From positions 543,664 through 607,663 of the forward strand of contig OY843585.1 of the NCBI GenBank assembly GCA_963692945.1: a DNA stretch of 64,000 bases. The letters are read 5' to 3'. This DNA is from Bdellovibrionales bacterium (GTDB lineage Bacteria > Bdellovibrionota > Bdellovibrionia > Bdellovibrionales > UBA1609). Every line of letters starts with the position of its first letter. Within the stretch, counting starts at the first letter, position 1. The notes beneath the pieces were generated by a model. It worked only from the letters and a program-made list of their open reading frames with translations. It was not told the DNA's origin and searched no databases. The translations under genes were made by a program, and so were the position numbers. Positions 1 to 64,000 of this stretch are shown in pieces.

Positions 1-10
1 TGCATTTAAT

Positions 11-1465
11 ATGTCTCAAAATGAGGGTGCACCATCTTCTTGGTGTGTTTTGCCTTGGTCTCATATTAATATTAAAGAGAAAGGGGAGTTTAGAATTTGT
101 TGTCATAGTAACTCCAGTAAGAATAAAGGTCTTTTAAGAAATAAAGAAGGGATGCCTTTTCATATAAGTAAGGATAAATGGGATGCTATTTTCAATAGTG
201 AGATGATGAAAAGAGTACGTAAAAATATGCTTCAAGGAAAATGGAGTGAAGAATGTAGGAGATGTAAAATTGAATATGAAAGTGATATGAGATCTAGAAA
301 CATTTGTGAGCGTAGTCACTTGGCCCATAGACTTAAGAGTTCAGAGTATCCAAATTATATAAAAGCTAAAAAGTTAACAAAAAAAGATGGTTCAATATTA
401 CTTAAAGATTTTTCTATATCTTATTTAGATATACGTTTTGGAAATCATTGCAATTTAAAATGTATGATGTGTGGTCCATCAGCTAGTAATAAATGGTATC
501 AAGAGTATAAGGATATTTGGAAAGATGATTTTTTTTGGGACGGAGATCAAAAAATAGATTTTATAAAAGGCTTTAATGGGAAACTAAAGGTAAATAAGCA
601 TATTTACGATTGGAGTGATGATTCTCATTTATGGTTAGAAATTGAAAAATATTTAAATCAAGCTAAAGTCATTTATCTGGCTGGAGGAGAGCCTTTACTT
701 ATTAAAGCTCATTATGATTTTCTAAAAAAATGTATAACTAAAAAGATCGCTTCTGAGGTATCGATAAACTACAACAGTAATATTACTCATATACCAGATA
801 AAGTTTTAGTTTTATGGAAGCATTTTAAATCTATTTGTGTGGGTATGAGTATAGATGGTGTTGGTGAAATTAATGAATTGATTAGATATCCAAGTGATTG
901 GAAAGAAATAGAGAATAATATTTTACGGCTTGATCAAATTGGTGGAAACCTTTTATTAAGTATAACTTCCACAATAAGTGTTTTAAATATTTGGCATTTA
1001 CCAAAATTTCTTAATTATATTATGAAAAAAAATTATAAAACAATAAACAACTGGAATGATAAATTATTATTAAACCCTCACCCTCTTCATCAGCCACCGT
1101 ATTTAAATTTAAATATTCTAGAAGATTCTTTTAAGGAAAAAATTGTTAAATATTTTAAAAATTGTAAGGAAGAGGTGAGGGAGTTTGACTGGGAAATTTC
1201 CAACAAGGATAACAAAATAAAAAGATACTGTGAGATACTAGATCAGTATATAAATTATATGTATCAAGTTAAGTATGAAGAAAAGGTTTTAAGAAGTCAT
1301 AGGGGTCAATTTATTTATTTTATGGATAAATTAGATCGTTTGAGAGGAACAAATTGGTCTAAAGTGTTACCAGAACTTTATGAGTCTACATTAGAGTGGA
1401 GAGATATCCTTAAATTAAAATCTTTTGATAAAAAGTTTATTTATAAATCAGTTAAAATAAATTAA
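11..1465 (+). CDS. Radical SAM enzyme with Cys-rich N-terminal auxiliary (twitch-like) domain
   Basis: 484-aa ORF. Canonical CX3CX2C triad C147/C151/C154 in FGNHCNLKCMMCGP (nt 449-472). It is preceded by a ~140-aa domain with C12, C30, C31, C82, C85 and C99. A GGEPLL motif lies downstream. No C-terminal CxxC cluster. Confidence 0.75.
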   Translation: MSQNEGAPSSWCVLPWSHINIKEKGEFRICCHSNSSKNKGLLRNKEGMPFHISKDKWDAIFNSEMMKRVRKNMLQGKWSEECRRCKIEYESDMRSRNICERSHLAHRLKSSEYPNYIKAKKLTKKDGSILLKDFSISYLDIRFGNHCNLKCMMCGPSASNKWYQEYKDIWKDDFFWDGDQKIDFIKGFNGKLKVNKHIYDWSDDSHLWLEIEKYLNQAKVIYLAGGEPLLIKAHYDFLKKCITKKIASEVSINYNSNITHIPDKVLVLWKHFKSICVGMSIDGVGEINELIRYPSDWKEIENNILRLDQIGGNLLLSITSTISVLNIWHLPKFLNYIMKKNYKTINNWNDKLLLNPHPLHQPPYLNLNILEDSFKEKIVKYFKNCKEEVREFDWEISNKDNKIKRYCEILDQYINYMYQVKYEEKVLRSHRGQFIYFMDKLDRLRGTNWSKVLPELYESTLEWRDILKLKSFDKKFIYKSVKIN

Positions 1466-1468
1466 TAA

Positions 1469-2902
1469 ATGAAAAATTTAAAAAATCTCTTTAAACTTCA
1501 TGTTTTGACAAAAGATTTGAGAGTGCCTTTTGATTTAAATATAGCACGTTCTCTTTTTTATTTTTTAGTTTTACAAAAAGTTTTAGAGCAAATTGATAGG
1601 TTTACAAATATAACCTATTCTTATCAGTCTTTTCTTAAAGTTTTTTGGACTCCAAGTTATTTATTTCAATTTTATCCTAGAGATTTATTATTATCTTGGG
1701 GAGAGATATATTTTATTTACTTACTTTTTTGCATTTCACTTTTTTTCTGTATGATAGGTCTATATACAAGGTTTTTTAGTATCATTACTGCTATATTAGC
1801 ACTTTTTTGTTTTGGATATATGCAACAGTTTGGAAAAATTGACACAGAATTTACATTGCCTATTATTATTCTATTTGTTCTAGCATTTTTTTCTCAAATG
1901 AGTTCATCTTATTCATTACAAAATTTTTTAAAATTTAAGAATAAAAAAAAATTAATCAAAAGTTACGATTTATTTTGGAATCAGGTGACATTAAAATTCA
2001 TATCAATCTTGCTTTTGCTTTTTTATTTTATAAGTGGTGTTCAAAAAATAAGATTTTCTGGTTTTGAATGGATTACAAAGGCTGAAATATTAAATGAAGC
2101 TCTTGTATGGCTTGGGCATCCTTATGGAGAGTATCTTGCACAGTTTCCTTCATGTGTGAAAATTCTTGCTTTTTTTGTTATACTTATTCAAATTTTATCT
2201 TTTATACCTATTATATTACCTCGTTTAATTCCTTATTGGGCCATTTTACTGGTTATTAGTTTTCATTTATTTTTGGATATGTTTATATCACAACATTATT
2301 TTTATCTTTATATTTACACATTTGTATTTTTAGTTCCATGGTCAAGGCTCTTCTATATCTTATCTAGAGGAGAAATTAATATAGGTGGTTTATTAGAAAA
2401 TTACTCTTTAATTTTTCTTTTTAAGAAAACTATCTTCAAACAAAGAATCCTTCTTTTAAAATTAATTGGAATAATAACTATTTTAGGATTTTTTATAGTA
2501 GCTCCAATTTTAGGAACTAAAAAATTATATCCTTTTCCAAAAATATCTATGTATTCTTATCCATTAGAAAGAGACAATCATGAGAATATAATAAAATTTT
2601 TTATATTTAAAAAAAATAAAAAAAGTAAGGATATTATATCTCATAATGAATTATGGCCTATCAGAAGAGATGTATTTATTTCTTATATAAAAAAACTTTA
2701 CAAACAAAAAGAATATGAAAAAATTAAAATTATTATTAATAGGTTAAAAGAAAATCAGCCTTTCTTAATGAGATCAGATCTTAGCACTTTTAAGAATTAT
2801 GATGAAATACTTATAGAGGCCTGTTATTGGAAAAATCTTGATATTTATTTTAAGAAAAAAAATCCAACAAATTGTGAAATTCTATTAAAAATAAAATTGT
2901 AA
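1469..2902 (+). CDS. Polytopic integral membrane protein, function unknown (HTTM-like layout possible)
   Basis: 477-aa ORF starting 4 nt after the rSAM stop. Many hydrophobic helices (e.g. IYFIYLLFCISLFFCMIGLY, FISILLLLFYFISGV, ILAFFVILIQILSFIPIIL). The family call is unverified. Confidence 0.65.
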   Translation: MKNLKNLFKLHVLTKDLRVPFDLNIARSLFYFLVLQKVLEQIDRFTNITYSYQSFLKVFWTPSYLFQFYPRDLLLSWGEIYFIYLLFCISLFFCMIGLYTRFFSIITAILALFCFGYMQQFGKIDTEFTLPIIILFVLAFFSQMSSSYSLQNFLKFKNKKKLIKSYDLFWNQVTLKFISILLLLFYFISGVQKIRFSGFEWITKAEILNEALVWLGHPYGEYLAQFPSCVKILAFFVILIQILSFIPIILPRLIPYWAILLVISFHLFLDMFISQHYFYLYIYTFVFLVPWSRLFYILSRGEINIGGLLENYSLIFLFKKTIFKQRILLLKLIGIITILGFFIVAPILGTKKLYPFPKISMYSYPLERDNHENIIKFFIFKKNKKSKDIISHNELWPIRRDVFISYIKKLYKQKEYEKIKIIINRLKENQPFLMRSDLSTFKNYDEILIEACYWKNLDIYFKKKNPTNCEILLKIKL

Positions 2903-2971
2903 ATGTCTAAAAAAAGACTTTTAATACTTGAAATTTTCATTTATATTTATACAATAAAAAAATGGATATAG
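2903..2971 (+). CDS. Candidate 22-codon micro-ORF (MSKKRLLILEIFIYIYTIKKWI)
   Basis: Its ATG immediately follows the TAA of the upstream gene (TAAATG), and its last 10 nt overlap the next ORF's ATG. It could equally be a chance ORF in AT-rich DNA. Confidence 0.2.
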   Translation: MSKKRLLILEIFIYIYTIKKWI

Positions 2972-3510
2972 AATTAAGAAATAAACTAAAAGAGTATTGT
3001 ATTCCACTTATGCCTCTACCAAAACCCTTACAGAATGTGGATTATGAAAAGTTGATACATATATTTGAACAAAATTCTTCTAAACTTAAAAAACTATCCT
3101 ATAAACATACTATTAAAGGTACTAAAAAATCTATAGATCAATTTTTTTATGAAATGTATTTTTCTTATCATGAATTTAATTATCTCTTTAAAGATATGAT
3201 TCCCTTGAAGTGTCTAGGATATATGTATGTATATATATCACCTAATTATGAAATACCTATCCACAAAGATACAGGATATGCAAAAACAAAATTGGGATTC
3301 TTTCTAAAAGGCAATGCTCCCATTCGTTTTTATCAAAATGAGCATAGTTCTTCTTTTTTAGGTGAGTATAATTATGTATCTCCTTGTTGTATTAATGTGC
3401 TAAATTATCATAATGTTTCTAATAACCATTTAGAAAGATTAACTTTTTTTCTTCAGTTTGAGGAAGATTATAAAGAAGTTTATAAAAAAGTAACAAATAT
3501 TTATTCTTAA
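2962..3510 (+). CDS. Hypothetical protein (possible cupin/oxygenase-like)
   Basis: 182-aa ORF in the same operon-like run. The only hint is possible HxD...H metal ligands (PIHKD ... YHNV). No family recognised. Confidence 0.45.
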   Translation: MDIELRNKLKEYCIPLMPLPKPLQNVDYEKLIHIFEQNSSKLKKLSYKHTIKGTKKSIDQFFYEMYFSYHEFNYLFKDMIPLKCLGYMYVYISPNYEIPIHKDTGYAKTKLGFFLKGNAPIRFYQNEHSSSFLGEYNYVSPCCINVLNYHNVSNNHLERLTFFLQFEEDYKEVYKKVTNIYS

Positions 3511-3511
3511 A

Positions 3512-4420
3512 ATGATTTCTATCAATCATTTTAATAAGAAGACCTATGAAATTCCTGACAAAGAGATAGATTGTTTTCTTTCTAAAATCAATTCTTCCCA
3601 AGCTTTAAAATTTGTAAGAGATAAAAACACAGATAAAAAATTCATTGAGACTTATAGAAATTGGCTTTTTTCCAATAAAAATTATATGATGAATTCATTA
3701 GATGAAAAAAAATTTAATTCCTATATAATTTCTGGAATAACACAAAGTTTCCATGATTTTTATCAAATACATCATAATAAAATTTTAAAAGTCAGACGAG
3801 GGGAGTATCCCTATCATAAGGTTTTTTTTAAATCTATAGGAAGAAAATGGGGTTGGATTGAAGACGAGGGGCTTCATTCAAATGATTTTGTCATCATCTC
3901 TTATCCCTTTAGTGGTAATGGAAGTATAGGACATGAAACTAAAGAGATTCTGAATTTATGCAATAGGTATCAAGTTCCTGTTTTATTAGATTGTTGTTTT
4001 TGGGGGTTATCTAGCCCCTTATCTATTGATTTAACAGAATATCCTTGCATTGAAATAGTTTCTTTTTCTTTATCAAAATTTTTTAATATTGGAAGATTAC
4101 GTATAGGCATGATGTATTCTAAATATAAGGAACAGGCTTCAGGAGCTATCCTCGGTCCTTATAACTATGTCAATAGCTGGTCAGCTTATATTGCTTTTGA
4201 ACTTATGAATCATTTTCCTATTAATTATATGTATAATAAATACAGAAAGGCTCAAAAAGCAGTATGCAAAGAACTTCATATAGAGCCTTCAGAAACTTTA
4301 TTTTTTGGATTAAGTAAAGAAGAAAAATGGAAAGATTTTTCTCGTGATGGAGTTTTTAATCGGATTTATCTTTCAGAGGCTATCTCTCAGTTTGTTCTTT
4401 CGCAGAGTATGGATAAATAA
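3512..4420 (+). CDS. Short class-I-aminotransferase-like PLP protein
   Basis: 302-aa ORF starting 2 nt after the previous stop. SLSKFFNIGRLRIG (nt 4067-4108, K189) fits the class-I aminotransferase PLP-attachment pattern as I recall it. The protein is shorter than typical aminotransferases. Confidence 0.55.
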   Translation: MISINHFNKKTYEIPDKEIDCFLSKINSSQALKFVRDKNTDKKFIETYRNWLFSNKNYMMNSLDEKKFNSYIISGITQSFHDFYQIHHNKILKVRRGEYPYHKVFFKSIGRKWGWIEDEGLHSNDFVIISYPFSGNGSIGHETKEILNLCNRYQVPVLLDCCFWGLSSPLSIDLTEYPCIEIVSFSLSKFFNIGRLRIGMMYSKYKEQASGAILGPYNYVNSWSAYIAFELMNHFPINYMYNKYRKAQKAVCKELHIEPSETLFFGLSKEEKWKDFSRDGVFNRIYLSEAISQFVLSQSMDK

Positions 4421-4487
4421 TCTGTTGTATTTTATGGATCTTAATATGAGGAAGTGTAAAACGCTGAACTAGAATCTAGTAGAGGAC

Positions 4488-4847
4488 TTAACTTGCTTTT
4501 TCAAAGTATTTGCTTTGATTTTTCAAATCTATCAGATCAATAATACCTGTTATTTCTTTTCGGGTTCTGCTTTTTTTCCATTTTAAAACTTGATTGAGTA
4601 TTTTTTTGTTAAGACTCTTCATGAGTTGAGAAATAGTTTCTCCTGAAGTATGTGAAAAGAAAGTTTTTTTATTTGTTTTGATTTCTAATTTGCCTATAAA
4701 TTTATTTTTTTGATACTGCAAATCTATACGAATGACAGAATTGCAAGGGATTTTTTGAACGAGAGTATCTACCATGTTTTGAATGACTCTGTTTTGTTTT
4801 TGGTTCAGATTATAATGATGTGTAAAAATTTGAAAATTTTCTAACAT
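4488..4847 (-). CDS. hpf: Ribosome hibernation factor (HPF/RaiA family)-like
   Basis: 119 aa. Its size and alternating beta-alpha pattern resemble the HPF/YfiA family. An AGGAGG RBS lies upstream of the ATG. Confidence 0.5.
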   Translation of the reverse strand: MLENFQIFTHHYNLNQKQNRVIQNMVDTLVQKIPCNSVIRIDLQYQKNKFIGKLEIKTNKKTFFSHTSGETISQLMKSLNKKILNQVLKWKKSRTRKEITGIIDLIDLKNQSKYFEKAS

Positions 4848-4973
4848 ATTTTTTCCTCCTTTTTGAACTAGATATCTTAATAATAAATGATGTAAAAAAA
4901 GAATTGGGAATTTTTGTCAAAATTCTCAAAAAAGGAAGTGTTTTAACCTAAATTAAGAATCTCATAATTGAGA

Positions 4974-5160
4974 CAAAACTCTATTTCAAACATAAGCCTG
5001 TTAAGTAACTCTTATTTTAACGAGATTTGAAGATCTTACCCATATGCGAAAACCAGCAGGTTTTCTCTATGTTTAAATCTTTTATTTTCACGAGATTTGA
5101 AGAACATCTCTCCTGTGATGAAAAGCTCGTGAAAATAAAAATTCACACACTAGAGTTTTG
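4974..5160. repeat. Copy A of the interspersed TIR-bounded modular repeat (inverted orientation)
   Basis: Bounded by CAAAACTCTATTTC ... CACTAGAGTTTTG. Contains the S-module (atgcgaaaaccagcaggttttctcta) and a long hairpin (ttttattttcacgag / ctcgtgaaaataaaa). Confidence 0.85.
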
Positions 5161-5167
5161 ACAGAGT

Positions 5168-5566
5168 ATGGAATATAAAATAAAATATCTCTTAGTCTTA
5201 GAACCTATTTTTGGAGAAACTGTGAAAAAACAGCTTTTTTCTGTTGCTTCTATTTTAGAGGAGCTTTTTAAAAAACCAAAATCTCCATTATCTGAAGGTT
5301 ATTTTTTATGTCAATTGCATCAAATGTGGGAGGAGTTGGCTGGAGAAGAAATAGCAAAAGTGGCTCACCCTGTTGGATTTAAAAATCATCGCCTCACTAT
5401 TGCCTTACCAAGTTCTAGTCATGTTCAAGAGATGCATTTTGTGAAAGAAACTCTTAGACAAAAAATCAATCAAATTTTTCCAGATAAAAAAGTTAAGAGA
5501 ATCTATTTACAAGTTAAAAATTCAAAGCCTTTAAATTTTAAATCCATTAAAAAGATCATTTCTTAA
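5168..5566 (+). CDS. dciA: DUF721/DciA-like protein
   Basis: 132 aa. The WEELAGEEIAKVAHPVGFKNHRLTIALPSSSHVQEM pattern is typical of the DUF721 family. Confidence 0.55.
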   Translation: MEYKIKYLLVLEPIFGETVKKQLFSVASILEELFKKPKSPLSEGYFLCQLHQMWEELAGEEIAKVAHPVGFKNHRLTIALPSSSHVQEMHFVKETLRQKINQIFPDKKVKRIYLQVKNSKPLNFKSIKKIIS

Positions 5567-5632
5567 CTCGGATTTCTAAGTTACTTTTTTAGACTTCTTA
5601 GAATGATTTTGACAAATCCTCGTATTTCTACA

Positions 5633-6361
5633 TTATTTTTTCTTTTTAGACTTCTTAGAAAGGTCTTTTAAATATTTATACCTAGGTCTTTCTCCTAAAA
5701 GAATGAGCAATCTATTGTAAAGATTTCTGTTGTTAATGATAGACCCTAGGGAACCTTGTCCTGAATCCACTTTTCTTAAAATACTACTTAAAGATCTTAA
5801 GATAGAGGAAACTTCTTTCTTATTTGATTGAGATAAAAAGCTTGAAATATCTTTTTGATTTAAATTTTTCATAAATAGATCTACTTCTCCAATAAGACTC
5901 TCAATAGATTTTTTATTTTTTTCTCCACCACTAATCAAAGAAAGTATGTCTAAAGAAGGAGCTGTTTTTATATACTGTCCAGTAGCCAGTGTAGGGGCTG
6001 AAAGGTCATTTGTTGCAATATTGATATAGCGATCCCCAAGAGCTCCTTGCGTCTTAAGTTGTGCTGTGCTGGATTGATTGATCATAAAAAGATGATCTTT
6101 TTTTATGGTGAAAACAACTTCAATAGTTCCATCTTTTAAAAGAGTCATTTTAGCTACATTACCAGTTCTTGTTCCGTGAATAGTGACTTCACTTCCTACA
6201 TAAATTCCTCTCACTTCTTTATAAATACTTTTATAAAAATTAGATGATTTTAAAAAAGTCCCATCACTTGTTCCAATAACAATAGTGAGTAAAGTAAAAG
6301 CAGCTAATCCAATAAGAATAATGGCTCCGACAACAATTTGTTTGATAAAGAAAAATTTCAT
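5633..6361 (-). CDS. mlaD: MlaD (MCE-domain) component of phospholipid ABC transporter
   Basis: 242 aa. N-terminal TM helix followed by an MCE-like core (VRGIYVGSEVTIHGTRTGNVAKM). Overlaps the mlaF stop by 4 nt. Confidence 0.8.
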   Translation of the reverse strand: MKFFFIKQIVVGAIILIGLAAFTLLTIVIGTSDGTFLKSSNFYKSIYKEVRGIYVGSEVTIHGTRTGNVAKMTLLKDGTIEVVFTIKKDHLFMINQSSTAQLKTQGALGDRYINIATNDLSAPTLATGQYIKTAPSLDILSLISGGEKNKKSIESLIGEVDLFMKNLNQKDISSFLSQSNKKEVSSILRSLSSILRKVDSGQGSLGSIINNRNLYNRLLILLGERPRYKYLKDLSKKSKKKK

Positions 6362-7125
6362 TTTCCATTCCCTCCTTTAGTACCTTCCATAAAGTTTTTT
6401 ATTAAGACATTGTAACTTTTTTCTAATGTTTCTGGTGTTCCCATGGCTTGTATAGTTCCATCCAATAAAAGAGCAATACGATCTGATATTTTACGAGCAA
6501 CGGTCATATTGTGTGTAACTAAAATAGCAGTTGTTCCTCTTTTTTTAAGCTTTAACATCAATTTAACTAAATTAGCAGTATTATAAGGGTCTAAACTGAC
6601 CGTTGGTTCATCATAAAGTATAACTTTAGGTTTTAATATCATAGATCTAGCAATTCCCACTCGTTTTTTCATTCCTCCAGAAAGCTCAACTGGAAAAAGG
6701 TCTTCAGTTCCACTGAGTTCAAATTCTTCCAATTCACTCATGACTCTTTTACGAATAGCCCTTTCTCCTAATTTTGTGTGTTCTCTAAGAGGTAAGGCTA
6801 AATTGTTGAATACGGACATAGAATCAAAAAGAGCCCCATTTTGAAAGGCATAGGCTATCTTTTTTCTTATAGGAACGAGTTCTTCTTCAGAAAAATCTAT
6901 AATATTTTGATCTTCTATAAAAACTTGACCTTGGGTAGGTTTCATAAGTCCAATAATAGAGCGAAGAAGAGTTGTTTTTCCAGCTCCTGATTCTCCAAGT
7001 ATAGTTAAACATTCTTTTTCTTTTACAATAAAATTAACATCTTTTAAAACAGTTTTATTTCCATAAGAAAGAGAAAAGTTTTTTATTTCTATGAGAACTT
7101 TAGATTTGTCTTTATTTGTATCCAT
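6358..7125 (-). CDS. mlaF: MlaF ABC transporter ATPase
   Basis: Walker A GESGAGKTT, signature LSGGMKKRV, Walker B ILYDEP. Confidence 0.9.
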   Translation of the reverse strand: MDTNKDKSKVLIEIKNFSLSYGNKTVLKDVNFIVKEKECLTILGESGAGKTTLLRSIIGLMKPTQGQVFIEDQNIIDFSEEELVPIRKKIAYAFQNGALFDSMSVFNNLALPLREHTKLGERAIRKRVMSELEEFELSGTEDLFPVELSGGMKKRVGIARSMILKPKVILYDEPTVSLDPYNTANLVKLMLKLKKRGTTAILVTHNMTVARKISDRIALLLDGTIQAMGTPETLEKSYNVLIKNFMEGTKGGNGK

Positions 7126-7142
7126 TTTTTAAAAATCCTTTC

Positions 7143-7904
7143 CTAATAGTGTAAAAACGAATAGTAAAAATTTGTAAGTATTACATCGCCAAAAATAATT
7201 AATAAAGAAGAAGTTACAACAGATGTCATAGTGGCTCGTCCTATTTCATAAGAACCTTTTGAAATACTCAAACCATAGTGACAAGATGTTACAGCAATAA
7301 ATATAGCAAAGACAAAAGTTTTAAACAGACTAAAAAGAAAGAAAATAAGTTTAGGTGTATAAAGAGCTTTTGCAATAAAATAAACGGGATCTAAATTTAA
7401 ATAGGTGTAGCTAACATAAGCCCCTGTTAATAAACCAACAATACTTACAAAAAGAGAAAGAATGGGAATAATCACTACACAAGCTAGTACTTTGGGAATA
7501 ATGACCCTTTTTGTGTAAGAAATACCCAAAGCCCGAAAAGCATCGATTTGTTCTGTAACTTTCATAGTCCCTATTTCTGAAGTGATACCAGCTCCAATTC
7601 TTGCTGCAAGAATAAGAGGGGCTAAAACTGTTGCAAACTCTCCTAAAATAGCCAGTGCTAAAATTTTTGGGACATACATTTTAGCACCATATTTTTCTAG
7701 AGAGACACCAATATGTAAAGCTAGGATGAAGCCTAAGCAAATCCCTAAAACAATAATAATAAAGAGGGAGCGATACCCAAAGTCATACATATTTTTTATA
7801 AGTAATTTGTAATAAAAAGGCCGTTGCCACATTTGTTTCATAACTTGCCAAGAAATAGAACAAAAACTTTTTACAAAATAAATATAAGATAGGATAGTGT
7901 TCAT
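7143..7904 (-). CDS. mlaE: MlaE ABC transporter permease
   Basis: 253-aa polytopic protein adjacent to mlaF and mlaD, with MlaE-like length and helix pattern. Confidence 0.8.
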   Translation of the reverse strand: MNTILSYIYFVKSFCSISWQVMKQMWQRPFYYKLLIKNMYDFGYRSLFIIIVLGICLGFILALHIGVSLEKYGAKMYVPKILALAILGEFATVLAPLILAARIGAGITSEIGTMKVTEQIDAFRALGISYTKRVIIPKVLACVVIIPILSLFVSIVGLLTGAYVSYTYLNLDPVYFIAKALYTPKLIFFLFSLFKTFVFAIFIAVTSCHYGLSISKGSYEIGRATMTSVVTSSLLIIFGDVILTNFYYSFLHY

Positions 7905-8416
7905 TTTGGTTGGAATCCTTTTATGAATTTTTGAAAAATGGCTCTTTCTTTTTTAAAAGATTTTTCAGAGTCAGCTATAAAATTTAAAATATAAAAGCAG
8001 TTGTTTTTTACTAAAGTGTACATTCCACTCATTGTTTGTTCACCATCTGGATGATAAATCTTTATAACGGAATAAATGTGATTTTTTGCCCTTTGTGTTT
8101 TTATAAGTCTGTAATTTTCTATTTCAGAAAGAGTGCCTTGCTCTATATCCTTTAAAGATTGAAGATTCCTAGAACAATTAGAAAAATAAGATAAGTAACT
8201 ATTGGTTTGTTGATTCCACCAAAGAGCATCTAGTTGAGAATGTGTTTGTCGTTTATAAGGTTGTGGTGGAGACCAAAATTTGACTTGATCTGCTTTTTTA
8301 TCTTTAGTCTTTTTTAAAACCATACTGAAAGCAGACTTTCTTAAAGAAGAACAGTGAGCTGTCAGGATGATAATACATCCTAGAAAGATATATTGTTTAA
8401 AAAGAAATGGTTTCAT
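7901..8416 (-). CDS. Hypothetical exported protein, first gene of the mla operon
   Basis: 171 aa with an N-terminal hydrophobic signal. Its stop overlaps the mlaE start (ATGA). Confidence 0.5.
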   Translation of the reverse strand: MKPFLFKQYIFLGCIIILTAHCSSLRKSAFSMVLKKTKDKKADQVKFWSPPQPYKRQTHSQLDALWWNQQTNSYLSYFSNCSRNLQSLKDIEQGTLSEIENYRLIKTQRAKNHIYSVIKIYHPDGEQTMSGMYTLVKNNCFYILNFIADSEKSFKKERAIFQKFIKGFQPK

Positions 8417-8477
8417 AAGTAAGAACCCCTCTCTATAGTTTGAGAGGGAATTTCAAACCTTAAGGGATATTAAAATA

Positions 8478-8750
8478 TCAATTTAAATAGTCTTTAAAAT
8501 CTTTACCAGGTTTAAATTTAGGGGAAGTGCAAGCAGGAATTTGAATCTCTTCTCCTGTGTGTGGGTTACGACCCATTCTTGCCTTTCTTTCGTTGGCTGT
8601 AAAAGTTCCAAAGCCAATCAGTTTGACAGTTTCTTTTTTCTTCAAAGTGTTTTTAATGATATCAAAAAAAGAAACTACTACTTTTGTAACATCTGCTTTG
8701 GAAAGACTTGTTGCCTCAGCGATTTTATCTATGATTTCTGCTTTATTCAT
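8478..8750 (-). CDS. hup: DNA-binding protein HU
   Basis: 90 aa. MNKAEIIDKIAE...GFGTF...RKARMGRNPHTGEEI matches the HU/IHF family signature. Confidence 0.95.
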   Translation of the reverse strand: MNKAEIIDKIAEATSLSKADVTKVVVSFFDIIKNTLKKKETVKLIGFGTFTANERKARMGRNPHTGEEIQIPACTSPKFKPGKDFKDYLN

Positions 8751-8917
8751 AATTATACCTCTTTTCTATAATTTGTTTGTGGATTAAAAAAACCAATAAC
8801 AAGAATTAGATTTTTTCCATTTGTGTGAAAAAAATCAAGCCTTTTTTTAAAAAAATTAAATTTTTTTAGTTAGATGGTGCCCAATGTGGTATTTTCTAAT
8901 TAATTTTGACTTTAAAT

Positions 8918-9676
8918 TTAATTTGTGTATTGGTCGCAAGTGTATCTATTGCTTTTTACACGTGAAGATGTGTATCTTTGTATACTGGCGGAGATGATTT
9001 CTCGTTCTGAGGAATTTGCCCCATAAGTTATATCAAGATTTAGGGTGTCATTTTTGACATGATTGCTACCGTTTGATCGTATAATTAATGAGAAACTTCC
9101 ACCAAGACCAGCATTTGGAAAAAGCCTGATATTAAATCCTTTGTTTTTATTGATAGCTTGTGCTGTTCCTTTAACGGTAAAAGATTCACCCCAATTGGAA
9201 TTGCTAGAAGATCGTGGTTGAATAGTTACAGAAGCTTCGGTAGGCAATTGGTCTGTGTGAAATTTAATTTCAATAAAACCATTTCCAAGCCAATTTCTAC
9301 ATTTTTTTTCTTTGTTATTTTTACCAAAAAGATTGTAAGAGTAGTCTAAACCCAAAAAATTACCATTTGCATCAAAACGACGGTTTTTTGTAGATCGGCT
9401 TCCAAGAGTTTGATGGATTTGACCACCTCCTGGCAAATTATAAATTCTATCCGTTCCACACCTTCTACAAGAAAACATCAGTAATTCATATTGACCAGAG
9501 TCATGTACATTAAAGTTATTACTAAAAAAGATGCCGGTATTTTCTGGACTAGTAGTTTGGGGAGCTGCAGGTGGGGCTGTAGGAGCATCACCTCTTACAA
9601 AACCAGACTTGTTGTTACAGCTTAGAAGGAAAAAGAAAATCAGGCTTACACTAGATAAATAAAAATATCTTTTCAT
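8918..9676 (-). CDS. Hypothetical lipoprotein
   Basis: Start moved to the internal ATG at 9676, which has a GAGGAG RBS. Signal plus lipobox FFLLSC. No family recognised. Confidence 0.55.
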   Translation of the reverse strand: MKRYFYLSSVSLIFFFLLSCNNKSGFVRGDAPTAPPAAPQTTSPENTGIFFSNNFNVHDSGQYELLMFSCRRCGTDRIYNLPGGGQIHQTLGSRSTKNRRFDANGNFLGLDYSYNLFGKNNKEKKCRNWLGNGFIEIKFHTDQLPTEASVTIQPRSSSNSNWGESFTVKGTAQAINKNKGFNIRLFPNAGLGGSFSLIIRSNGSNHVKNDTLNLDITYGANSSEREIISASIQRYTSSRVKSNRYTCDQYTN

Positions 9677-9769
9677 ATCTCCTCTATCGGTTTCTTCAAG
9701 AGAAATTTCTAGAGTAAAGTTGAAATACATCATTTTTTTATAGTTTTTAAGACTTTATGCCGAAAAATA

Positions 9770-9778
9770 TGGTATTAT
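9770..9778 (+). promoter_or_regulatory. Possible extended -10 element (TGgTATTAT) for ssrA
   Basis: The TGnTATTAT motif ends 12 nt upstream of the tmRNA 5' GGGG. Confidence 0.3.
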
Positions 9779-9790
9779 AGGTTGATTTTG

Positions 9791-10137
9791 GGGGTGTATT
9801 GGCTTCGACGTGGGTCATGACGCTTTTGGGAGCATGTAGAGGTTGCACAAGGTCCTCTTTAAAAATGTGTGTTTTTTAAACGGCAATTCTGTTGCCTTTG
9901 CTGCCTAATTTAGTGTAGCCGTTGAACCAAATTTTGGTGATGGATTTGGGGAAGCGACGCTTTTATCACCTCGGTCTTTCATTTTGTCTCAGGGTTAAAG
10001 ACTTAAATTTATGAGAAAACAATCAATAGAACTTTGTTCTTGGAGGTCTATTGATTTAATAAAACAAGAAACAAACATGTAGTTGCCTGAAAGAAGATTT
10101 CTTGCGGACATGGGTTCAATTCCCATCACCTCCACCA
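9791..10137 (+). ncRNA. ssrA: tmRNA (SsrA)
   Basis: 5' GGGGTGTATTGGCTTCGACG and a tRNA-like 3' end GGGTTCAATTCCCATCACCTCCACCA. The internal tag frame ends NGNSVAFAA-TAA (nt 9879-9908). Confidence 0.9.
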
Positions 10138-10142
10138 TTTTT

Positions 10143-10298
10143 AAAACTCTAGTTCTAAAAAGTATTTCCTACTCTTAATTTTAACGAGCTTTTCATCGTA
10201 AGAGGGACACTCTTCAAATCTCGTTAAAATTAAGAGTTGCTTAACAGGCTTATATTTGAACTAGAGAAAAACTCCGTTTTTTTGCAACTAGAGTTTTG
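10143..10298. repeat. Copy B (most complete) of the TIR-bounded modular repeat, immediately 3' of ssrA
   Basis: Bounded by AAAACTCTAGTTC ... CAACTAGAGTTTTG. Contains a 17-bp-stem hairpin (10172-10188 / 10220-10236), a linker and an S-module variant. Confidence 0.9.
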
Positions 10299-10344
10299 TT
10301 ATTTAGGATTAAAGATTGTATTTTCTTTTTCCGATAGAATAGAT

Positions 10345-10893
10345 ATGGGATATTTATCTCCTTTTTTAATAATTCTGATTGTAGTGTTTTCTCCCTTTAC
10401 TTTTTCTATGACTTTAGGGGATGTGACAGCCGCTACAGCTATCCAAAACACTTTAAATAGTACAGCAGCTCCTTCCTATGGAAAAGTGCTTGATAAAGTG
10501 AAAACGGATCTAAAAAAAGCTGAAGAGGTAGAAAGGAAAAAACAAGCTGAATTAAAAGATTTGAATCTACATCCAGAATCAACAACAAAACCATTAGCAG
10601 AGGACAGAAATAATATTCAATCGGAGGATTCATTAGATTTTAAAAATGATCCTCATTTAGAAAATTTGAGTCGCAATGAATTAGACGAAAGATTTGATGA
10701 TGGTGGTGTTGAAATCAATGTAGATAAAATAATGGATTACACCAAAAAAACAGTTATTTTTTATAAGGGTAATTGTGAAAATAAAGATGGAAGAACTCCG
10801 AGTTCAACCTGTAGTCCAATGCCTGTTTTGACAAATATCAAAAGTGTTATTTTCAACTATGCTCATAAACGTGGTGAGTTCAAAAAAAAGTGA
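10345..10893 (+). CDS. Hypothetical secreted protein
   Basis: The ORF-track start (10237) lies inside the repeat element. The internal ATG at 10345 begins a signal-like MGYLSPFLIILIVVFSPFTFS. No clear RBS. Confidence 0.4.
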   Translation: MGYLSPFLIILIVVFSPFTFSMTLGDVTAATAIQNTLNSTAAPSYGKVLDKVKTDLKKAEEVERKKQAELKDLNLHPESTTKPLAEDRNNIQSEDSLDFKNDPHLENLSRNELDERFDDGGVEINVDKIMDYTKKTVIFYKGNCENKDGRTPSSTCSPMPVLTNIKSVIFNYAHKRGEFKKK

Positions 10894-11101
10894 ACGGATT
10901 TATTCTTTAAAAGTCCTTAGTATCTATTAAAATGAAATATTGAAGTATTACACAAGTGTCCTTTCATTTTTCTAACTTGTTTTTCGTTTATAAGTTTTTG
11001 TTTTTAAAATTTTTTCGTTGAATGGTATAAAAGTTCACTTCCTTACACGGCTGAATAAGGTTGCTTTTTAATAGCTTTTATATTAACTAGATATGTAATT
11101 T

Positions 11102-11177
11102 GCGGGAGTAGCTCAATTGGTAGAGTATCAGCCTTCCAAGCTGAGGGTTGCGGGTTCGAAGCCCGTCTCCCGCTCCA
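11102..11177 (+). tRNA. tRNA-Gly (anticodon UCC)
   Basis: Cloverleaf read by eye: acceptor GCGGGAG, anticodon stem TCAGC/GCTGA, loop CTTCCAA, T-loop GGTTCGAA, encoded CCA. Confidence 0.95.
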
Positions 11178-11182
11178 TTTTA

Positions 11183-11697
11183 CAAAACTCTCGTTCATTT
11201 CTAATACCCTTTTCTTTTTAGGAGATTTTCGTCGTAGGAGGGATACTCCTCAAACACCTAAAAAGAAAAGGATTCTTATTATTTGAACTAGAGAAAACCT
11301 ACTGGTTTTCGCATTCTGGTTTTCGCATGAGGGGCTTTGTTCTTCAAATCTCGTTAAAATAAGAGTTGCTTAACAGGATTATATTGAACTAGAGAAAACC
11401 TACTGGTTTTCGCATGAGTGAACTAGAGAAAAACTGCTGGTTTTTGCATATAAGTCTTTATTGTTTGAACTAGAGAAAACCTACTGGTTTTCGCATGAGG
11501 GGCTTTGTTTTTCAGATCTCGTTAAAATAAGAGTTGCTTAACAGGATTATATTGAACTAGAGAAAAACTGCTGTTTTTCGCATATAAGTCTTTATTGTTT
11601 GAACTAGAGTTTTGGAAATGGAATTAGAGAAAACCTACTGGTTTTTGCATGAGTGAACTAGAGAAAACCTACTGGTTTTTGCATACTGGTTTTCGCA
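11183..11697. repeat. Compound array of the modular repeat (H2 hairpin, H1 half-copies, seven S-modules)
   Basis: Full S-modules (GAACTAGAGAAAACCTACTGGTTTTCGCAT or close variants) start at 11285, 11386, 11420, 11467, 11554, 11621 and 11655. The H2 hairpin arms are at 11208-11222 and 11257-11271. Confidence 0.9.
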
Positions 11698-11715
11698 AAG
11701 GAAATTCTAAACAAT

Positions 11716-12342
11716 TTATTTTGTGCCATCATGTTTATGTTGAAGATCTTTTCTTTGATCTATAGACCATACATCTAATCGACCTCCACCTAAATCTGCA
11801 CAAGCTAAAGCGGTGTATTGTTTGTATTTACCACTTGTTAGTTTAACTTTTGCTTTCAAGCTTCCAGTGATACAAGCTCCACTTAAGTTTTTAACAGCTG
11901 TGTTTTTAGTAGAATTATTAGATTCTTTTAAAAAACATTCAGTACTACTTCCTGAAGCAAAATCTTTACCACAAACTTCAAAGGTGTTGGAATTGCCTGT
12001 ACCATTAGCAGTTCCTCCTATTGCACAATCTGGAATCCCAGATGTAGGACAACTCGTTCCTCCATCAATAGGGCTTTTGTCAAAACCTACATTGTAAATG
12101 TATTTTCCTACGAGGTCTAAATTGATGGCCTCTAAATTATAATGATAGTTATTGTTATCTATATAAAAAATTCTCTCATTGCCATACAAATTGGAGAGCA
12201 ATATTTTGGCTTCTGTTGTTTTTCCTTGTCTTTTTGTTTTCATAAAACTGATAACAGCCATAGAAGAAAGAATGGCTATGATACTTACCACAGTAAGTAG
12301 TTCAATGAGAGAGAAACCTTTGGACTTGTTGATAGAATACAT
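11716..12342 (-). CDS. Type IV pilin-like protein
   Basis: N-terminus MYSINKSKG|FSLIELLTVVSIIAILSS: prepilin cleavage motif with Glu+5. C-terminal Cys residues are available for a disulfide loop. Confidence 0.85.
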   Translation of the reverse strand: MYSINKSKGFSLIELLTVVSIIAILSSMAVISFMKTKRQGKTTEAKILLSNLYGNERIFYIDNNNYHYNLEAINLDLVGKYIYNVGFDKSPIDGGTSCPTSGIPDCAIGGTANGTGNSNTFEVCGKDFASGSSTECFLKESNNSTKNTAVKNLSGACITGSLKAKVKLTSGKYKQYTALACADLGGGRLDVWSIDQRKDLQHKHDGTK

Positions 12343-12440
12343 CTTATCTTTTTATAGCATTATTTTGTTATGTTTTATCTATTTATTTTTTTATACTCAA
12401 CATCCGTCCTAATTTTTTGTTAGTGATTGATAGCTAGGTT

Positions 12441-13811
12441 TTATAATTTTTGTTTTCCTTTCATTCTTTGAAAGAGTTTCTTTATAAAACCTTGTTTTTC
12501 AGAGTTAGATTTAATGTGAGCAGTCTCGGCATTGACAACAAGACTCTTCTTTGTTGCTTTAGGTTTAGAAATCACTTTCACTCTATTTTCAGGAATAGGA
12601 GTGAACCACATATCAATAACATGTCCTTTTTGTTCAACTCCCTTCTTGTTCACAAAAATAAAATTAGACTTTTCAATCTCTTTTGCTCTTTTACCATATT
12701 CCACCTGAGAACTTTCATAATCTAAAGAGATTTGTTTGATTTTTTGATTTAAAGGAATTTGTTCGGTTTTTTCTCCCACTCCGTTTCTATTGACATCTTT
12801 CCATAAAACCAGTTGAGAAAAAACTTTATCTTTAGCATTGATTTGATTGTCTTTATTAGAGTCAAAATCTTTTAAAGATTCAAATCCATTTTCGTAAACA
12901 GTGTCTAAGCCTGTATTTCCAAATAACTCATAAGCCTCTGTTATTTTTCCATCTTTATTTTGATCTAAAGCTATAAAATAACCAGGGGAGTCTTTCTCCG
13001 GCCATGTGACATAGCGATTGTTTTCCATAAGAGGAAAAGTACTTAACCCTGTAAAGAGAGGTCTTTGTTGATTAAAGAAAACCATTAGAGGAGAGGTGTA
13101 GTATCTACAACCCGAAGCACTGCTTGTTGTTTTTATAGGAATGGATAAACCGATGGTAACGCTACCTGCTCTGGAAGTAAGGTCATCAAGGTTAGGGGAG
13201 TAAGATACACCTAGATGTCCTTTTTTACCCCAAGTCGTCCAAAGACTCAAAGCCGATACTGCATCACCTCTTCGTTGCCTAACTTCTACAGACCTAGTTT
13301 TATCTCTTCGTTCTATACGGGCACTTGGAACAAACTGTACAGTTATATGGTTTCTATCTCCAGAAGCTCGGTAATTTCCAGTCGCTAATACACTAGCCGT
13401 TGCTCTGTAATTGTCAGTCCAAGCTGCAGAAGCGATTTCATAAACTTTAGTTGCACGACTGTCACTAATAGTCTTGCTTATTCTTGAATGAACAAGTGCA
13501 GAAGGGAATTCAAAAACAATATATTTTTTATTATCGGCAGAATCAACAACTGGCATTCCAATAACAATATGAGTTGATCTATCAAGATTAAGAGGTGATC
13601 CTCCCCATCTTGAGTTTGTAGATATACATATAGCGGAGATACTTGTTGTTACTTTATGGTCTATAAAAACCTTTTTATCTTCTGGTGGTTCAGGAATATC
13701 AGCAGTGCTTGCTACACCTCCCCAATCTCCTCCTGTGCTTGTCTGGATGCTCACTGCAGAAAAAGCGTTTATTGAAGTAACACTCAAAAATAAAATAATA
13801 ATTTTTTTCAT
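12441..13811 (-). CDS. Secreted protein with EF-hand-like calcium-binding loops
   Basis: Signal peptide MKKIIILFLSVTSINAFSA. Calcium-loop candidates DQNKDGKITEAYE, DSNKDNQINAKD and DVNRNGVGEKTE in the C-terminal third. Confidence 0.6.
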   Translation of the reverse strand: MKKIIILFLSVTSINAFSAVSIQTSTGGDWGGVASTADIPEPPEDKKVFIDHKVTTSISAICISTNSRWGGSPLNLDRSTHIVIGMPVVDSADNKKYIVFEFPSALVHSRISKTISDSRATKVYEIASAAWTDNYRATASVLATGNYRASGDRNHITVQFVPSARIERRDKTRSVEVRQRRGDAVSALSLWTTWGKKGHLGVSYSPNLDDLTSRAGSVTIGLSIPIKTTSSASGCRYYTSPLMVFFNQQRPLFTGLSTFPLMENNRYVTWPEKDSPGYFIALDQNKDGKITEAYELFGNTGLDTVYENGFESLKDFDSNKDNQINAKDKVFSQLVLWKDVNRNGVGEKTEQIPLNQKIKQISLDYESSQVEYGKRAKEIEKSNFIFVNKKGVEQKGHVIDMWFTPIPENRVKVISKPKATKKSLVVNAETAHIKSNSEKQGFIKKLFQRMKGKQKL

Positions 13812-13923
13812 TATAAGCTCCTTTATTAATTTCTATTTATCAAGTTTAATTCTATAGTATTTTTTTGTTTTTTAAAAATTATTTGAACTTTTTATCTTAA
13901 AACTGTCTCAAGATGATACACAA

Positions 13924-13979
13924 CAAAACTCTAGTTCAATATAATAAGAAAAGGGTATTAGAAATGAACTAGAGTTTTG
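13924..13979. repeat. Copy D: minimal TIR-bounded element (56 bp)
   Basis: CAAAACTCTAGTTC and GAACTAGAGTTTTG flank a 28-bp core and abut the stop of the upstream pilin-like gene. Confidence 0.85.
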
Positions 13980-14951
13980 TTAAGGGAGGAACTCAAAAGA
14001 GATTTTGATTTGAGTGTTGGTCACATCGGTTCTTTTAAATTTCATATGTTTCATATTATTTGCAAATAAAAAGCCATTGCTTTGATCGCAATTTAAAGAT
14101 GTATTTTTATCTTTTACTATGCAGTGGTAAATGTCATTATCTTTCATGGAATAGATAGAGATATGAATAATTCCAGCAAGAACCACATCCTGACCTCCAA
14201 TAAGATGAGAGTTCAAAACAAAATCTTTTATGTTTCCATAACTGGTTCCTCCAACGGCAGGGTTTAAAAAATTAAAATGAGACCCCATTCTGGTGTATTT
14301 TGTTACTGAAGGAGTATCGCTATGATGTCTTACTTTAGGGCAACTTGAAGTGTGATTCTTTGTTCCCATATAACCTAGAAAAGCAGGTTTTCTTGGAAAA
14401 TCATTCATATTTAAAGGACGAGCGTTTCTTAAAAAAGCAGGAATATATAAAAGCACAAGTCCATTGTTTTTCCATAAATAGTTTAGTTCTTGTCTTAAAT
14501 AACAATCATTAAAATAAGCATCATTCGGAGTTACGGTATTGATGAGGTCATCATAGTAATAATTAAAAAATTCCATAATATTGACACGTTTTACATTTTT
14601 AATGGATAGAAATAAAAACTTCTTGTTATTTTCTAAAGTAAAAATTCTATTTTTATGGGTTAAGCTGAAGGAGTGATAATCTGGTAATACATCAAAAAAG
14701 TTTTTATTATTATCATCTTTAACATTTAAAATGCCATAAGAGACGGCTATATTTTCAAGAGAGGTGTATAAAAATTTATTCAACCATTCTTCAGTGATTT
14801 TTTTATCCGCTTTTTTCTCAATATTCTTACCTTCTTTTGTTACCAATTGTAAAATGGATACAGAACCTAAAGTTACAAAAGCGAACATAGCAGCTGCAAC
14901 TATAAGTTCTACAATAGAAAAACCTTTATTTTTTTGTATAGATAATTTCAT
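13980..14951 (-). CDS. Minor-pilin-like protein (PilW-sized)
   Basis: N-terminus MKLSIQKNKG|FSIVELIVAAAMFAFV with Glu+5. 323 aa. Confidence 0.7.
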   Translation of the reverse strand: MKLSIQKNKGFSIVELIVAAAMFAFVTLGSVSILQLVTKEGKNIEKKADKKITEEWLNKFLYTSLENIAVSYGILNVKDDNNKNFFDVLPDYHSFSLTHKNRIFTLENNKKFLFLSIKNVKRVNIMEFFNYYYDDLINTVTPNDAYFNDCYLRQELNYLWKNNGLVLLYIPAFLRNARPLNMNDFPRKPAFLGYMGTKNHTSSCPKVRHHSDTPSVTKYTRMGSHFNFLNPAVGGTSYGNIKDFVLNSHLIGGQDVVLAGIIHISIYSMKDNDIYHCIVKDKNTSLNCDQSNGFLFANNMKHMKFKRTDVTNTQIKISFEFLP

Positions 14952-14971
14952 TTTTTAAATCCCACCTGTTT

Positions 14972-15487
14972 TTAATTTAAAGGAAGAAGCATTTTTAAAT
15001 CCAAGAAAGCTTTATAAGAGTAAGAGTTTGGAGTACTTCCTGTTTGTCTTTCAATGCCTACAATCCAAATTTTAAAAAGACCTCGTGTATTTGAAAGAGG
15101 TATGAGTGACAGCCCTATGCGACTTTCACAATGAGGGCAGTCCTCTGCTTTTATAATATCTCCCTTAGAATCTATGGCAAAAGCCAAAACATCAAAAACA
15201 GCTGGATTGGCTGATATATGGGATTGCTCTGTATTTGCAATACCTGCAAAACCACTTTTTCCAGGAGGATAAAATTGATAATTGTTAGAATGAGATAGAA
15301 GAGATTGCACAATATAAGCTGCACTTTTAGAAGCTAAAGAAGCATCGGAAACATCTTCTATTTGTTTTGTGACTCCTGATAGAAAACTGATAAGAGCTGT
15401 AAAAATAGTTAAAACAATAGCAGAGCTGATTAAGATTTCTACTATACCTACACCTTTGTTATTTTTTAGAAATTGAACAAACATCAA
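14972..15487 (-). CDS. Minor-pilin-like protein (PilV-sized)
   Basis: N-terminus ...LKNNKG|VGIVEILISSAIVLTIF with Glu+5. Its start overlaps the upstream stop (ATGA). Confidence 0.7.
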   Translation of the reverse strand: MMFVQFLKNNKGVGIVEILISSAIVLTIFTALISFLSGVTKQIEDVSDASLASKSAAYIVQSLLSHSNNYQFYPPGKSGFAGIANTEQSHISANPAVFDVLAFAIDSKGDIIKAEDCPHCESRIGLSLIPLSNTRGLFKIWIVGIERQTGSTPNSYSYKAFLDLKMLLPLN

Positions 15488-18400
15488 TTTAGAGTTCCTT
15501 TCTTTAAAATAGGCCGACTTATAAATTTTCTTATATAAAATTTACAACTTACTCTTCTACTATTTTCATCTATGTGAGCACAATCTGGATCTACCGAAGT
15601 CCAAGTGAAAGGGTCTGCTTCTTTCATTAAACCAACAGGATTACAACTAAGAGAGGTTGCTCGGTTTTCAGGGTGAATGGGATTGCCAAGAAAGTTTTTA
15701 TTATTATTACAATCTGATTTTGAAAGTGTTGTGTCTGTTCCGACTACATATTCATCACCTTTTGTTAAAATTTTCTGATCTCTTAATTCATAAAGAGCTT
15801 GAGCTTGCCAAATACTACCCCAAGTGACTCCATGTTGAAGGGCGGTTTTATGCACATTCAGTTGAGAGCTTATAACTGTCCCTATGATACGAAGAGGAGT
15901 GGTTCTTTGTTCTATAGTGAATTTATCACAAACAAAGAAACCCGTCACAAAATCAGCCGTGCTTTTAACTATGCAATGACCAAAGAGAGCCTTATTTTGA
16001 AATCTAAAATTTACACCAGAGCGAGTTGCATTTTTATCATCAAGTATGAAAAGGCTTTTGTCAGTCCCTCTGTCTGTAAAATCCCAAGAGCTTCTAGTGA
16101 AAGGACTTAAATCAAAAAACCAATCTAAGCTGCCTATAAAATTTTCTGGATCTTCAGTAGGGCAATGTTCGGATGTTATAAGTAAAGGAGTTGTTGAACG
16201 GTTGAGATCACTCGGGTCTTTAGCGAGCTGTCCTTTATTATTCTGTCCCCAGCAGTAGAGTTTAGCTTTATTATCAGTGGGTAGGACTTGAATGGCACAG
16301 GTGTGGGAATATCCAGTTGAGACCTGTTTAATGTTTTGGTTTTGAAAAGCATTTGTTGTTTCCGTTCCATTTTTAACGAGTTTGGGTTTTTTGCGAGGAC
16401 TTGTAGTGGTGCCATCTCCGATCTGTCCATAGAAATTATGTCCCCAGCAGTAAAGTTTGCCTGCTTGAATGGCACAGGTGTGGAATCTTCCAGTTGAGAC
16501 TGATGTGACATTTTGATTTTGAAAAGCACCTGAAACGGATGAAACGAGTTTGGGTTTTTTGCGATTATTTGTGTTGCCAGTGGTGCCATCTCCGATCTGT
16601 CCTTGGTTATTCCGTCCCCAGCAGTAAAGTTTTCCAGCTTGAATGGCACAGGTGTGGAAATCTCCAGTTGAGACTGATGTGACATTTTGATTTTGAAAAG
16701 CACCTGAAACGGATGAAACGAGTTTGGGTTTTTTGCGATTATTTATGCTGTCATAGGTACCATCTCCGATCTGTCCATAGAGATTATCTCCCCAGCAATA
16801 AAGTTTTTGGTTTTGGATGGCACAAGTGTGGTCAAGTCCAGTTGAGACCGATTGGACGTTTTGGTTTTGAAAAGGATTGGTTGTTTCCGTTCCATTTAAA
16901 ATGAGTGTGGGGCTTGCGCGACGATCTGTAGTGCCATCTCCGATCTGTCCATGGTTATTCTGTCCCCAGCAGTAAAGTTTTTGGTTTTGAATGGCACAGG
17001 TGTGGGAACCTCCAGTTGAGACCTGTTTAATGTTTTGGTTTTGAAAACCACTTGAACGGGATCGCAAGAAGTAGGGTCTTAGTGTTGGGATAGGAGTTAA
17101 GCGGCCATCTCCGATCTGTCCATGGTTATTCTGTCCCCAGCAGTAAAGTTTTTGGTTTTGAATGGCACAGGTGTGGGAACCTCCAGTTGAGACCTGTGTT
17201 ATGTTTTTTTCTGGAAAAAAGTTTTTTTCTACATTTAATAAATGTACATCATCTGTGTTACCAATTCCTAATTGCCCTGAAGCATTATATCCCCAACATA
17301 TATTTTTAGATACACTATTACCATCATCATCATATGCAATGCTAAAACAAGTATGATTTGCTCCTGTATCAAAAACATAAGTGGAACTTGGAAATGTAAC
17401 TTTCACAGCTTTCTTTTTATTATCTGTGGTGCCATCTCCGAGTTGTCCCGAGCCATTCCGTCCCCAGCAGTAAAGTTTTTGGTTTTGAATGGCACAGGTG
17501 TGGTGATATCCAGTTGAGACTGATGTGACATTTTGATTTTGAAAAGCACCTGAAACGGATAAAACGAGTTTGGGTTTGTTGCGATTATTTGTGTTGCCAG
17601 TGGTGCCATCTCCGAGTTGTCCGTAGTTATTCCGTCCCCAGCAGTAAAGTTTTTGGTTTTGGATGGCACAGGTGTGGTTACCTCCAGTTGAGACCGAATC
17701 CATTTGGATATTTTGGTTTTGAAAAGCATTTGTTGTTTCCGTGCCATCTGCAACGAGTTTGGGTTTGTTGCGATTATTTGTGTTGCCAGTGGTGCCATCT
17801 CCGAGTTGTCCGTAGTTATTCCGTCCCCAGCAGTAAAGTTTTTGGTTTTGAATGGCACAGGTGTGGTGATATCCAGTTGAGACTGATGTGACATTTTGAT
17901 TTTGAAAAGCATTTGTTGTTTCCGTGTCATTTGCAACGAGGGTGGGTGTGCGATGATTAAATGTGTAGCCAGTGGTGCCATCTCCGAGTTGTCCATAGGT
18001 ATTATCTCCCCAGCAGTAAAGTCTTCCAGCTTGAATGGCACAGGTGTTGTTAACTCCAGTTGAGACTTTTGTTACGTTTTGGTTTTGAAAAGCATTTGTT
18101 GTTTCCGTGCCATCTGCAACGAGTTTGGGTTTTGTGTGTTGATTTACTGTGTTGCCATCTCCGAGTCTTCCATAGTTATTTTTTCCCCAGCAGTAAAGTC
18201 TTCCAGCTTGAATGGCACAGGTGTAGTCACTTCCAGCTGAGACTTTTGTTACGTTTTGGTTTTCAAAAGCATTGGTTCCTCCTGTTGTGCCATCTGCAAC
18301 AAGTGTGGGTTTGTTGCGATAATTTGTGCTGCCATAGGTACCATCTCCGATCTGTCCATATTCATTACGTCCCCAGCAGTAAAGTCTTCCAGCTTGAATG

Positions 18401-19968
18401 GCACAGGTGTGTACACTTCCATTTGAGACTTTTGTTACATTTTGGTTTTGAAAAGCTTTTGTTGTTTCCGTGCCATCTGCAACGAGTTTGGGTTTTGTGC
18501 GCCTCTCTCTGGTGCCATCTCCGATCTGTCCATAGCCATTATATCCCCAACAGTAAAGTTTTTGGTTTTGGATGGCACAGGTGTGGCTTTGTTCACCTGA
18601 GACAGAAGTCACGGTGGCTGAAGAAGAATTCACACTGTAATCTAAAATTTCTGGAGTATGTAGGCACTCCTCAAGAGTGTCATTTCTTGATTCACAAGCT
18701 TCTTGACCTGAGAAAACCTCTAAACCTTTATCCGTTTTTTCAAGCACAACCCCTTTGTAAAATCCACCCATATTCAAATGGTTATAATCCATCAAGTATC
18801 CAGCTTTACTAGGTGTGAAATCTTGATTTTGCCCGTAAAGAAATTCTCCTTTTCCTAAAAACAATTTATCAAAAAAGTAGATGGGCGTAAAACTGGGGGT
18901 TGTTCCAGAAGCATACTTTTTAAAGTGTAGATTTCCATTTACAAACACAGGGCTTTGAAAGGTCAAACCTTTGTAGGAAGATTTTTGAGCTTCTGTTATT
19001 TTTTCAAACTTGGTAGAAGTGCTAGGGGGAGAGACACATTTATCATCGGGTTGAATAGTTTGACGAGCGGGGGGGGGTAGACTAGAAGTGGTATCATAAA
19101 AATACATATCCCTAGCCAATACAAGAGAAAAAGTGTTCATCTCCCTTGGAAATAAAGAAACATCCCATTCTGCTGTATAGTTTTTGGTTATGCTTTTTTC
19201 TGTAAAGTTGGTTTCAATTTTAACTTTTATATATTTTTCACTTCCACGAACTTGATAAGTTTGTGCTTCATTACTGATAGTGATTTTTAAAGTATTCATT
19301 TTAATTTTCATAGTGTTGGAAGAGGTGTAAGATTGAAAATAATCACTTAAGGCAAATTTAGTTTTATCTTTTAAGTCTGAGCTGCTAAAAACTTTATAAA
19401 AAGAATTAAGTTTAATGGTATTCAAATTTGTAGGGAGGTTGATACATTTATCACAATCAGATCTTTTTTGTTTGAGGCAAGTTTTTTGTGCTGCTGTGCA
19501 AATATCTGAAGGGTTATCTTGTCTTAATTTTTCAAGTTTAGCTAACTCAATGTCTCCAAAAAGAACTCTTTCTGAACTCATTGGATCGGTTAATTTATCA
19601 CATTGAGATTGATAACCCCATTTATCATTAAAACACCATTTTCTCTCAACACCAAAAAGAGTGTATTTAATAACAGATTGTATGGATTCTTTAAAAAGAA
19701 TGAAGTTATCGGTTTCTACTTGTTGTGATTTGTATTGTAAGACATAGTGACCAACAAATAAAATCATAGGAAGGGTTGTTATTGAAATAACAATAGGCAA
19801 GAAAATAGACCCTGTTTTGCTAAATAACCTATTGAACTTTATGAGTTTATTGAACTTTATGAAACGACTCCTATGTTTAACCAACATAAATTGCTTTTTG
19901 ACTTTTAAAAGGGATGTATTCAAATGACCATAGAACGATTTAGTAATAGTTTCCTTTTTTTTAATCAC
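15484..19968 (-). CDS. Giant membrane-anchored RCC1-repeat protein (PilX_N-like anchor, 14 RCC1 blades)
   Basis: 1494 aa. Single N-terminal hydrophobic segment SIFLPIVISITTLPMILFVG. 14 copies of HTCAIQ..KLYCWG.N.YGQ(L/I)GDG. Non-repetitive flanks of ~450 aa (N-terminal) and ~290 aa (C-terminal). Confidence 0.85.
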   Translation of the reverse strand: MIKKKETITKSFYGHLNTSLLKVKKQFMLVKHRSRFIKFNKLIKFNRLFSKTGSIFLPIVISITTLPMILFVGHYVLQYKSQQVETDNFILFKESIQSVIKYTLFGVERKWCFNDKWGYQSQCDKLTDPMSSERVLFGDIELAKLEKLRQDNPSDICTAAQKTCLKQKRSDCDKCINLPTNLNTIKLNSFYKVFSSSDLKDKTKFALSDYFQSYTSSNTMKIKMNTLKITISNEAQTYQVRGSEKYIKVKIETNFTEKSITKNYTAEWDVSLFPREMNTFSLVLARDMYFYDTTSSLPPPARQTIQPDDKCVSPPSTSTKFEKITEAQKSSYKGLTFQSPVFVNGNLHFKKYASGTTPSFTPIYFFDKLFLGKGEFLYGQNQDFTPSKAGYLMDYNHLNMGGFYKGVVLEKTDKGLEVFSGQEACESRNDTLEECLHTPEILDYSVNSSSATVTSVSGEQSHTCAIQNQKLYCWGYNGYGQIGDGTRERRTKPKLVADGTETTKAFQNQNVTKVSNGSVHTCAIQAGRLYCWGRNEYGQIGDGTYGSTNYRNKPTLVADGTTGGTNAFENQNVTKVSAGSDYTCAIQAGRLYCWGKNNYGRLGDGNTVNQHTKPKLVADGTETTNAFQNQNVTKVSTGVNNTCAIQAGRLYCWGDNTYGQLGDGTTGYTFNHRTPTLVANDTETTNAFQNQNVTSVSTGYHHTCAIQNQKLYCWGRNNYGQLGDGTTGNTNNRNKPKLVADGTETTNAFQNQNIQMDSVSTGGNHTCAIQNQKLYCWGRNNYGQLGDGTTGNTNNRNKPKLVLSVSGAFQNQNVTSVSTGYHHTCAIQNQKLYCWGRNGSGQLGDGTTDNKKKAVKVTFPSSTYVFDTGANHTCFSIAYDDDGNSVSKNICWGYNASGQLGIGNTDDVHLLNVEKNFFPEKNITQVSTGGSHTCAIQNQKLYCWGQNNHGQIGDGRLTPIPTLRPYFLRSRSSGFQNQNIKQVSTGGSHTCAIQNQKLYCWGQNNHGQIGDGTTDRRASPTLILNGTETTNPFQNQNVQSVSTGLDHTCAIQNQKLYCWGDNLYGQIGDGTYDSINNRKKPKLVSSVSGAFQNQNVTSVSTGDFHTCAIQAGKLYCWGRNNQGQIGDGTTGNTNNRKKPKLVSSVSGAFQNQNVTSVSTGRFHTCAIQAGKLYCWGHNFYGQIGDGTTTSPRKKPKLVKNGTETTNAFQNQNIKQVSTGYSHTCAIQVLPTDNKAKLYCWGQNNKGQLAKDPSDLNRSTTPLLITSEHCPTEDPENFIGSLDWFFDLSPFTRSSWDFTDRGTDKSLFILDDKNATRSGVNFRFQNKALFGHCIVKSTADFVTGFFVCDKFTIEQRTTPLRIIGTVISSQLNVHKTALQHGVTWGSIWQAQALYELRDQKILTKGDEYVVGTDTTLSKSDCNNNKNFLGNPIHPENRATSLSCNPVGLMKEADPFTWTSVDPDCAHIDENSRRVSCKFYIRKFISRPILKKGTLN
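16200..18610 (-). repeat. Intragenic tandem array of ~165-180-bp RCC1-blade units
   Basis: Near-identical DNA segments (e.g. ccccagcagtaaagtttttggttttgaatggcacaggtgtgg) recur throughout. Adjacent blades 5 and 6 are identical over ~38 aa. Confidence 0.9.
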
Positions 19969-20119
19969 TTCTTAAATTATCCATGTTTTACCAAGTAATT
20001 ATAGACTTTCTCATTTTTGTTATTTATAAATCTGATTTAAGTTTAAACAAAAAGGTGCAGATAGTAAATTTTTTTATATTATTTGAAGATAAAAGTGTCT
20101 CATTTTAAAACAACCAGTT

Positions 20120-20177
<58 letters not shown>

Positions 20178-20194
<17 letters not shown>

Positions 20195-20396
20195 TTTAAA
20201 AATAGGCTGGAAGAAAATACTTCCTAATTTTTTTGTAGAGATTTTTCCTCTCTCACCGTGGGCACCATTTAAAAATAGGCTGGAAGAAAATACTTCCTAA
20301 TTTTTTTGTAGAGATTTTTCCTCTCTCACCGTGGGCACCATTTTAAAATAGGATGGAAGAAAATACTTCCTAACTGTTTTGTAGAGATTTTTCCTA
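20178..20396. repeat. 73-bp tandem repeat x3, each unit starting with the last 17 nt of tRNA-Thr
   Basis: TCTCACCGTGGGCACCA occurs at 20178, 20251 and 20324. Units 1 and 2 are identical; unit 3 has a few substitutions. Each unit contains the hairpin GGAAG-AAAATA-CTTCC followed by a T-run. Confidence 0.95.
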
Positions 20397-21009
20397 AAAT
20401 TTCATATTCATCACATTCTTTTTCTGTTTTTGCCTCTGCTTCGTATTCTGTTTTTGCCTCTGCTTCGTATTCTTCTTCATATTCTGCTTCTGCTTCTGTT
20501 TCTGCTTCGTATTCTTCTTCATATTCTGCTTCTGTTTCTGCTTCGTATTCTGTTTTTGTTTCTGCTTCGTATTCTTCTTCATATTCTGCTTCTGTTTCTG
20601 CTTCTGCTTCTGCTTTATATGCTATTTCTATTTCTGTTATGCAGTCATCTAATTCATAATATGTATCATCTGAGACTCTGAACTCCGCTTCATTCCAGAG
20701 ATCATCTAAAGAATAAGCCGAAACAATGCATGTTGATTCAAAGTATCCTCCATCATATTGGTGTGAATAGCTATAATCTATGGAACATTCTCCCTCTTCA
20801 AAGGAGCAATGAAAAACATGGAAGTCAAAAGTAAAATCTCCTTCACACCATATATCATAACAAAGATTGTTTAAGTCTATTAATAAAACTTCCTCCTCAT
20901 GACTGGTTAGGTCGTTCCCACTGGAATAAGCTTTAGGAATTCCTCCCATCCATTGCAATAAAAAGATGCAAATAGCGAGGGGAAAGATTTTTTTTATTAT
21001 TTTTTTCAT
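20326..21009 (-). CDS. Secreted Cys-rich protein with acidic EAE(Y/T)E repeat tail (paralog 1)
   Basis: Start set at 21009 (MKKIIKKIFPLAICIF, AGGAGG RBS) by identity with paralog 2. The acidic repeat is EAEYEEEYEAETKTEYEAET. The last ~23 codons and the stop lie inside unit 3 of the tRNA-Thr repeat. Confidence 0.6.
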   Translation of the reverse strand: MKKIIKKIFPLAICIFLLQWMGGIPKAYSSGNDLTSHEEEVLLIDLNNLCYDIWCEGDFTFDFHVFHCSFEEGECSIDYSYSHQYDGGYFESTCIVSAYSLDDLWNEAEFRVSDDTYYELDDCITEIEIAYKAEAEAETEAEYEEEYEAETKTEYEAETEAEYEEEYEAETEAEAEYEEEYEAEAKTEYEAEAKTEKECDEYEILGKISTKQLGSIFFHPILKWCPR

Positions 21010-21108
21010 TAGAACCTCCTTTATGGTTTTGTGTTTAAAATTCGGAAAAAATCTCATGACTTTTGTTAAAGCAAAGTAGAGATTTTTCCTCAAACTTAAT
21101 ATTTATCT

Positions 21109-21501
21109 TCAATACAGTTCTTCATCTTCTATACAATCAGATACTTCATAATACAGATCCTTTGATATTTCGGAATCCACTTCATTCCAGAGATCATCTA
21201 AAGAATAAGCCGAAACGATACATGTTGATTTAAAATCTTCTTCACCATATCGGTATCCATAGCTATAATCTATGGAACATTCTCCTTCTTCAAAGGAGCA
21301 ATGAAAAGCATGGAAGTTAAATTTAAGAGCTCCTTCACACCATACATCCAAACAACGATTGTGTAAGTCTATTAATAAAACTTCCTCTTCATAATTGGTT
21401 AGGTCGTTTCCGCTGGAATAAGCTTTAGGAATTCCTCCCATCCATTGCAATAAAAAGATGCAAATAGCGAGGGGAAAGATTTTTTTTATTATTTTTTTCA
21501 T
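21109..21501 (-). CDS. Secreted Cys-rich protein (paralog 2)
   Basis: 130 aa. Its signal peptide and 5' UTR are nearly identical to paralog 1. Shares the WCEG ... FHCSFEEGECSIDYSY core. Confidence 0.65.
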   Translation of the reverse strand: MKKIIKKIFPLAICIFLLQWMGGIPKAYSSGNDLTNYEEEVLLIDLHNRCLDVWCEGALKFNFHAFHCSFEEGECSIDYSYGYRYGEEDFKSTCIVSAYSLDDLWNEVDSEISKDLYYEVSDCIEDEELY

Positions 21502-21904
21502 TAGAACCTCCTTTATGGTTTTGTGTTTAAAATTCGGAAAAAATCTTATGACTTTTGTTAAAGCAAAAAGGATTCCAGATAGAAATAGGCCCTAATTCTT
21601 TAAAAAAACATTGAAAAACAGGAGTTTGTTTATGATTTTCAAAATATCGGACTCTTTTTTAGTCGGGAAAGATGTGTGAAATCCGAAAACCTGTTTTAAA
21701 TAAAGTTGGAAAAATCTTGATAATTTGGAAAGAAATTAGGGTTTAATAGAAGTTAGGAAAAAACTTTCATTGATAAAATAGAGATCTACCTACAACTATA
21801 AATTTCTTATTTTGGCTGTTTTAGGATAAAAATTAGAGTTATAGGCTAAATTTTAATAAGGGTATTGCAAGTTAAAAAAATTATGAGATACTAGCATTTG
21901 TTAT

Positions 21905-21934
21905 TTGACATAAGCTTAAAATTCTTTTTATATG
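21905..21934 (+). promoter_or_regulatory. Possible sigma-70 promoter upstream of tuf
   Basis: TTGACA at 21905-21910, 18-nt spacer, TATATG at 21929-21934. An AAGGAGGG RBS follows before the ATG at 22000. Confidence 0.3.
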
Positions 21935-21999
21935 AATCTTAGTTTTAAGAAGGTTTATTTCTAAAGAATAAGCTTGAACCTATAAGGAGGGATGACTCG

Positions 22000-23184
22000 A
22001 TGTCTAAAGAAACTTTTAAACGTGATAAAGAGCATGTGAATATTGGAACAATAGGGCATGTTGATCATGGTAAAACAACTCTAACAGCGGCTATAACTTC
22101 TGTTTTAGCAAAAGCGGGTGGTGCAACGGCTATGAAATACGACCAAATTGATAAAGCACCAGAAGAAAAAGCTCGTGGAATTACTATTTCTACGGCTCAT
22201 GTTGAATATGAAACGGAAAAGCGTCATTATGCTCATGTGGATTGTCCAGGTCATGCTGATTATGTAAAAAATATGATTACAGGTGCGGCTCAAATGGATG
22301 GTGCTATTCTTGTGGTTTCTGCTACGGATGGGCCTATGCCTCAAACAAGAGAACATATTTTATTGGCTCGTCAAGTTGGTGTTCCTGCTATAGTGGTATT
22401 TTTGAATAAGTGTGACCAAGTTGATGATAAAGAACTTCTTGATCTTGTTGAGTTAGAAGTTCGTGAGCTTTTAACAGAATATAAATTTCCAGGAAATGAT
22501 ATTCCTATTGTTAAAGGTTCGGCTTTAAAAGCTCTTGAAGGTGATGCTGATAGTGAAAAAACAATTTTGGATCTTATGGCTAAAGTTGATGAGTACATTC
22601 CTTGTCCAAAAAGAGATATAGAAAAATCTTTTCTTATGCCTGTTGAGGATGTGTTTTCTATTTCAGGTCGTGGAACGGTCGTTACGGGTCGTGTGGAAAG
22701 AGGTGTTGTTAAAGTTGGTGGTGAAGTTGAAGTTGTGGGTATTCGTGAAACTAAAAAAACAACGGTTACAGGTGTTGAAATGTTTCGTAAATTACTTGAT
22801 AGAGGTCAAGCTGGTGACAATGTTGGTCTTCTTCTTCGTGGTATTGAAAAAGATGATGTTGAAAGGGGTCAGGTTATTTCTGCTCCAGGAACCATCACTC
22901 CTCATAAAAAATTTAAATGTGAATGTTATATATTAAAGAAAGAGGAAGGTGGAAGACACACTCCTTTTTTTAAAGGCTACAGACCTCAGTTTTATTTTAG
23001 AACAACAGATGTAACGGGTTCTGTTCAACTTCCTAAAAATGCAGAGATGGTTAGCCCTGGTGACGATGTTCATTTAGAGGTAGAACTCATTTGTCCTATT
23101 GCTATGGAAAAGGGAGTTCGTTTTGCCGTTCGTGAAGGTGGTAGAACAGTAGGAGCTGGTATTGTTTCTGAAATTATGGAGTGA
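22000..23184 (+). CDS. tuf: Elongation factor Tu
   Basis: 394 aa. G-motifs [14 protein letters not shown] and NKCD, with full-length EF-Tu-like sequence. Confidence 0.98.
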
Positions 23185-23220
23185 TTTTTGATTAGATAAT
23201 TTTTTAAATTATGACAAAAA

Positions 23221-23247
23221 AGAGAGGGTTTTCCCTCTCTTTTTTTT
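23221..23247 (+). terminator. Rho-independent terminator of tuf
   Basis: AGAGAGGG-TTTT-CCCTCTCT followed by T7. Confidence 0.8.
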
Positions 23248-23297
23248 GTAGATATTAAGTTTTTAAGTTGTTTTTCTAAGAGAGATTTTTATCTATG

Positions 23298-23399
23298 GGT
23301 TTATGTGATTACTTTCTTTTAAGAAGGGTTAAACAAAGAAGACATGGGAAAAGTAGATGAGGTTTATGTGGTTACTTTCTTTTAAAAAGGGTTAAACAA
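23298..23399. repeat. 39-bp direct repeat x2 between tuf and tRNA-Trp
   Basis: GGTTTATGTG(A/G)TTACTTTCTTTTAA(G/A)AAGGGTTAAACAA at 23298-23336 and 23361-23399. Confidence 0.85.
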
Positions 23400-23489
23400 T
23401 TGTAATCGTTAGAAGAAACAGGTTATTTTACGAGGAAAGAATTAAGAACTACCTGTGGTTTTTAGAATATGATAAATTTAAAAAAGTTC

Positions 23490-23565
23490 AGGGCAGTAGC
23501 TCTAATGGTAGAGCGTCGGATTCCAAATCCGTAGGTTGTGGGTTCGAGTCCTACCTGCCCTGCCA
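23490..23565 (+). tRNA. tRNA-Trp (anticodon CCA)
   Basis: Acceptor AGGGCAG/CTGCCCT, anticodon loop TTCCAAA, T-loop GGTTCGAGTCC, encoded CCA. Confidence 0.9.
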
Positions 23566-23662
23566 TCGCTTTGTTATAATAGATTTTTACGAGTATAAAC
23601 CATAAAAACCTTAATGGTTTCAATAGTTTATAAGAATAAAATTTAATTTACTAATTTTATTT

Positions 23663-23773
23663 TCAATCACATTCAATCACATTCAGTCACGTTCAAAACA
23701 GGTTAAGGGCAACACTTTCAAGCTGTCCCTAAAACCCTTTGTTGTCCCTAAGCTGTCCCTCTAAGCTGTCCCT
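23663..23773. repeat. Short direct-repeat clusters just downstream of tRNA-Trp
   Basis: TCAATCACAT x3 (third copy TCAGTCACGT) at 23663-23692. AAGCTGTCCCT at 23720, 23750 and 23763, plus GTTGTCCCT at 23741. Confidence 0.85.
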
Positions 23774-23892
23774 CAATTTTTCTGAAACATTTATAAAACT
23801 TATGGTTTTTCTATTTTAAAAATATTGAATTAAGAGAAGCTGTTGTCCTTTTACATAATAAAAAACTAGGTGAATGATTAAACTATACCTTT

Positions 23893-25179
23893 TTAAGCTG
23901 CTTTCTGTTTAGCTTGGTTGATTTTGTCTATAAATCCGACTTCCTGCAATTCAATAGAATAGCCGTCTTGAGTTATTGTGTTAGAAAAATTAACCACAGA
24001 TTGAGGAAATTCTTTTGCTATTAAAACCCCTATATTTTTCCTTTGTGCAACCATAACCCCTAAAAGTTCTCTAATATGCTTAACTTGTCCTTTGGATTTT
24101 TTAACTTGCATTATTGCTCCGTCTTTAATTCTAATTCCGTCAATGCCCCCGTCATTTGATTGGTATGGATTTGGTGTTCCCTCAGCTTTTAAAATACATT
24201 CAGTTTGAAATTCTTTATCATTTAATTTATAGATATCTTTTGGTATTTTATTAAAAGATTTAAAATCTCTTTTGCTTTTTCTAATTCCAAGTTTCAATAA
24301 CTTTTTTTGAATAGAGGCTATAGCATCTTCCTGTGCATCACATCCAATAAAATATCTTCCTTCTTTATGGCAAGCTTCTATAGTTGAACCACATCCACAG
24401 AAAAAATCAGCAACTTTATCATTTTTATTTGTAAATGCTTTGATTAGAGTTTGTATTAAAGGAGCAGGTTTTTCAGTAGGATAAAGTTTTTCAGTTGTAG
24501 CCACATCAGGATGATTAAAAACATCTCTAGCATTAACTAAGTTATATGTCCTTCCATACCTATCTTTTTGGTACTGAACTTTTCCACCATGTCCACCACC
24601 ACTTTTTGTATAAGACCTTTCTTTATCTGGTGGATTCCAAATATAATCTTCTGTTTTTCTATAAACTAAAATTGTTTGATGTGACCCTGCAAATTTCTTT
24701 CCACCATTCTTTGCTTTCTTATACCAAATTATTTCATTTAAAAAATGCTTCTTATGACCTCTATCTCTATCTCCATAACCAAAGATTTCATCTAAAATAC
24801 ATTTAACATAATGAACGGCATTATGATCTAAATGCACACATAAAATACCTTTATCATCTAAAAGCCTATGACAGTGATTTAGTCTTGGTTTAATATACTC
24901 AAGATATCCTTGTATGCCTGTTCCATAACTATCATGGTAACCAACCACTTTTTTAGCCCAATTCTTTCCATCTGTTTTTATATCAAACTTACTTGCACTT
25001 GGTTTATTTATTGTTTGTTTTCTTCTAGTATTAAATGGAGGGTCAATGTATATAAGTCTAAACTCTTTATCTTTTCTTAAAGACATAAACTTAAGGTTTT
25101 CAGCTTTCCAAACTTCAATTTTATCTGCCATAAAAAATAAGTCGGATTGATTAAGCTGCACTCTTGAGTCCTTTTTCAA
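23893..25179 (-). CDS. DNA N6-adenine/N4-cytosine methyltransferase (beta class) fused to an Mrr-like restriction-endonuclease domain
   Basis: Motif IV YIDPPF lies near the N-terminus and motif I DFFCGCGST at ~res 270. The C-terminus NDGGIDGIRIKDGAIMQVKKSKGQVKHIRELLG resembles the Mrr catalytic core (D...QxK). Confidence 0.75.
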   Translation of the reverse strand: MKKDSRVQLNQSDLFFMADKIEVWKAENLKFMSLRKDKEFRLIYIDPPFNTRRKQTINKPSASKFDIKTDGKNWAKKVVGYHDSYGTGIQGYLEYIKPRLNHCHRLLDDKGILCVHLDHNAVHYVKCILDEIFGYGDRDRGHKKHFLNEIIWYKKAKNGGKKFAGSHQTILVYRKTEDYIWNPPDKERSYTKSGGGHGGKVQYQKDRYGRTYNLVNARDVFNHPDVATTEKLYPTEKPAPLIQTLIKAFTNKNDKVADFFCGCGSTIEACHKEGRYFIGCDAQEDAIASIQKKLLKLGIRKSKRDFKSFNKIPKDIYKLNDKEFQTECILKAEGTPNPYQSNDGGIDGIRIKDGAIMQVKKSKGQVKHIRELLGVMVAQRKNIGVLIAKEFPQSVVNFSNTITQDGYSIELQEVGFIDKINQAKQKAA

Positions 25180-25354
25180 ACTTAGAGTTAAAACTAGACT
25201 TTAGAAGCTCAAGATTAAGCTGTAGTCTTTCTAAGTCTCTATCAATCATATTTATTTCATAATTCCCTTTATCCAATATAAAGGTAATTTCATTTAGATA
25301 TCTACGGCAAGTGCTTATAGACCAATGGTGGTAAATACATAAGTATAAAGCCAC
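25151..25354 (-). CDS. Hypothetical small protein upstream of the methyltransferase
   Basis: 67-aa ORF overlapping the annotated MTase start by 29 nt. No motif recognised. Confidence 0.25.
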   Translation of the reverse strand: MALYLCIYHHWSISTCRRYLNEITFILDKGNYEINMIDRDLERLQLNLELLKSSFNSKFEKGLKSAA

Positions 25355-25375
25355 TTGCTATTTAATTTTTGATTT

Positions 25376-25573
25376 ATGCATAATGTTCCAGTTCTAAAAT
25401 CATTACCCTCTAATGAATCTGTTGAATACTATGAGACAGCTATTGATCTGATCTTTTTAGTTGTGAGAAATCAGATTCTTGAAAACTTTTTCTGGAATCA
25501 TCTGAATACATATAGAGAGTATGTAAAAGAATGCATAAAAAGAGATAAAAATATAGAAACCCGTGTCGGCTAA
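25376..25573 (+). CDS. Hypothetical small protein
   Basis: 65-aa ORF. No motif recognised. Confidence 0.25.
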   Translation: MHNVPVLKSLPSNESVEYYETAIDLIFLVVRNQILENFFWNHLNTYREYVKECIKRDKNIETRVG

Positions 25574-26289
25574 TCTTTTAAATAGTTTGAACTCTTAGGT
25601 TGTAAATCTTAGGCACTAACCTAGCTATTTGGTCGTTATTTTGAAAGTTTCAATTAAAGCACTTTATACATCTACCTATTGTTAAAAAATGTCAAATTTG
25701 GCAGTATTTCTTTAATTCTAGAGGCTTTACTTCAAAAACTCATATAGTCATCTCTTAAATTGCCAAGCCAGATGTTAGTTTTGATATTTCTTTATAAGCT
25801 ATTTATTTTTCCACTCTCTTATCAAATAGGATGCAATAATACCTACTACAATAGTAAGGAATATATGTTCTCCACCTCTATATGAATCATCTATTGCTAA
25901 ACCAATCCAACCGCCAAAAAAAGTTATTAAAAAATAAACAACTCTAATTTTATTATTTATTTTTTGGCTCCTTTAATTATTTCACTATCCTTTCTATACC
26001 CCTGATGTACAAGTTCGTCTCTAAATTGTGCTTCACCAGTTCCTTCACAACTTTGCTCAAAAATTACACCAAACCACAGTTAGTTGTAGTGAGAGCTTTT
26101 TCTAGCTGGTAATTTTTAATTTTGTAAATTCATGGTTTTTTTCTTTCAAAAAGGCTCAAAAAGTGATTCTTACTTTTTCTCCGAACCACTAAAAAGGCTC
26201 AAATCATGGTTTTATACGATTAATTCTTTATTAGTAATTATAGGCTTTCAAACCATTGATTTTACTTGGTTTTTTTCAAATTAAAATTC

Positions 26290-26375
26290 GCTACTAACTT
26301 CTTACTAATAAAATTTTAGCTTTACTAACATCCTACTAATAAAATTTTGACTTTACTAATAAATGCTAATAACCT
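26290..26375. repeat. TACTAA(C/T)-rich direct repeat array upstream of or overlapping the ATPase start
   Basis: cgCTACTAACttcTTACTAATaaaattttag / ctTTACTAACatcCTACTAATaaaattttga / ctTTACTAATaaatgCTAATaacc: a ~32-bp unit about 2.5 times. Confidence 0.8.
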
Positions 26376-26401
26376 CAAAACTTCTAAAAATCGGTGTTTT
26401 T

Positions 26402-27691
26402 ATGAAAAATAATCCTTTCAATCCAAATTCAGTAGTTCAACCTCGATTATTTGCTGGACGTGACAGCCAAATACTCCATGTTGTTCGGAAAATGGCTCAA
26501 GTTCAAGATAAGATGCCCTCAAGTTTTGTGATTTCTGGAGAACGAGGTATTGGAAAAACGGCTCTAGCTAAACTTATAATGTTTATTTCTCAGCAAAAAA
26601 ATAAAAATCTTGAAAACTTAAATTTTTTAACAACCTATTATGCTGTAGAAAAAGATCAACCCTTTCATTCTGTTCTTCAATCTTCTCTTAATTTATTAAC
26701 AGATCAACTCCCTAAGCCAGCTATAGATAGGCTTAATTCTCATTTAGGTAGTTTTTTTAAAGAAGGTAAATTTTCACTTGGTGCCTTTGGCGTTAAAATG
26801 GAAATTGATAAGACTTCAAAAAAATCTTTAGAAGATAATATGTATCTTAAGGATCAAGCTATATCCATACTTACAAATATCCTTAAAGGAATAGAAGAAG
26901 ATAAAACAAATAATACTTCTTCAGATGGAATTCTTATTATCTTAGATGAAATTCATAATGTTAAAAATATTGATGGTGTTGCTCAAATTTTAAGAAGTGT
27001 CATAACTACTTTAGATATGAATGGACATGGAAATATTGCTTTTTTAATTATTAGTTATCCTGAAGCAGTTAAGAAATTTTTTAAAGGTGATCCTTCTGCT
27101 AAAAGAAGTTTTGATATGTTGCCTTTAGGAATAATGCCAGATAATGAGACAGAAAAAATATTAACCAAAGGATTTGATCAATCTGGAATCAAATATGATA
27201 AATTACTTATTAGCAATAATATAAATAAAGCAGGTGGATACCCCCATTCCATTCAAGTTTTAGGACATAATCTAGTTGAAGTTGATAGTGACAACTATAT
27301 TGATCAAGAGGATTGGACAAAGTCTATACAGAAAACAGCTTTGGAACTTCAACATAAAGACTTTTCAAATCTCTATAGTTTTAATGGAAAAATTAGACAA
27401 AGAGACGAGTTACTAAATATTTTAGCTCTAATGCCAAAACCTGTATTAAAATCTGATTTAGCAAAGGAGTTTAATAAAGAAAAGAAAAATATATATGCAA
27501 ATTCCTGTCTTCCTGAATTAAAAAATGCAGGAGCTGTGAGAGAAGATCCAGAAACAGGGCTGCTTTCTTTACAATCTTACCTATTTAAATCAGCTATTAG
27601 CCTACATATAGCCTCTCAATCGGAAGAGAAAAAATTAAAATCAAAATGGTATCTTGTGTATCAAAAATTATCAGAAGCAAAAGAGATATAG
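26402..27691 (+). CDS. STAND/ORC-Cdc6-like P-loop ATPase with probable C-terminal winged-helix
   Basis: FAGRDSQI lead-in, Walker A GERGIGKTALAKL, Walker B ILIILDEIHN, GGYPHSIQVLG. Start may be 26363 or 26402. Confidence 0.7.
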   Translation: MKNNPFNPNSVVQPRLFAGRDSQILHVVRKMAQVQDKMPSSFVISGERGIGKTALAKLIMFISQQKNKNLENLNFLTTYYAVEKDQPFHSVLQSSLNLLTDQLPKPAIDRLNSHLGSFFKEGKFSLGAFGVKMEIDKTSKKSLEDNMYLKDQAISILTNILKGIEEDKTNNTSSDGILIILDEIHNVKNIDGVAQILRSVITTLDMNGHGNIAFLIISYPEAVKKFFKGDPSAKRSFDMLPLGIMPDNETEKILTKGFDQSGIKYDKLLISNNINKAGGYPHSIQVLGHNLVEVDSDNYIDQEDWTKSIQKTALELQHKDFSNLYSFNGKIRQRDELLNILALMPKPVLKSDLAKEFNKEKKNIYANSCLPELKNAGAVREDPETGLLSLQSYLFKSAISLHIASQSEEKKLKSKWYLVYQKLSEAKEI

Positions 27692-27849
27692 TAGATTTGG
27701 TGCAAAATTAATCATCCCTTTTATTGCTAATGCAGACAATCTTCCACTTGCTTTAATATTAAAAGCATAGTGAGGAGGTTTTCGCAAATGGTATTTTTAT
27801 CTATAGAAAAAACTTCAAGTCCTAGTTCGTGGTTACCGATAGAGAAAAT

Positions 27850-28716
27850 ATGAAACTCTTTACTTTCTTAATCTTTTTATTTTTACTTACACCATTTCAT
27901 GAAAGCGAGGCATTTCATAATAAAAAAACTCCCTATAAAAAAATATGTGATAGTCCATGCACTAAAAAGGATTTAAAAGGAAAGGACTTTAAACATGCTG
28001 ATCTTGAAATGGCTAATCTTCCTAAAGCGAATCTTTCAGGTGTCAATTTTACAAATGCAAATTTTTTTAAAGCGAAACTTCCAGGGGCTAAACTGAAGGA
28101 GGCTAATCTTCATGGTGCTAATGGTAGAAAATCTGATTTTTCAGGAGCTGATCTTGAAAAAGCTAGTCTTTATGGAGCAAATTTTTCAGGATCTAATTTT
28201 GAAAATGCAAATTTTTTTAAAGCGAATTTGGAAAAGGCTAGTCTTTTTTGGACTAATTTTAAGGGAACCAATTTTCAAGGAGCTAATCTTCAAGGAGCTA
28301 ATCTTTTTTGGACTATTTCATCAAAAGAAACTGATTTTTCAGGTGCTAATCTTGAAAAAGCTAGTCTTTACGAATCTCAATTTTCAGGGGCTCATTTTGA
28401 GGGAGCTAACTTAAAAAACGCTAGCCTTCGATTGTCTAGATTCCAAGGATCTAACTTTAAAGGGGCTAATCTTCAAGGAGCTAACTTAAAACGGGCTAAT
28501 GTTCAAGGGGCTAATTTTCAAGGAGCTAATCTTCAAGGAACTAACCTTCAACGGGTTAATTTTAAGAAAGCGGATTTTTCCAAAGCCACCTACGATCAAT
28601 GTACTAAACTTCCTTTTTCAGAAGAAGTTGCGAAGCAAAAAGGTATGATTAAAAAAATAAAGAAATCACGTTGTCCAGTCACTTCAAGTTATAAATCACT
28701 AAAGATTTTCTCTTAA
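27850..28716 (+). CDS. Secreted pentapeptide-repeat protein
   Basis: Signal MKLFTFLIFLFLLTPFHESEA followed by ~35 A(N/D)L.G-type pentapeptides (ANLQGANLKRANVQGANFQGANLQGTNL). Confidence 0.85.
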   Translation: MKLFTFLIFLFLLTPFHESEAFHNKKTPYKKICDSPCTKKDLKGKDFKHADLEMANLPKANLSGVNFTNANFFKAKLPGAKLKEANLHGANGRKSDFSGADLEKASLYGANFSGSNFENANFFKANLEKASLFWTNFKGTNFQGANLQGANLFWTISSKETDFSGANLEKASLYESQFSGAHFEGANLKNASLRLSRFQGSNFKGANLQGANLKRANVQGANFQGANLQGTNLQRVNFKKADFSKATYDQCTKLPFSEEVAKQKGMIKKIKKSRCPVTSSYKSLKIFS

Positions 28717-28809
28717 ATCTAATAAAAAGTTTCTAAAAAAATAAACTTTTTTAAATTCATGTCATAGATTGGTTGCTCATTACTAATCTATAATCTATAA
28801 ATAGGAATT

Positions 28810-29562
28810 ATGACATTTTTTATCACAGTTATTTTTGCCTTTACTGTTCTAGGTTCTTGTTTGTTCGTTGCTTTTTTTGGCAAAAAATGGAATTTAGACG
28901 CTTTAGTTGCCTTTAGTTCAGGTGGGCTTTTAGTGATTTGTTTTTTAGACTTTATGTCTCATAGTTTTGAGGATTTAAATCATAGTGAAATGGCAACTCT
29001 TCTTATTTTATCAGGTGTTTTATTACAAGGTTTTTTTGATATTTATATTGTCCCACGATTAAAATTTTTAGATAGGCTTGTAGAAAAAACACATTCTCAT
29101 TCTGTAGAAAACTCCCAACATCATCACACTCACATTTTATCAGCATCAACGGTTTGCTCAACAGTGGGGTGTTTAACAGTTTGTTCTTTTTTTGATGGGA
29201 TTCGTCTCTTTGCAGGCTTAAGTTTGGAGGGCTATGCCGCTGTTGTTACAAGTGTAGGTTTATTTTTCCACTTATTATCTGAGGGAGTTTTAGTTGCTAT
29301 TCTTGGTATCGGTTCAAATATAAAAACAAAAATCATTCTTCTATTAACTTCTTGTATCTCTGTAACTTTAATTTTAGGAGCCTATTTTGCAAAAAACTTT
29401 GCTGAATATTTTAATTTTCATTATTTGATTGCTTTGGCTACAGGGATGTTACTCTATATTTGTTTTATTCATTTAATTCCTTTTTCTATAAAAGGAAAAA
29501 GTAAGCACTGGTTTTTTGTTGGCTTGATTGTCTTTATAGGTCTTCATTACTTATTTCACTAG
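28810..29562 (+). CDS. ZIP-family metal (zinc) transporter
   Basis: 250 aa with ~8 TM helices. His-rich loop HSHSVENSQHHHTH. ZupT-like length. Confidence 0.6.
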   Translation: MTFFITVIFAFTVLGSCLFVAFFGKKWNLDALVAFSSGGLLVICFLDFMSHSFEDLNHSEMATLLILSGVLLQGFFDIYIVPRLKFLDRLVEKTHSHSVENSQHHHTHILSASTVCSTVGCLTVCSFFDGIRLFAGLSLEGYAAVVTSVGLFFHLLSEGVLVAILGIGSNIKTKIILLLTSCISVTLILGAYFAKNFAEYFNFHYLIALATGMLLYICFIHLIPFSIKGKSKHWFFVGLIVFIGLHYLFH

Positions 29563-29579
29563 AGTTTTGAACTAGAGTG
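29558..29579. repeat. Copy E: solo back-to-back TIR pair of the modular repeat
   Basis: CACTAGAGTTTTGAACTAGAGTG overlaps the ZIP stop codon. Confidence 0.7.
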
Positions 29580-29583
29580 AGGT

Positions 29584-31149
29584 TTATTTCTCTTTTAGAT
29601 TCTTTTCTACTTGTAAAAAAGCACTTTCTAATGAAGCCCCTTTTGATAAAGCCCATCCTATTGATGCTGAAGTGGCTTGAGCTTCTTTTGTTCTTTTTTG
29701 ATCAAGACGATTCTCTGCTTCTGTTGTGCTGATATTTTCCTTTTGTAAAGATTCTAATGAAGCCCCTTTTGATAAAGCCCATCCTATTGATGCTGAAATG
29801 GCTTGAGCTTCTTCTATTCTGTTTTGAGCCAGACGATTCGCCGCTTCTGCTGTGCTGATATTTTCCTTATCAGAAATTTTAAAAATATGCATAAGTGTAT
29901 TATAAATTTCTTTATTTTTTTCTGTGATATAGAGTCTTTTTTCTTTTAGTGTTTTAATGTTTAGGTTCAATTCTGAAGATACGCTGATTAAACCTCCAGC
30001 ATTGATTATATAATCAGGAGCATAAAGAATCCCCTTCTCTTTTAAAGCATTTCCAAGGCTTGAATCTTCCAATTGGTTGTTAGCAGAGCCTGCTATAATT
30101 TTACACTGGAAATTTTTAATGGTTTTTGAATTTACCACAGCCCCTAAAGCACAAGGGACAAGAACATCACATGCTCCCTTAAGAATTTGGTTATTGCTTT
30201 TTACTTTCACTCCAAATTTTTGAGACAAGCATTTTGTTTTTTTTGGGTCAATATCGCTAATACTCACCTTGGCTCCAGCTTTTTGTAAATCACTCACAAG
30301 TTGGCTTCCTACATTCCCCACACCTTGGATAGAAACTTTTAATCCATTTAAATTGTCTTTGTTTAAGTGATATTTTACAGCAGCGTTAATTCCATGCATA
30401 ACCCCTTGTGCTGTATAGAAAGAAGGATCATCTTCTTTTTTTTCAGAAAATCCAACAACATAACCTTTTGCTTTTTCATGAATAGTTGCTATATCTTTTG
30501 TTTCCATACCTACATCTATAGCTGTTATAAAATAAGGGTCGTCTTTGTTTTTTTGTGCTTCTTTATTTAATATTTTTAAGTAGGTGCTATAAGTATGAAG
30601 GAGTTCTTTTGTTTTATCTGTTTTTGCAGATCCAAAAATAACAGACTTTCCTCCTCCAAAGTTTAAACCTGACAGAGCCGATTTATAACTCATACCTTCA
30701 GACAGACGTAAGACATCAATAAGACCTTCTTTTTCAGTTTCATATTCCCACATTCTTGTCCCACCAAGAGCCCATCCTGCATTCCCTAAAGCAGTATTGT
30801 GGATTCCTATTATGGCTTTAAGGCCAGAAGAGGGGTCATTGATAAAATGCAGGGACTCATGACCATATTTTTTTAAAACATCAAAAATATAAGATTTGTT
30901 AAAAGGATTATCTTTATTTAATATTTTAACGAAATAGGGAATGGGATCTTCATTTCGTTTTATAGCATAAACCAAAGGGGATTTTATAAATTTTTCTTTA
31001 TTCAAGAATCGGATATAATTAACGTCCGACTTTTCCATTTGATGAAAGACTTCTTGTTCAGGAGAAGATGCAAAAATATTTTTACAGTCTGAAGAAAATG
31101 TTTTTAAGCTAAAAAGAAAAGGAATTAGAAGAAGTGTGTTTTTTCTCAT
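29584..31149 (-). CDS. Leu/Phe/Val-dehydrogenase-family enzyme with N-terminal signal-like extension and duplicated C-terminal tail
   Basis: Core motifs GLKAIIGIHNT, LNFGGGKSVI (catalytic Lys) and GVGNVG (NAD). The first ATG has an AGGAG RBS and encodes MRKNTLLLIPFLFSLKTFSS. The C-terminus carries two ~42-aa repeats. Confidence 0.8.
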   Translation of the reverse strand: MRKNTLLLIPFLFSLKTFSSDCKNIFASSPEQEVFHQMEKSDVNYIRFLNKEKFIKSPLVYAIKRNEDPIPYFVKILNKDNPFNKSYIFDVLKKYGHESLHFINDPSSGLKAIIGIHNTALGNAGWALGGTRMWEYETEKEGLIDVLRLSEGMSYKSALSGLNFGGGKSVIFGSAKTDKTKELLHTYSTYLKILNKEAQKNKDDPYFITAIDVGMETKDIATIHEKAKGYVVGFSEKKEDDPSFYTAQGVMHGINAAVKYHLNKDNLNGLKVSIQGVGNVGSQLVSDLQKAGAKVSISDIDPKKTKCLSQKFGVKVKSNNQILKGACDVLVPCALGAVVNSKTIKNFQCKIIAGSANNQLEDSSLGNALKEKGILYAPDYIINAGGLISVSSELNLNIKTLKEKRLYITEKNKEIYNTLMHIFKISDKENISTAEAANRLAQNRIEEAQAISASIGWALSKGASLESLQKENISTTEAENRLDQKRTKEAQATSASIGWALSKGASLESAFLQVEKNLKEK

Positions 31150-31346
31150 AAATAGTCTCCTATTGAATCAATATATACTTACTTAACAATGAGGGAGTTA
31201 TAAAAGTCAATAGTAATAAAAGGGTCATTTTAATAGAAAACTTATTTTTTTAATCTTTCTTTTTTCTTAACACAATCTTGAAATTGGATTTTAGTTGGTA
31301 GATAGCTTATATATGTAGGTTAAATATAAGACCTACAATATTTTTT

Positions 31347-31555
31347 CAAAACTCTAGTTCAATTCTAATATTTCCAACTCTTACTTTAACGAGCTTTTCA
31401 TCGCAAAAGGGACGCTCTTCAAATCTCGTTAAAGTAAGAGTTACTTAACATGTTTATTGGGTGAACTAGAGAAAACCTGCTGGTTTTCGCAAAATAGAGT
31501 TTTGTTATCTGAACTAGAGACAAACTTCTGTTTTTCGCATGAGTGAGGTAGAGTG
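31347..31555. repeat. Copy F of the TIR-bounded modular repeat
   Basis: CAAAACTCTAGTTC, an H1 hairpin variant (ctcttactttaacgag / ctcgttaaagtaagag), a linker and two S-modules. Confidence 0.9.
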
Positions 31556-31564
31556 AAAACAAAA

Positions 31565-32386
31565 CTACTCATCCCATTTAGGAGCAAAAGGAGGATTTAC
31601 AATTCTTTGTTTTTGGTTTGTTAAACGAAAAATTTTATCTTGATCTTCTTTTTCTAATTGAAAATTAAAAATATTAAAATTTTCTTTGATATGGTTTTCG
31701 TTTTTAGATTTAAAGAGAGGTAGAACATTTTTTTGTTCTATAAGCCATCTCAAAGTGATTTGAGAAGGAGTTTTATTGTATTTTTTAGCAATATGATTTA
31801 TCTGCTGGCTTTTAAAAATCAATCCTCTAGCGAGTGAAGAGTAAGCTGTTAGAAACATCTGATGTTCTTGTATAACTTTAAGTGATTTGCTTTGTGATAA
31901 AAAAGGATGATATTCTACTTGGTTGTTGATTAAAGAAGGACAGATATTTTTTGCTTTTAAAAGTAGTTCAGAAGGAAAATTGCTGACACCAATATAGAGA
32001 GTTTTCTTTTCTCTTACAAGATTCTCAAGAGCTTCTAAACTTTCTTCTAGAGAAAATTCAGGATTAGGCCAATGAATGAGTAGTAAATCTATGTAATCTA
32101 CCTTTAGTTTATTGAGACTTTTTTGTGTTTCTTTTTGAATTTGTTCAGGAGATAAATAATCTTTCCAAATTTTTGTTGTTAGAAAAATCTCTTCACGAGG
32201 AACTGAAGATTTTTGTAAAGCGGATCCAACTTCTTCTTCATTGGAGTAAATAGAGGCTGTATCAATATGACGATAGCCTACTTCTAGAGCTTTTCCAATA
32301 GAGAAAAGAGCTTCTTCTTTTTCTAACATCCAAGTTCCAAAACCAAGTTTAGGAATTTTTATATCTTTATAAGTCCAGTATTCCAT
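31565..32386 (-). CDS. Aldo/keto reductase (DkgA-like)
   Basis: 273 aa. GYRHIDTA, LLIHWP and EYHP motifs. Confidence 0.85.
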   Translation of the reverse strand: MEYWTYKDIKIPKLGFGTWMLEKEEALFSIGKALEVGYRHIDTASIYSNEEEVGSALQKSSVPREEIFLTTKIWKDYLSPEQIQKETQKSLNKLKVDYIDLLLIHWPNPEFSLEESLEALENLVREKKTLYIGVSNFPSELLLKAKNICPSLINNQVEYHPFLSQSKSLKVIQEHQMFLTAYSSLARGLIFKSQQINHIAKKYNKTPSQITLRWLIEQKNVLPLFKSKNENHIKENFNIFNFQLEKEDQDKIFRLTNQKQRIVNPPFAPKWDE

Positions 32387-32484
32387 AGTTTTTTAAAAGA
32401 GATCCTTTTTTTTATAATAGTTTCCTATTTTTTTTTAGCAGTCACTTCCTATTCCATAAAATTCACAATTTCATACACAATCTT

Positions 32485-33462
32485 TTACTTTATAATTTCT
32501 TTTTCTGTAATGATTCCTGTAATGAGAGAAAAAGGAGTGATATCAAAAGAGGAATTATAGATAGAAGCCTTTTCAGACCAAAAGGGAGAGACTTCTTGAG
32601 GGTTTCTTTGTTCAATGGGAATGTCTGTTCCACTGTTGGTGTTTTTATCAAAGGTAGAAGAGGGAGCAACAACATAAAAAGGAATCTTAAAGTGATGAGC
32701 AATAATGGCTAGATTTAAAGTTCCTATTTTATTGGCAACATCATAGTTAGAACTAATGCGGTCAGCACCCACTAAAATTTTGTGTATTTTAGATTGAGCC
32801 ATTAAACTTGCAACCATATTGTCACAAAGTAAAGTAGAGGGTATTTGATTCTTTTGAAGTTCTAAAAAAGTGAGTCGTGAACCTTGATTCACAGGGCGAG
32901 TTTCGCAAGCATAAACATAAATATTTTTTTGGTTTTTATGAGATTGCTTGATAACTCCAAGAGCTGTCCCTATACCTCCTGTCGCAAAAGAACCAGTGTT
33001 GCAATAAGTAAGTATATGGTCTTTTTGTTCAATTATAGATTGTCCGATTTGAGCCATTTGTTCACAAGCGAGTTTGTCTTCTTCATAGATATTCATAGCT
33101 TCTTCAATTTGTTTTTCCTTTGAGTTTTGACTCATAACTCGGGATACAGCCGACTCCAAATGCACAGCTGTCGGTCTTGCTTTTTTCAATAGGTCAGACT
33201 GTTTTTTCAAAGTGTTTTTATCTATTCCTTTTAGTAGGGCTTGAGCTAAACTAAGAGCTGCTGTAATTCCAATAAGATTGGCTCCCCTCACTTTTAAATT
33301 TTTTATCGCTTCAGCCATATCTATGGGGTTGTTTATAGGAATCCAAATTTCTTTTTCAGGAAGAAGAGTTTGATCTAAAATTAAAAATTTTTTATTTGGA
33401 ACATATTTAAAAGCAAGAGTTTCCATTGGTGTTTTTATATTGGAATTTTTAAAAGTTAGCAA
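32485..33462 (-). CDS. mtnA: S-methyl-5-thioribose-1-phosphate isomerase
   Basis: 325 aa. eIF-2B-like family with ARPTAVHL and VGADRISSNYDVANKIGT. Confidence 0.8.
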   Translation of the reverse strand: MLTFKNSNIKTPMETLAFKYVPNKKFLILDQTLLPEKEIWIPINNPIDMAEAIKNLKVRGANLIGITAALSLAQALLKGIDKNTLKKQSDLLKKARPTAVHLESAVSRVMSQNSKEKQIEEAMNIYEEDKLACEQMAQIGQSIIEQKDHILTYCNTGSFATGGIGTALGVIKQSHKNQKNIYVYACETRPVNQGSRLTFLELQKNQIPSTLLCDNMVASLMAQSKIHKILVGADRISSNYDVANKIGTLNLAIIAHHFKIPFYVVAPSSTFDKNTNSGTDIPIEQRNPQEVSPFWSEKASIYNSSFDITPFSLITGIITEKEIIK

Positions 33463-33496
33463 GAGATATTGTAGCTCTTATTGAATTTTTTAAATG

Positions 33497-33556
33497 TTAG
33501 AAATAGGTATTAAAATTTAGAAAGACATATTAAATCTTAGAAAAATATAGGAATTG
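33497..33556. promoter_or_regulatory. Three phased 20-bp TTAGAAA-containing repeats in the divergent mtnA/phosphorylase intergenic region
   Basis: TTAGAAATAGGTATTAAAAT / TTAGAAAGACATATTAAATC / TTAGAAAAATATAGGAATTG starting at 33497, 33517 and 33537. Confidence 0.4.
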
Positions 33557-33590
33557 CTTTTTTATAATTTTGAAAGTATAAAATAAAAAA

Positions 33591-34301
33591 ATGAAAAATC
33601 CTTATTTTTTAAAAGCTTCTGAATTTATAAGTGAGTACGGAAAAAAGATTGATCTTAAGGGAATCGAAACAGCCATTTTTTGTTTCAACTCTTCTTTAGC
33701 AAAAAAAATTTCCATAAAATATAAATCCAAAAGAGTTTTTGCCTTTGGAGCTTGTTTAGATATCTATGAAGATTTTCAAAAAGTTTTAGTGAGTCAATTT
33801 GGTTTTGGTGCTCCTGCCTCTCTTTTGCAATTAGAATATATGAAAGCCTTTGGGATTAAAGAGTTTTTCTCTATAGGAACGGCTTGTGCTTTATCTTCTA
33901 AATTGAAAATGGCTCAGGGGGTTTTCATTGAAAAAGCTTATGGGAGAACATCTTACTCTTCTTATAATACCAAATCGGAGGATCCGTTTGTGGAAAATTC
34001 TTGTTTAGAAGAAGGAAAGAAATGGGCTGATTTTTTAAACCTTAGCCCTGTTACAAGTTGGACAAGTGATGCTCCTTATAAAGAAACAGAGTTGGATACC
34101 TATTTATCCAGAGGTGTTTCTTGTTTGGAAATGGAAGCCAGTGGACTTATGGCAGCGGCTCATCATGACTCTTTAAAAGTATTTTGCTTTGCTTTTATTT
34201 CTGATTGTTTGGAAAAAGGTCAGTGGCATTTATCTTTTTCCAGTCCTGATTTGAAAAAATCTTTTTTTCTTACTTTAGAAAAATTATTAAGGAAAGTTTG
34301 A
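33591..34301 (+). CDS. Nucleoside phosphorylase family-1 protein (candidate MTA phosphorylase/nucleosidase)
   Basis: 236 aa. GFGAPASLLQLEYMKAFGIKEFFSIGTACAL and LEMEASGL are PNP/UDP-1-like. Confidence 0.6.
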   Translation: MKNPYFLKASEFISEYGKKIDLKGIETAIFCFNSSLAKKISIKYKSKRVFAFGACLDIYEDFQKVLVSQFGFGAPASLLQLEYMKAFGIKEFFSIGTACALSSKLKMAQGVFIEKAYGRTSYSSYNTKSEDPFVENSCLEEGKKWADFLNLSPVTSWTSDAPYKETELDTYLSRGVSCLEMEASGLMAAAHHDSLKVFCFAFISDCLEKGQWHLSFSSPDLKKSFFLTLEKLLRKV

Positions 34302-34358
34302 AAAAAAACACAGCATTGGTTGATAAAAAGAAGTATCTCATTTATTCTAGGAAAATCT

Positions 34359-35738
34359 ATGGCTCAAAATTATGATTATGATCTTTTTGTGATTGGAGGA
34401 GGTTCTGGAGGAATCCGTGCAGCTCGTTGGTCTGCTAACTTAGGGGCAAAAGTGGCTCTTTGTGAAAGTGATCGTCTTGGTGGGACTTGTGTTATCAGAG
34501 GTTGTATTCCTAAAAAATTGATGGTCTATGGTTCAAGTTTTAAAAAACATTTTGAAATAGCTCGCTCTTATGGTTGGGAGTTTGAAGAGCCTCAACTTAA
34601 TTGGAAAACTTTTAATGAAGCAAGGGACAAGGAAATAAAAAGGTTAGAAGGTATTTATTCCAATTTATTAAAAAATGTAGATGTTGATTTTATTTCAGGG
34701 AAGGGAACCATTCAAGATCCTCACACTGTTGCTGTCAATGGAAAAACTTATAGAGCTCGTTATATATTGATCGCAGTTGGTGGTTGGCCAATAAAACTTT
34801 CTATAGAGGGAGCAGAACATTCTATTACATCTAATGAAATTTTTTCTTTAAAAAAACAACCAAAGTCTCTTTTAGTTATTGGAGCCGGTTACATAGGTTT
34901 GGAGTTTGCAAGTATTTTTCAAGAATTAGGAACAGATGTATCCGTTATGTTTAGAAAAGACTATATTCTTTCAGGCTTTGATCAAAGTGTTCGCAAGCAT
35001 CTTCAAAAAGAATTAGAAAAAAGACATATTACAATGCTTTCAAAATGCAATCCTGTGAAAATAGAAAAAGAAGGTGAGAATTATCATCTTACGGATAGTA
35101 AGGGGAAAGTATGGTCAGGTGATTCCATTTTGATGGCAATAGGTCGGCGGGCAAATGTTGAAAAACTAAATCTAGAATCTATTGGAATAAAAATTCAAGC
35201 CCCTCATTACCATATTCCTATCAATAACAAATTTCAAACCAGCTGCCCTAGTGTTTTTGCTGTTGGAGATTGTGTAACAAAACCTTTTCAGTTAACACCT
35301 ATAGCTCTTTCTGAAGGAATGTTTGTTAGTGAGTATCTCTTTGCTAAAGATAAAAAATTAGAAGTCAGTTATGAAAATATTCCTTCTGCTGTTTTCACTC
35401 AACCCGAAGTTGGAACTGTTGGTTTTTCTGAAGAGCAAGCTCTAGAAAAAGGTTTTAAAGTAAAGATTTTTGAAAGCACTTTTCGTCCTTTGAAATTAAC
35501 TCTTATGAATCAAAAAGATACCAACCAAACGGAAAAAACCTATATGAAGCTTGTGGTTTGCAAAAAAACAGATCGGGTTTTAGGTTGTCATATTGTAGGA
35601 GATATGGCTGGAGAAATACTTCAAGGCTTTGCTGTGGCTATTAAAAATAAACTTACTAAAAAAGATTTTGATCAGACAATAGGAATACATCCTTCTAGTG
35701 CAGAAGAGTTTGTAACAATGAGGTCGGAGAGAAAATGA
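34359..35738 (+). CDS. gor: Glutathione-disulfide reductase-like flavoprotein
   Basis: Start set at the ATG at 34359. GGGSGG FAD motif, redox-active CVIRGCIPKK, C-terminal GIHPSSAEEF. Confidence 0.8.
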   Translation: MAQNYDYDLFVIGGGSGGIRAARWSANLGAKVALCESDRLGGTCVIRGCIPKKLMVYGSSFKKHFEIARSYGWEFEEPQLNWKTFNEARDKEIKRLEGIYSNLLKNVDVDFISGKGTIQDPHTVAVNGKTYRARYILIAVGGWPIKLSIEGAEHSITSNEIFSLKKQPKSLLVIGAGYIGLEFASIFQELGTDVSVMFRKDYILSGFDQSVRKHLQKELEKRHITMLSKCNPVKIEKEGENYHLTDSKGKVWSGDSILMAIGRRANVEKLNLESIGIKIQAPHYHIPINNKFQTSCPSVFAVGDCVTKPFQLTPIALSEGMFVSEYLFAKDKKLEVSYENIPSAVFTQPEVGTVGFSEEQALEKGFKVKIFESTFRPLKLTLMNQKDTNQTEKTYMKLVVCKKTDRVLGCHIVGDMAGEILQGFAVAIKNKLTKKDFDQTIGIHPSSAEEFVTMRSERK

Positions 35739-35819
35739 CTTTTGCTTTTATCTTCTGTAAAAGTTAATGTTATTTTTTAATCTCAAGATTGTTTCAACAA
35801 TAGAATTAAAAAAAAGAAC

Positions 35820-36665
35820 CTACAGAACTTTAATGAGTTCCACTTCAAAAATCAGTGTTGCATTTGGAGGGATAGAACCACCTGCACCTTGGCTGCCATA
35901 ACCTAGTTCTGAAGGAATAAAAAATTTGTATTTTGCTCCTTCTTTCATAAGTTGAACACCTTCTGTCCATCCTTTGATAACTCTGTTAAGAGGAAAGGAG
36001 ATGCTTTGATTTCTTTTGTAAGAGCTATCAAATTCTGTTCCGTCAATAAGAGTTCCACGGTAGTGTACTTCTACAGTGTCTGTTGCTAGTGGGTTCTTGC
36101 CATTTCCTTCTTTAAGCACTTCATACTGGAGTCCTGAGTTTGTGACTTTAACTTCTTGTCTTTTACTATTTTCTTCTAAAAATTTCTTACCTTCTGCCAT
36201 GTGTTTTTCTCCTTTTTTTCTTGTAACAGGTTGTTGTTGATCTGCCATGAGGTCTTGTTGATTTACAATGGATTTTTTATGACTTAAAGAATCTTCCATG
36301 CCTTTTAAAAAAGATTTTATCTTTAAATTATTGTCCATTTTTTTAATATTATTTGCTAGGAGGTAACCCATGCTGTAGGATTTTTTATCTTCTATATCTT
36401 TTAGGTTGAAGTTTTTAGAAAAATGAGAAATGAGAACAGAAAAGATATTTAAAACGATCAATAGAACAAGGGTTAATGAGATGCCCTTAAGTAATGATTT
36501 TGAAATGAATTTTTGTTTATAAAAAACATACAAAAAACAAATGATTAAAACTAAATTTATAAAACTATTATAAGGATACTCAGCAAAATAATAATTGCAT
36601 ATGAGAGTGATAGCTGCAAAAACAACAACCATTAAAGAGAGCAGGATGTATAGTTTTTTTCTCAT
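35820..36665 (-). CDS. FKBP-type peptidyl-prolyl isomerase (Mip/FkpA-like) with three N-terminal TM helices
   Basis: C-terminal VEVHYRGTLIDGTEFDSS...GWTEG...IPPNATLIFEVELI. The N-terminal ~90 aa is hydrophobic. Confidence 0.85.
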   Translation of the reverse strand: MRKKLYILLSLMVVVFAAITLICNYYFAEYPYNSFINLVLIICFLYVFYKQKFISKSLLKGISLTLVLLIVLNIFSVLISHFSKNFNLKDIEDKKSYSMGYLLANNIKKMDNNLKIKSFLKGMEDSLSHKKSIVNQQDLMADQQQPVTRKKGEKHMAEGKKFLEENSKRQEVKVTNSGLQYEVLKEGNGKNPLATDTVEVHYRGTLIDGTEFDSSYKRNQSISFPLNRVIKGWTEGVQLMKEGAKYKFFIPSELGYGSQGAGGSIPPNATLIFEVELIKVL

Positions 36666-36751
36666 GGTTTTTTAAAACTAATCTTATTTTTGTAAGAGAG
36701 CAAGGTTTTTTTTCTTGAGGTGTCTTCCCATTTTGGGCTATAATTTGATTT

Positions 36752-37495
36752 GTGAAAAAACATCGTAGAAAATGGCTTCCAATCTTCTTTGTTATGGCGT
36801 TTATTGGTAGTTTTTTCTATCTTGATTTTTTGACCTATCTGGATTTTCAAAGTTTTAATCATCATAGAGAAATACTTCTTCAAATGGCCGAAGAAAAGAC
36901 TTTATTTTTAATGCTCTGCCTTTTCTTAGGTTATTTGTTTATGGCCGTTTTGTCCTTACCAGGGACTATCCTTTTAACTTTATTTGCTGGTTTTTTATTT
37001 GGTTTAGTGAAAGGGGTTATTTTGACTTCTTTGGCTTTGACAATAGGGGCTACTATCACTTTTTTATTCTCTCGTTTTTTGCTTCGTGGATTCTTTATAA
37101 AAAAATATGCTTCCCGATTGAAAACTATTTTATCGGATTTAAATAAGTATGGAATCTACTATTTATTTGCTATGAGGATGGTTCCACTTGTCCCTTTTTT
37201 TATTCCCAATGTTCTTATGGGTTTAACTTCTATAAAAACAAAACATTTTTTTATTGTAACTTATATAGGTCTTCTCCCTGATCTTATTATTTATGTGAAT
37301 GCTGGAAGATATTTTTCAAAGATAGAGCAAATAAAAGATGTATTTTCTATAGGCCTTATTGCCTCTTTTGTTCTTATAGGTTTTTTACCTCTTGGAATTA
37401 AAAAAATCATTTCTATTTTGAATAAGAAAAACAAATCTTATATTAACTCATCAGAATTATCTCCTGAATTGGAATTGGTAAATAGAGAAACATGA
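36752..37495 (+). CDS. DedA/TVP38-family membrane protein
   Basis: 247-aa multi-TM protein. FAGFLFG...R..P..P pattern. Confidence 0.65.
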   Translation: MKKHRRKWLPIFFVMAFIGSFFYLDFLTYLDFQSFNHHREILLQMAEEKTLFLMLCLFLGYLFMAVLSLPGTILLTLFAGFLFGLVKGVILTSLALTIGATITFLFSRFLLRGFFIKKYASRLKTILSDLNKYGIYYLFAMRMVPLVPFFIPNVLMGLTSIKTKHFFIVTYIGLLPDLIIYVNAGRYFSKIEQIKDVFSIGLIASFVLIGFLPLGIKKIISILNKKNKSYINSSELSPELELVNRET

Positions 37496-38799
37496 AAAAT
37501 TTTGACACTCTTTTATTTCCTAAAAAAATTCTTTTGTATAAAAATCAAAAATTTGTTGTAGAAGAGAATCAAGCTGTGGGCATTACAGATGGTCGCATCT
37601 CTTTTGTAGGAGAATCTTCTTCTCACCTTCAAGCCAATAAAATTTTTAAGTTTGAACATCATTTGTTATCACCAGGTCTCATTAACACTCACACTCATTT
37701 ACCCATGTCTTTATTTCGTGGCTTAGCCGATAACTTACCTCTTAAGACATGGTTAGAAGATTACATTTTTCCATTGGAAGCTGGCTTGGTGGACAAGGAT
37801 TTTATAATGACAGGGACAAAATTATCAGCTATAGAACTTATTAAATCAGGAGTGACTACTTTTTTTGATATGTACTTCTACAGTGAGGTTATGGCTAAGG
37901 TTTTAGAGGACGTAGGGTTAAGAGGTTTTGTAGGAGTGGGTGTTCCTAGTGTAGAAAAAAATTGGAAAAATTGGAAACAAAAAACATTAGATTTAAAGAA
38001 GAAATATAAAAATCATCCTAGGATAGATATAGCTATTGCACCTCATGCTCCTTACACTTTAAGTTCGGAAATGCTTTCTGAGATAGGAGATTTTTCTAAA
38101 ACAGAATCTATAGATCTTACCATTCATGTTTCAGAAAGTGAATGGGAACAACAAGAGATACAAAAAAAATATGGAAAAACTCCTGTTCAGTATTTGCATG
38201 ATTTAAATGTCACTGGAGAAAAATCTCTTTTTGTTCATTGTGTTCATGTAGACAATAAGGATTTGGAGATTATGTCAAAAACTCAAACTTCTTTTTCTTA
38301 CAACCCTGAAAGTAATATGAAGCTTTCTAATGGGATAGCTCCTATTAGGGAGGCTTTGAAAAAAAACGTGATTGTAGGCTTAGGAACAGATAGTGCGGCA
38401 TCTAATAATGATCTTAATCTATTTCAGGAAATGGATACAGGTATAAAACTTCAGTCTTTAAAATATGGAGATCAATCTTTGACCGCTCAAGAGATGTTTC
38501 AAATGGCAACAATAGAAGGAGCTAAAGCGATAGGCTTAGAAAAAGAAATAGGAACTATTGAAGAAGGAAAGCGAGCTGATATAATAGCGATTGATTTTGA
38601 ACAGGCTCAATTTTACCCAGCTCATAATCTCATTTCACATTTGGTCTATAGTACTCAGGGAAGTGAAGTGAGTTTTGTAATGTGTGAAGGTCAAGTGTTA
38701 ATGGATAATAATAAGTTGCAAACTTTAGAGGAAAAAGAAGTTTACAAAAAAAGTGCTAGTTTTGAGAAAAAAATAAAAGACTTCTTGAAAATCAAATGA
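37492..38799 (+). CDS. mtaD: Amidohydrolase, 5-methylthioadenosine/S-adenosylhomocysteine deaminase-like
   Basis: 435 aa. NTHTHLPMS (HxH), HVSES and GTDSAASNN motifs. Confidence 0.75.
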   Translation: MKNFDTLLFPKKILLYKNQKFVVEENQAVGITDGRISFVGESSSHLQANKIFKFEHHLLSPGLINTHTHLPMSLFRGLADNLPLKTWLEDYIFPLEAGLVDKDFIMTGTKLSAIELIKSGVTTFFDMYFYSEVMAKVLEDVGLRGFVGVGVPSVEKNWKNWKQKTLDLKKKYKNHPRIDIAIAPHAPYTLSSEMLSEIGDFSKTESIDLTIHVSESEWEQQEIQKKYGKTPVQYLHDLNVTGEKSLFVHCVHVDNKDLEIMSKTQTSFSYNPESNMKLSNGIAPIREALKKNVIVGLGTDSAASNNDLNLFQEMDTGIKLQSLKYGDQSLTAQEMFQMATIEGAKAIGLEKEIGTIEEGKRADIIAIDFEQAQFYPAHNLISHLVYSTQGSEVSFVMCEGQVLMDNNKLQTLEEKEVYKKSASFEKKIKDFLKIK

Positions 38800-38845
38800 T
38801 GGATGAGTTTAAACCAAAAAGCAAAAAATCTATTGAAAGTTAAAT

Positions 38846-40213
38846 ATGTCTAAAAATAAAACCATTTATGTCTGTCAAAGTTGTGCTTGGGAAGGAGTTA
38901 AATGGCAAGGACGTTGCCCTCAATGTGAATCTTGGAATTCTATTATAGAAGAGCAAGTGATTGGCTCCAAAGGAGGTAAAGAAAGATTTTCAATAGGTGG
39001 AGGAACTGAGAGTCCACTTCCTTTTTCGGAAATGGACATTTCTTCTTTTGATCGTCAAAGTTCTGGACTGAAAGAATTTGATAGAGTTATTGGTGGAGGT
39101 TTTGTTTCTGGTTCCTTTCTTTTATTGGGAGGAGATCCAGGAATAGGTAAAAGCACTTTGTTACTTCAAGTTTGTGGATACCTTTCGGAAGGTCGTAAAA
39201 AAGTACTCTATGTTTCTGCTGAAGAAAGTGGTTCTCAAACAGCTTTGAGAGCTCAAAGACTAAATATCAATAATCCTGATCTTCTTTTTTATAGTGAAGC
39301 TTCTCTAGAAGATATATTGCAAAAAGCTCGTAAAGCAAAACCTTCTGTTTTAATTATTGATTCTATACAAACTGTTCATTTGAAAAATTTATCCTCTGCT
39401 CCTGGTACCGTTTCCCAAGTGAGAGAATGTGCAGGACTTCTTATGAGTTTTGCAAAATCTAACAATATAACTGTAATTATAGTTGGACATGTTACAAAAG
39501 ACGGGAGTCTTGCTGGACCAAGAGTGTTGGAACATTTGGTAGATATTGTTTTGTCTTTTGAAGGAGATGCTAATTATCAATTTCGTATTTTACGCTCTAG
39601 TAAAAACCGATTTGGTTCCACAAGAGATATTGCTGTTTTTGAAATGAGTGATGGAGGATTGAAAGAGGTGAGCAATCCTTCTCATTTTTTTCTGAGAGAA
39701 AAATCAGAAGATCGTATAGGTTCTGCTGTTTTTACAGCTATGGAGGGAAGTCGCTCTTTTCTTTGCGAAATACAATCTTTAGTTATAAACTCTTACTTAT
39801 CTATTCCTCGTCGGACGGCTTTAGGTTTAGATATAAATCGTATTCATATGGTTGCTGCTGTTCTGGATAAGTACTTAGGAACGGATTTAGGAAAAAAAGA
39901 TCTCTTTGTGAATCTTGTGGGTGGGTTAAAAATTTCAGAACCTGCTTCCGACTTAGCTGTTGCTGTTTCTATTTTGTCCTCTCTTTATAAAAAGCCAATA
40001 GATAGGCAAACTTGTTTTTTTGGTGAAATTGGTTTAACAGGTGAAGTGAGGTCTTGTCGTTTTGCCAGAGAACGGATTTTAGAAGCTGAAAAATTAGGAT
40101 TCCAAAGCATTTATCTAGCTAAAACTTTAGAAGAAAGTTTAAAAGATACAAAATTTAAAATTAAACTCATTTTTAAAGATCATTTAGAGAATCTTAATTT
40201 TTTTGGGAAATGA
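38846..40213 (+). CDS. radA: DNA repair protein RadA/Sms
   Basis: Zinc finger CQSCAWEGVKWQGRCPQC, Walker A GDPGIGKST, KNRFG motif, Lon-like C-terminus. Confidence 0.95.
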   Translation: MSKNKTIYVCQSCAWEGVKWQGRCPQCESWNSIIEEQVIGSKGGKERFSIGGGTESPLPFSEMDISSFDRQSSGLKEFDRVIGGGFVSGSFLLLGGDPGIGKSTLLLQVCGYLSEGRKKVLYVSAEESGSQTALRAQRLNINNPDLLFYSEASLEDILQKARKAKPSVLIIDSIQTVHLKNLSSAPGTVSQVRECAGLLMSFAKSNNITVIIVGHVTKDGSLAGPRVLEHLVDIVLSFEGDANYQFRILRSSKNRFGSTRDIAVFEMSDGGLKEVSNPSHFFLREKSEDRIGSAVFTAMEGSRSFLCEIQSLVINSYLSIPRRTALGLDINRIHMVAAVLDKYLGTDLGKKDLFVNLVGGLKISEPASDLAVAVSILSSLYKKPIDRQTCFFGEIGLTGEVRSCRFARERILEAEKLGFQSIYLAKTLEESLKDTKFKIKLIFKDHLENLNFFGK

Positions 40214-41407
40214 TTAAATCATATTTTGAGCTTTAAATTGATTTTTAGGTTTATTTATATTTCTTGGTATGTCTCCACAAGAAGGATTGTTTTTTGTGAT
40301 ATCATAAAAATCTTGCAATACTTTTTTTGCAAAAACACCTGCTTCTTGACTCCTGTGATTTTCTACATATTTTCCAAAGGTTTCAATAAAATCAGAAGTG
40401 GGAATGCCATAAGGTTTTTTATTAAAAATGGCCTGCTTATAAGTGCGACTAAGACTTGTTTCGGTTTCGGACCATAGTGTTCCTTTTATAGTATTGGCAT
40501 AATTTTTAAGTTGATTTTTTATCATCTCAGGTCCTCCATTGTATCCTTGTAAAGCAATCGTTTGAGTGATTAGTTTTTTGTCTTGAAAAATAGAAATGTA
40601 TTTTATTTCTTTAATTTCTTTAAATTCTTCCTGATTGTTAGCTCGGTGGGATTCAAAGTCTTTTTTTCCTTTAAAGATCAAAAGATTTTTTGGGTTACTA
40701 TCTAACCTCACAGTAACAATATCTAGATCTTCTACTATCTTTTTAGCCTCTTCTAAAGAGTGTAGATAATAGAGAGCCGAGTAAAAAAGGCAACTGTAAG
40801 GGTTAGAATGTAATGTACAAATAGTCTTATCTGTTTTTCTATTTCCTGCAGTAGTAGATAGTGGTTCCCAATTTTCTGTGATGGCTGTACATTTATTTGG
40901 ATCATTAATTTTTGCAGGTAAAAATCTTTTATTTATATCTGTAATAGCAATTCCTGTAAGTTGTCCGTAACAAGAAGCCCCTGTACCACTTTCTGCTGCA
41001 ATTTGAAATCGGGATTCTCTATTTATTAAAGCAAAAAAGAAGCTAGGGTCTTTGATGTTTAAACATTGACTGACTTCATGAAAAACACGGGCCGTTGTTT
41101 TGATATATTGATTTGAAGCACACATAGGTATGGATGATGTTCCTTCTTGGAGTGAAGAGTTTTCACAAAAAGTGTTTTTACTAGGGGGGATTGGAGTTTT
41201 CCTAGCAGATACAGATTGTTTAAAACAAGATAAGGTAGGAATAAAAAGAGGTTGAGCAGTCACTCTTTGTGTTAGACATTCAAAACAGAAACCAGCTTCA
41301 GTGGATTGAAGATGATTAAATGAAACTTCTTTACAGGTTTGTTGAGCTATTGAAAGAACAGGAGTGTAGGTGAAGATTCCTATTATTAAAATAAGATATG
41401 TTTTCAT
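40214..41407 (-). CDS. Secreted lytic-transglycosylase-like protein
   Basis: Signal peptide. SLT-type motifs NRESRF (catalytic Glu-Ser), GASCYGQLTG and QGYNGGP. Confidence 0.55.
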   Translation of the reverse strand: MKTYLILIIGIFTYTPVLSIAQQTCKEVSFNHLQSTEAGFCFECLTQRVTAQPLFIPTLSCFKQSVSARKTPIPPSKNTFCENSSLQEGTSSIPMCASNQYIKTTARVFHEVSQCLNIKDPSFFFALINRESRFQIAAESGTGASCYGQLTGIAITDINKRFLPAKINDPNKCTAITENWEPLSTTAGNRKTDKTICTLHSNPYSCLFYSALYYLHSLEEAKKIVEDLDIVTVRLDSNPKNLLIFKGKKDFESHRANNQEEFKEIKEIKYISIFQDKKLITQTIALQGYNGGPEMIKNQLKNYANTIKGTLWSETETSLSRTYKQAIFNKKPYGIPTSDFIETFGKYVENHRSQEAGVFAKKVLQDFYDITKNNPSCGDIPRNINKPKNQFKAQNMI

Positions 41408-41508
41408 TGATACAAAATATATTTTATCATATTTAAAAAGTATTTATTAGTGAATTATGGATTGAGTGTTGTTTCCTTTTAGTGTTATCATTTGGGAAAA
41501 AACAAGAC

Positions 41509-42366
41509 TTAAGTGCTAACATCTTCTGCTATGGAACGGATGATTTGTGACCAGAAATTCAAGAAAGCATTTTGTGATGTTATATCAGTAAGTTTAATTA
41601 AGCTAAGAGCTAAAACAATAGATAAAAAAAGAAGGAGCATATATTCCACAATCATTTGTCCTTTTTGATTTTTAATAAAGTTCATAGATTGACTAAATAT
41701 CAATAAGATCTTCATAAGTAAAACTTTAAACCAAAACGGTCCTTTTTTTTCTAATAGGAGGCTGATGTTTCTTGATAGGGTGTTATTTAATGGTTTAGAG
41801 ATAAAGGATAGAGATTTTTGTTGTTTTTGAGTTAAAATAGGTTGTAAATATTTAGGTTTCTCAACTTTATAGACTTTTTCAAAAAGATAACTCCAATCAA
41901 ATAAATAACCAGGGTCTTTTTTATTACGAAATCCAGAAATATGTTCATGACCTAAAATTCTTTCGTGATTTTGAAGTTTAGGATAAATGACTTTTAAGTG
42001 ATGTAGGGTTTGAAAAAGAGTTTCATATTGTTTTTTTGTATAGGAAAATACATTTCCATTTAAATTGACCAATTCTATACCTACGGAAAAATCATTAAAA
42101 GCATTCCATTTTTTGTTTTTAGTGTCTGTCCAAAAACTTTTGCCAGCATGATAAGCTTTATAACAAATTCCTTGCCAGCAAGACACCATTTCATACAGGA
42201 GTCCTTCTTCATCAATAAGTAAATGACAAGAGACTTCTGAGCTTGGATTTAAGAAAATATCAAGGCTACCTTTAAGGTCTTGTGCTGTATAGTGTAGGAT
42301 AACAAATTCTACTCCTATCGGAGTGTTTTGGAAGTGGGGAGACTTGTAAGAGCTTATAAGTTTCAT
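41509..42366 (-). CDS. AmpD-like N-acetylmuramoyl-L-alanine amidase ORF with in-frame Flp-type prepilin-like C-terminus
   Basis: Amidase_2 motifs VILHYTA, HLLIDEEG, YHAGKSFW and SVGIELVN in res 1-170. The last 58 codons read MNFIKNQKG|QMIVEYMLLLFLSIVLALSLI... Confidence 0.75.
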   Translation of the reverse strand: MKLISSYKSPHFQNTPIGVEFVILHYTAQDLKGSLDIFLNPSSEVSCHLLIDEEGLLYEMVSCWQGICYKAYHAGKSFWTDTKNKKWNAFNDFSVGIELVNLNGNVFSYTKKQYETLFQTLHHLKVIYPKLQNHERILGHEHISGFRNKKDPGYLFDWSYLFEKVYKVEKPKYLQPILTQKQQKSLSFISKPLNNTLSRNISLLLEKKGPFWFKVLLMKILLIFSQSMNFIKNQKGQMIVEYMLLLFLSIVLALSLIKLTDITSQNAFLNFWSQIIRSIAEDVST

Positions 42367-42403
42367 GAAATTATTATTTTAATAAAATCAGAATAACAAA
42401 ATT

Positions 42404-42587
42404 TTTTTAAAACTCTACAAAAAAGACTAATAATCCTTATATTTGTAAGAAAAATTAAGGGATTTATGTTTTATAAATTGATATTAGTTAAGACCTACTC
42501 TTTTTTAAAACTCTGCAAAAAAAGACTAATAATCCTTGTATTTGTAAGAAAAACTAAGGGATTTATGTTTTATAAATTGGTATTAGT
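42404..42587. repeat. ~85-bp direct repeat x2 (98-bp period) upstream of the giant lipoprotein gene
   Basis: TTTTTAAAACTCT(A/G)CAAAAAAGACTAATAATCCTT(A/G)TATTTGTAAGAAAAA(T/C)TAAGGGATTTATGTTTTATAAATTG(A/G)TATTAGT at 42404-42488 and 42502-42587. Confidence 0.85.
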
Positions 42588-42717
42588 AATTAAAATATAT
42601 TCTATAAATTTTAAAAATATTTTTTGTTTATAAATAGTCAATCTATGAAAAATATTCACTTTTATCAGATCCTTCTTTACTTTTTACGGATAGAAGCATA
42701 AATTCCTAAATACTCTT

Positions 42718-45700
42718 ATGTTGCAGTTTTTTAGATTTTCTTTTATTCTTTTATTTCTTTCTTCTTGCTTTCAGCAAAGATCCGCTCGTTTAATCCAAAA
42801 TTTAGAGGGAACTGTTGTTTCTTTATCTGATGTTTTTCATCTTAAGTGTGTTTTAAAAACAGGGGAAAGTTTAAATAAAAAGGTGGATTGGACGAATGCA
42901 GAACATGTTGTTTTAGAAGATAAGATGGAAGATGGACGATATAAAATGGTTGAAAAATCGTCTGTTGTTTATGAAGGTTTTGATCAAAAAACAGGGAAAA
43001 AAGCTTTAGGGCATGTGAGTGATTTTAGTTATGTTTCTATAAAAAGTGTTGAAGAAGATAGTTCCAGCCTTTTCGCTTCAACTGCAGAAAACAGTGACTC
43101 CAAAATCATTCAAAAAGGAAATCTTCATTGTGAAAATCTATTAACACCTGAACAGCATCCTTTTATTATAGCAAAGGCAAATCACAGCTATAATGTAGAA
43201 TTTCAAGTGGTTGGTAATAACTTAAGAGCTTTAATTATTGCCTCTGCAGAAGATATACCATTTCAATCCTTACCTTACTCTGTCCAACTCAGTGACGGTC
43301 GTTATGGAATGCCAATAGGTGGATATAATATAGGTTTAGGTTATTTGGAAGAAATAGTTAATTCAGATTTTGAAGCCACCCGATCGTTGAATTTTCGGGA
43401 AGTTCCAATTAAAAATAGCAACGGACTAGAAAAGAAAGAAGTTAAGGGTATTTCTAATATTTATCCCAAAGGAGTTCAAACTCTCTTAGTGAAAGGGGAG
43501 TTCAAACCTTTTAAAACTCTTTTAGAATCTGGTGGAAAAAAAGATGTTTATCCTAAGCATTTATTAGCTGGTGATTGGTATTATGAAAATACAGTTGTGG
43601 GTTCTGCTGTTGATCAATCTCATATACACACTCGCAATTTTAGCATAGACGATAATGGATTACCTACAAACAATATTAGAATTGTCATTAAAGAGAATTA
43701 TCTTATAGCTTACAGTTTAAATATGGAGGCTGATCAGACATCTACTAGTACTCTTAACAGAGAGAGGTCTGTTTTTACAATTCCTATACAACATAGGAGT
43801 TATGAATCAAATGGTGTTCTTTCTGGTCAGATACCTAATGCTGGTTTAAATGAAGTTTTAAATAAAAGAATCAGTGATGAAGATAAAGATTTTATTCAAG
43901 TTCAATTTAACAAAATGGAGATAACCGTTTCTAAAGCATTGAATTTGTTTTTTGGTAATCCTTTATGGTCTTTAGAGGAATTGCATTTAAGTAAGGATTA
44001 TATCAGTTTTGTTCTTTACGATGAGAAAAAAGGGTCAAAGATCAAGCACTCTTTGTTAAGACCGAAAACAAATAGTACTTATACGCCTTTACGTGTTTCT
44101 CAAAAAAGTCACAATTTATTTCCGGCTTTTTATATACAAAAAAGAGTTCATGATACAGATTACAACTTGTTTTCTAGAAAGTATCAAGATTCATACATTA
44201 CTAAAAGATTTAATACCAATGAACCTATAGTTTACAGATTTTCAACGACAACACCTAAATTAAAATATGTTCGTGATGTAGGGCGAGAAACTATCAATAT
44301 ATGGAATCAGGTTTTCAAAAAAGCAGGTGTAACTTGTGCTCAAGAAGATTGTTTTGTATTGGATGAGAGTGCAGATGCTGATGTAGGGGATATTCGTTAT
44401 AATGTGTTAAATCTTATAGATCCTAGAGACCTTCAAGGTCGGTCTGGTATTATAGGTTATGGTCCTTCTTTATCAAATTTAGCAACTGGAGAGACTATAT
44501 CATCTACAACAAATCTAGCTTTAAATAAATACTACAGTATGATAACGCGAACTATTTATCGTTATATTATGGAAGCTCATGGTTTGGGTCCAAGTTATTC
44601 AAGGGCTTTATTTTCCAGGAAGAAAGCGGATTTTAATCATTTGTCTGAGTTTGATTTTATGAAGAAGCAATTCTTTTCAGGTCAATTAGGGAAATTTTTT
44701 ATTCCAGATTCTTTTTATGGAGCTAAAACTCAAACGGGTCTTGTTCCTGTGTATGGTTTAAATCTTGATGATTCTATAGAAAGTAATAAGCCTATCCAAT
44801 TTATCACTTCTTTAGATGAGGTGATGGCAACTCAAGAAGATAGGAATGCGTTAGCTATTCAATATAAAATAGCGACAGGAAGGAACTTAGATGCTTCTTT
44901 AAGTAGTGAAGAAGCTTATAAAAGTATTATTCAATCAGAAGTGCATAATGATTCTCAAGATGGATGTTCTCTAAGTGCATTTGGTTCAGGAGTTGGCATA
45001 GCTCAATTTGAATTGATTAGGACTTTGTGTAAGACAGAACTAAGTGATGTAGTGAAATCTGAATCTTCTCCTTTTTTGCCTCATGAAAAAATAGATTATT
45101 TACGAAAGAAATCTTATGAAAAGGATTTTGAAAGTAAAATCATTGCTTGTGTTGAAAAAGTATTACCTCTTGTTGTCTTAGGTACATCCATTCATGAGAT
45201 GGGTCATAATATTTCAATGTATCACAACTTTGCAGGATCAGCAGATAAAGAGAATTTCCTTAAACTAGAAGATTTTCAATTTAAACATGTTTTATCAGAT
45301 TTAAAAGATGAAGAAAAAGAAGATTTACTCAAAATGGATGTTATTCAACCTTCATCTTCTACATTGATGGATTATGTAGGTCCTCAGGTTATAGAATTGG
45401 TGCCAGGTATGTATGATGTTGATTTTGTTCGTTTTATTTATGGTGGTCATTTAAAAAATAGGATAACAGAGGAAGTTATCCCAGTTGATCCTGTGACATT
45501 TGTTGATCTTAATAGTGGTGAACCATTAAATATCAATCATATTAGACACTATAAAGTTTGTTATGGTTCTCATATATGGAATACAACAGATCCTTTCTGT
45601 CAGCTTTATGATGTAGGAACGACAGCTTTAGAGATTTTAGAAAATGAATATCAACGATTGGAAGATAGCTATTACCATACGGTGCCTTTTTCTAATTCTT

Positions 45701-48429
45701 TTTTTGTAAGAAGCCTTCCATTTTACCACAAATGGAGACTTGAATTGTCTTCGGTTTTACAAGGTCAATTTGAGGATCCTTACTATTTATCTTCACCAGT
45801 TGTTGATGCAAAAGAATACAGTCAAACCATAAAAACATTATGTGAGGACGATCAACATAAATTGAATGATCTTTGTAGAGCTTCTCGTTTTATGATCAAT
45901 AAAATAATGGATGATGTGTTTTCTCCTGATTACTATTGTACACTTAAGTCAGCTTATTCAGAACAAATAGATCAAGTGCCTTTTAGATATCTTCACAGAG
46001 TAGTTGAAGAGATAGGACCATTTAAAAGCCAACGTTCTTCTTGTAAAGATTTTGAGAGACTTATAGGTGATAAATTAGGTCCTTATAAAGTGATAGGTGA
46101 AGTAGGGAAGCCTTTGTCTAGTATGCAATTTTCTACAGATAAAAATAATAAGCCTATTTATTTGTCAGTGGATCGTGTGGGTTCCTATATACGGAAAATC
46201 AATAGTATCTTAAGTCTTTTTATATCAACATTCCATCCTGTTACTAATAATGATAGTGTTTATAGTCCTATTAGTATTATGGATGAGCCAGATATTAGAG
46301 ATTTAATTCATTCTAAATTAGAAGATCGTTTTTTGAATGGAGTTAAAATTGCTCAAGAAGATGTCCATTTTTTTGATGGTGTTGAGTTCGATTCAAAAAA
46401 ATATAATGAATACACTTATAATTTCTCAAATGACATAGAGGTTTTTAAGTTTGCTGGTTATTTATTTCGTAAAAATTTCAATGCAAGTAATCCTATTTTA
46501 AGAATGCAAAATTCAATACAGAATCTTGTTAGTAATATACCTTACAGTTACATTAGTGACAATTTTGTAAATGACCCTACTTCAAGAGTAAAAATGGAGT
46601 ATTTGAGATATTATTCTCATCTTCAAGATGTAGGTGGTTTCATTACAAATGAACCTCAAGAAGATCAATTTGTAGAGTCCATGGTTATTGAGCCTGTTAG
46701 TGATTTTGGTCGTCGGATTATTACAGGTATAAAGGATGTGTATTTTAAGAGAGGTATCTTAAATTTATGGGCAGTATTTACTGATTTATATAAAGAAAAG
46801 CATGAAGGGTTTGTTAGAGATGTTAATGAAGACACAGACCTTGATGAGACAGTTTGGTTTGAAAAAGTTATGTCAAATAATATTTTACAACCTGTAGCTA
46901 ATTTATTTCAAGAAGAACAAGTGTTTCAGGTGGCTACAATGATACTTCTTTATGACTATTTTGAAAGAGGTGCGGATAAAGACCTTGTTACTGATGGATT
47001 GATTCCGTTTTTACAGGCATTAAAAACTTCTAATTTAATAGGAAGTTTGGGTTTATCTGAAAATGGTATTAGTATCAAAGCTTCAGCAAGTTATAAGGAC
47101 GAAGGAGTGCCTGAAAAAAATAGTTTTTCCACGAGAAATCCTTTGAAACCTGAATGGAAAAGTATTCAAGGTTATTTTGATAAAAACCCAGCGTCACTGT
47201 TAAAAGTAGAAACTGCAAAAACTGTTTTAGATATATATCTTTTAGAACTTTTTAAATCTTCAGTCTATGAATCTTCTGACTTGCGAGAAGATTTTAAAAC
47301 TCTTTCAGATCAAATTGTTTGTAGTCTAGAGGATAAAATTCTAGATTTAATGGTAGAAAGAAGATATATTACAATTAGAAAAGAAGAAGTGAACTGTGAC
47401 GATGTTACATATCTTCAAGCTAAGATTGTTAAATTAGAAACTCCTGCTCCTGTAACAACGGCTAATGAAAAGGAAGCTTTTACTCATCCTGTAACAATGG
47501 TTAATGAAAAGGAAGCTTTTACTCATCCTGTAACAATGACTAATGAAAAGGAAACTCCTACTCCTGTAACAACGGCTAATGAAAAGGAAACTTTTACTCA
47601 TCCTGTAACAATGGTTAATGAAAAGGAAACTCCTACTCCTGTAACAACGGCTAATTTAGAGGATGATGAACATGCTGTAGATCGTGATGAATCTTATGAA
47701 CCTTTTTTCTCTCAGGTGGAAACTTCTATTCCTGTAACAACGGCTAGTAAAGAGGATCTATCTTTACAAATTAGTGAATTGTCTAATATGCTTGATAGAT
47801 TTTATTTCTTGAAGAAACAAATCCTTAAAGTGAAAAAGTTAAACCATTTTGTTCATAATAAATTTTTAAGAGAAATTTTTATAAGAGATCTTTTTATTGC
47901 TTATTCAGCAGACAATCATGATGTTGATTTATCTATATTGAATCAAAAGATTCAAAATTTTTTGAACACAAACCCCGATGCAAAAAAAATATCTGAAATA
48001 ATAAGTTCACCAAATGCGATAGCAAAAAATTACATTCATTTTAATTTACTTATTGCTCTTTTCTCAGATAAGACAAGAGTAGCATCCAATGCTATTGAAA
48101 CAGATGCTGAGTTTCATAAATACATACAAACTGAAAAAATACAAATACTAAACTTTTTGATTCATCCTTATACGCAGATTTTGGCACAGTCATTTCAACA
48201 AACGATTCAAGGTAAAATGCAAAGCTATTATAACAAGAGATACAAATCTATTTTTAAAAATAACTCTTTGGATTATTTTTTAACTCATGATTCTAGTTTG
48301 GATTTAGACTTTTTACCAAATTATTTTGATCGTTTGTTCCATAATCGTTTGCAAAAAGAAATGAAGGCACAAGAGGATGTTCTTTTGAACACATTTGATC
48401 CGTATCTTGATATTTATAGAATACAATAA
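42718..48429 (+). CDS. Giant (1903-aa) lipoprotein with metzincin-spaced zinc-protease motif
   Basis: Lipobox LFLSSC. HEMGHNISMYHNF at nt 45193-45225 has HExxHxxxxxH spacing. A tandem 12-13-aa repeat lies near res 1575-1645. Confidence 0.8.
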   Translation: MLQFFRFSFILLFLSSCFQQRSARLIQNLEGTVVSLSDVFHLKCVLKTGESLNKKVDWTNAEHVVLEDKMEDGRYKMVEKSSVVYEGFDQKTGKKALGHVSDFSYVSIKSVEEDSSSLFASTAENSDSKIIQKGNLHCENLLTPEQHPFIIAKANHSYNVEFQVVGNNLRALIIASAEDIPFQSLPYSVQLSDGRYGMPIGGYNIGLGYLEEIVNSDFEATRSLNFREVPIKNSNGLEKKEVKGISNIYPKGVQTLLVKGEFKPFKTLLESGGKKDVYPKHLLAGDWYYENTVVGSAVDQSHIHTRNFSIDDNGLPTNNIRIVIKENYLIAYSLNMEADQTSTSTLNRERSVFTIPIQHRSYESNGVLSGQIPNAGLNEVLNKRISDEDKDFIQVQFNKMEITVSKALNLFFGNPLWSLEELHLSKDYISFVLYDEKKGSKIKHSLLRPKTNSTYTPLRVSQKSHNLFPAFYIQKRVHDTDYNLFSRKYQDSYITKRFNTNEPIVYRFSTTTPKLKYVRDVGRETINIWNQVFKKAGVTCAQEDCFVLDESADADVGDIRYNVLNLIDPRDLQGRSGIIGYGPSLSNLATGETISSTTNLALNKYYSMITRTIYRYIMEAHGLGPSYSRALFSRKKADFNHLSEFDFMKKQFFSGQLGKFFIPDSFYGAKTQTGLVPVYGLNLDDSIESNKPIQFITSLDEVMATQEDRNALAIQYKIATGRNLDASLSSEEAYKSIIQSEVHNDSQDGCSLSAFGSGVGIAQFELIRTLCKTELSDVVKSESSPFLPHEKIDYLRKKSYEKDFESKIIACVEKVLPLVVLGTSIHEMGHNISMYHNFAGSADKENFLKLEDFQFKHVLSDLKDEEKEDLLKMDVIQPSSSTLMDYVGPQVIELVPGMYDVDFVRFIYGGHLKNRITEEVIPVDPVTFVDLNSGEPLNINHIRHYKVCYGSHIWNTTDPFCQLYDVGTTALEILENEYQRLEDSYYHTVPFSNSFFVRSLPFYHKWRLELSSVLQGQFEDPYYLSSPVVDAKEYSQTIKTLCEDDQHKLNDLCRASRFMINKIMDDVFSPDYYCTLKSAYSEQIDQVPFRYLHRVVEEIGPFKSQRSSCKDFERLIGDKLGPYKVIGEVGKPLSSMQFSTDKNNKPIYLSVDRVGSYIRKINSILSLFISTFHPVTNNDSVYSPISIMDEPDIRDLIHSKLEDRFLNGVKIAQEDVHFFDGVEFDSKKYNEYTYNFSNDIEVFKFAGYLFRKNFNASNPILRMQNSIQNLVSNIPYSYISDNFVNDPTSRVKMEYLRYYSHLQDVGGFITNEPQEDQFVESMVIEPVSDFGRRIITGIKDVYFKRGILNLWAVFTDLYKEKHEGFVRDVNEDTDLDETVWFEKVMSNNILQPVANLFQEEQVFQVATMILLYDYFERGADKDLVTDGLIPFLQALKTSNLIGSLGLSENGISIKASASYKDEGVPEKNSFSTRNPLKPEWKSIQGYFDKNPASLLKVETAKTVLDIYLLELFKSSVYESSDLREDFKTLSDQIVCSLEDKILDLMVERRYITIRKEEVNCDDVTYLQAKIVKLETPAPVTTANEKEAFTHPVTMVNEKEAFTHPVTMTNEKETPTPVTTANEKETFTHPVTMVNEKETPTPVTTANLEDDEHAVDRDESYEPFFSQVETSIPVTTASKEDLSLQISELSNMLDRFYFLKKQILKVKKLNHFVHNKFLREIFIRDLFIAYSADNHDVDLSILNQKIQNFLNTNPDAKKISEIISSPNAIAKNYIHFNLLIALFSDKTRVASNAIETDAEFHKYIQTEKIQILNFLIHPYTQILAQSFQQTIQGKMQSYYNKRYKSIFKNNSLDYFLTHDSSLDLDFLPNYFDRLFHNRLQKEMKAQEDVLLNTFDPYLDIYRIQ
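47437..47655 (+). repeat. Intragenic tandem repeat, 36-39-bp units encoding NEKE(A/T)(F/P)T(H/P)PVT(M/T)x
   Basis: About five and a half units are visible in both the DNA and the translation (ETPAPVTTA NEKEAFTHPVTMV NEKEAFTHPVTMT NEKETPTPVTTA NEKETFTHPVTMV NEKETPTPVTTA). Confidence 0.9.
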
Positions 48430-48578
48430 TCTATAAAGAACTCCTTTTATCTCCTTAGATATTTAAGTAATCATTTTATAGTTTATTAAACTTTAATTTT
48501 TCATCCATTTTCGTTGTTTGATTTTTTGTATCAACTTATCAACTGGTCAAAAAAAATAATCAATGATATATAAAATAA

Positions 48579-50198
48579 TTGAATATGGGAATTTATAGAA
48601 TATTTCTAAATATTTTTTGTATCATCCTATTGTGTGTATCTTGTTTAGAAAAAAAACAAAGTTTATATGTAGATTACAATTTACAAAATACTTTACGTTA
48701 TCCTATTGGAGCAGAGCCACCAACTTTAGATTGGAATAAAAGTACAGATACAACATCTTCTCTTGTTATACAAAATATTATGGAGGGGCTAACATCTTAT
48801 GATTTTTCTGGAAATTTTGTAAAAATTCAAGGGGCTTTAGCTCATTCTTGGAAATCTTCACCAGATAAAATCAAATGGGTTTTCTATTTAAAAAATTCTA
48901 TTTTTTGGACAGATGAGAAACCTCTTAAGGTTGAACATTTTATTGATGGTTGGGAGAGGCTTTTAAATCCTAAAACAGGATCAGAATATGCTTATTTCTT
49001 ATTTCCTATAAAAAATGCTAGAGCTTACAATCAAGGAAAGATTAAAGATTTTAATCAAGTGGGTGTTAAAAAAGGAAAATCAGGAGAGCTTATTGTTTAT
49101 TTGGAAAAAAGTTTATCTTATTTTCCTTATTTGTTAACACATCCTTCTACTTACCCTATTAGAAAAGATATCATTCAAAAAAAGAAATCTCTTTGGACGC
49201 ATCCAAAAAATATTGTCACACTAGGTGCTTATCAATTGACACGATGGGATCATGATAAAGCTCTTATTTTAAAATTCAATGAGAAATATTATGGGAAAGA
49301 ACCTAAGATAAAAAAAGTTATACTTTATATAATCCCTGAAGAGACTACAATTTTAAATTTATTCTCCTCAGGTCGTTTAGATATTGCTGTCAATTTGCCA
49401 TCAAGAGATTTGATTTTCTTAAAAAAAAGAAAAGAGTACAAAAGTTACGATATATTGAGCTTGTATTACTATGGGTTTAATATCCAAGCAAAATCTTTGA
49501 AAGATGTTCGTATTCGTAAAGCTATTGCTCATGCTATTGACCGTGAAGAGATTGTGAAACTTTTAAATGGAGGTCAAAAGCCTTTAAAGAGCTGGATACC
49601 TAAAGGTTTGTTTGCTTATAATCCTAATGTTGGTTTAGATTTTAATCCTTCTAAAGCTAAAAAGATTTTAAAGGATGTAGATTTGAAACCTTCTCAAAAT
49701 CATAAAATTAAAATTTTTTACAATACAACAGCAGATCATAAAATGATTGCTGAAAATATCCAAGCTCAGTTAAAGAAAAATTTAAATATGGATGTTGAGC
49801 TTAACAATCAAGAATGGAAGACTTACTTACAAAGGTTAAAAACAAAAGAGGTAGAGTTTTTTCGTATGGGTTGGTTAGCAGATTACCCTGATCCTGATAA
49901 TTTTATGAATTTGATAACCTCTTTTTCAGATAATAATCATACCGGTTGGAAGAATGAAAAGTTTGATAAACTTGTTTTAAAAGCTATGGTTACTCCTAAT
50001 GGATATCAACGGAAAAATCTTTACGACAGAGCACAAAAAATACTTTTAGAAGAAGATGTTGTTGTGATGCCGTTGTTTTCTGGTGTCTCTCATATTTTAA
50101 TATCTCCTAGAATAAAAAAATATCCAATGAATGTTATGTCAGAAGTGCTTTTTAAAGAAGTGGAATTTGTAAATCAAAAAAATAAGAAGGTTCAATAA
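48579..50198 (+). CDS. Peptide ABC transporter substrate-binding lipoprotein (family 5, Opp/Dpp-like)
   Basis: 539 aa. Lipobox LLCVSC. SBP_bac_5-like length and motifs (GWLADYPDP). Confidence 0.85.
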   Translation: MNMGIYRIFLNIFCIILLCVSCLEKKQSLYVDYNLQNTLRYPIGAEPPTLDWNKSTDTTSSLVIQNIMEGLTSYDFSGNFVKIQGALAHSWKSSPDKIKWVFYLKNSIFWTDEKPLKVEHFIDGWERLLNPKTGSEYAYFLFPIKNARAYNQGKIKDFNQVGVKKGKSGELIVYLEKSLSYFPYLLTHPSTYPIRKDIIQKKKSLWTHPKNIVTLGAYQLTRWDHDKALILKFNEKYYGKEPKIKKVILYIIPEETTILNLFSSGRLDIAVNLPSRDLIFLKKRKEYKSYDILSLYYYGFNIQAKSLKDVRIRKAIAHAIDREEIVKLLNGGQKPLKSWIPKGLFAYNPNVGLDFNPSKAKKILKDVDLKPSQNHKIKIFYNTTADHKMIAENIQAQLKKNLNMDVELNNQEWKTYLQRLKTKEVEFFRMGWLADYPDPDNFMNLITSFSDNNHTGWKNEKFDKLVLKAMVTPNGYQRKNLYDRAQKILLEEDVVVMPLFSGVSHILISPRIKKYPMNVMSEVLFKEVEFVNQKNKKVQ

Positions 50199-50203
50199 AG
50201 GAG

Positions 50204-51304
50204 ATGACGAACAATAAATTATTTATGAAAGTTTTTATAAGTCAATTTATTGGCTTGTCTGTACTTCTTTCTTTTTTCAGTATAGTTTTTATTAGTTTTT
50301 TTCATTATAAGATTCCATTTTTTTTATGGGTCTATTTTTTTATAAGTCTTTTTTCTATTTTTATTTATTACATTTTAGAAAAAAAGTTGTTTTTTTATGT
50401 TATAGGACGTTTTGTAGAGGCTTTAATAACTCTTTTTATTATTTCAACAATCACATTTGTTTTATTGAGAATGTTACCGGGGGGTCCTTTTGATCAAGAA
50501 AAAATCCTTCCTCCTGAGGTTTTAGAAAATATCAATGCTCACTATCATTTGGATGAATCTTTATATAGACAATATGCTCGTTATATGTCGGGATTGTTCA
50601 AAGGCTATTTAGGGGAATCCTATAAATACACCGACCGAACAGTTACAGATATTTTAAAAGATTCTCTTCCTATCTCTATTCAATTGGGAGTCTATGCCCT
50701 TATTCTTGCTTTTTTATTAGGAATACCATTAGGTGTTTTTGCAGCTCAAAGAGCCAATACTTTATCTGATAGAGCCGCCATGGTGTTTAGTATTTCTGGT
50801 GTCTCTCTACCTAGTTTTGTGATCGCTCCTATTTTTATTTTGTTTTTTGGTTTTTATTTAAAATGGTTTGAAGTGGCTCTTTGGGAAGGAACGTTATTTT
50901 ATGTTTTACCGACAGTGATTTTAGGTTTGCGTCCAGCCTCCGTGATTGCTCGTCTCACTCGTTCCAGCATATTGGATGTTGTGGCTAGTGATTATGTGCG
51001 AACGGCAAAGGCTAAGGGATTGAGTGAAAGTATTATTTTTTATAAACACATTTTAAGAAATGCTTTTCTTCCTGTATTGACTTTTTCAGCCCCTTTGATA
51101 GCAGGTATTTTAACAGGTTCTTTTATTATTGAAAAAATTTTTGCTATTCCAGGTTTAGGAGAACACTTTGTAAATAGTGTAACCAATAGAGATTATCCTC
51201 TTATTTTAGGAACACTTTTAATTTATAGTTCACTTTTAATTTTATCTAATATGATTGTAGATTTACTTTATGCTTACTTTGATCCAAGAATTAAAATTTC
51301 CTGA
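50204..51304 (+). CDS. Peptide ABC transporter permease (OppB/DppB-like) with ~55-aa N-terminal extension
   Basis: The canonical region begins at ...IGRFVEALITLFIISTITFVLLRMLPGGP. Contains a YVRTAKAKGL motif. Confidence 0.85.
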   Translation: MTNNKLFMKVFISQFIGLSVLLSFFSIVFISFFHYKIPFFLWVYFFISLFSIFIYYILEKKLFFYVIGRFVEALITLFIISTITFVLLRMLPGGPFDQEKILPPEVLENINAHYHLDESLYRQYARYMSGLFKGYLGESYKYTDRTVTDILKDSLPISIQLGVYALILAFLLGIPLGVFAAQRANTLSDRAAMVFSISGVSLPSFVIAPIFILFFGFYLKWFEVALWEGTLFYVLPTVILGLRPASVIARLTRSSILDVVASDYVRTAKAKGLSESIIFYKHILRNAFLPVLTFSAPLIAGILTGSFIIEKIFAIPGLGEHFVNSVTNRDYPLILGTLLIYSSLLILSNMIVDLLYAYFDPRIKIS

Positions 51305-51312
51305 GGAAGATT

Positions 51313-52188
51313 ATGAGACCAGAGAAAAAATTTTATCAAAAGATTTTAGAGAAAAAAGTATGTTTCTATTGTGGAATTTTTATTGTTTTAATTTCTTTTG
51401 TTGCTTTATTTGCAAACTTTATATCACCCTACTCTTTTTATGAGCAGTTTCCAGAGAGAGCTTTGGAAGGTTACTCTTGGTCTCATTGGCTCGGGACAGA
51501 TCATTTAGGTAGGGATTTGTTATCTCGTATTATTTATGGTTCTCGTATGTCTATGGCTGTTGGAGTGTTCACAGCTTTAATATCTGCTGTTTTAGGTTTG
51601 GCTTATGGATTGGTTTCTGGTTGGCTTGGAGGAATAGCTGATCGTGTGATGATGAGATTTATAGATATTATGTATTCTATACCAACTTTAGTTTTACTGA
51701 TTTTAGTGAAAGTTATTTTTGATTCTTTTGTTGTTATTGATCATCCGGAGTTAAAAGCTTTGGCAGGAACTTTAGTGGCTTTAAGTTTAGTCAGTTGGGC
51801 TTCCTTAGCTAGAGTGGTGAGAGGGCAAGTGTTGCAAGTGAAAGAAAATCTTTATATAGAATCGGCAAGGTCTTTAGGTGCCAGTCCTTGGAGAATTATC
51901 ACTTTTTATATTTTACCTAATATTATGACTCCTGTAATTATTCTTCTTACTTTTCAAATACCTTCCAACATTTTATTTGAAAGTATGTTGAGTTTTTTAG
52001 GTTTAGGACTTCAACCTCCTTTTAGCAGTTGGGGTGTTTTGGTGGATGAAGGATGGAGGTCTTTAAGCACTTATCCTCGTTTGATAGTAGGGCCAGGCAT
52101 TATACTTTTTTTGACCATGTTGGCTTTCAATCTTTTTGGTGATGGATTGAGAGATATTTTTGATCCTAAAATGGAACAACTTCATTAA
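51313..52188 (+). CDS. Peptide ABC transporter permease (OppC/DppC-like)
   Basis: 291 aa. HWLGTDHLGRD and YIESARSLGAS motifs. Confidence 0.85.
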   Translation: MRPEKKFYQKILEKKVCFYCGIFIVLISFVALFANFISPYSFYEQFPERALEGYSWSHWLGTDHLGRDLLSRIIYGSRMSMAVGVFTALISAVLGLAYGLVSGWLGGIADRVMMRFIDIMYSIPTLVLLILVKVIFDSFVVIDHPELKALAGTLVALSLVSWASLARVVRGQVLQVKENLYIESARSLGASPWRIITFYILPNIMTPVIILLTFQIPSNILFESMLSFLGLGLQPPFSSWGVLVDEGWRSLSTYPRLIVGPGIILFLTMLAFNLFGDGLRDIFDPKMEQLH

Positions 52189-52344
52189 GTGGGATGTTGT
52201 CTCAGTTTTTCTTACATAAATTGTAATTATCTTTTTATAAAAAATATCTAGACTTTTCCCTAGTTATTTTTTGTATTAAAGTATTTAGATATTTTTTTGG
52301 TTAGACTTACAATAAGTTTTTTAGTTTGTATAAGGAGGAATAAA

Positions 52345-53463
52345 ATGAAAAAACGAATTGCAATATTTATGACCAGTCTCTTTAATTTTTCTAATGATAA
52401 GATAAAAATGTCTCATTTGTTTTTGATGATTTTTTATTTTCTCTCGTGTATGTTTTGGTCTCAATTAGTTCAAGCTGGAAAAAAGATAGATTACATAGAT
52501 TGTGGAGTGAAATTTGTTTGCACTTATAAACTTGTAATTCCTTCAAAGTTTGATGATGCTTGGAGTTTTTCTGAAGGTTTGGCAGGAGTTCTAATTCATG
52601 GAAAGTGGGGATATATCAACAAGCAAGGAAAGTTTGTGATTCCTGCAAAGTTTGATAGGGCTTTTAAATTCTCTAAAGGTTTAGCAAGAGTTCTAATCCA
52701 TGGAAAATCTGGTTTTATCAACAAGAAAGGAAAGTTTGTGATTCCTCCAAAGTTTAATGATGCTTGGGGATTCTCTGAGGGTTTGGCAAGAATTAAAATC
52801 CATGGAAAGTGGGGCTATATCAACGAGACAGGAAAGTTTGTGATTCCTCCAAAGTTTGATAAGGCTTTTAAATTCTCTGAAGGTTTGGCAGGAGTTCTAA
52901 TTCATGGAAAATGGGGTTTTATCAACAAGCAAGGAAAGTTTGTGATTCCTCTGAAGTTTGATATTGTTGGGGAATTTTCTGAAGGTTTAGCAGGAGTTAG
53001 AATGAATGGAAGAAATGGTTTTATCAACAAGCAAGGAAAGTTTGTGATTCCTCCAAAGTTTGATAATTTTGTGGAATTTTCTGAAGGTTTGGCAGAAGTT
53101 CAAATTCATGGAAAGTGGGGATATATCAACAAGCAAGGAAAGATTGTGATTCCTCCAAAGCCAAAGTTTGATTATTTTTTGAAATTCTCTGAAGGTTTGG
53201 CAGGAGTTTCAATCCATTTAAAATCTGGTTTTATCAACAAGCAAGGAAAGATTGTGATTCCTCCAAAGTTTGATTATTTGTTGAAATTCTCTGAAGGTTT
53301 AGCAGGAGTTCTAATTCATGGAAAATGGGGCTATATCAACAAGCAAGGAAAGTTTGTGATTCCTCCAAAGTTTGATGCTGGTTGGGGATTCTCTGAAGGT
53401 TTAGCAGGAGTTAGAACCAATAACAAATGGGGCTACATAGAAGTAGAGAAGAAAACTCTTTGA
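52345..53463 (+). CDS. WG/KWG-repeat protein
   Basis: Start set at the ATG at 52345 (AAGGAGG RBS). N-terminal TM or signal segment. About 10 repeats of FSEGLAGV.IHGKWGYINKQGKFVIPPKFD. Confidence 0.8.
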   Translation: MKKRIAIFMTSLFNFSNDKIKMSHLFLMIFYFLSCMFWSQLVQAGKKIDYIDCGVKFVCTYKLVIPSKFDDAWSFSEGLAGVLIHGKWGYINKQGKFVIPAKFDRAFKFSKGLARVLIHGKSGFINKKGKFVIPPKFNDAWGFSEGLARIKIHGKWGYINETGKFVIPPKFDKAFKFSEGLAGVLIHGKWGFINKQGKFVIPLKFDIVGEFSEGLAGVRMNGRNGFINKQGKFVIPPKFDNFVEFSEGLAEVQIHGKWGYINKQGKIVIPPKPKFDYFLKFSEGLAGVSIHLKSGFINKQGKIVIPPKFDYLLKFSEGLAGVLIHGKWGYINKQGKFVIPPKFDAGWGFSEGLAGVRTNNKWGYIEVEKKTL

Positions 53464-53552
53464 CCTGTATTTTTTAGCTGTCATAAATTTGTAAAATCTA
53501 AAACACAATATTAAAGTTTTATTCTGAAAAAGTTTTTTCTCGTTAAAAAAAA

Positions 53553-54650
53553 TCAAACTTGAAAAAGAAAGTGTATAACATCACCATCTTGCACTGGATA
53601 GTTTTTTCCTTCGGAAGTAATCAATCCTGAGTTTTTTAAATCTTTTTCTGTTTTGTGTTTAAATAAATTTTCACAAGAGTAAACTTCAGCTCTTATGAAT
53701 CCTTTTTCAAAATCCGTATGAATCACACCAGCAGCTTGAGGAGCTAAAGAGCCTTTAGGAATCGTCCAAGCTCGGACTTCTTTTTCTCCTGCTGTAAAAA
53801 AAGTAATGAGATTGAGTTGTTCATAAACTTTTCGTATCACACGATTCAAAGAAGGCTCTTCTAAACCCATAGAAGATAAAAATTCTTTTTTTTCTTCTGG
53901 ACTCCATCCTGTCATTTCAGCTTCCAAAGCACAGGAGATGCTTATCACTTCTTCTTTTTTTCCACATATTTCTTTAATAAGTTTTTCAGAGGGATTGTCT
54001 TTTTTAAAGGAGCCTTCACTTTGATTACAGATATAAAGAATGGGTTTTAAACTGATAAAACTCAAAGGTTTTATGTATTGCAATTCTTTTTCAGACCACT
54101 CCTGAGAACGAAGAGCTTGATTGGCTTTAAGTGATTCTAAAACTTTTTTTAAAACTTCAGATTCTTCTTTTAAAAGTTTATCTCCAGTTGTTTGTGCAGT
54201 CTTATTGATTTTTTGAAATCTTTTATCAGCCACTTCAAGATCTGCTAAAAGAAGTTCTGTGTTTATAACTTCTATATCTCTTTTAGGGTCTGTATCTCCA
54301 TAAACATGAGTGATTTGGTCATCTTCAAAACCTCTTACAACTTGAAGGAGAGAATCGGTTGAGCGGATGTGAGAAAGAAATTGATTGCCGAGCCCTTCTC
54401 CTTGACTTGCTCCTTTCACTAAACCTGCAATATCTACAAACTCTAAAACTGTTGGAATAATTTGTTTTGGTTTAATCAAAGAGCTGATTTGATCCAATCT
54501 AGTATCAGGAACAATCACACGACCAAGATTGGGTTCTATAGTGCAAAAAGGATAGTTGGCTGCTTCGGCTGTTTGAGAATTTGTTAAAGCATTAAAAATA
54601 GTGCTTTTACCTGCATTCGGTAAGCCAACAATTCCACATTTTAAACCCAT
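53553..54650 (-). CDS. ychF: Ribosome-binding ATPase YchF
   Basis: 365 aa. GLPNAGKST and DIAGLV motifs, conserved C-terminal domain. Confidence 0.95.
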   Translation of the reverse strand: MGLKCGIVGLPNAGKSTIFNALTNSQTAEAANYPFCTIEPNLGRVIVPDTRLDQISSLIKPKQIIPTVLEFVDIAGLVKGASQGEGLGNQFLSHIRSTDSLLQVVRGFEDDQITHVYGDTDPKRDIEVINTELLLADLEVADKRFQKINKTAQTTGDKLLKEESEVLKKVLESLKANQALRSQEWSEKELQYIKPLSFISLKPILYICNQSEGSFKKDNPSEKLIKEICGKKEEVISISCALEAEMTGWSPEEKKEFLSSMGLEEPSLNRVIRKVYEQLNLITFFTAGEKEVRAWTIPKGSLAPQAAGVIHTDFEKGFIRAEVYSCENLFKHKTEKDLKNSGLITSEGKNYPVQDGDVIHFLFQV

Positions 54651-54696
54651 TGTATTTTTTCCTTTAGCTCACAAGACCAGTTAACAATTTACTTGT

Positions 54697-55326
54697 TTAA
54701 TTTTTTTGATTGAATTGATTGCAAGCCTCTTCAAATCCTTTTTCTATAAAGCCTAAGACAGCCTCTTTGGCTTGACTTAAAAATTTGGGAATTTGTTCCA
54801 TTTCTTTTTTGTTAAAAGGGGATAGAACAAATTCTGATGTAGGAGATGTATTCAGGTTGAAGGGATTAAAATGATTTTTATTAAAAGATGAGTCAGAACT
54901 GGTATGGGTTTCAGATTTTTCAGTAGGAATAGATTGAATTCCTAATTTTAATCTTGTGTAATTATCTGATTTAAGATGTTCATGAATATTTTTAATTCCA
55001 TTATGTCCACCATGACCTCTAGATTTTTGGAATTTAATACTTAAAAAATTTTGATCTTTATCATCTTGTATAACTAAAATGTTTTCTAAAGGTATTTTAT
55101 AAAAATCAACTATTTCACGAACAGCCTCTCCTGAAAGATTCATAAAGGTTTGGGGTTTCACTAAGAGAACAGTGTGTTGGGACATTTGTGTTTTTTGAAT
55201 GAGACTTTTATATTTCTTTTGAAAAGAATCCGATTCAGAAAGACTATCAATAAGCATGAAACCAATATTGTGGCGAGTGAATAGATATTTGTTTCCAGGA
55301 TTGCCTAAACCAACAATAAGTTTCAT
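54697..55326 (-). CDS. pth: Peptidyl-tRNA hydrolase
   Basis: GLGNPG...TRHNIGF and GHGGHNGIKN motifs, with a low-complexity insertion near the C-terminus. Confidence 0.9.
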   Translation of the reverse strand: MKLIVGLGNPGNKYLFTRHNIGFMLIDSLSESDSFQKKYKSLIQKTQMSQHTVLLVKPQTFMNLSGEAVREIVDFYKIPLENILVIQDDKDQNFLSIKFQKSRGHGGHNGIKNIHEHLKSDNYTRLKLGIQSIPTEKSETHTSSDSSFNKNHFNPFNLNTSPTSEFVLSPFNKKEMEQIPKFLSQAKEAVLGFIEKGFEEACNQFNQKN

Positions 55327-55355
55327 AGATTTATAGAGTCCAAGAAAAACAATAT

Positions 55356-56048
55356 TTATTTTTTAGAAGAATCATCGTCTTTTTTATTAGTTGGAGCAGC
55401 TGGTGTTTCTTGTTCTGATGGAGTTTCTGTTGAAGCTTCGGCTGTTGCTCCTTCTGTAACTTCTGGTTTAACTTCTACTTCTTCTTCTATAGATGCAACG
55501 GTGCAAAGAGTTCTTGTTGGTTTTGTAATAAGTTTTAAATCTTTGGATAATTTTAAATCTGACACATGAAAGTTTTCATTGAGTCCAAGGCTAGAGACAT
55601 CTAACTCTAAAGAAGGAGGAATTTTGTCAGGTAGGCATTCTATCTCAACATTTCTGAGAACTGTATTAAAGACACCACCTTCTTCTTTAACACCTTTTGG
55701 AGTGCCTTTAAAAATGATTTCTACATTAACACGAATCACGGCTTTCATATCCAAAGATAGGAAATCCATATGAATAGGAAAGCGATTGATTTTATGAATG
55801 CTTATGTCTTTTCTGATAACTTTTAGTCCATTTAAATTTTTGTCTTTTGATTGAAGAGTGAAAATTTTATTGTCATATTCTTTTTTATAAAACTTATCAG
55901 CTAATTTTTTATCTAGTGCAAAAGCTAAGTTTTTTTGTTTAGGTCCATAAACAATAGCTGGAATTTGTTTTGATTTACGTAATTGTTTATTTTGCTTTCC
56001 ACGAGTTGTTCGGGGTGTAACAGCAATAACTAATTCCTTAAGATCCAT
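55356..56048 (-). CDS. rplY: Ribosomal protein L25 (Ctc/general-stress form)
   Basis: 230 aa. RKSKQIPAIVYG motif and an acidic C-terminal tail. Sits in the conserved prs-ctc-pth context. Confidence 0.85.
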   Translation of the reverse strand: MDLKELVIAVTPRTTRGKQNKQLRKSKQIPAIVYGPKQKNLAFALDKKLADKFYKKEYDNKIFTLQSKDKNLNGLKVIRKDISIHKINRFPIHMDFLSLDMKAVIRVNVEIIFKGTPKGVKEEGGVFNTVLRNVEIECLPDKIPPSLELDVSSLGLNENFHVSDLKLSKDLKLITKPTRTLCTVASIEEEVEVKPEVTEGATAEASTETPSEQETPAAPTNKKDDDSSKK

Positions 56049-56134
56049 TGTTCATCTCCTTTTTTGTATCTTTTACTCTTTTTTTTGAAATTTAACAAGT
56101 TTTGATGGCTAGATTTCAAAAAAGACAAAATTTT

Positions 56135-57070
56135 TTACTTAAATAAAGTGCTAATTGAGCTTTTATTTGAGATTCTTTTGATCGCTTCTGCTACAAGAGG
56201 GGCTATACTGACAGATTGGATTTTTTTGCAGTTTAATGCTTCTTTAGAAAGAGGGATTGTATTGGTTACAAGAACTTTTTTTATTGGGCTTTTTTCAATG
56301 TATTCTATAGCGGGTCCTGAAAAAACAGGATGAGTGGCAATGGCCATAACTTCCTTAGCCCCACATTCCAATAATTTTAAAGAGGCTTCACAAAGGGTTC
56401 CTCCTGTATCAATCATGTCATCTAAAATGATCGCTGTTTTACCCTTAACTTCTCCCACTAAGTGCATTGCTTTTGCTTTGTTGGTTCCCACCCTTCTTTT
56501 ATCAATCATGGCTATATTAGAACCTTTAATTTTTTTGGCAAAATAACGAGCTCTTTCCATACCTCCTGCATCGGGGCTTACAATGGTGACTTCTTGATTT
56601 TTATGTTCTGCTAACCAAGCTTCTGCTAGGGTAGGGCTTGCAAAAAGATTATCCACAGGCATATTGAAAAAACCTTGTATTTGAGCCGCATGTAAGTCCA
56701 TAACGAGAAGGCGATGAGCTCCTGCTACAGAACACATGTCCGCCATACATTTTGCAGAGATAGGAACACGGGGTGCCGACTTTCTATCTTGTCTGGAGTA
56801 GCCATAATAAGGCATAACAAGGGTTATTTCAGAAGCAGAGGCTCTTTTTAGAGCATCTAAAATCAGAAAAAGTTCCATATAGTTTTCATTCACTGGACGG
56901 CAAGTGCTTTGAATAACAAAAACATTAGAACCTCTTATATTGTCTTCAATTTCTACAAAAATTTCGCCATCGGCAAAACGAGAAATCTTTAGATTTCCAA
57001 GTTTGTTGTTGGTATAAAAAGCAACAGATTCAGCAAAAGAAGGGTTTGAAGTTCCAGAAAATATTTTCAT
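56135..57070 (-). CDS. prs: Ribose-phosphate pyrophosphokinase
   Basis: 311 aa. YYGYSRQDRK and the PRPP loop ILDDMIDTGGT. Confidence 0.95.
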   Translation of the reverse strand: MKIFSGTSNPSFAESVAFYTNNKLGNLKISRFADGEIFVEIEDNIRGSNVFVIQSTCRPVNENYMELFLILDALKRASASEITLVMPYYGYSRQDRKSAPRVPISAKCMADMCSVAGAHRLLVMDLHAAQIQGFFNMPVDNLFASPTLAEAWLAEHKNQEVTIVSPDAGGMERARYFAKKIKGSNIAMIDKRRVGTNKAKAMHLVGEVKGKTAIILDDMIDTGGTLCEASLKLLECGAKEVMAIATHPVFSGPAIEYIEKSPIKKVLVTNTIPLSKEALNCKKIQSVSIAPLVAEAIKRISNKSSISTLFK

Positions 57071-57140
57071 TTTTATAAATCCTTTTTCTTTTTAGGCTTC
57101 TTCTTTTCATACAATAATTTTTTTGAGATGTCTATTTTAT

Positions 57141-57266
57141 AAAACTCTAGTTCAGGCTCTAATACCCTTTTCTTTTTAGGAGATTTTCGTCGTGAGAGGG
57201 ATACTCCTCAAACACCTAAAAAGAAAAGGATTCTTACTTAGTGAGCTAGAGAAAACCTACTGGTTT
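57141..57266. repeat. Copy G of the modular repeat (TIR + H2 hairpin + S-module)
   Basis: AAAACTCTAGTTC, the hairpin ccttttctttttagg / cctaaaaagaaaagg, then GAGCTAGAGAAAACCTACTGGTTTTT abutting the rdgB stop. Confidence 0.9.
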
Positions 57267-57899
57267 TTAGGTATTCAGAGAGAGGGATTTTTTTAGTTTT
57301 TCTAAAACTTGCGTTCTATGTGAAATTTTTTCTTTAAACTCTGGAGTCAGTTCTCCAAAACTTCGTGTTTCTCCCTCAGGAATAAACAGAGGATCATAAC
57401 CAAATCCGTTTGCTCCTCTTTCCTCAAAACCTATTGAACCTCTACATACACCTTGAAAAAACAATTTATTACCACTAGGAGAAAGACAAGATTAACTTGA
57501 GATGTAAAGAGCACAAATGTATTGTGCTTTTCTAGATTTTTTACCTTTTAAATTATGGAGTAAAAGCTGATTGTTTTTTTGATCTGTCGTCTGTTCCCCT
57601 CCATACCGAGCTGAAAAAATTCCAGGAGCTTTATTTAAAGCTTCCACTTCTAAGCCACTGTCTTCTCCTAAAATCCATATTTCTTTATTGAGAGGATTAT
57701 CCTTTTGATTCAAAAAAGTGAGAAGTTGAAAAGATTTGATTTCAGCATTTTCTTTAAAAGAATTTCCAGTTTCTTCTGGAGGTGTATAATTTTTGAGATC
57801 TTTTAAGCTTTTAAAAATTAAAGAAGGTTGATTTTTAAAAAAAGATTCGATCTCTTTGATTTTATGAGAGTTGGTTGTTGCTAGCCAAAAAATAAGCAT
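57267..57899 (-). pseudogene. rdgB: dITP/XTP pyrophosphatase (RdgB/HAM1) interrupted by one in-frame TAA
   Basis: The two track ORFs are in the same frame, reading ...AQYICALYISS-TAA-SCLSPSGNKLFFQGVCRGSIGFEERGANGFGYDPLFIP. The stop is at 57492-57494. Confidence 0.7.
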
Positions 57900-58624
57900 T
57901 ATTTTTTTTCAAAAAAAGGAGAAATGATTTCTGATTGTTTTTTGAATAACTCCTTACAACCAGATTGAGCAACTTCTATCATATCTGAAAGTTGATTTTG
58001 AGAGAAAGTCTTTTTTTCTGCTGTTCCTTGTATTTCAATGAATTGATTTTCATCCGTCATAACAAAATTCATATCTGTTTCGCAACTTTGATCTTCTTTA
58101 CAATCAAGGTCTAAAAAAATCTTAGAATCTAAAATACCAACACTTACTGCCGATACATAATTTTTTAGTGGAAGTGTTTTTATAAGAGATTTTTTCGTCA
58201 AATGGTTTAAAGCTAAACTAAGAGCTACAAAACCTCCTGTAATAGCTGCTGTTCGTGTTCCTCCATCCGCTTGTAAAACATCGCAATCTACATGTATCAT
58301 TCTTTCCCCTAATTGTGAGAGATCTACAACAGCTCTTAAACTTCGTGCAATAAGGCGAGATATCTCTTGAGAACGACCACTATTAAAACCTCTTTCCCGA
58401 GACATACGGAAATCTCCAGAACGAGGAAGCATTCCATACTCTGCTGTCACCCAACCTTGTCCTGCTTTGTTGAGCCACTTGGGAGTCGTTTCAGAAACAC
58501 TGGCTGTGCAAACAAGATGAGTGTTTCCCATAAAAATTTCTACACTTCCTTCAGCCCACATGTTCACATTTGATTTGATTTGAATATCTCTTAGTTGATT
58601 TGGTTTTCTATTATTGTTTCTCAT
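57899..58624 (-). CDS. rph: Ribonuclease PH
   Basis: 241 aa. RNase PH motifs (ADGGTRTAAITG). Confidence 0.95.
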   Translation of the reverse strand: MRNNNRKPNQLRDIQIKSNVNMWAEGSVEIFMGNTHLVCTASVSETTPKWLNKAGQGWVTAEYGMLPRSGDFRMSRERGFNSGRSQEISRLIARSLRAVVDLSQLGERMIHVDCDVLQADGGTRTAAITGGFVALSLALNHLTKKSLIKTLPLKNYVSAVSVGILDSKIFLDLDCKEDQSCETDMNFVMTDENQFIEIQGTAEKKTFSQNQLSDMIEVAQSGCKELFKKQSEIISPFFEKK

Positions 58625-58637
58625 GTTTTAACTCTTT

Positions 58638-59810
58638 TTATTTGTTTGGGGGTTTATAAATACCTAAACCTTCTGGTTGAGATAAGTCCCCTTTAGGACC
58701 AAAAGATTTTGGTTTTGTTTTTAAAGATTCCAAATCTAGAGAATCTTTTAAGTGTTTTTCTTTGACTGTGGGTATAAAAGGAATATCTAAAGTTTGTGTA
58801 GGAAAGGCGAAAGAAAGATTAAGTTCTTTACTTAATCTCAGTATTTCTAGAAAAATATTTTGTTTTTGTAATAATTCTGCATCCCAATTCGAAACTTTTA
58901 AAAAGAAATTTATAAAAATTTGTAAGCTAGAAGAACTGTAGCCAGAAAAATAAACTTGGTAGGAATCTTTTTTTATATATTTATTAGCTTCTAAAATATT
59001 TTTAACACCCTCTACAAAAGATTCCAGTTCTTCAGGAGCCGTGTCATAAGTGAGGTCTAAAGTGATTTGTGTTCTACGAGATTGTCTGCGACCTAGATTA
59101 TCAACAACAGAACTAGCAACTATAGAGTTAGGAAGAGTGACAATAGAATCATAAAAAGTTTTTATTTGTGTAGAACGAAATCCAATATCTTCTACAGTTC
59201 CTTCTACATCTCCACAGTGAATCCAATCTCCTACAGCAAAAGGTCTATCCATAATAATAGTGAGTCCTCCAAATAAATTGGTTAAAGTTTCTTTCGCTCC
59301 TAAAGCGATAGCCACACCACCAATACCTAAACCAGCAAGAAGAGAAGTTACATTAAATCCAGCATTTTGAAGAATAAAAAGAATAAAGATGAAAGTGATT
59401 GTGAATTTTATTATTTTTTTAGAATAAGGTAAGAGGCTTTTATGAATGGTGTCGCTGTCTTTATTTTTTATTAAAAGTTTTATATAGATTTCTAAAATAT
59501 CTAAAATTTGGTAACAGATGGCGATGAGACAGAAACAAAGAATCACTTGTAGAGTTTGAATTATAAAAGGTATCCAATCGGCTTTAATTGAGAAAAAAGG
59601 TAAGCCGATAAACCAAAATCCACAAAAGATAAGGAGAGCATAAGGAACTTTGGATAAAGATAATAGTTGGTCTTTTAATGGTGGACTTAGTCTTTTGCTG
59701 ATCCTAGAGAAAATGAATTTTATAAGAGGATAGGATGCTCTAGCTAGAAAAATACCAATAAAAAAAAGGACAAAGGGATTATTAAAAAGGGTTAATTGTA
59801 TATCTGGCAT
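58638..59810 (-). CDS. MscS-family mechanosensitive channel
   Basis: TM helices followed by the conserved FAVGDWI...GTVEDIGFRST beta-domain. Start chosen at the ATG overlapping the cysK stop (TAATG). Confidence 0.8.
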   Translation of the reverse strand: MPDIQLTLFNNPFVLFFIGIFLARASYPLIKFIFSRISKRLSPPLKDQLLSLSKVPYALLIFCGFWFIGLPFFSIKADWIPFIIQTLQVILCFCLIAICYQILDILEIYIKLLIKNKDSDTIHKSLLPYSKKIIKFTITFIFILFILQNAGFNVTSLLAGLGIGGVAIALGAKETLTNLFGGLTIIMDRPFAVGDWIHCGDVEGTVEDIGFRSTQIKTFYDSIVTLPNSIVASSVVDNLGRRQSRRTQITLDLTYDTAPEELESFVEGVKNILEANKYIKKDSYQVYFSGYSSSSLQIFINFFLKVSNWDAELLQKQNIFLEILRLSKELNLSFAFPTQTLDIPFIPTVKEKHLKDSLDLESLKTKPKSFGPKGDLSQPEGLGIYKPPNK

Positions 59811-60763
59811 TATGTAAGGAATCCTTTTTGTTCTAACCAAGTTTTATTTAAAAATTTACTCATGTAATTTCTTATGCCGTCAGGAAGTATAACAACGCAG
59901 TTTTGATTTTTTTTAAGATGTTTTGATTCTTGCATGGCTGCCCAAAAAGCAGAGCCACTTGAACCTCCACATAATAGACCTTCTTCTCTAATTAATCTTT
60001 TAGCCATCTTAAAAGAATCTTCATCTGATGTTTTGACCCATTTTGTAATCAAACTTCTATCTAAAACATCAGGTATGAAGTCATAACCAATTCCTTCAAC
60101 TTCATAGTCTTTAATAGGTTCTTCTCCTGCTAAAATAGAACCTATAGGATCCACTCCAATAATTTGACAGTCAGGACATGTTTTTTTTATTTGTTTAGAT
60201 AAACCTGTTAAAGTTCCACCTGTGCCTGCTCCTGCAACAATCATATCCACTTGACCATCTAAATCTTTAAGAATCTCTTTTGCTGTTCCTTCATAATGAG
60301 CCATATAATTTGCAGGATTAGAATATTGGTCTAAAATATAAGATTTTGGTAGTTCTTTTTGTAATTTTTTTGCAACACTGATATGGCTTTCAGGGTCTTT
60401 TGAAGCCGCTTCTGAAGGGGTTCTTATAATTTTAGCTCCTAAAGCAGAAAGTGTGACTTCTTTTTCTTTACTCATTTTTTCAGGCATTACAATAATAACA
60501 GAGTAACCTAAAACAGCTCCTGCTAAAGCAATACCTACACCTGTGTTTCCGCTCGTAGGTTCAATGAGAGTGTCTCCTGGGGAAATAAGATTATCTTCTT
60601 GTGCTTTTTTAACCATATTAAAACCAATACGATCTTTAACAGAACCTCCAGGATTAAAGAACTCACATTTTCCATAAATATTAGCATCCAGATGTTTTGT
60701 TATTTTTTGAATCTTAACAAGAGGAGTATTCCCTATAGTATCTAAAATAGTATTGGCTTTCAT
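59810..60763 (-). CDS. cysK: Cysteine synthase / cystathionine-beta-synthase-family PLP enzyme
   Basis: PLP lysine in NPGGSVKDR. TSGNTG and GTGGT loops. Confidence 0.85.
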   Translation of the reverse strand: MKANTILDTIGNTPLVKIQKITKHLDANIYGKCEFFNPGGSVKDRIGFNMVKKAQEDNLISPGDTLIEPTSGNTGVGIALAGAVLGYSVIIVMPEKMSKEKEVTLSALGAKIIRTPSEAASKDPESHISVAKKLQKELPKSYILDQYSNPANYMAHYEGTAKEILKDLDGQVDMIVAGAGTGGTLTGLSKQIKKTCPDCQIIGVDPIGSILAGEEPIKDYEVEGIGYDFIPDVLDRSLITKWVKTSDEDSFKMAKRLIREEGLLCGGSSGSAFWAAMQESKHLKKNQNCVVILPDGIRNYMSKFLNKTWLEQKGFLT

Positions 60764-60887
60764 AAATTCTTTCTTATGTTTAACTCAAAAAGAGTCTTAC
60801 TTACAATGTTTTTTTAAGATTTTTTGGTTTTCATTAGAGTAAAAAACTATAATTTTTTTCTTGCTTGTTTTTTTGTTTTAGTTCTTA

Positions 60888-61133
60888 ATGTTTTTGATGT
60901 GTCCTTTATCTGGTCTGAAACATAAAAAATATGCCCGTATTGTTGGATTTAGTGATGATCAGCTCATGGCTTCCTGTTGTATAGAGATGGGATTGTGTGA
61001 AAACTCTGTGATTCAAGTTTTAGACAAGCTTCCTTTTGGCGGTAATTTAATTGTGCTTTCTGAAAATGGGAAATACACCCTTAGAAAAAGAGAAGCGGAT
61101 CATATTATGGTTGAAGAAGTTACGAAGCCATGA
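60888..61133 (+). CDS. feoA: FeoA-like small protein
   Basis: 81 aa. Overlaps the feoB start by 4 nt. Confidence 0.7.
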   Translation: MFLMCPLSGLKHKKYARIVGFSDDQLMASCCIEMGLCENSVIQVLDKLPFGGNLIVLSENGKYTLRKREADHIMVEEVTKP

Positions 61134-62998
61134 AAGAGGATGCAAGGCATATTGTTCTTGTTGGTCAACCTAATAGCGGTAAAACAACTCTCTTTAATTG
61201 GTTAACAGGTTTTAAACATCGTGTGATAAATTATCCAGGTTCTACTGTTTTTATATCTTCAGGAAATTTACAAAAAAAATACAACTTACCCGTTGTTTTA
61301 ATAGATACCCCTGGTGTTTACAGTTTATTTCCAAAATCTAAAGATGAAGAAGTGACAAGAGATTATCTTTTTAATAATAAGAATCTTGAAGCTGTTTTAT
61401 TGATTTTAGATGGAAGTAAATTAGAAATACAACTTCCTTTGTTTTTTCAACTTAAAGAAGCAGGGTTTAAAGTTGTTGTGGCTTTAACTATGTGGGACCT
61501 TATCTCTAATGACTCCTTAGATATAGATCAACTTCAAAAGTCATTGGGAGTTCCTGTTGTTCTTATTAATGGATTGATTGGTGGAGGAGTTTATGATTTG
61601 GTAGAGCATTTTCCTACCTTATTGGATTCTAAACCCTCTTCTATTCAAAATCTAAAGCCTTGGTCTGTAAAAGATCTAAATGAATCTGTTGATAAATCAA
61701 GAGGTATTTACTCTTCTATTTCAAAGAAAATGAAACAGAAAAAAACAAATCTATTTATTTCTCAAAAATTTGATAGATTTTTTTTACACCCTAAAGGAGG
61801 GTTGGTTTTGTTTGGAGCGATTATGTTTGCTCTTTTTTCTTCTTTGTTTTGGTTAGCAGATCCTTTTATGGGATATGTGGACAGTGCTTTTTCTTTTCTT
61901 ATAGATAAAACTCATAACTTTAATCCTACGTCTTTAATTATTGATTTTTTAGCCAATGGAATTTTAGCTAGTTTTGGAGCCGTTTTAGTTTTTGTTCCTC
62001 AAATATTCATTTTGTTTTTAGGTATTTCTCTTTTAGAAGATACGGGTTACCTTGCACGAGCTGTTGCTCTTGCCGATGGACCTTTATCTAAAATAGGTTT
62101 GAGTGGTCGTTCTTTTATTCCTTTTTTATCGGGTTATGCTTGTGCTATTCCAGCCATTATGGCGGCTCGGAATCTTTCATCTCCTAGAGAAAAATTAATG
62201 GCTTTTTTTGCCATTCCTTTTATGTCTTGTTCAGCAAGATTGCCGGTTTATGCTTTATTATTAAGTTTTTTGTTTTACGGGCAATCTTCTTGGAAGCCAG
62301 GATTGATTCTAAGTCTCATTTATATAGGTTCTTTTTTATTGGGAATCGTATCCGTTTCTATTTTAAATTTATTTCTTAAATCGGATAAACGAAAAAAACC
62401 CTTTCTATTAGATCTTCCTATTTATAGACGTCCTGTTTGGATAAAAACTTTGCAAAGTTCTTGGAAAAGAACAAAACATTATATTTTTAAGGCAGGTCCT
62501 GCCATTTTTACAGTGGCTTTGATAGTTTGGGTTATGACCAATTTTCCTAGAAACATGGATTGGTCAGAGGTAGAACAAATTCAAAATAGTTATGCAGGGC
62601 AAGTTGGAAAAGTTATAGAACCTGTTTTTGAATTTATGGGAGTGGATTGGAGAGTTGGTGTTGGTCTTATAGCGGCTTTTGCAGCTCGAGAGGTTTTTGT
62701 TTCTTCTCTCGCCCTTGTTTTTAATATTACGAGTGTGAGTGATGAAACTATGACAAGCTCTCTTATAGAGAATATGAAGACAGCTGTTCATTCTAGTGGA
62801 GAGCCTGTGTTTTCTCTGGCAAGTGTTATTGCTTTAATTGTCTTTTTTATGGTTTCTCTTCAGTGTGTTTCTACAACAGCGATTGTTTATAAGGAAAGTA
62901 ACTCCTTAAAACTGGCTTTAACTCAATTGATTAGTCTCAATGTATTGGCTTATGTTTTGGCTTGTTTGAGTTATCAAAGTTTAAAATTTCTTCTGTAA
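61130..62998 (+). CDS. feoB: Ferrous iron transporter FeoB
   Basis: G-domain GQPNSGKTT and DTPG motifs, followed by a polytopic membrane domain. Confidence 0.9.
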   Translation: MKEDARHIVLVGQPNSGKTTLFNWLTGFKHRVINYPGSTVFISSGNLQKKYNLPVVLIDTPGVYSLFPKSKDEEVTRDYLFNNKNLEAVLLILDGSKLEIQLPLFFQLKEAGFKVVVALTMWDLISNDSLDIDQLQKSLGVPVVLINGLIGGGVYDLVEHFPTLLDSKPSSIQNLKPWSVKDLNESVDKSRGIYSSISKKMKQKKTNLFISQKFDRFFLHPKGGLVLFGAIMFALFSSLFWLADPFMGYVDSAFSFLIDKTHNFNPTSLIIDFLANGILASFGAVLVFVPQIFILFLGISLLEDTGYLARAVALADGPLSKIGLSGRSFIPFLSGYACAIPAIMAARNLSSPREKLMAFFAIPFMSCSARLPVYALLLSFLFYGQSSWKPGLILSLIYIGSFLLGIVSVSILNLFLKSDKRKKPFLLDLPIYRRPVWIKTLQSSWKRTKHYIFKAGPAIFTVALIVWVMTNFPRNMDWSEVEQIQNSYAGQVGKVIEPVFEFMGVDWRVGVGLIAAFAAREVFVSSLALVFNITSVSDETMTSSLIENMKTAVHSSGEPVFSLASVIALIVFFMVSLQCVSTTAIVYKESNSLKLALTQLISLNVLAYVLACLSYQSLKFLL

Positions 62999-63162
62999 AT
63001 CAGATTTAAGTTTTTTCTAAAATTTAAGGTAAATAAACACTTTTGTATCACAGAATTTAGGACTTTGTTCTAGATTTTTTTTTATTTATTTTTTTACTAA
63101 AGTTCTTTTATAGGTTCTTCCGATAGTTTTTGTAAGTTTAATTATAAACAAGGAGGAAAATA

Positions 63163-64000
63163 ATGAACAAACTAATAATAAGTTTTATTATGATTTTTGT
63201 GTTTATCGGTTGTGAAGAACCTGGTGACACACAATTTGCATCTTTGAGTGGGGCTTCAGATTTTCAAGAATCTTTATCTGATGTTGTAAATTCTGAAGAG
63301 AAGTCTGAAGAGAAAATCGGACGTCGTAAAAATAAAAAAGGTAAAAAAGTAGAGATTGAAGTTGGTGGTAAAGATTTACAACCTGAAAAGCCATCTAAGG
63401 TCGTTCTTGAAGTTGCTGTTTATAAAGAAGAAACTGCTGCTAAAGCAGAAGTTGCTTCTAAAGAAAAGGCAGATATTCTATTTTATGTTGGCGGTGAAAC
63501 AAACAGTTGTTTGCAAGGTCTTGCTAAAGAGGTTGAGAAAAAAGGTTTTCTTTCCCATTTAGATGCTTTGGATTGGAAAGTAGCTGTGTCTCTTTTTCCA
63601 AAAAATCCTGGTTTTACAACTTTAGAAAACAATGGTCGTAAAATGACTAAAAACACTTCTAAACTTAAGAGAAAATTCTTGCTTCCTGTTGGAAAAATCA
63701 GTTGGGAAGATGTTAGTGTTATAGAAAGATCAAAAATGAAAGTGAAGAAAGGTGAGAAGCTGTTTCTTGACACGATACAAACGGAAGAATTAGATCATGG
63801 TCGCAATCCTCAACCTCGTTATGATGCTACTGAAGTTTATGCTTATAATTTAAGAAATGAACTTCCTGTAGTGGATTTTATGGATGGATTAGACGGTCTT
63901 TTATCTAATAAAAAATTTCTAAGAGAAGACTCTAAAGTTCATGTTGTAGTTATTGACTACGAACACTTCCCTTATTACACAGATAGAGAATGGAAGAAAT
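63163..64000 (+). CDS. Lipoprotein, function unknown (3'-truncated by window edge; absent from supplied ORF track)
   Basis: AAGGAGG RBS 7 nt upstream of the ATG at 63163. MNKLIISFIMIFVFIGC lipobox. My manual translation found no stop through nt 64000 (279 codons). Confidence 0.7.
   Translation, partial: MNKLIISFIMIFVFIGCEEPGDTQFASLSGASDFQESLSDVVNSEEKSEEKIGRRKNKKGKKVEIEVGGKDLQPEKPSKVVLEVAVYKEETAAKAEVASKEKADILFYVGGETNSCLQGLAKEVEKKGFLSHLDALDWKVAVSLFPKNPGFTTLENNGRKMTKNTSKLKRKFLLPVGKISWEDVSVIERSKMKVKKGEKLFLDTIQTEELDHGRNPQPRYDATEVYAYNLRNELPVVDFMDGLDGLLSNKKFLREDSKVHVVVIDYEHFPYYTDREWKK

Follow-up and report, generated by a model that had tools for sequence, protein, structure and literature searches.

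A previously uncatalogued family of modular, hairpin-rich interspersed repeats, probably of MITE kind, in a Bdellovibrionales bacterium

A family of short repeats bounded by terminal inverted repeats (TIRs) is dispersed within the window (the whole 64-kb stretch of DNA analysed here). It is confined to non-coding DNA, its copies are near-identical, and it is absent from the orthologous sites of sister species. We interpret these repeats, with moderate confidence, as lineage-specific, recently expanded, non-autonomous and non-coding mobile elements of the MITE kind, with a mosaic build analogous to that of BOX or BIME elements. An enzyme with its gene elsewhere in the 1.56-Mb genome would mobilise the copies in trans, recognising the termini and/or the hairpins. 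A sequence-only reading of the same DNA had proposed an interspersed, TIR-bounded, modular family, and that description holds: the copies spread over 52 kb, two of them recur at the same sites in a second sample of the same species, and sister species have empty sites.

The 14-nt terminus CAAAACTCTAGTTC has 12 matches on both strands of the 64-kb window at up to two mismatches, compared with 1.32 expected, and this count was reached in none of 100 dinucleotide-preserving shuffles. For the 30-nt S-module described below, the window contains eight matches at up to three mismatches (0 expected) and 11 at up to five. A blastn-short self-map of the window places all similarity in six loci (4970-5165, 10138-10301, 11178-11700, 13920-13982, 31342-31560 and 57136-57270) and finds no further copies beyond them; a fragment at 29556-29579 is additional. 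The seven loci first proposed thus all exist, with coordinates that were exact or off by 1-2 nt. Together the six elements and one fragment amount to 1,275 nt, or 2.0% of the window (about 2% had been estimated), and to 14.7% of its non-coding DNA, which is itself 13.6% of the window; window G+C is 31.9%. Single units measure 56-209 bp and the compound element B 515 bp, and none contains an ORF. The elements, lettered A to F, and the features that they adjoin are as follows.

4974..5160, minus strand: element C, inverted, in the divergent region between a 119-aa ORF and dciA. In minus-strand order: left TIR 5160-5147, H3 hairpin variant (15-bp perfect stem), S-module 5073-5044, half-H1 5032-5009, linker L 5008-4989, right TIR 4987-4974.
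9790..10137, plus strand: tmRNA gene, tag GNSVAFAA; its 3' flank is the insertion site of A.
10142..10298, plus strand: element A, canonical, starting 4 nt past the tmRNA 3' end. The left TIR (10142-10155, TAAAACTCTAGTTC) and a spacer lead to the H1 hairpin, whose perfect 18-bp stem encloses a 31-nt loop (10189-10219); then come linker L (10237-10256), an S-like module (10258-~10284) and the right TIR (10285-10298).
11046..11095, plus strand: decayed relic (half-H1, linker and AACTAGA core), immediately upstream of tRNA-Gly.
11102..11177, plus strand: tRNA-Gly(UCC); its 3' flank is the insertion site of B.
11183..11697, plus strand: element B, compound, starting 5 nt past the tRNA-Gly CCA. Left TIR 11183-11196, then H2 hairpin; seven S-modules (11285, 11386, 11420, 11467, 11554, 11621 and 11655) with two half-H1 + L segments and short linkers between them; right TIR at 11601-11614.
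13924..13979, minus strand: element D, 56-bp minimal form. Its 14-nt TIRs are perfect and enclose 20 nt from the left interior and 8 nt of linker; a pilin-like gene has its stop codon (13980-13982) directly next to the element.
29556..29579, plus strand: fragment, occupying the 21 nt that separate the convergent ZIP and Glu/Leu-dehydrogenase-like genes. A TIR-R-like 14-mer (TCACTAGAGTTTTG) comes first and then, in direct orientation, a second GAACTAGAG core; the TAG that ends ZIP (29560-62) is inside CACTAGAG.
31347..31555, plus strand: element E, between an aldo-keto reductase stop codon and the start of a dehydrogenase-like gene. Left TIR, H1 hairpin (18-bp perfect stem), linker, S-module 31463-31492, degenerate right TIR 31491-31504, second S-module 31511-31540, degenerate core.
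57140..57266, plus strand: element F, flanked by the prs promoter region and by the stop codon of rdgB (57267-57269). Left TIR 57140-57153, H2 hairpin, linker, S-like module; right TIR absent.

The list departs from the earlier description at four loci. The right end of A stands as given, and its left end moves from 10143 to 10142, where T replaces C. The locus of F likewise stands with a start at 57140 in place of 57141, but F is not bounded by TIRs on both sides, since it ends in S-like sequence. The fragment had been taken for a solo TIR pair at 29558-29579; its two parts are not inverted. The 56-bp form exists and has perfect TIRs (its fold has -19.5 kcal/mol, z = -7.9), and it is an internal-deletion derivative of an H2-type unit in opposite orientation. 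Termini pair up at A, C, D and E.

The copies lie among conserved housekeeping genes, in both orientations and with unrelated flanks. No gene is interrupted by any copy (random-placement P ~1e-6, given that 13.6% of the window is non-coding), in agreement with the earlier statement that all copies are intergenic; the sole contact with a gene is that of the 24-nt fragment, which holds the ZIP stop codon. Other genes in the window include tRNA-Thr, tuf, tRNA-Trp, mlaDEF, dciA, radA, prs, pth, rplY, feoAB, opp, pilin-like genes and several genes for repeat proteins. The repeat proteins are unusually many (regions 42718-48429, 52297-53463, 27829-28716 and 20326-21093) and include a 1,903-aa ORF that has no Pfam match and is internally repetitive (75-114 nt), a protein with nine WG-beta repeats (period 102 nt), a pentapeptide-repeat protein and one ORF of 12-nt periodicity. 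At 23893-25179 on the minus strand, where secE-nusG usually follow tRNA-Trp, there is a 428-aa fusion of an N6/N4 DNA methylase and an Mrr-like nuclease, and beside it a 442-aa AAA/KAP-type NTPase (26363-27691); these may form a defence islet.

The canonical unit, seen in A and E, is ~125-160 bp long and has inverted 14-nt termini, CAAAACTCTAGTTC on the left and GAACTAGAGTTTTG on the right. The left terminus is followed by a spacer of ~10-15 nt, a long hairpin (module H, 61-67 nt), the 20-nt linker TTGCTTAACAGGCTTATATT, an S-type module that starts with GAACTAGAG, and the right terminus. S-modules are optional, with 0-7 per element; each opens with the GAACTAGAG core that is also found in the right terminus, and the two have their first 9 nt in common. 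A, D and E also have GTTTTGTTA in common past their right TIR. H1 and H2 had been listed as two hairpins, and both are real, but they are homologous variants of one hairpin module rather than separate modules; C contains a third variant. The perfect Watson-Crick stems measure 18 bp in A and E and 15 bp in B, F and C, and enclose a loop of ~31 nt with the conserved motif TTTTC..TC...GAG.GA....TC.TCAAA. Every difference between stem variants is mirrored in the opposite arm, including the indel between A and E, and G.T pairs are absent from the main stems; this pattern points to symmetry at the DNA level. RNAalifold reports double-sided changes in nine of 23 consensus pairs, from a gapless alignment that sets H2 one base out of register.

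The S-module contains its own stem-loop, GAAAACC-TACT-GGTTTTC, and its variants (AAAAAC...GTTTTT) retain a 6-7-bp stem. In the compound copies, S is followed by the right half of an H module (GAGGGGCTTTGTTCTTCAAATCTCGTTAAAATAAGAG), so that S plus half-H is an H unit with its left arm replaced. Entire elements fold as nested palindromes (-39 to -63 kcal/mol, z = -5 to -8), with the left terminus base-paired to the first GAACTAGAG core. Element B can be described as one left end plus eight segments, each opening with a GAACTAGAG-type core. Such mosaic and compound forms, among them tandem S-modules, half-hairpins, the 56-bp form and solo ends, would be secondary, probably produced when the numerous direct GAACTAGAG cores undergo slippage, deletion or unequal recombination with one another. 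Copies remain very similar: B and F are 94% identical over 110 nt (11200-11309) and several S-modules are identical at 30 of 30 positions, which argues for recent spread. The S arrays are direct, not alternating, and include tandem S hairpins at a spacing of 34 nt. They were also considered as a CRISPR array or as the repeats of a type III toxin-antitoxin system, and these candidates were rejected because of the irregular spacing (34, 47, 81, 87 and 101 nt) and because neither a toxin gene nor a cas gene lies next to the arrays.

The hairpins raise the question of which part of the element is recognised. In REP/BIME/REPIN-like or IS200/IS605-derived elements, it would be the hairpins and not the termini, by a single-strand HUH (Y1) transposase (such as a RAYT or TnpA) encoded elsewhere, and the S arrays would arise in the way that BIME clusters do. 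We think such an origin unlikely on the whole, but several features fit it: the perfect stems of 15-18 bp in three variants with mirrored changes and a conserved loop motif, the S variants that keep their 6-7-bp stem, and the direct tandem S hairpins at 34 nt. A target-site duplication (TSD) is not visible at any of the six elements, with few copies and with empty sites too diverged for base-level resolution. AAAC is often found at the left junction of empty sites and could be an IS200/605-type target motif, as judged by eye from short and ambiguous alignments. However, the elements end in clear 14-nt TIRs and the unit as a whole forms a nested palindrome, whereas REPs, REPINs and IS200/605 ends do not have such termini; the modules are also longer than typical REPs. 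Among window ORFs of at least 100 aa, there is no transposase, Y1/HUH enzyme, RAYT or recombinase, and thus no partner element with matching ends is known.

For these reasons of build, namely the terminal inverted repeats and the nested palindromes, we favour the MITE reading. Counted against it are the lack of a visible TSD, insertions that are not clean where flanks align (~39 nt of the relatives' sequence replaced at C) and the lack of a transposase in the window. The perfect mirrored stems and the conserved loop exceed what a passive MITE interior needs and fit hairpin-recognising enzymes better; with the lack of a visible TSD, they keep a Y1/HUH mechanism a serious rival. A broader non-DDE option, which we regard as rather improbable, is a new kind of palindromic cassette, either hairpin-guided and HUH-type or recombining at a core site; it would make no target duplication, would home to short AAAC or TIR-like sites, notably those immediately behind genes for tRNA and tmRNA, and would have a DNA-level mechanism that keeps its stems perfectly symmetrical.

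Comparison with related genomes shows where copies are present and where they are not. Prs and the dehydrogenase-like protein have 100% matches on one contig of 1,561,448 bp, and those more distant homologues that bear a name are labelled 'MAG: Bdellovibrionales bacterium'. The same species is represented by a long-read metagenome contig from an independent assembly (ERZ22155170 ctg20282l; sequences L006/L010). Three sister lineages contribute ~73 kb of syntenic DNA at 83-92% protein identity: ERZ26695812 (L004 and L008; 87% Prs/MlaE identity), GCA_029782575.1 (L005 and L007; 88-92% identity) and ERZ25073852 (L009; 83%). An nhmmer profile built from five copies gives E <=1e-20 only in the window and in L006/L010, with nothing significant in the ~73 kb of sister-lineage DNA. 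On these sequences, near-identical full copies are specific to the species of the window.

The ERZ22155170 contig is 99.3% identical to window 4486-11196 and has A and C at the same sites. It ends within the left TIR of B, in what looks like an assembly break at the repeat. Despite this identity, the DNA between the 119-aa ORF and glmS holds wholly different gene sets in the two (window 1-4486; L006/L010 6742-12200). The window has a twitch-domain radical-SAM protein and three further ORFs, the contig has hydroxylase-, IMPDH/FMN-dehydrogenase-, desaturase- and acetyltransferase-like genes, and sister species have nothing there. The extra ~10 kb of same-species DNA on this contig contains no copy of the repeat. 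Our view is of the 64-kb window and these ~10 kb, and to that extent the repeats could be a local segmental duplication or an assembly artefact instead of a dispersed family. We consider this extremely unlikely, since the copies occupy seven distinct intergenic sites across 52 kb, in either orientation and with unrelated flanks, and since A and C are reproduced in the independent assembly.

Four sites, those of A, B, C and F, are empty at their orthologous positions in the sister sequences (L004, L005, L007, L008 and L009). The tmRNA 3' flank is empty in L007, L008 and L009. Upstream of dciA, L007 and L008 do not have the 187-bp element C; the flanks are conserved on both sides, and ~39 nt of unalignable sequence stand in its place, so the insertion is not a clean one. 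At the F site, the rdgB-prs spacer measures ~197 nt (57071-57266) in the window but 87 or 143 nt in relatives (L004 and L005); prs retains its -10 region, and the relatives' TTGTTT -35 is displaced by the end of F. The neighbouring rdgB gene (Ham1-like; 57267-57899, minus strand) has an in-frame 15-nt insertion with a TAA near 57492 relative to the L004 orthologue (...AQYICAL[YISS*]SCLSPSG... in the window) and is probably a pseudogene or a split gene. The Glu/Leu-dehydrogenase-like gene beside E and the fragment is missing in close relatives, and the best other match is 56% identical.

Behind tRNA-Gly, L008 has tRNA-Thr ~150 nt on and no element. From this spacing, window 11178-20119 is extra DNA, absent in L008, where the two tRNAs are adjacent. 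The segment contains B, four N-methyl (pilin/pseudopilin-like) genes and a 1,494-aa RCC1-repeat protein with ~13 repeats of 174 nt, and it looks like a genomic island. On the other side of tRNA-Thr, a 73-bp unit is repeated three times in tandem (20178-20396; 100%, 100% and 93% identity), and each copy starts with the last 17 nt of tRNA-Thr and includes a terminator-like hairpin (GGAAG-AAAATA-CTTCC) and a T-run; a related 30-mer lies at 12399-12428. These repeats could be an att-site-like duplication at a tRNA 3' end. Since tuf follows ~200 nt after tRNA-Thr in L008, 20195-21990 is likewise extra DNA in the window.

The empty sites also bear on a different mechanism, site-specific recombination of cassettes at a palindromic CTAG core. 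Here the outer TIR halves (CAAAACT / AGTTTTG) would be the target and just the inner ones part of the element, excision would leave CAAAACTCTAGAGTTTTG and the circular junction would read GAACTAGTTC. L008 has AAACATTAGAGTTTTC exactly at the A site, which is near the predicted excision or empty-site product, and retains CAAAAC at the C-site junction; the lack of a visible TSD fits as well. On the other hand, the sequence common to three right ends (A, D and E) extends past the TIR (GTTTTGTTA), the empty sites for F and B have no such palindrome, and the window has no recombinase gene. The scheme further needs an 18-nt target that pre-exists at many sites, and this was not found in ~73 kb of relatives. 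We therefore rate such cassettes as very improbable.

The A site offers another view of the same junction. Directly after the tmRNA gene, L008 reads ...CCATTTAAACATTAGAGTTTTCTAATTTA, and the window reads ...CAACTAGAGTTTTGTTATTTA at the right end of A. Because GTTTTGTTA is common to the right ends of A, D and E, we read the post-tmRNA sequence of L008 as a decayed right end and not as a naive target; it may instead be a target that resembles the terminus. A second relic lies upstream of tRNA-Gly, where window 11046-11095 and L008 4633-4696 are orthologous and share indels, and where the sequence aligns to the half-H, linker and AACTAGA(G) of the elements. Relics shared with L008 imply that the family, or a progenitor of it, already existed when these species diverged. 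The family would accordingly predate the nearest-sister split and have expanded recently in the species of the window. In the FeoA-PALP spacer of L004 (6249-6301), GATTTTCAACGGAGTAGGGGTATTCTCC resembles the loop of the H module (GATTTTCGTCGTAGGAGGGATACTCC) with an nhmmer E-value of 0.16; the likeness may be due to chance or to a very old relic.

Placement next to gene ends suggests a further alternative, in which the repeats are cis-acting motifs kept for their function and not for mobility, such as terminators, RNA-stabilising hairpins or protein-binding arrays at GAACTAGAG. The adjacencies pointed out in the sequence-only reading are all present: elements adjoin or contain the stop codons of the pilin-like gene, ZIP and rdgB, and others follow ssrA and tRNA-Gly. 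Two of six elements start 4-5 nt past stable-RNA genes, and A and B have the same orientation behind them. In addition, the relic upstream of tRNA-Gly is conserved across species while nearby spacers have diverged, and the junction of C with its flank upstream of dciA forms TTGACA-17-TAAAAT. This is an 11/12 match ahead of the dciA start to which the ATG of the relatives corresponds in the alignment, and it may be the ancestral promoter (TTAACA-18-GATAAT in relatives). The dciA ORF is given as 5168-5566; alignment with three relatives sets its start at a GTG near 5222, preceded by a GGAG ribosome-binding site, so on this alignment the ATG at 5168 is probably wrong.

We nevertheless give the functional-motif reading little credence. 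Orientation relative to the upstream gene is mixed (forward for A, B and D, reverse for E and F), the orthologous sites of sister species work without elements, and sites resembling terminators or promoters show no excess over shuffled sequence. The stems are not G+C-rich and lack the U-tract of intrinsic terminators, and Rfam has no match. A role as intrinsic terminators was accordingly rejected (A+T-rich stems, no U-tract, no enrichment over shuffles), and so was a sigma-70 promoter in the linker (TTGCTT...TATATT), whose spacer is merely 8-12 nt. On the MITE reading, effects on neighbours would probably be incidental: stop codons supplied or adjoined, tmRNA and tRNA-Gly flanks occupied, and the -35 regions of dciA and prs reshaped.

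The sequence-only reading did not recognise the family and suggested a check against catalogued repeats and Rfam; neither Rfam nor the other collections searched provide a match. At Rfam gathering thresholds, the elements are unmatched and only the tmRNA and three tRNAs of the window pass. In E-value mode, region 9700-11800 (A and B) gives only sub-threshold chance matches to miRNA-like hairpins. The S-module, exact or degenerate, is not found in 185,579 GTDB species genomes, JGI metagenomes or IMG/VR; the GTDB and JGI collections evidently do not hold the source genome, as exact window motifs are missing there as well. A TIR-gap-TIR scan of the GTDB genomes returns three matches with unrelated interiors, where an estimated ~2 are expected by chance. 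H1 plus linker has no match in metagenomes, blastn against plasmid and phage collections has none, and literature searches, full text included, gave nothing relevant on the motifs, the assembly accession of the relatives or Bdellovibrio MITEs.

For annotation, the family is an uncatalogued repeat in a poorly known uncultured lineage (relatives are labelled Bdellovibrionales) with a genome of 1.56 Mb and 32% G+C. Gene ends and promoter regions (rdgB, ZIP, dciA and prs) are redefined by the copies, which matters for gene models. The family also partly explains contig breaks, as one metagenome contig breaks within a copy, and the copies can be used as markers for strain typing. In evolutionary terms, a reduced genome still hosts a recently active mobile repeat. 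The mirrored hairpin variants and the placement after tmRNA and tRNA-Gly are modest, mildly unusual clues to the mechanism of mobilisation; nothing in the family departs from the known classes of bacterial interspersed repeats.

Among these classes, Correia/NEMIS of Neisseria, RUP of Streptococcus pneumoniae and ERIC are bacterial MITEs. Like them, the present elements are small (56-200 bp), non-coding, TIR-bounded and found at many intergenic sites; the unit folds as a long imperfect palindrome, presence or absence varies among related genomes, and the ends can alter neighbouring promoters and transcript ends. Unlike them, the present family is unrelated in sequence, shows no visible TSD (Correia and RUP duplicate TA) and has no known cognate IS. 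It also differs in its perfect interior hairpin with mirrored variation and a conserved loop, and in the extra 30-nt module in variable number.

BOX elements of Streptococcus pneumoniae have the form boxA-boxB(n)-boxC. The likeness is in modularity, with a variable count of a short internal module (0-7 S-modules here), in intergenic position, in strong predicted structure and in the occurrence of compound and truncated forms. Sequence and host phylum are unrelated, however, and the present family has 14-nt TIRs, a central long hairpin and an S-module that shares its first 9 nt with the right terminus.

REP sequences are imperfect palindromes of 20-40 nt with a GTAG-type head, in alternating orientation and without element-level TIRs. 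BIMEs are built of REP/PU units of 35-40 nt plus specific linker motifs, and REPINs are mobilised by RAYTs. As in E. coli BIMEs and REPINs, the elements are mosaics of a few hairpin motifs and conserved linkers, are extragenic and often lie just past stop codons, and their stems are kept intact by compensatory changes. The differences are the TIR-bounded unit, the perfect 15-18-bp stems and the lack of a RAYT in the window; in addition, H is 61-67 nt and S 30 nt long, and S is direct rather than alternating. Thus, of the resemblance to MITEs and BIMEs proposed earlier, the MITE-like build stands, and the BIME part is an architectural analogy only, as these are not REP sequences.

Palindrome-associated elements derived from IS200/IS605 (PATEs) have no TIRs and have distinct left and right subterminal hairpins. 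They are like the present elements in being hairpin-rich and in a possible short target motif beside one end; they make no TSD, and none is visible here. They are unlike the present elements in that TIRs are present here and no TnpA or TnpB gene is nearby. In sequence, the family belongs to none of Correia, RUP, ERIC, BOX or BIME, and its resemblance to them is architectural, more loosely so for BIMEs. It is a previously uncatalogued sequence family, but of an ordinary kind of bacterial interspersed repeat.
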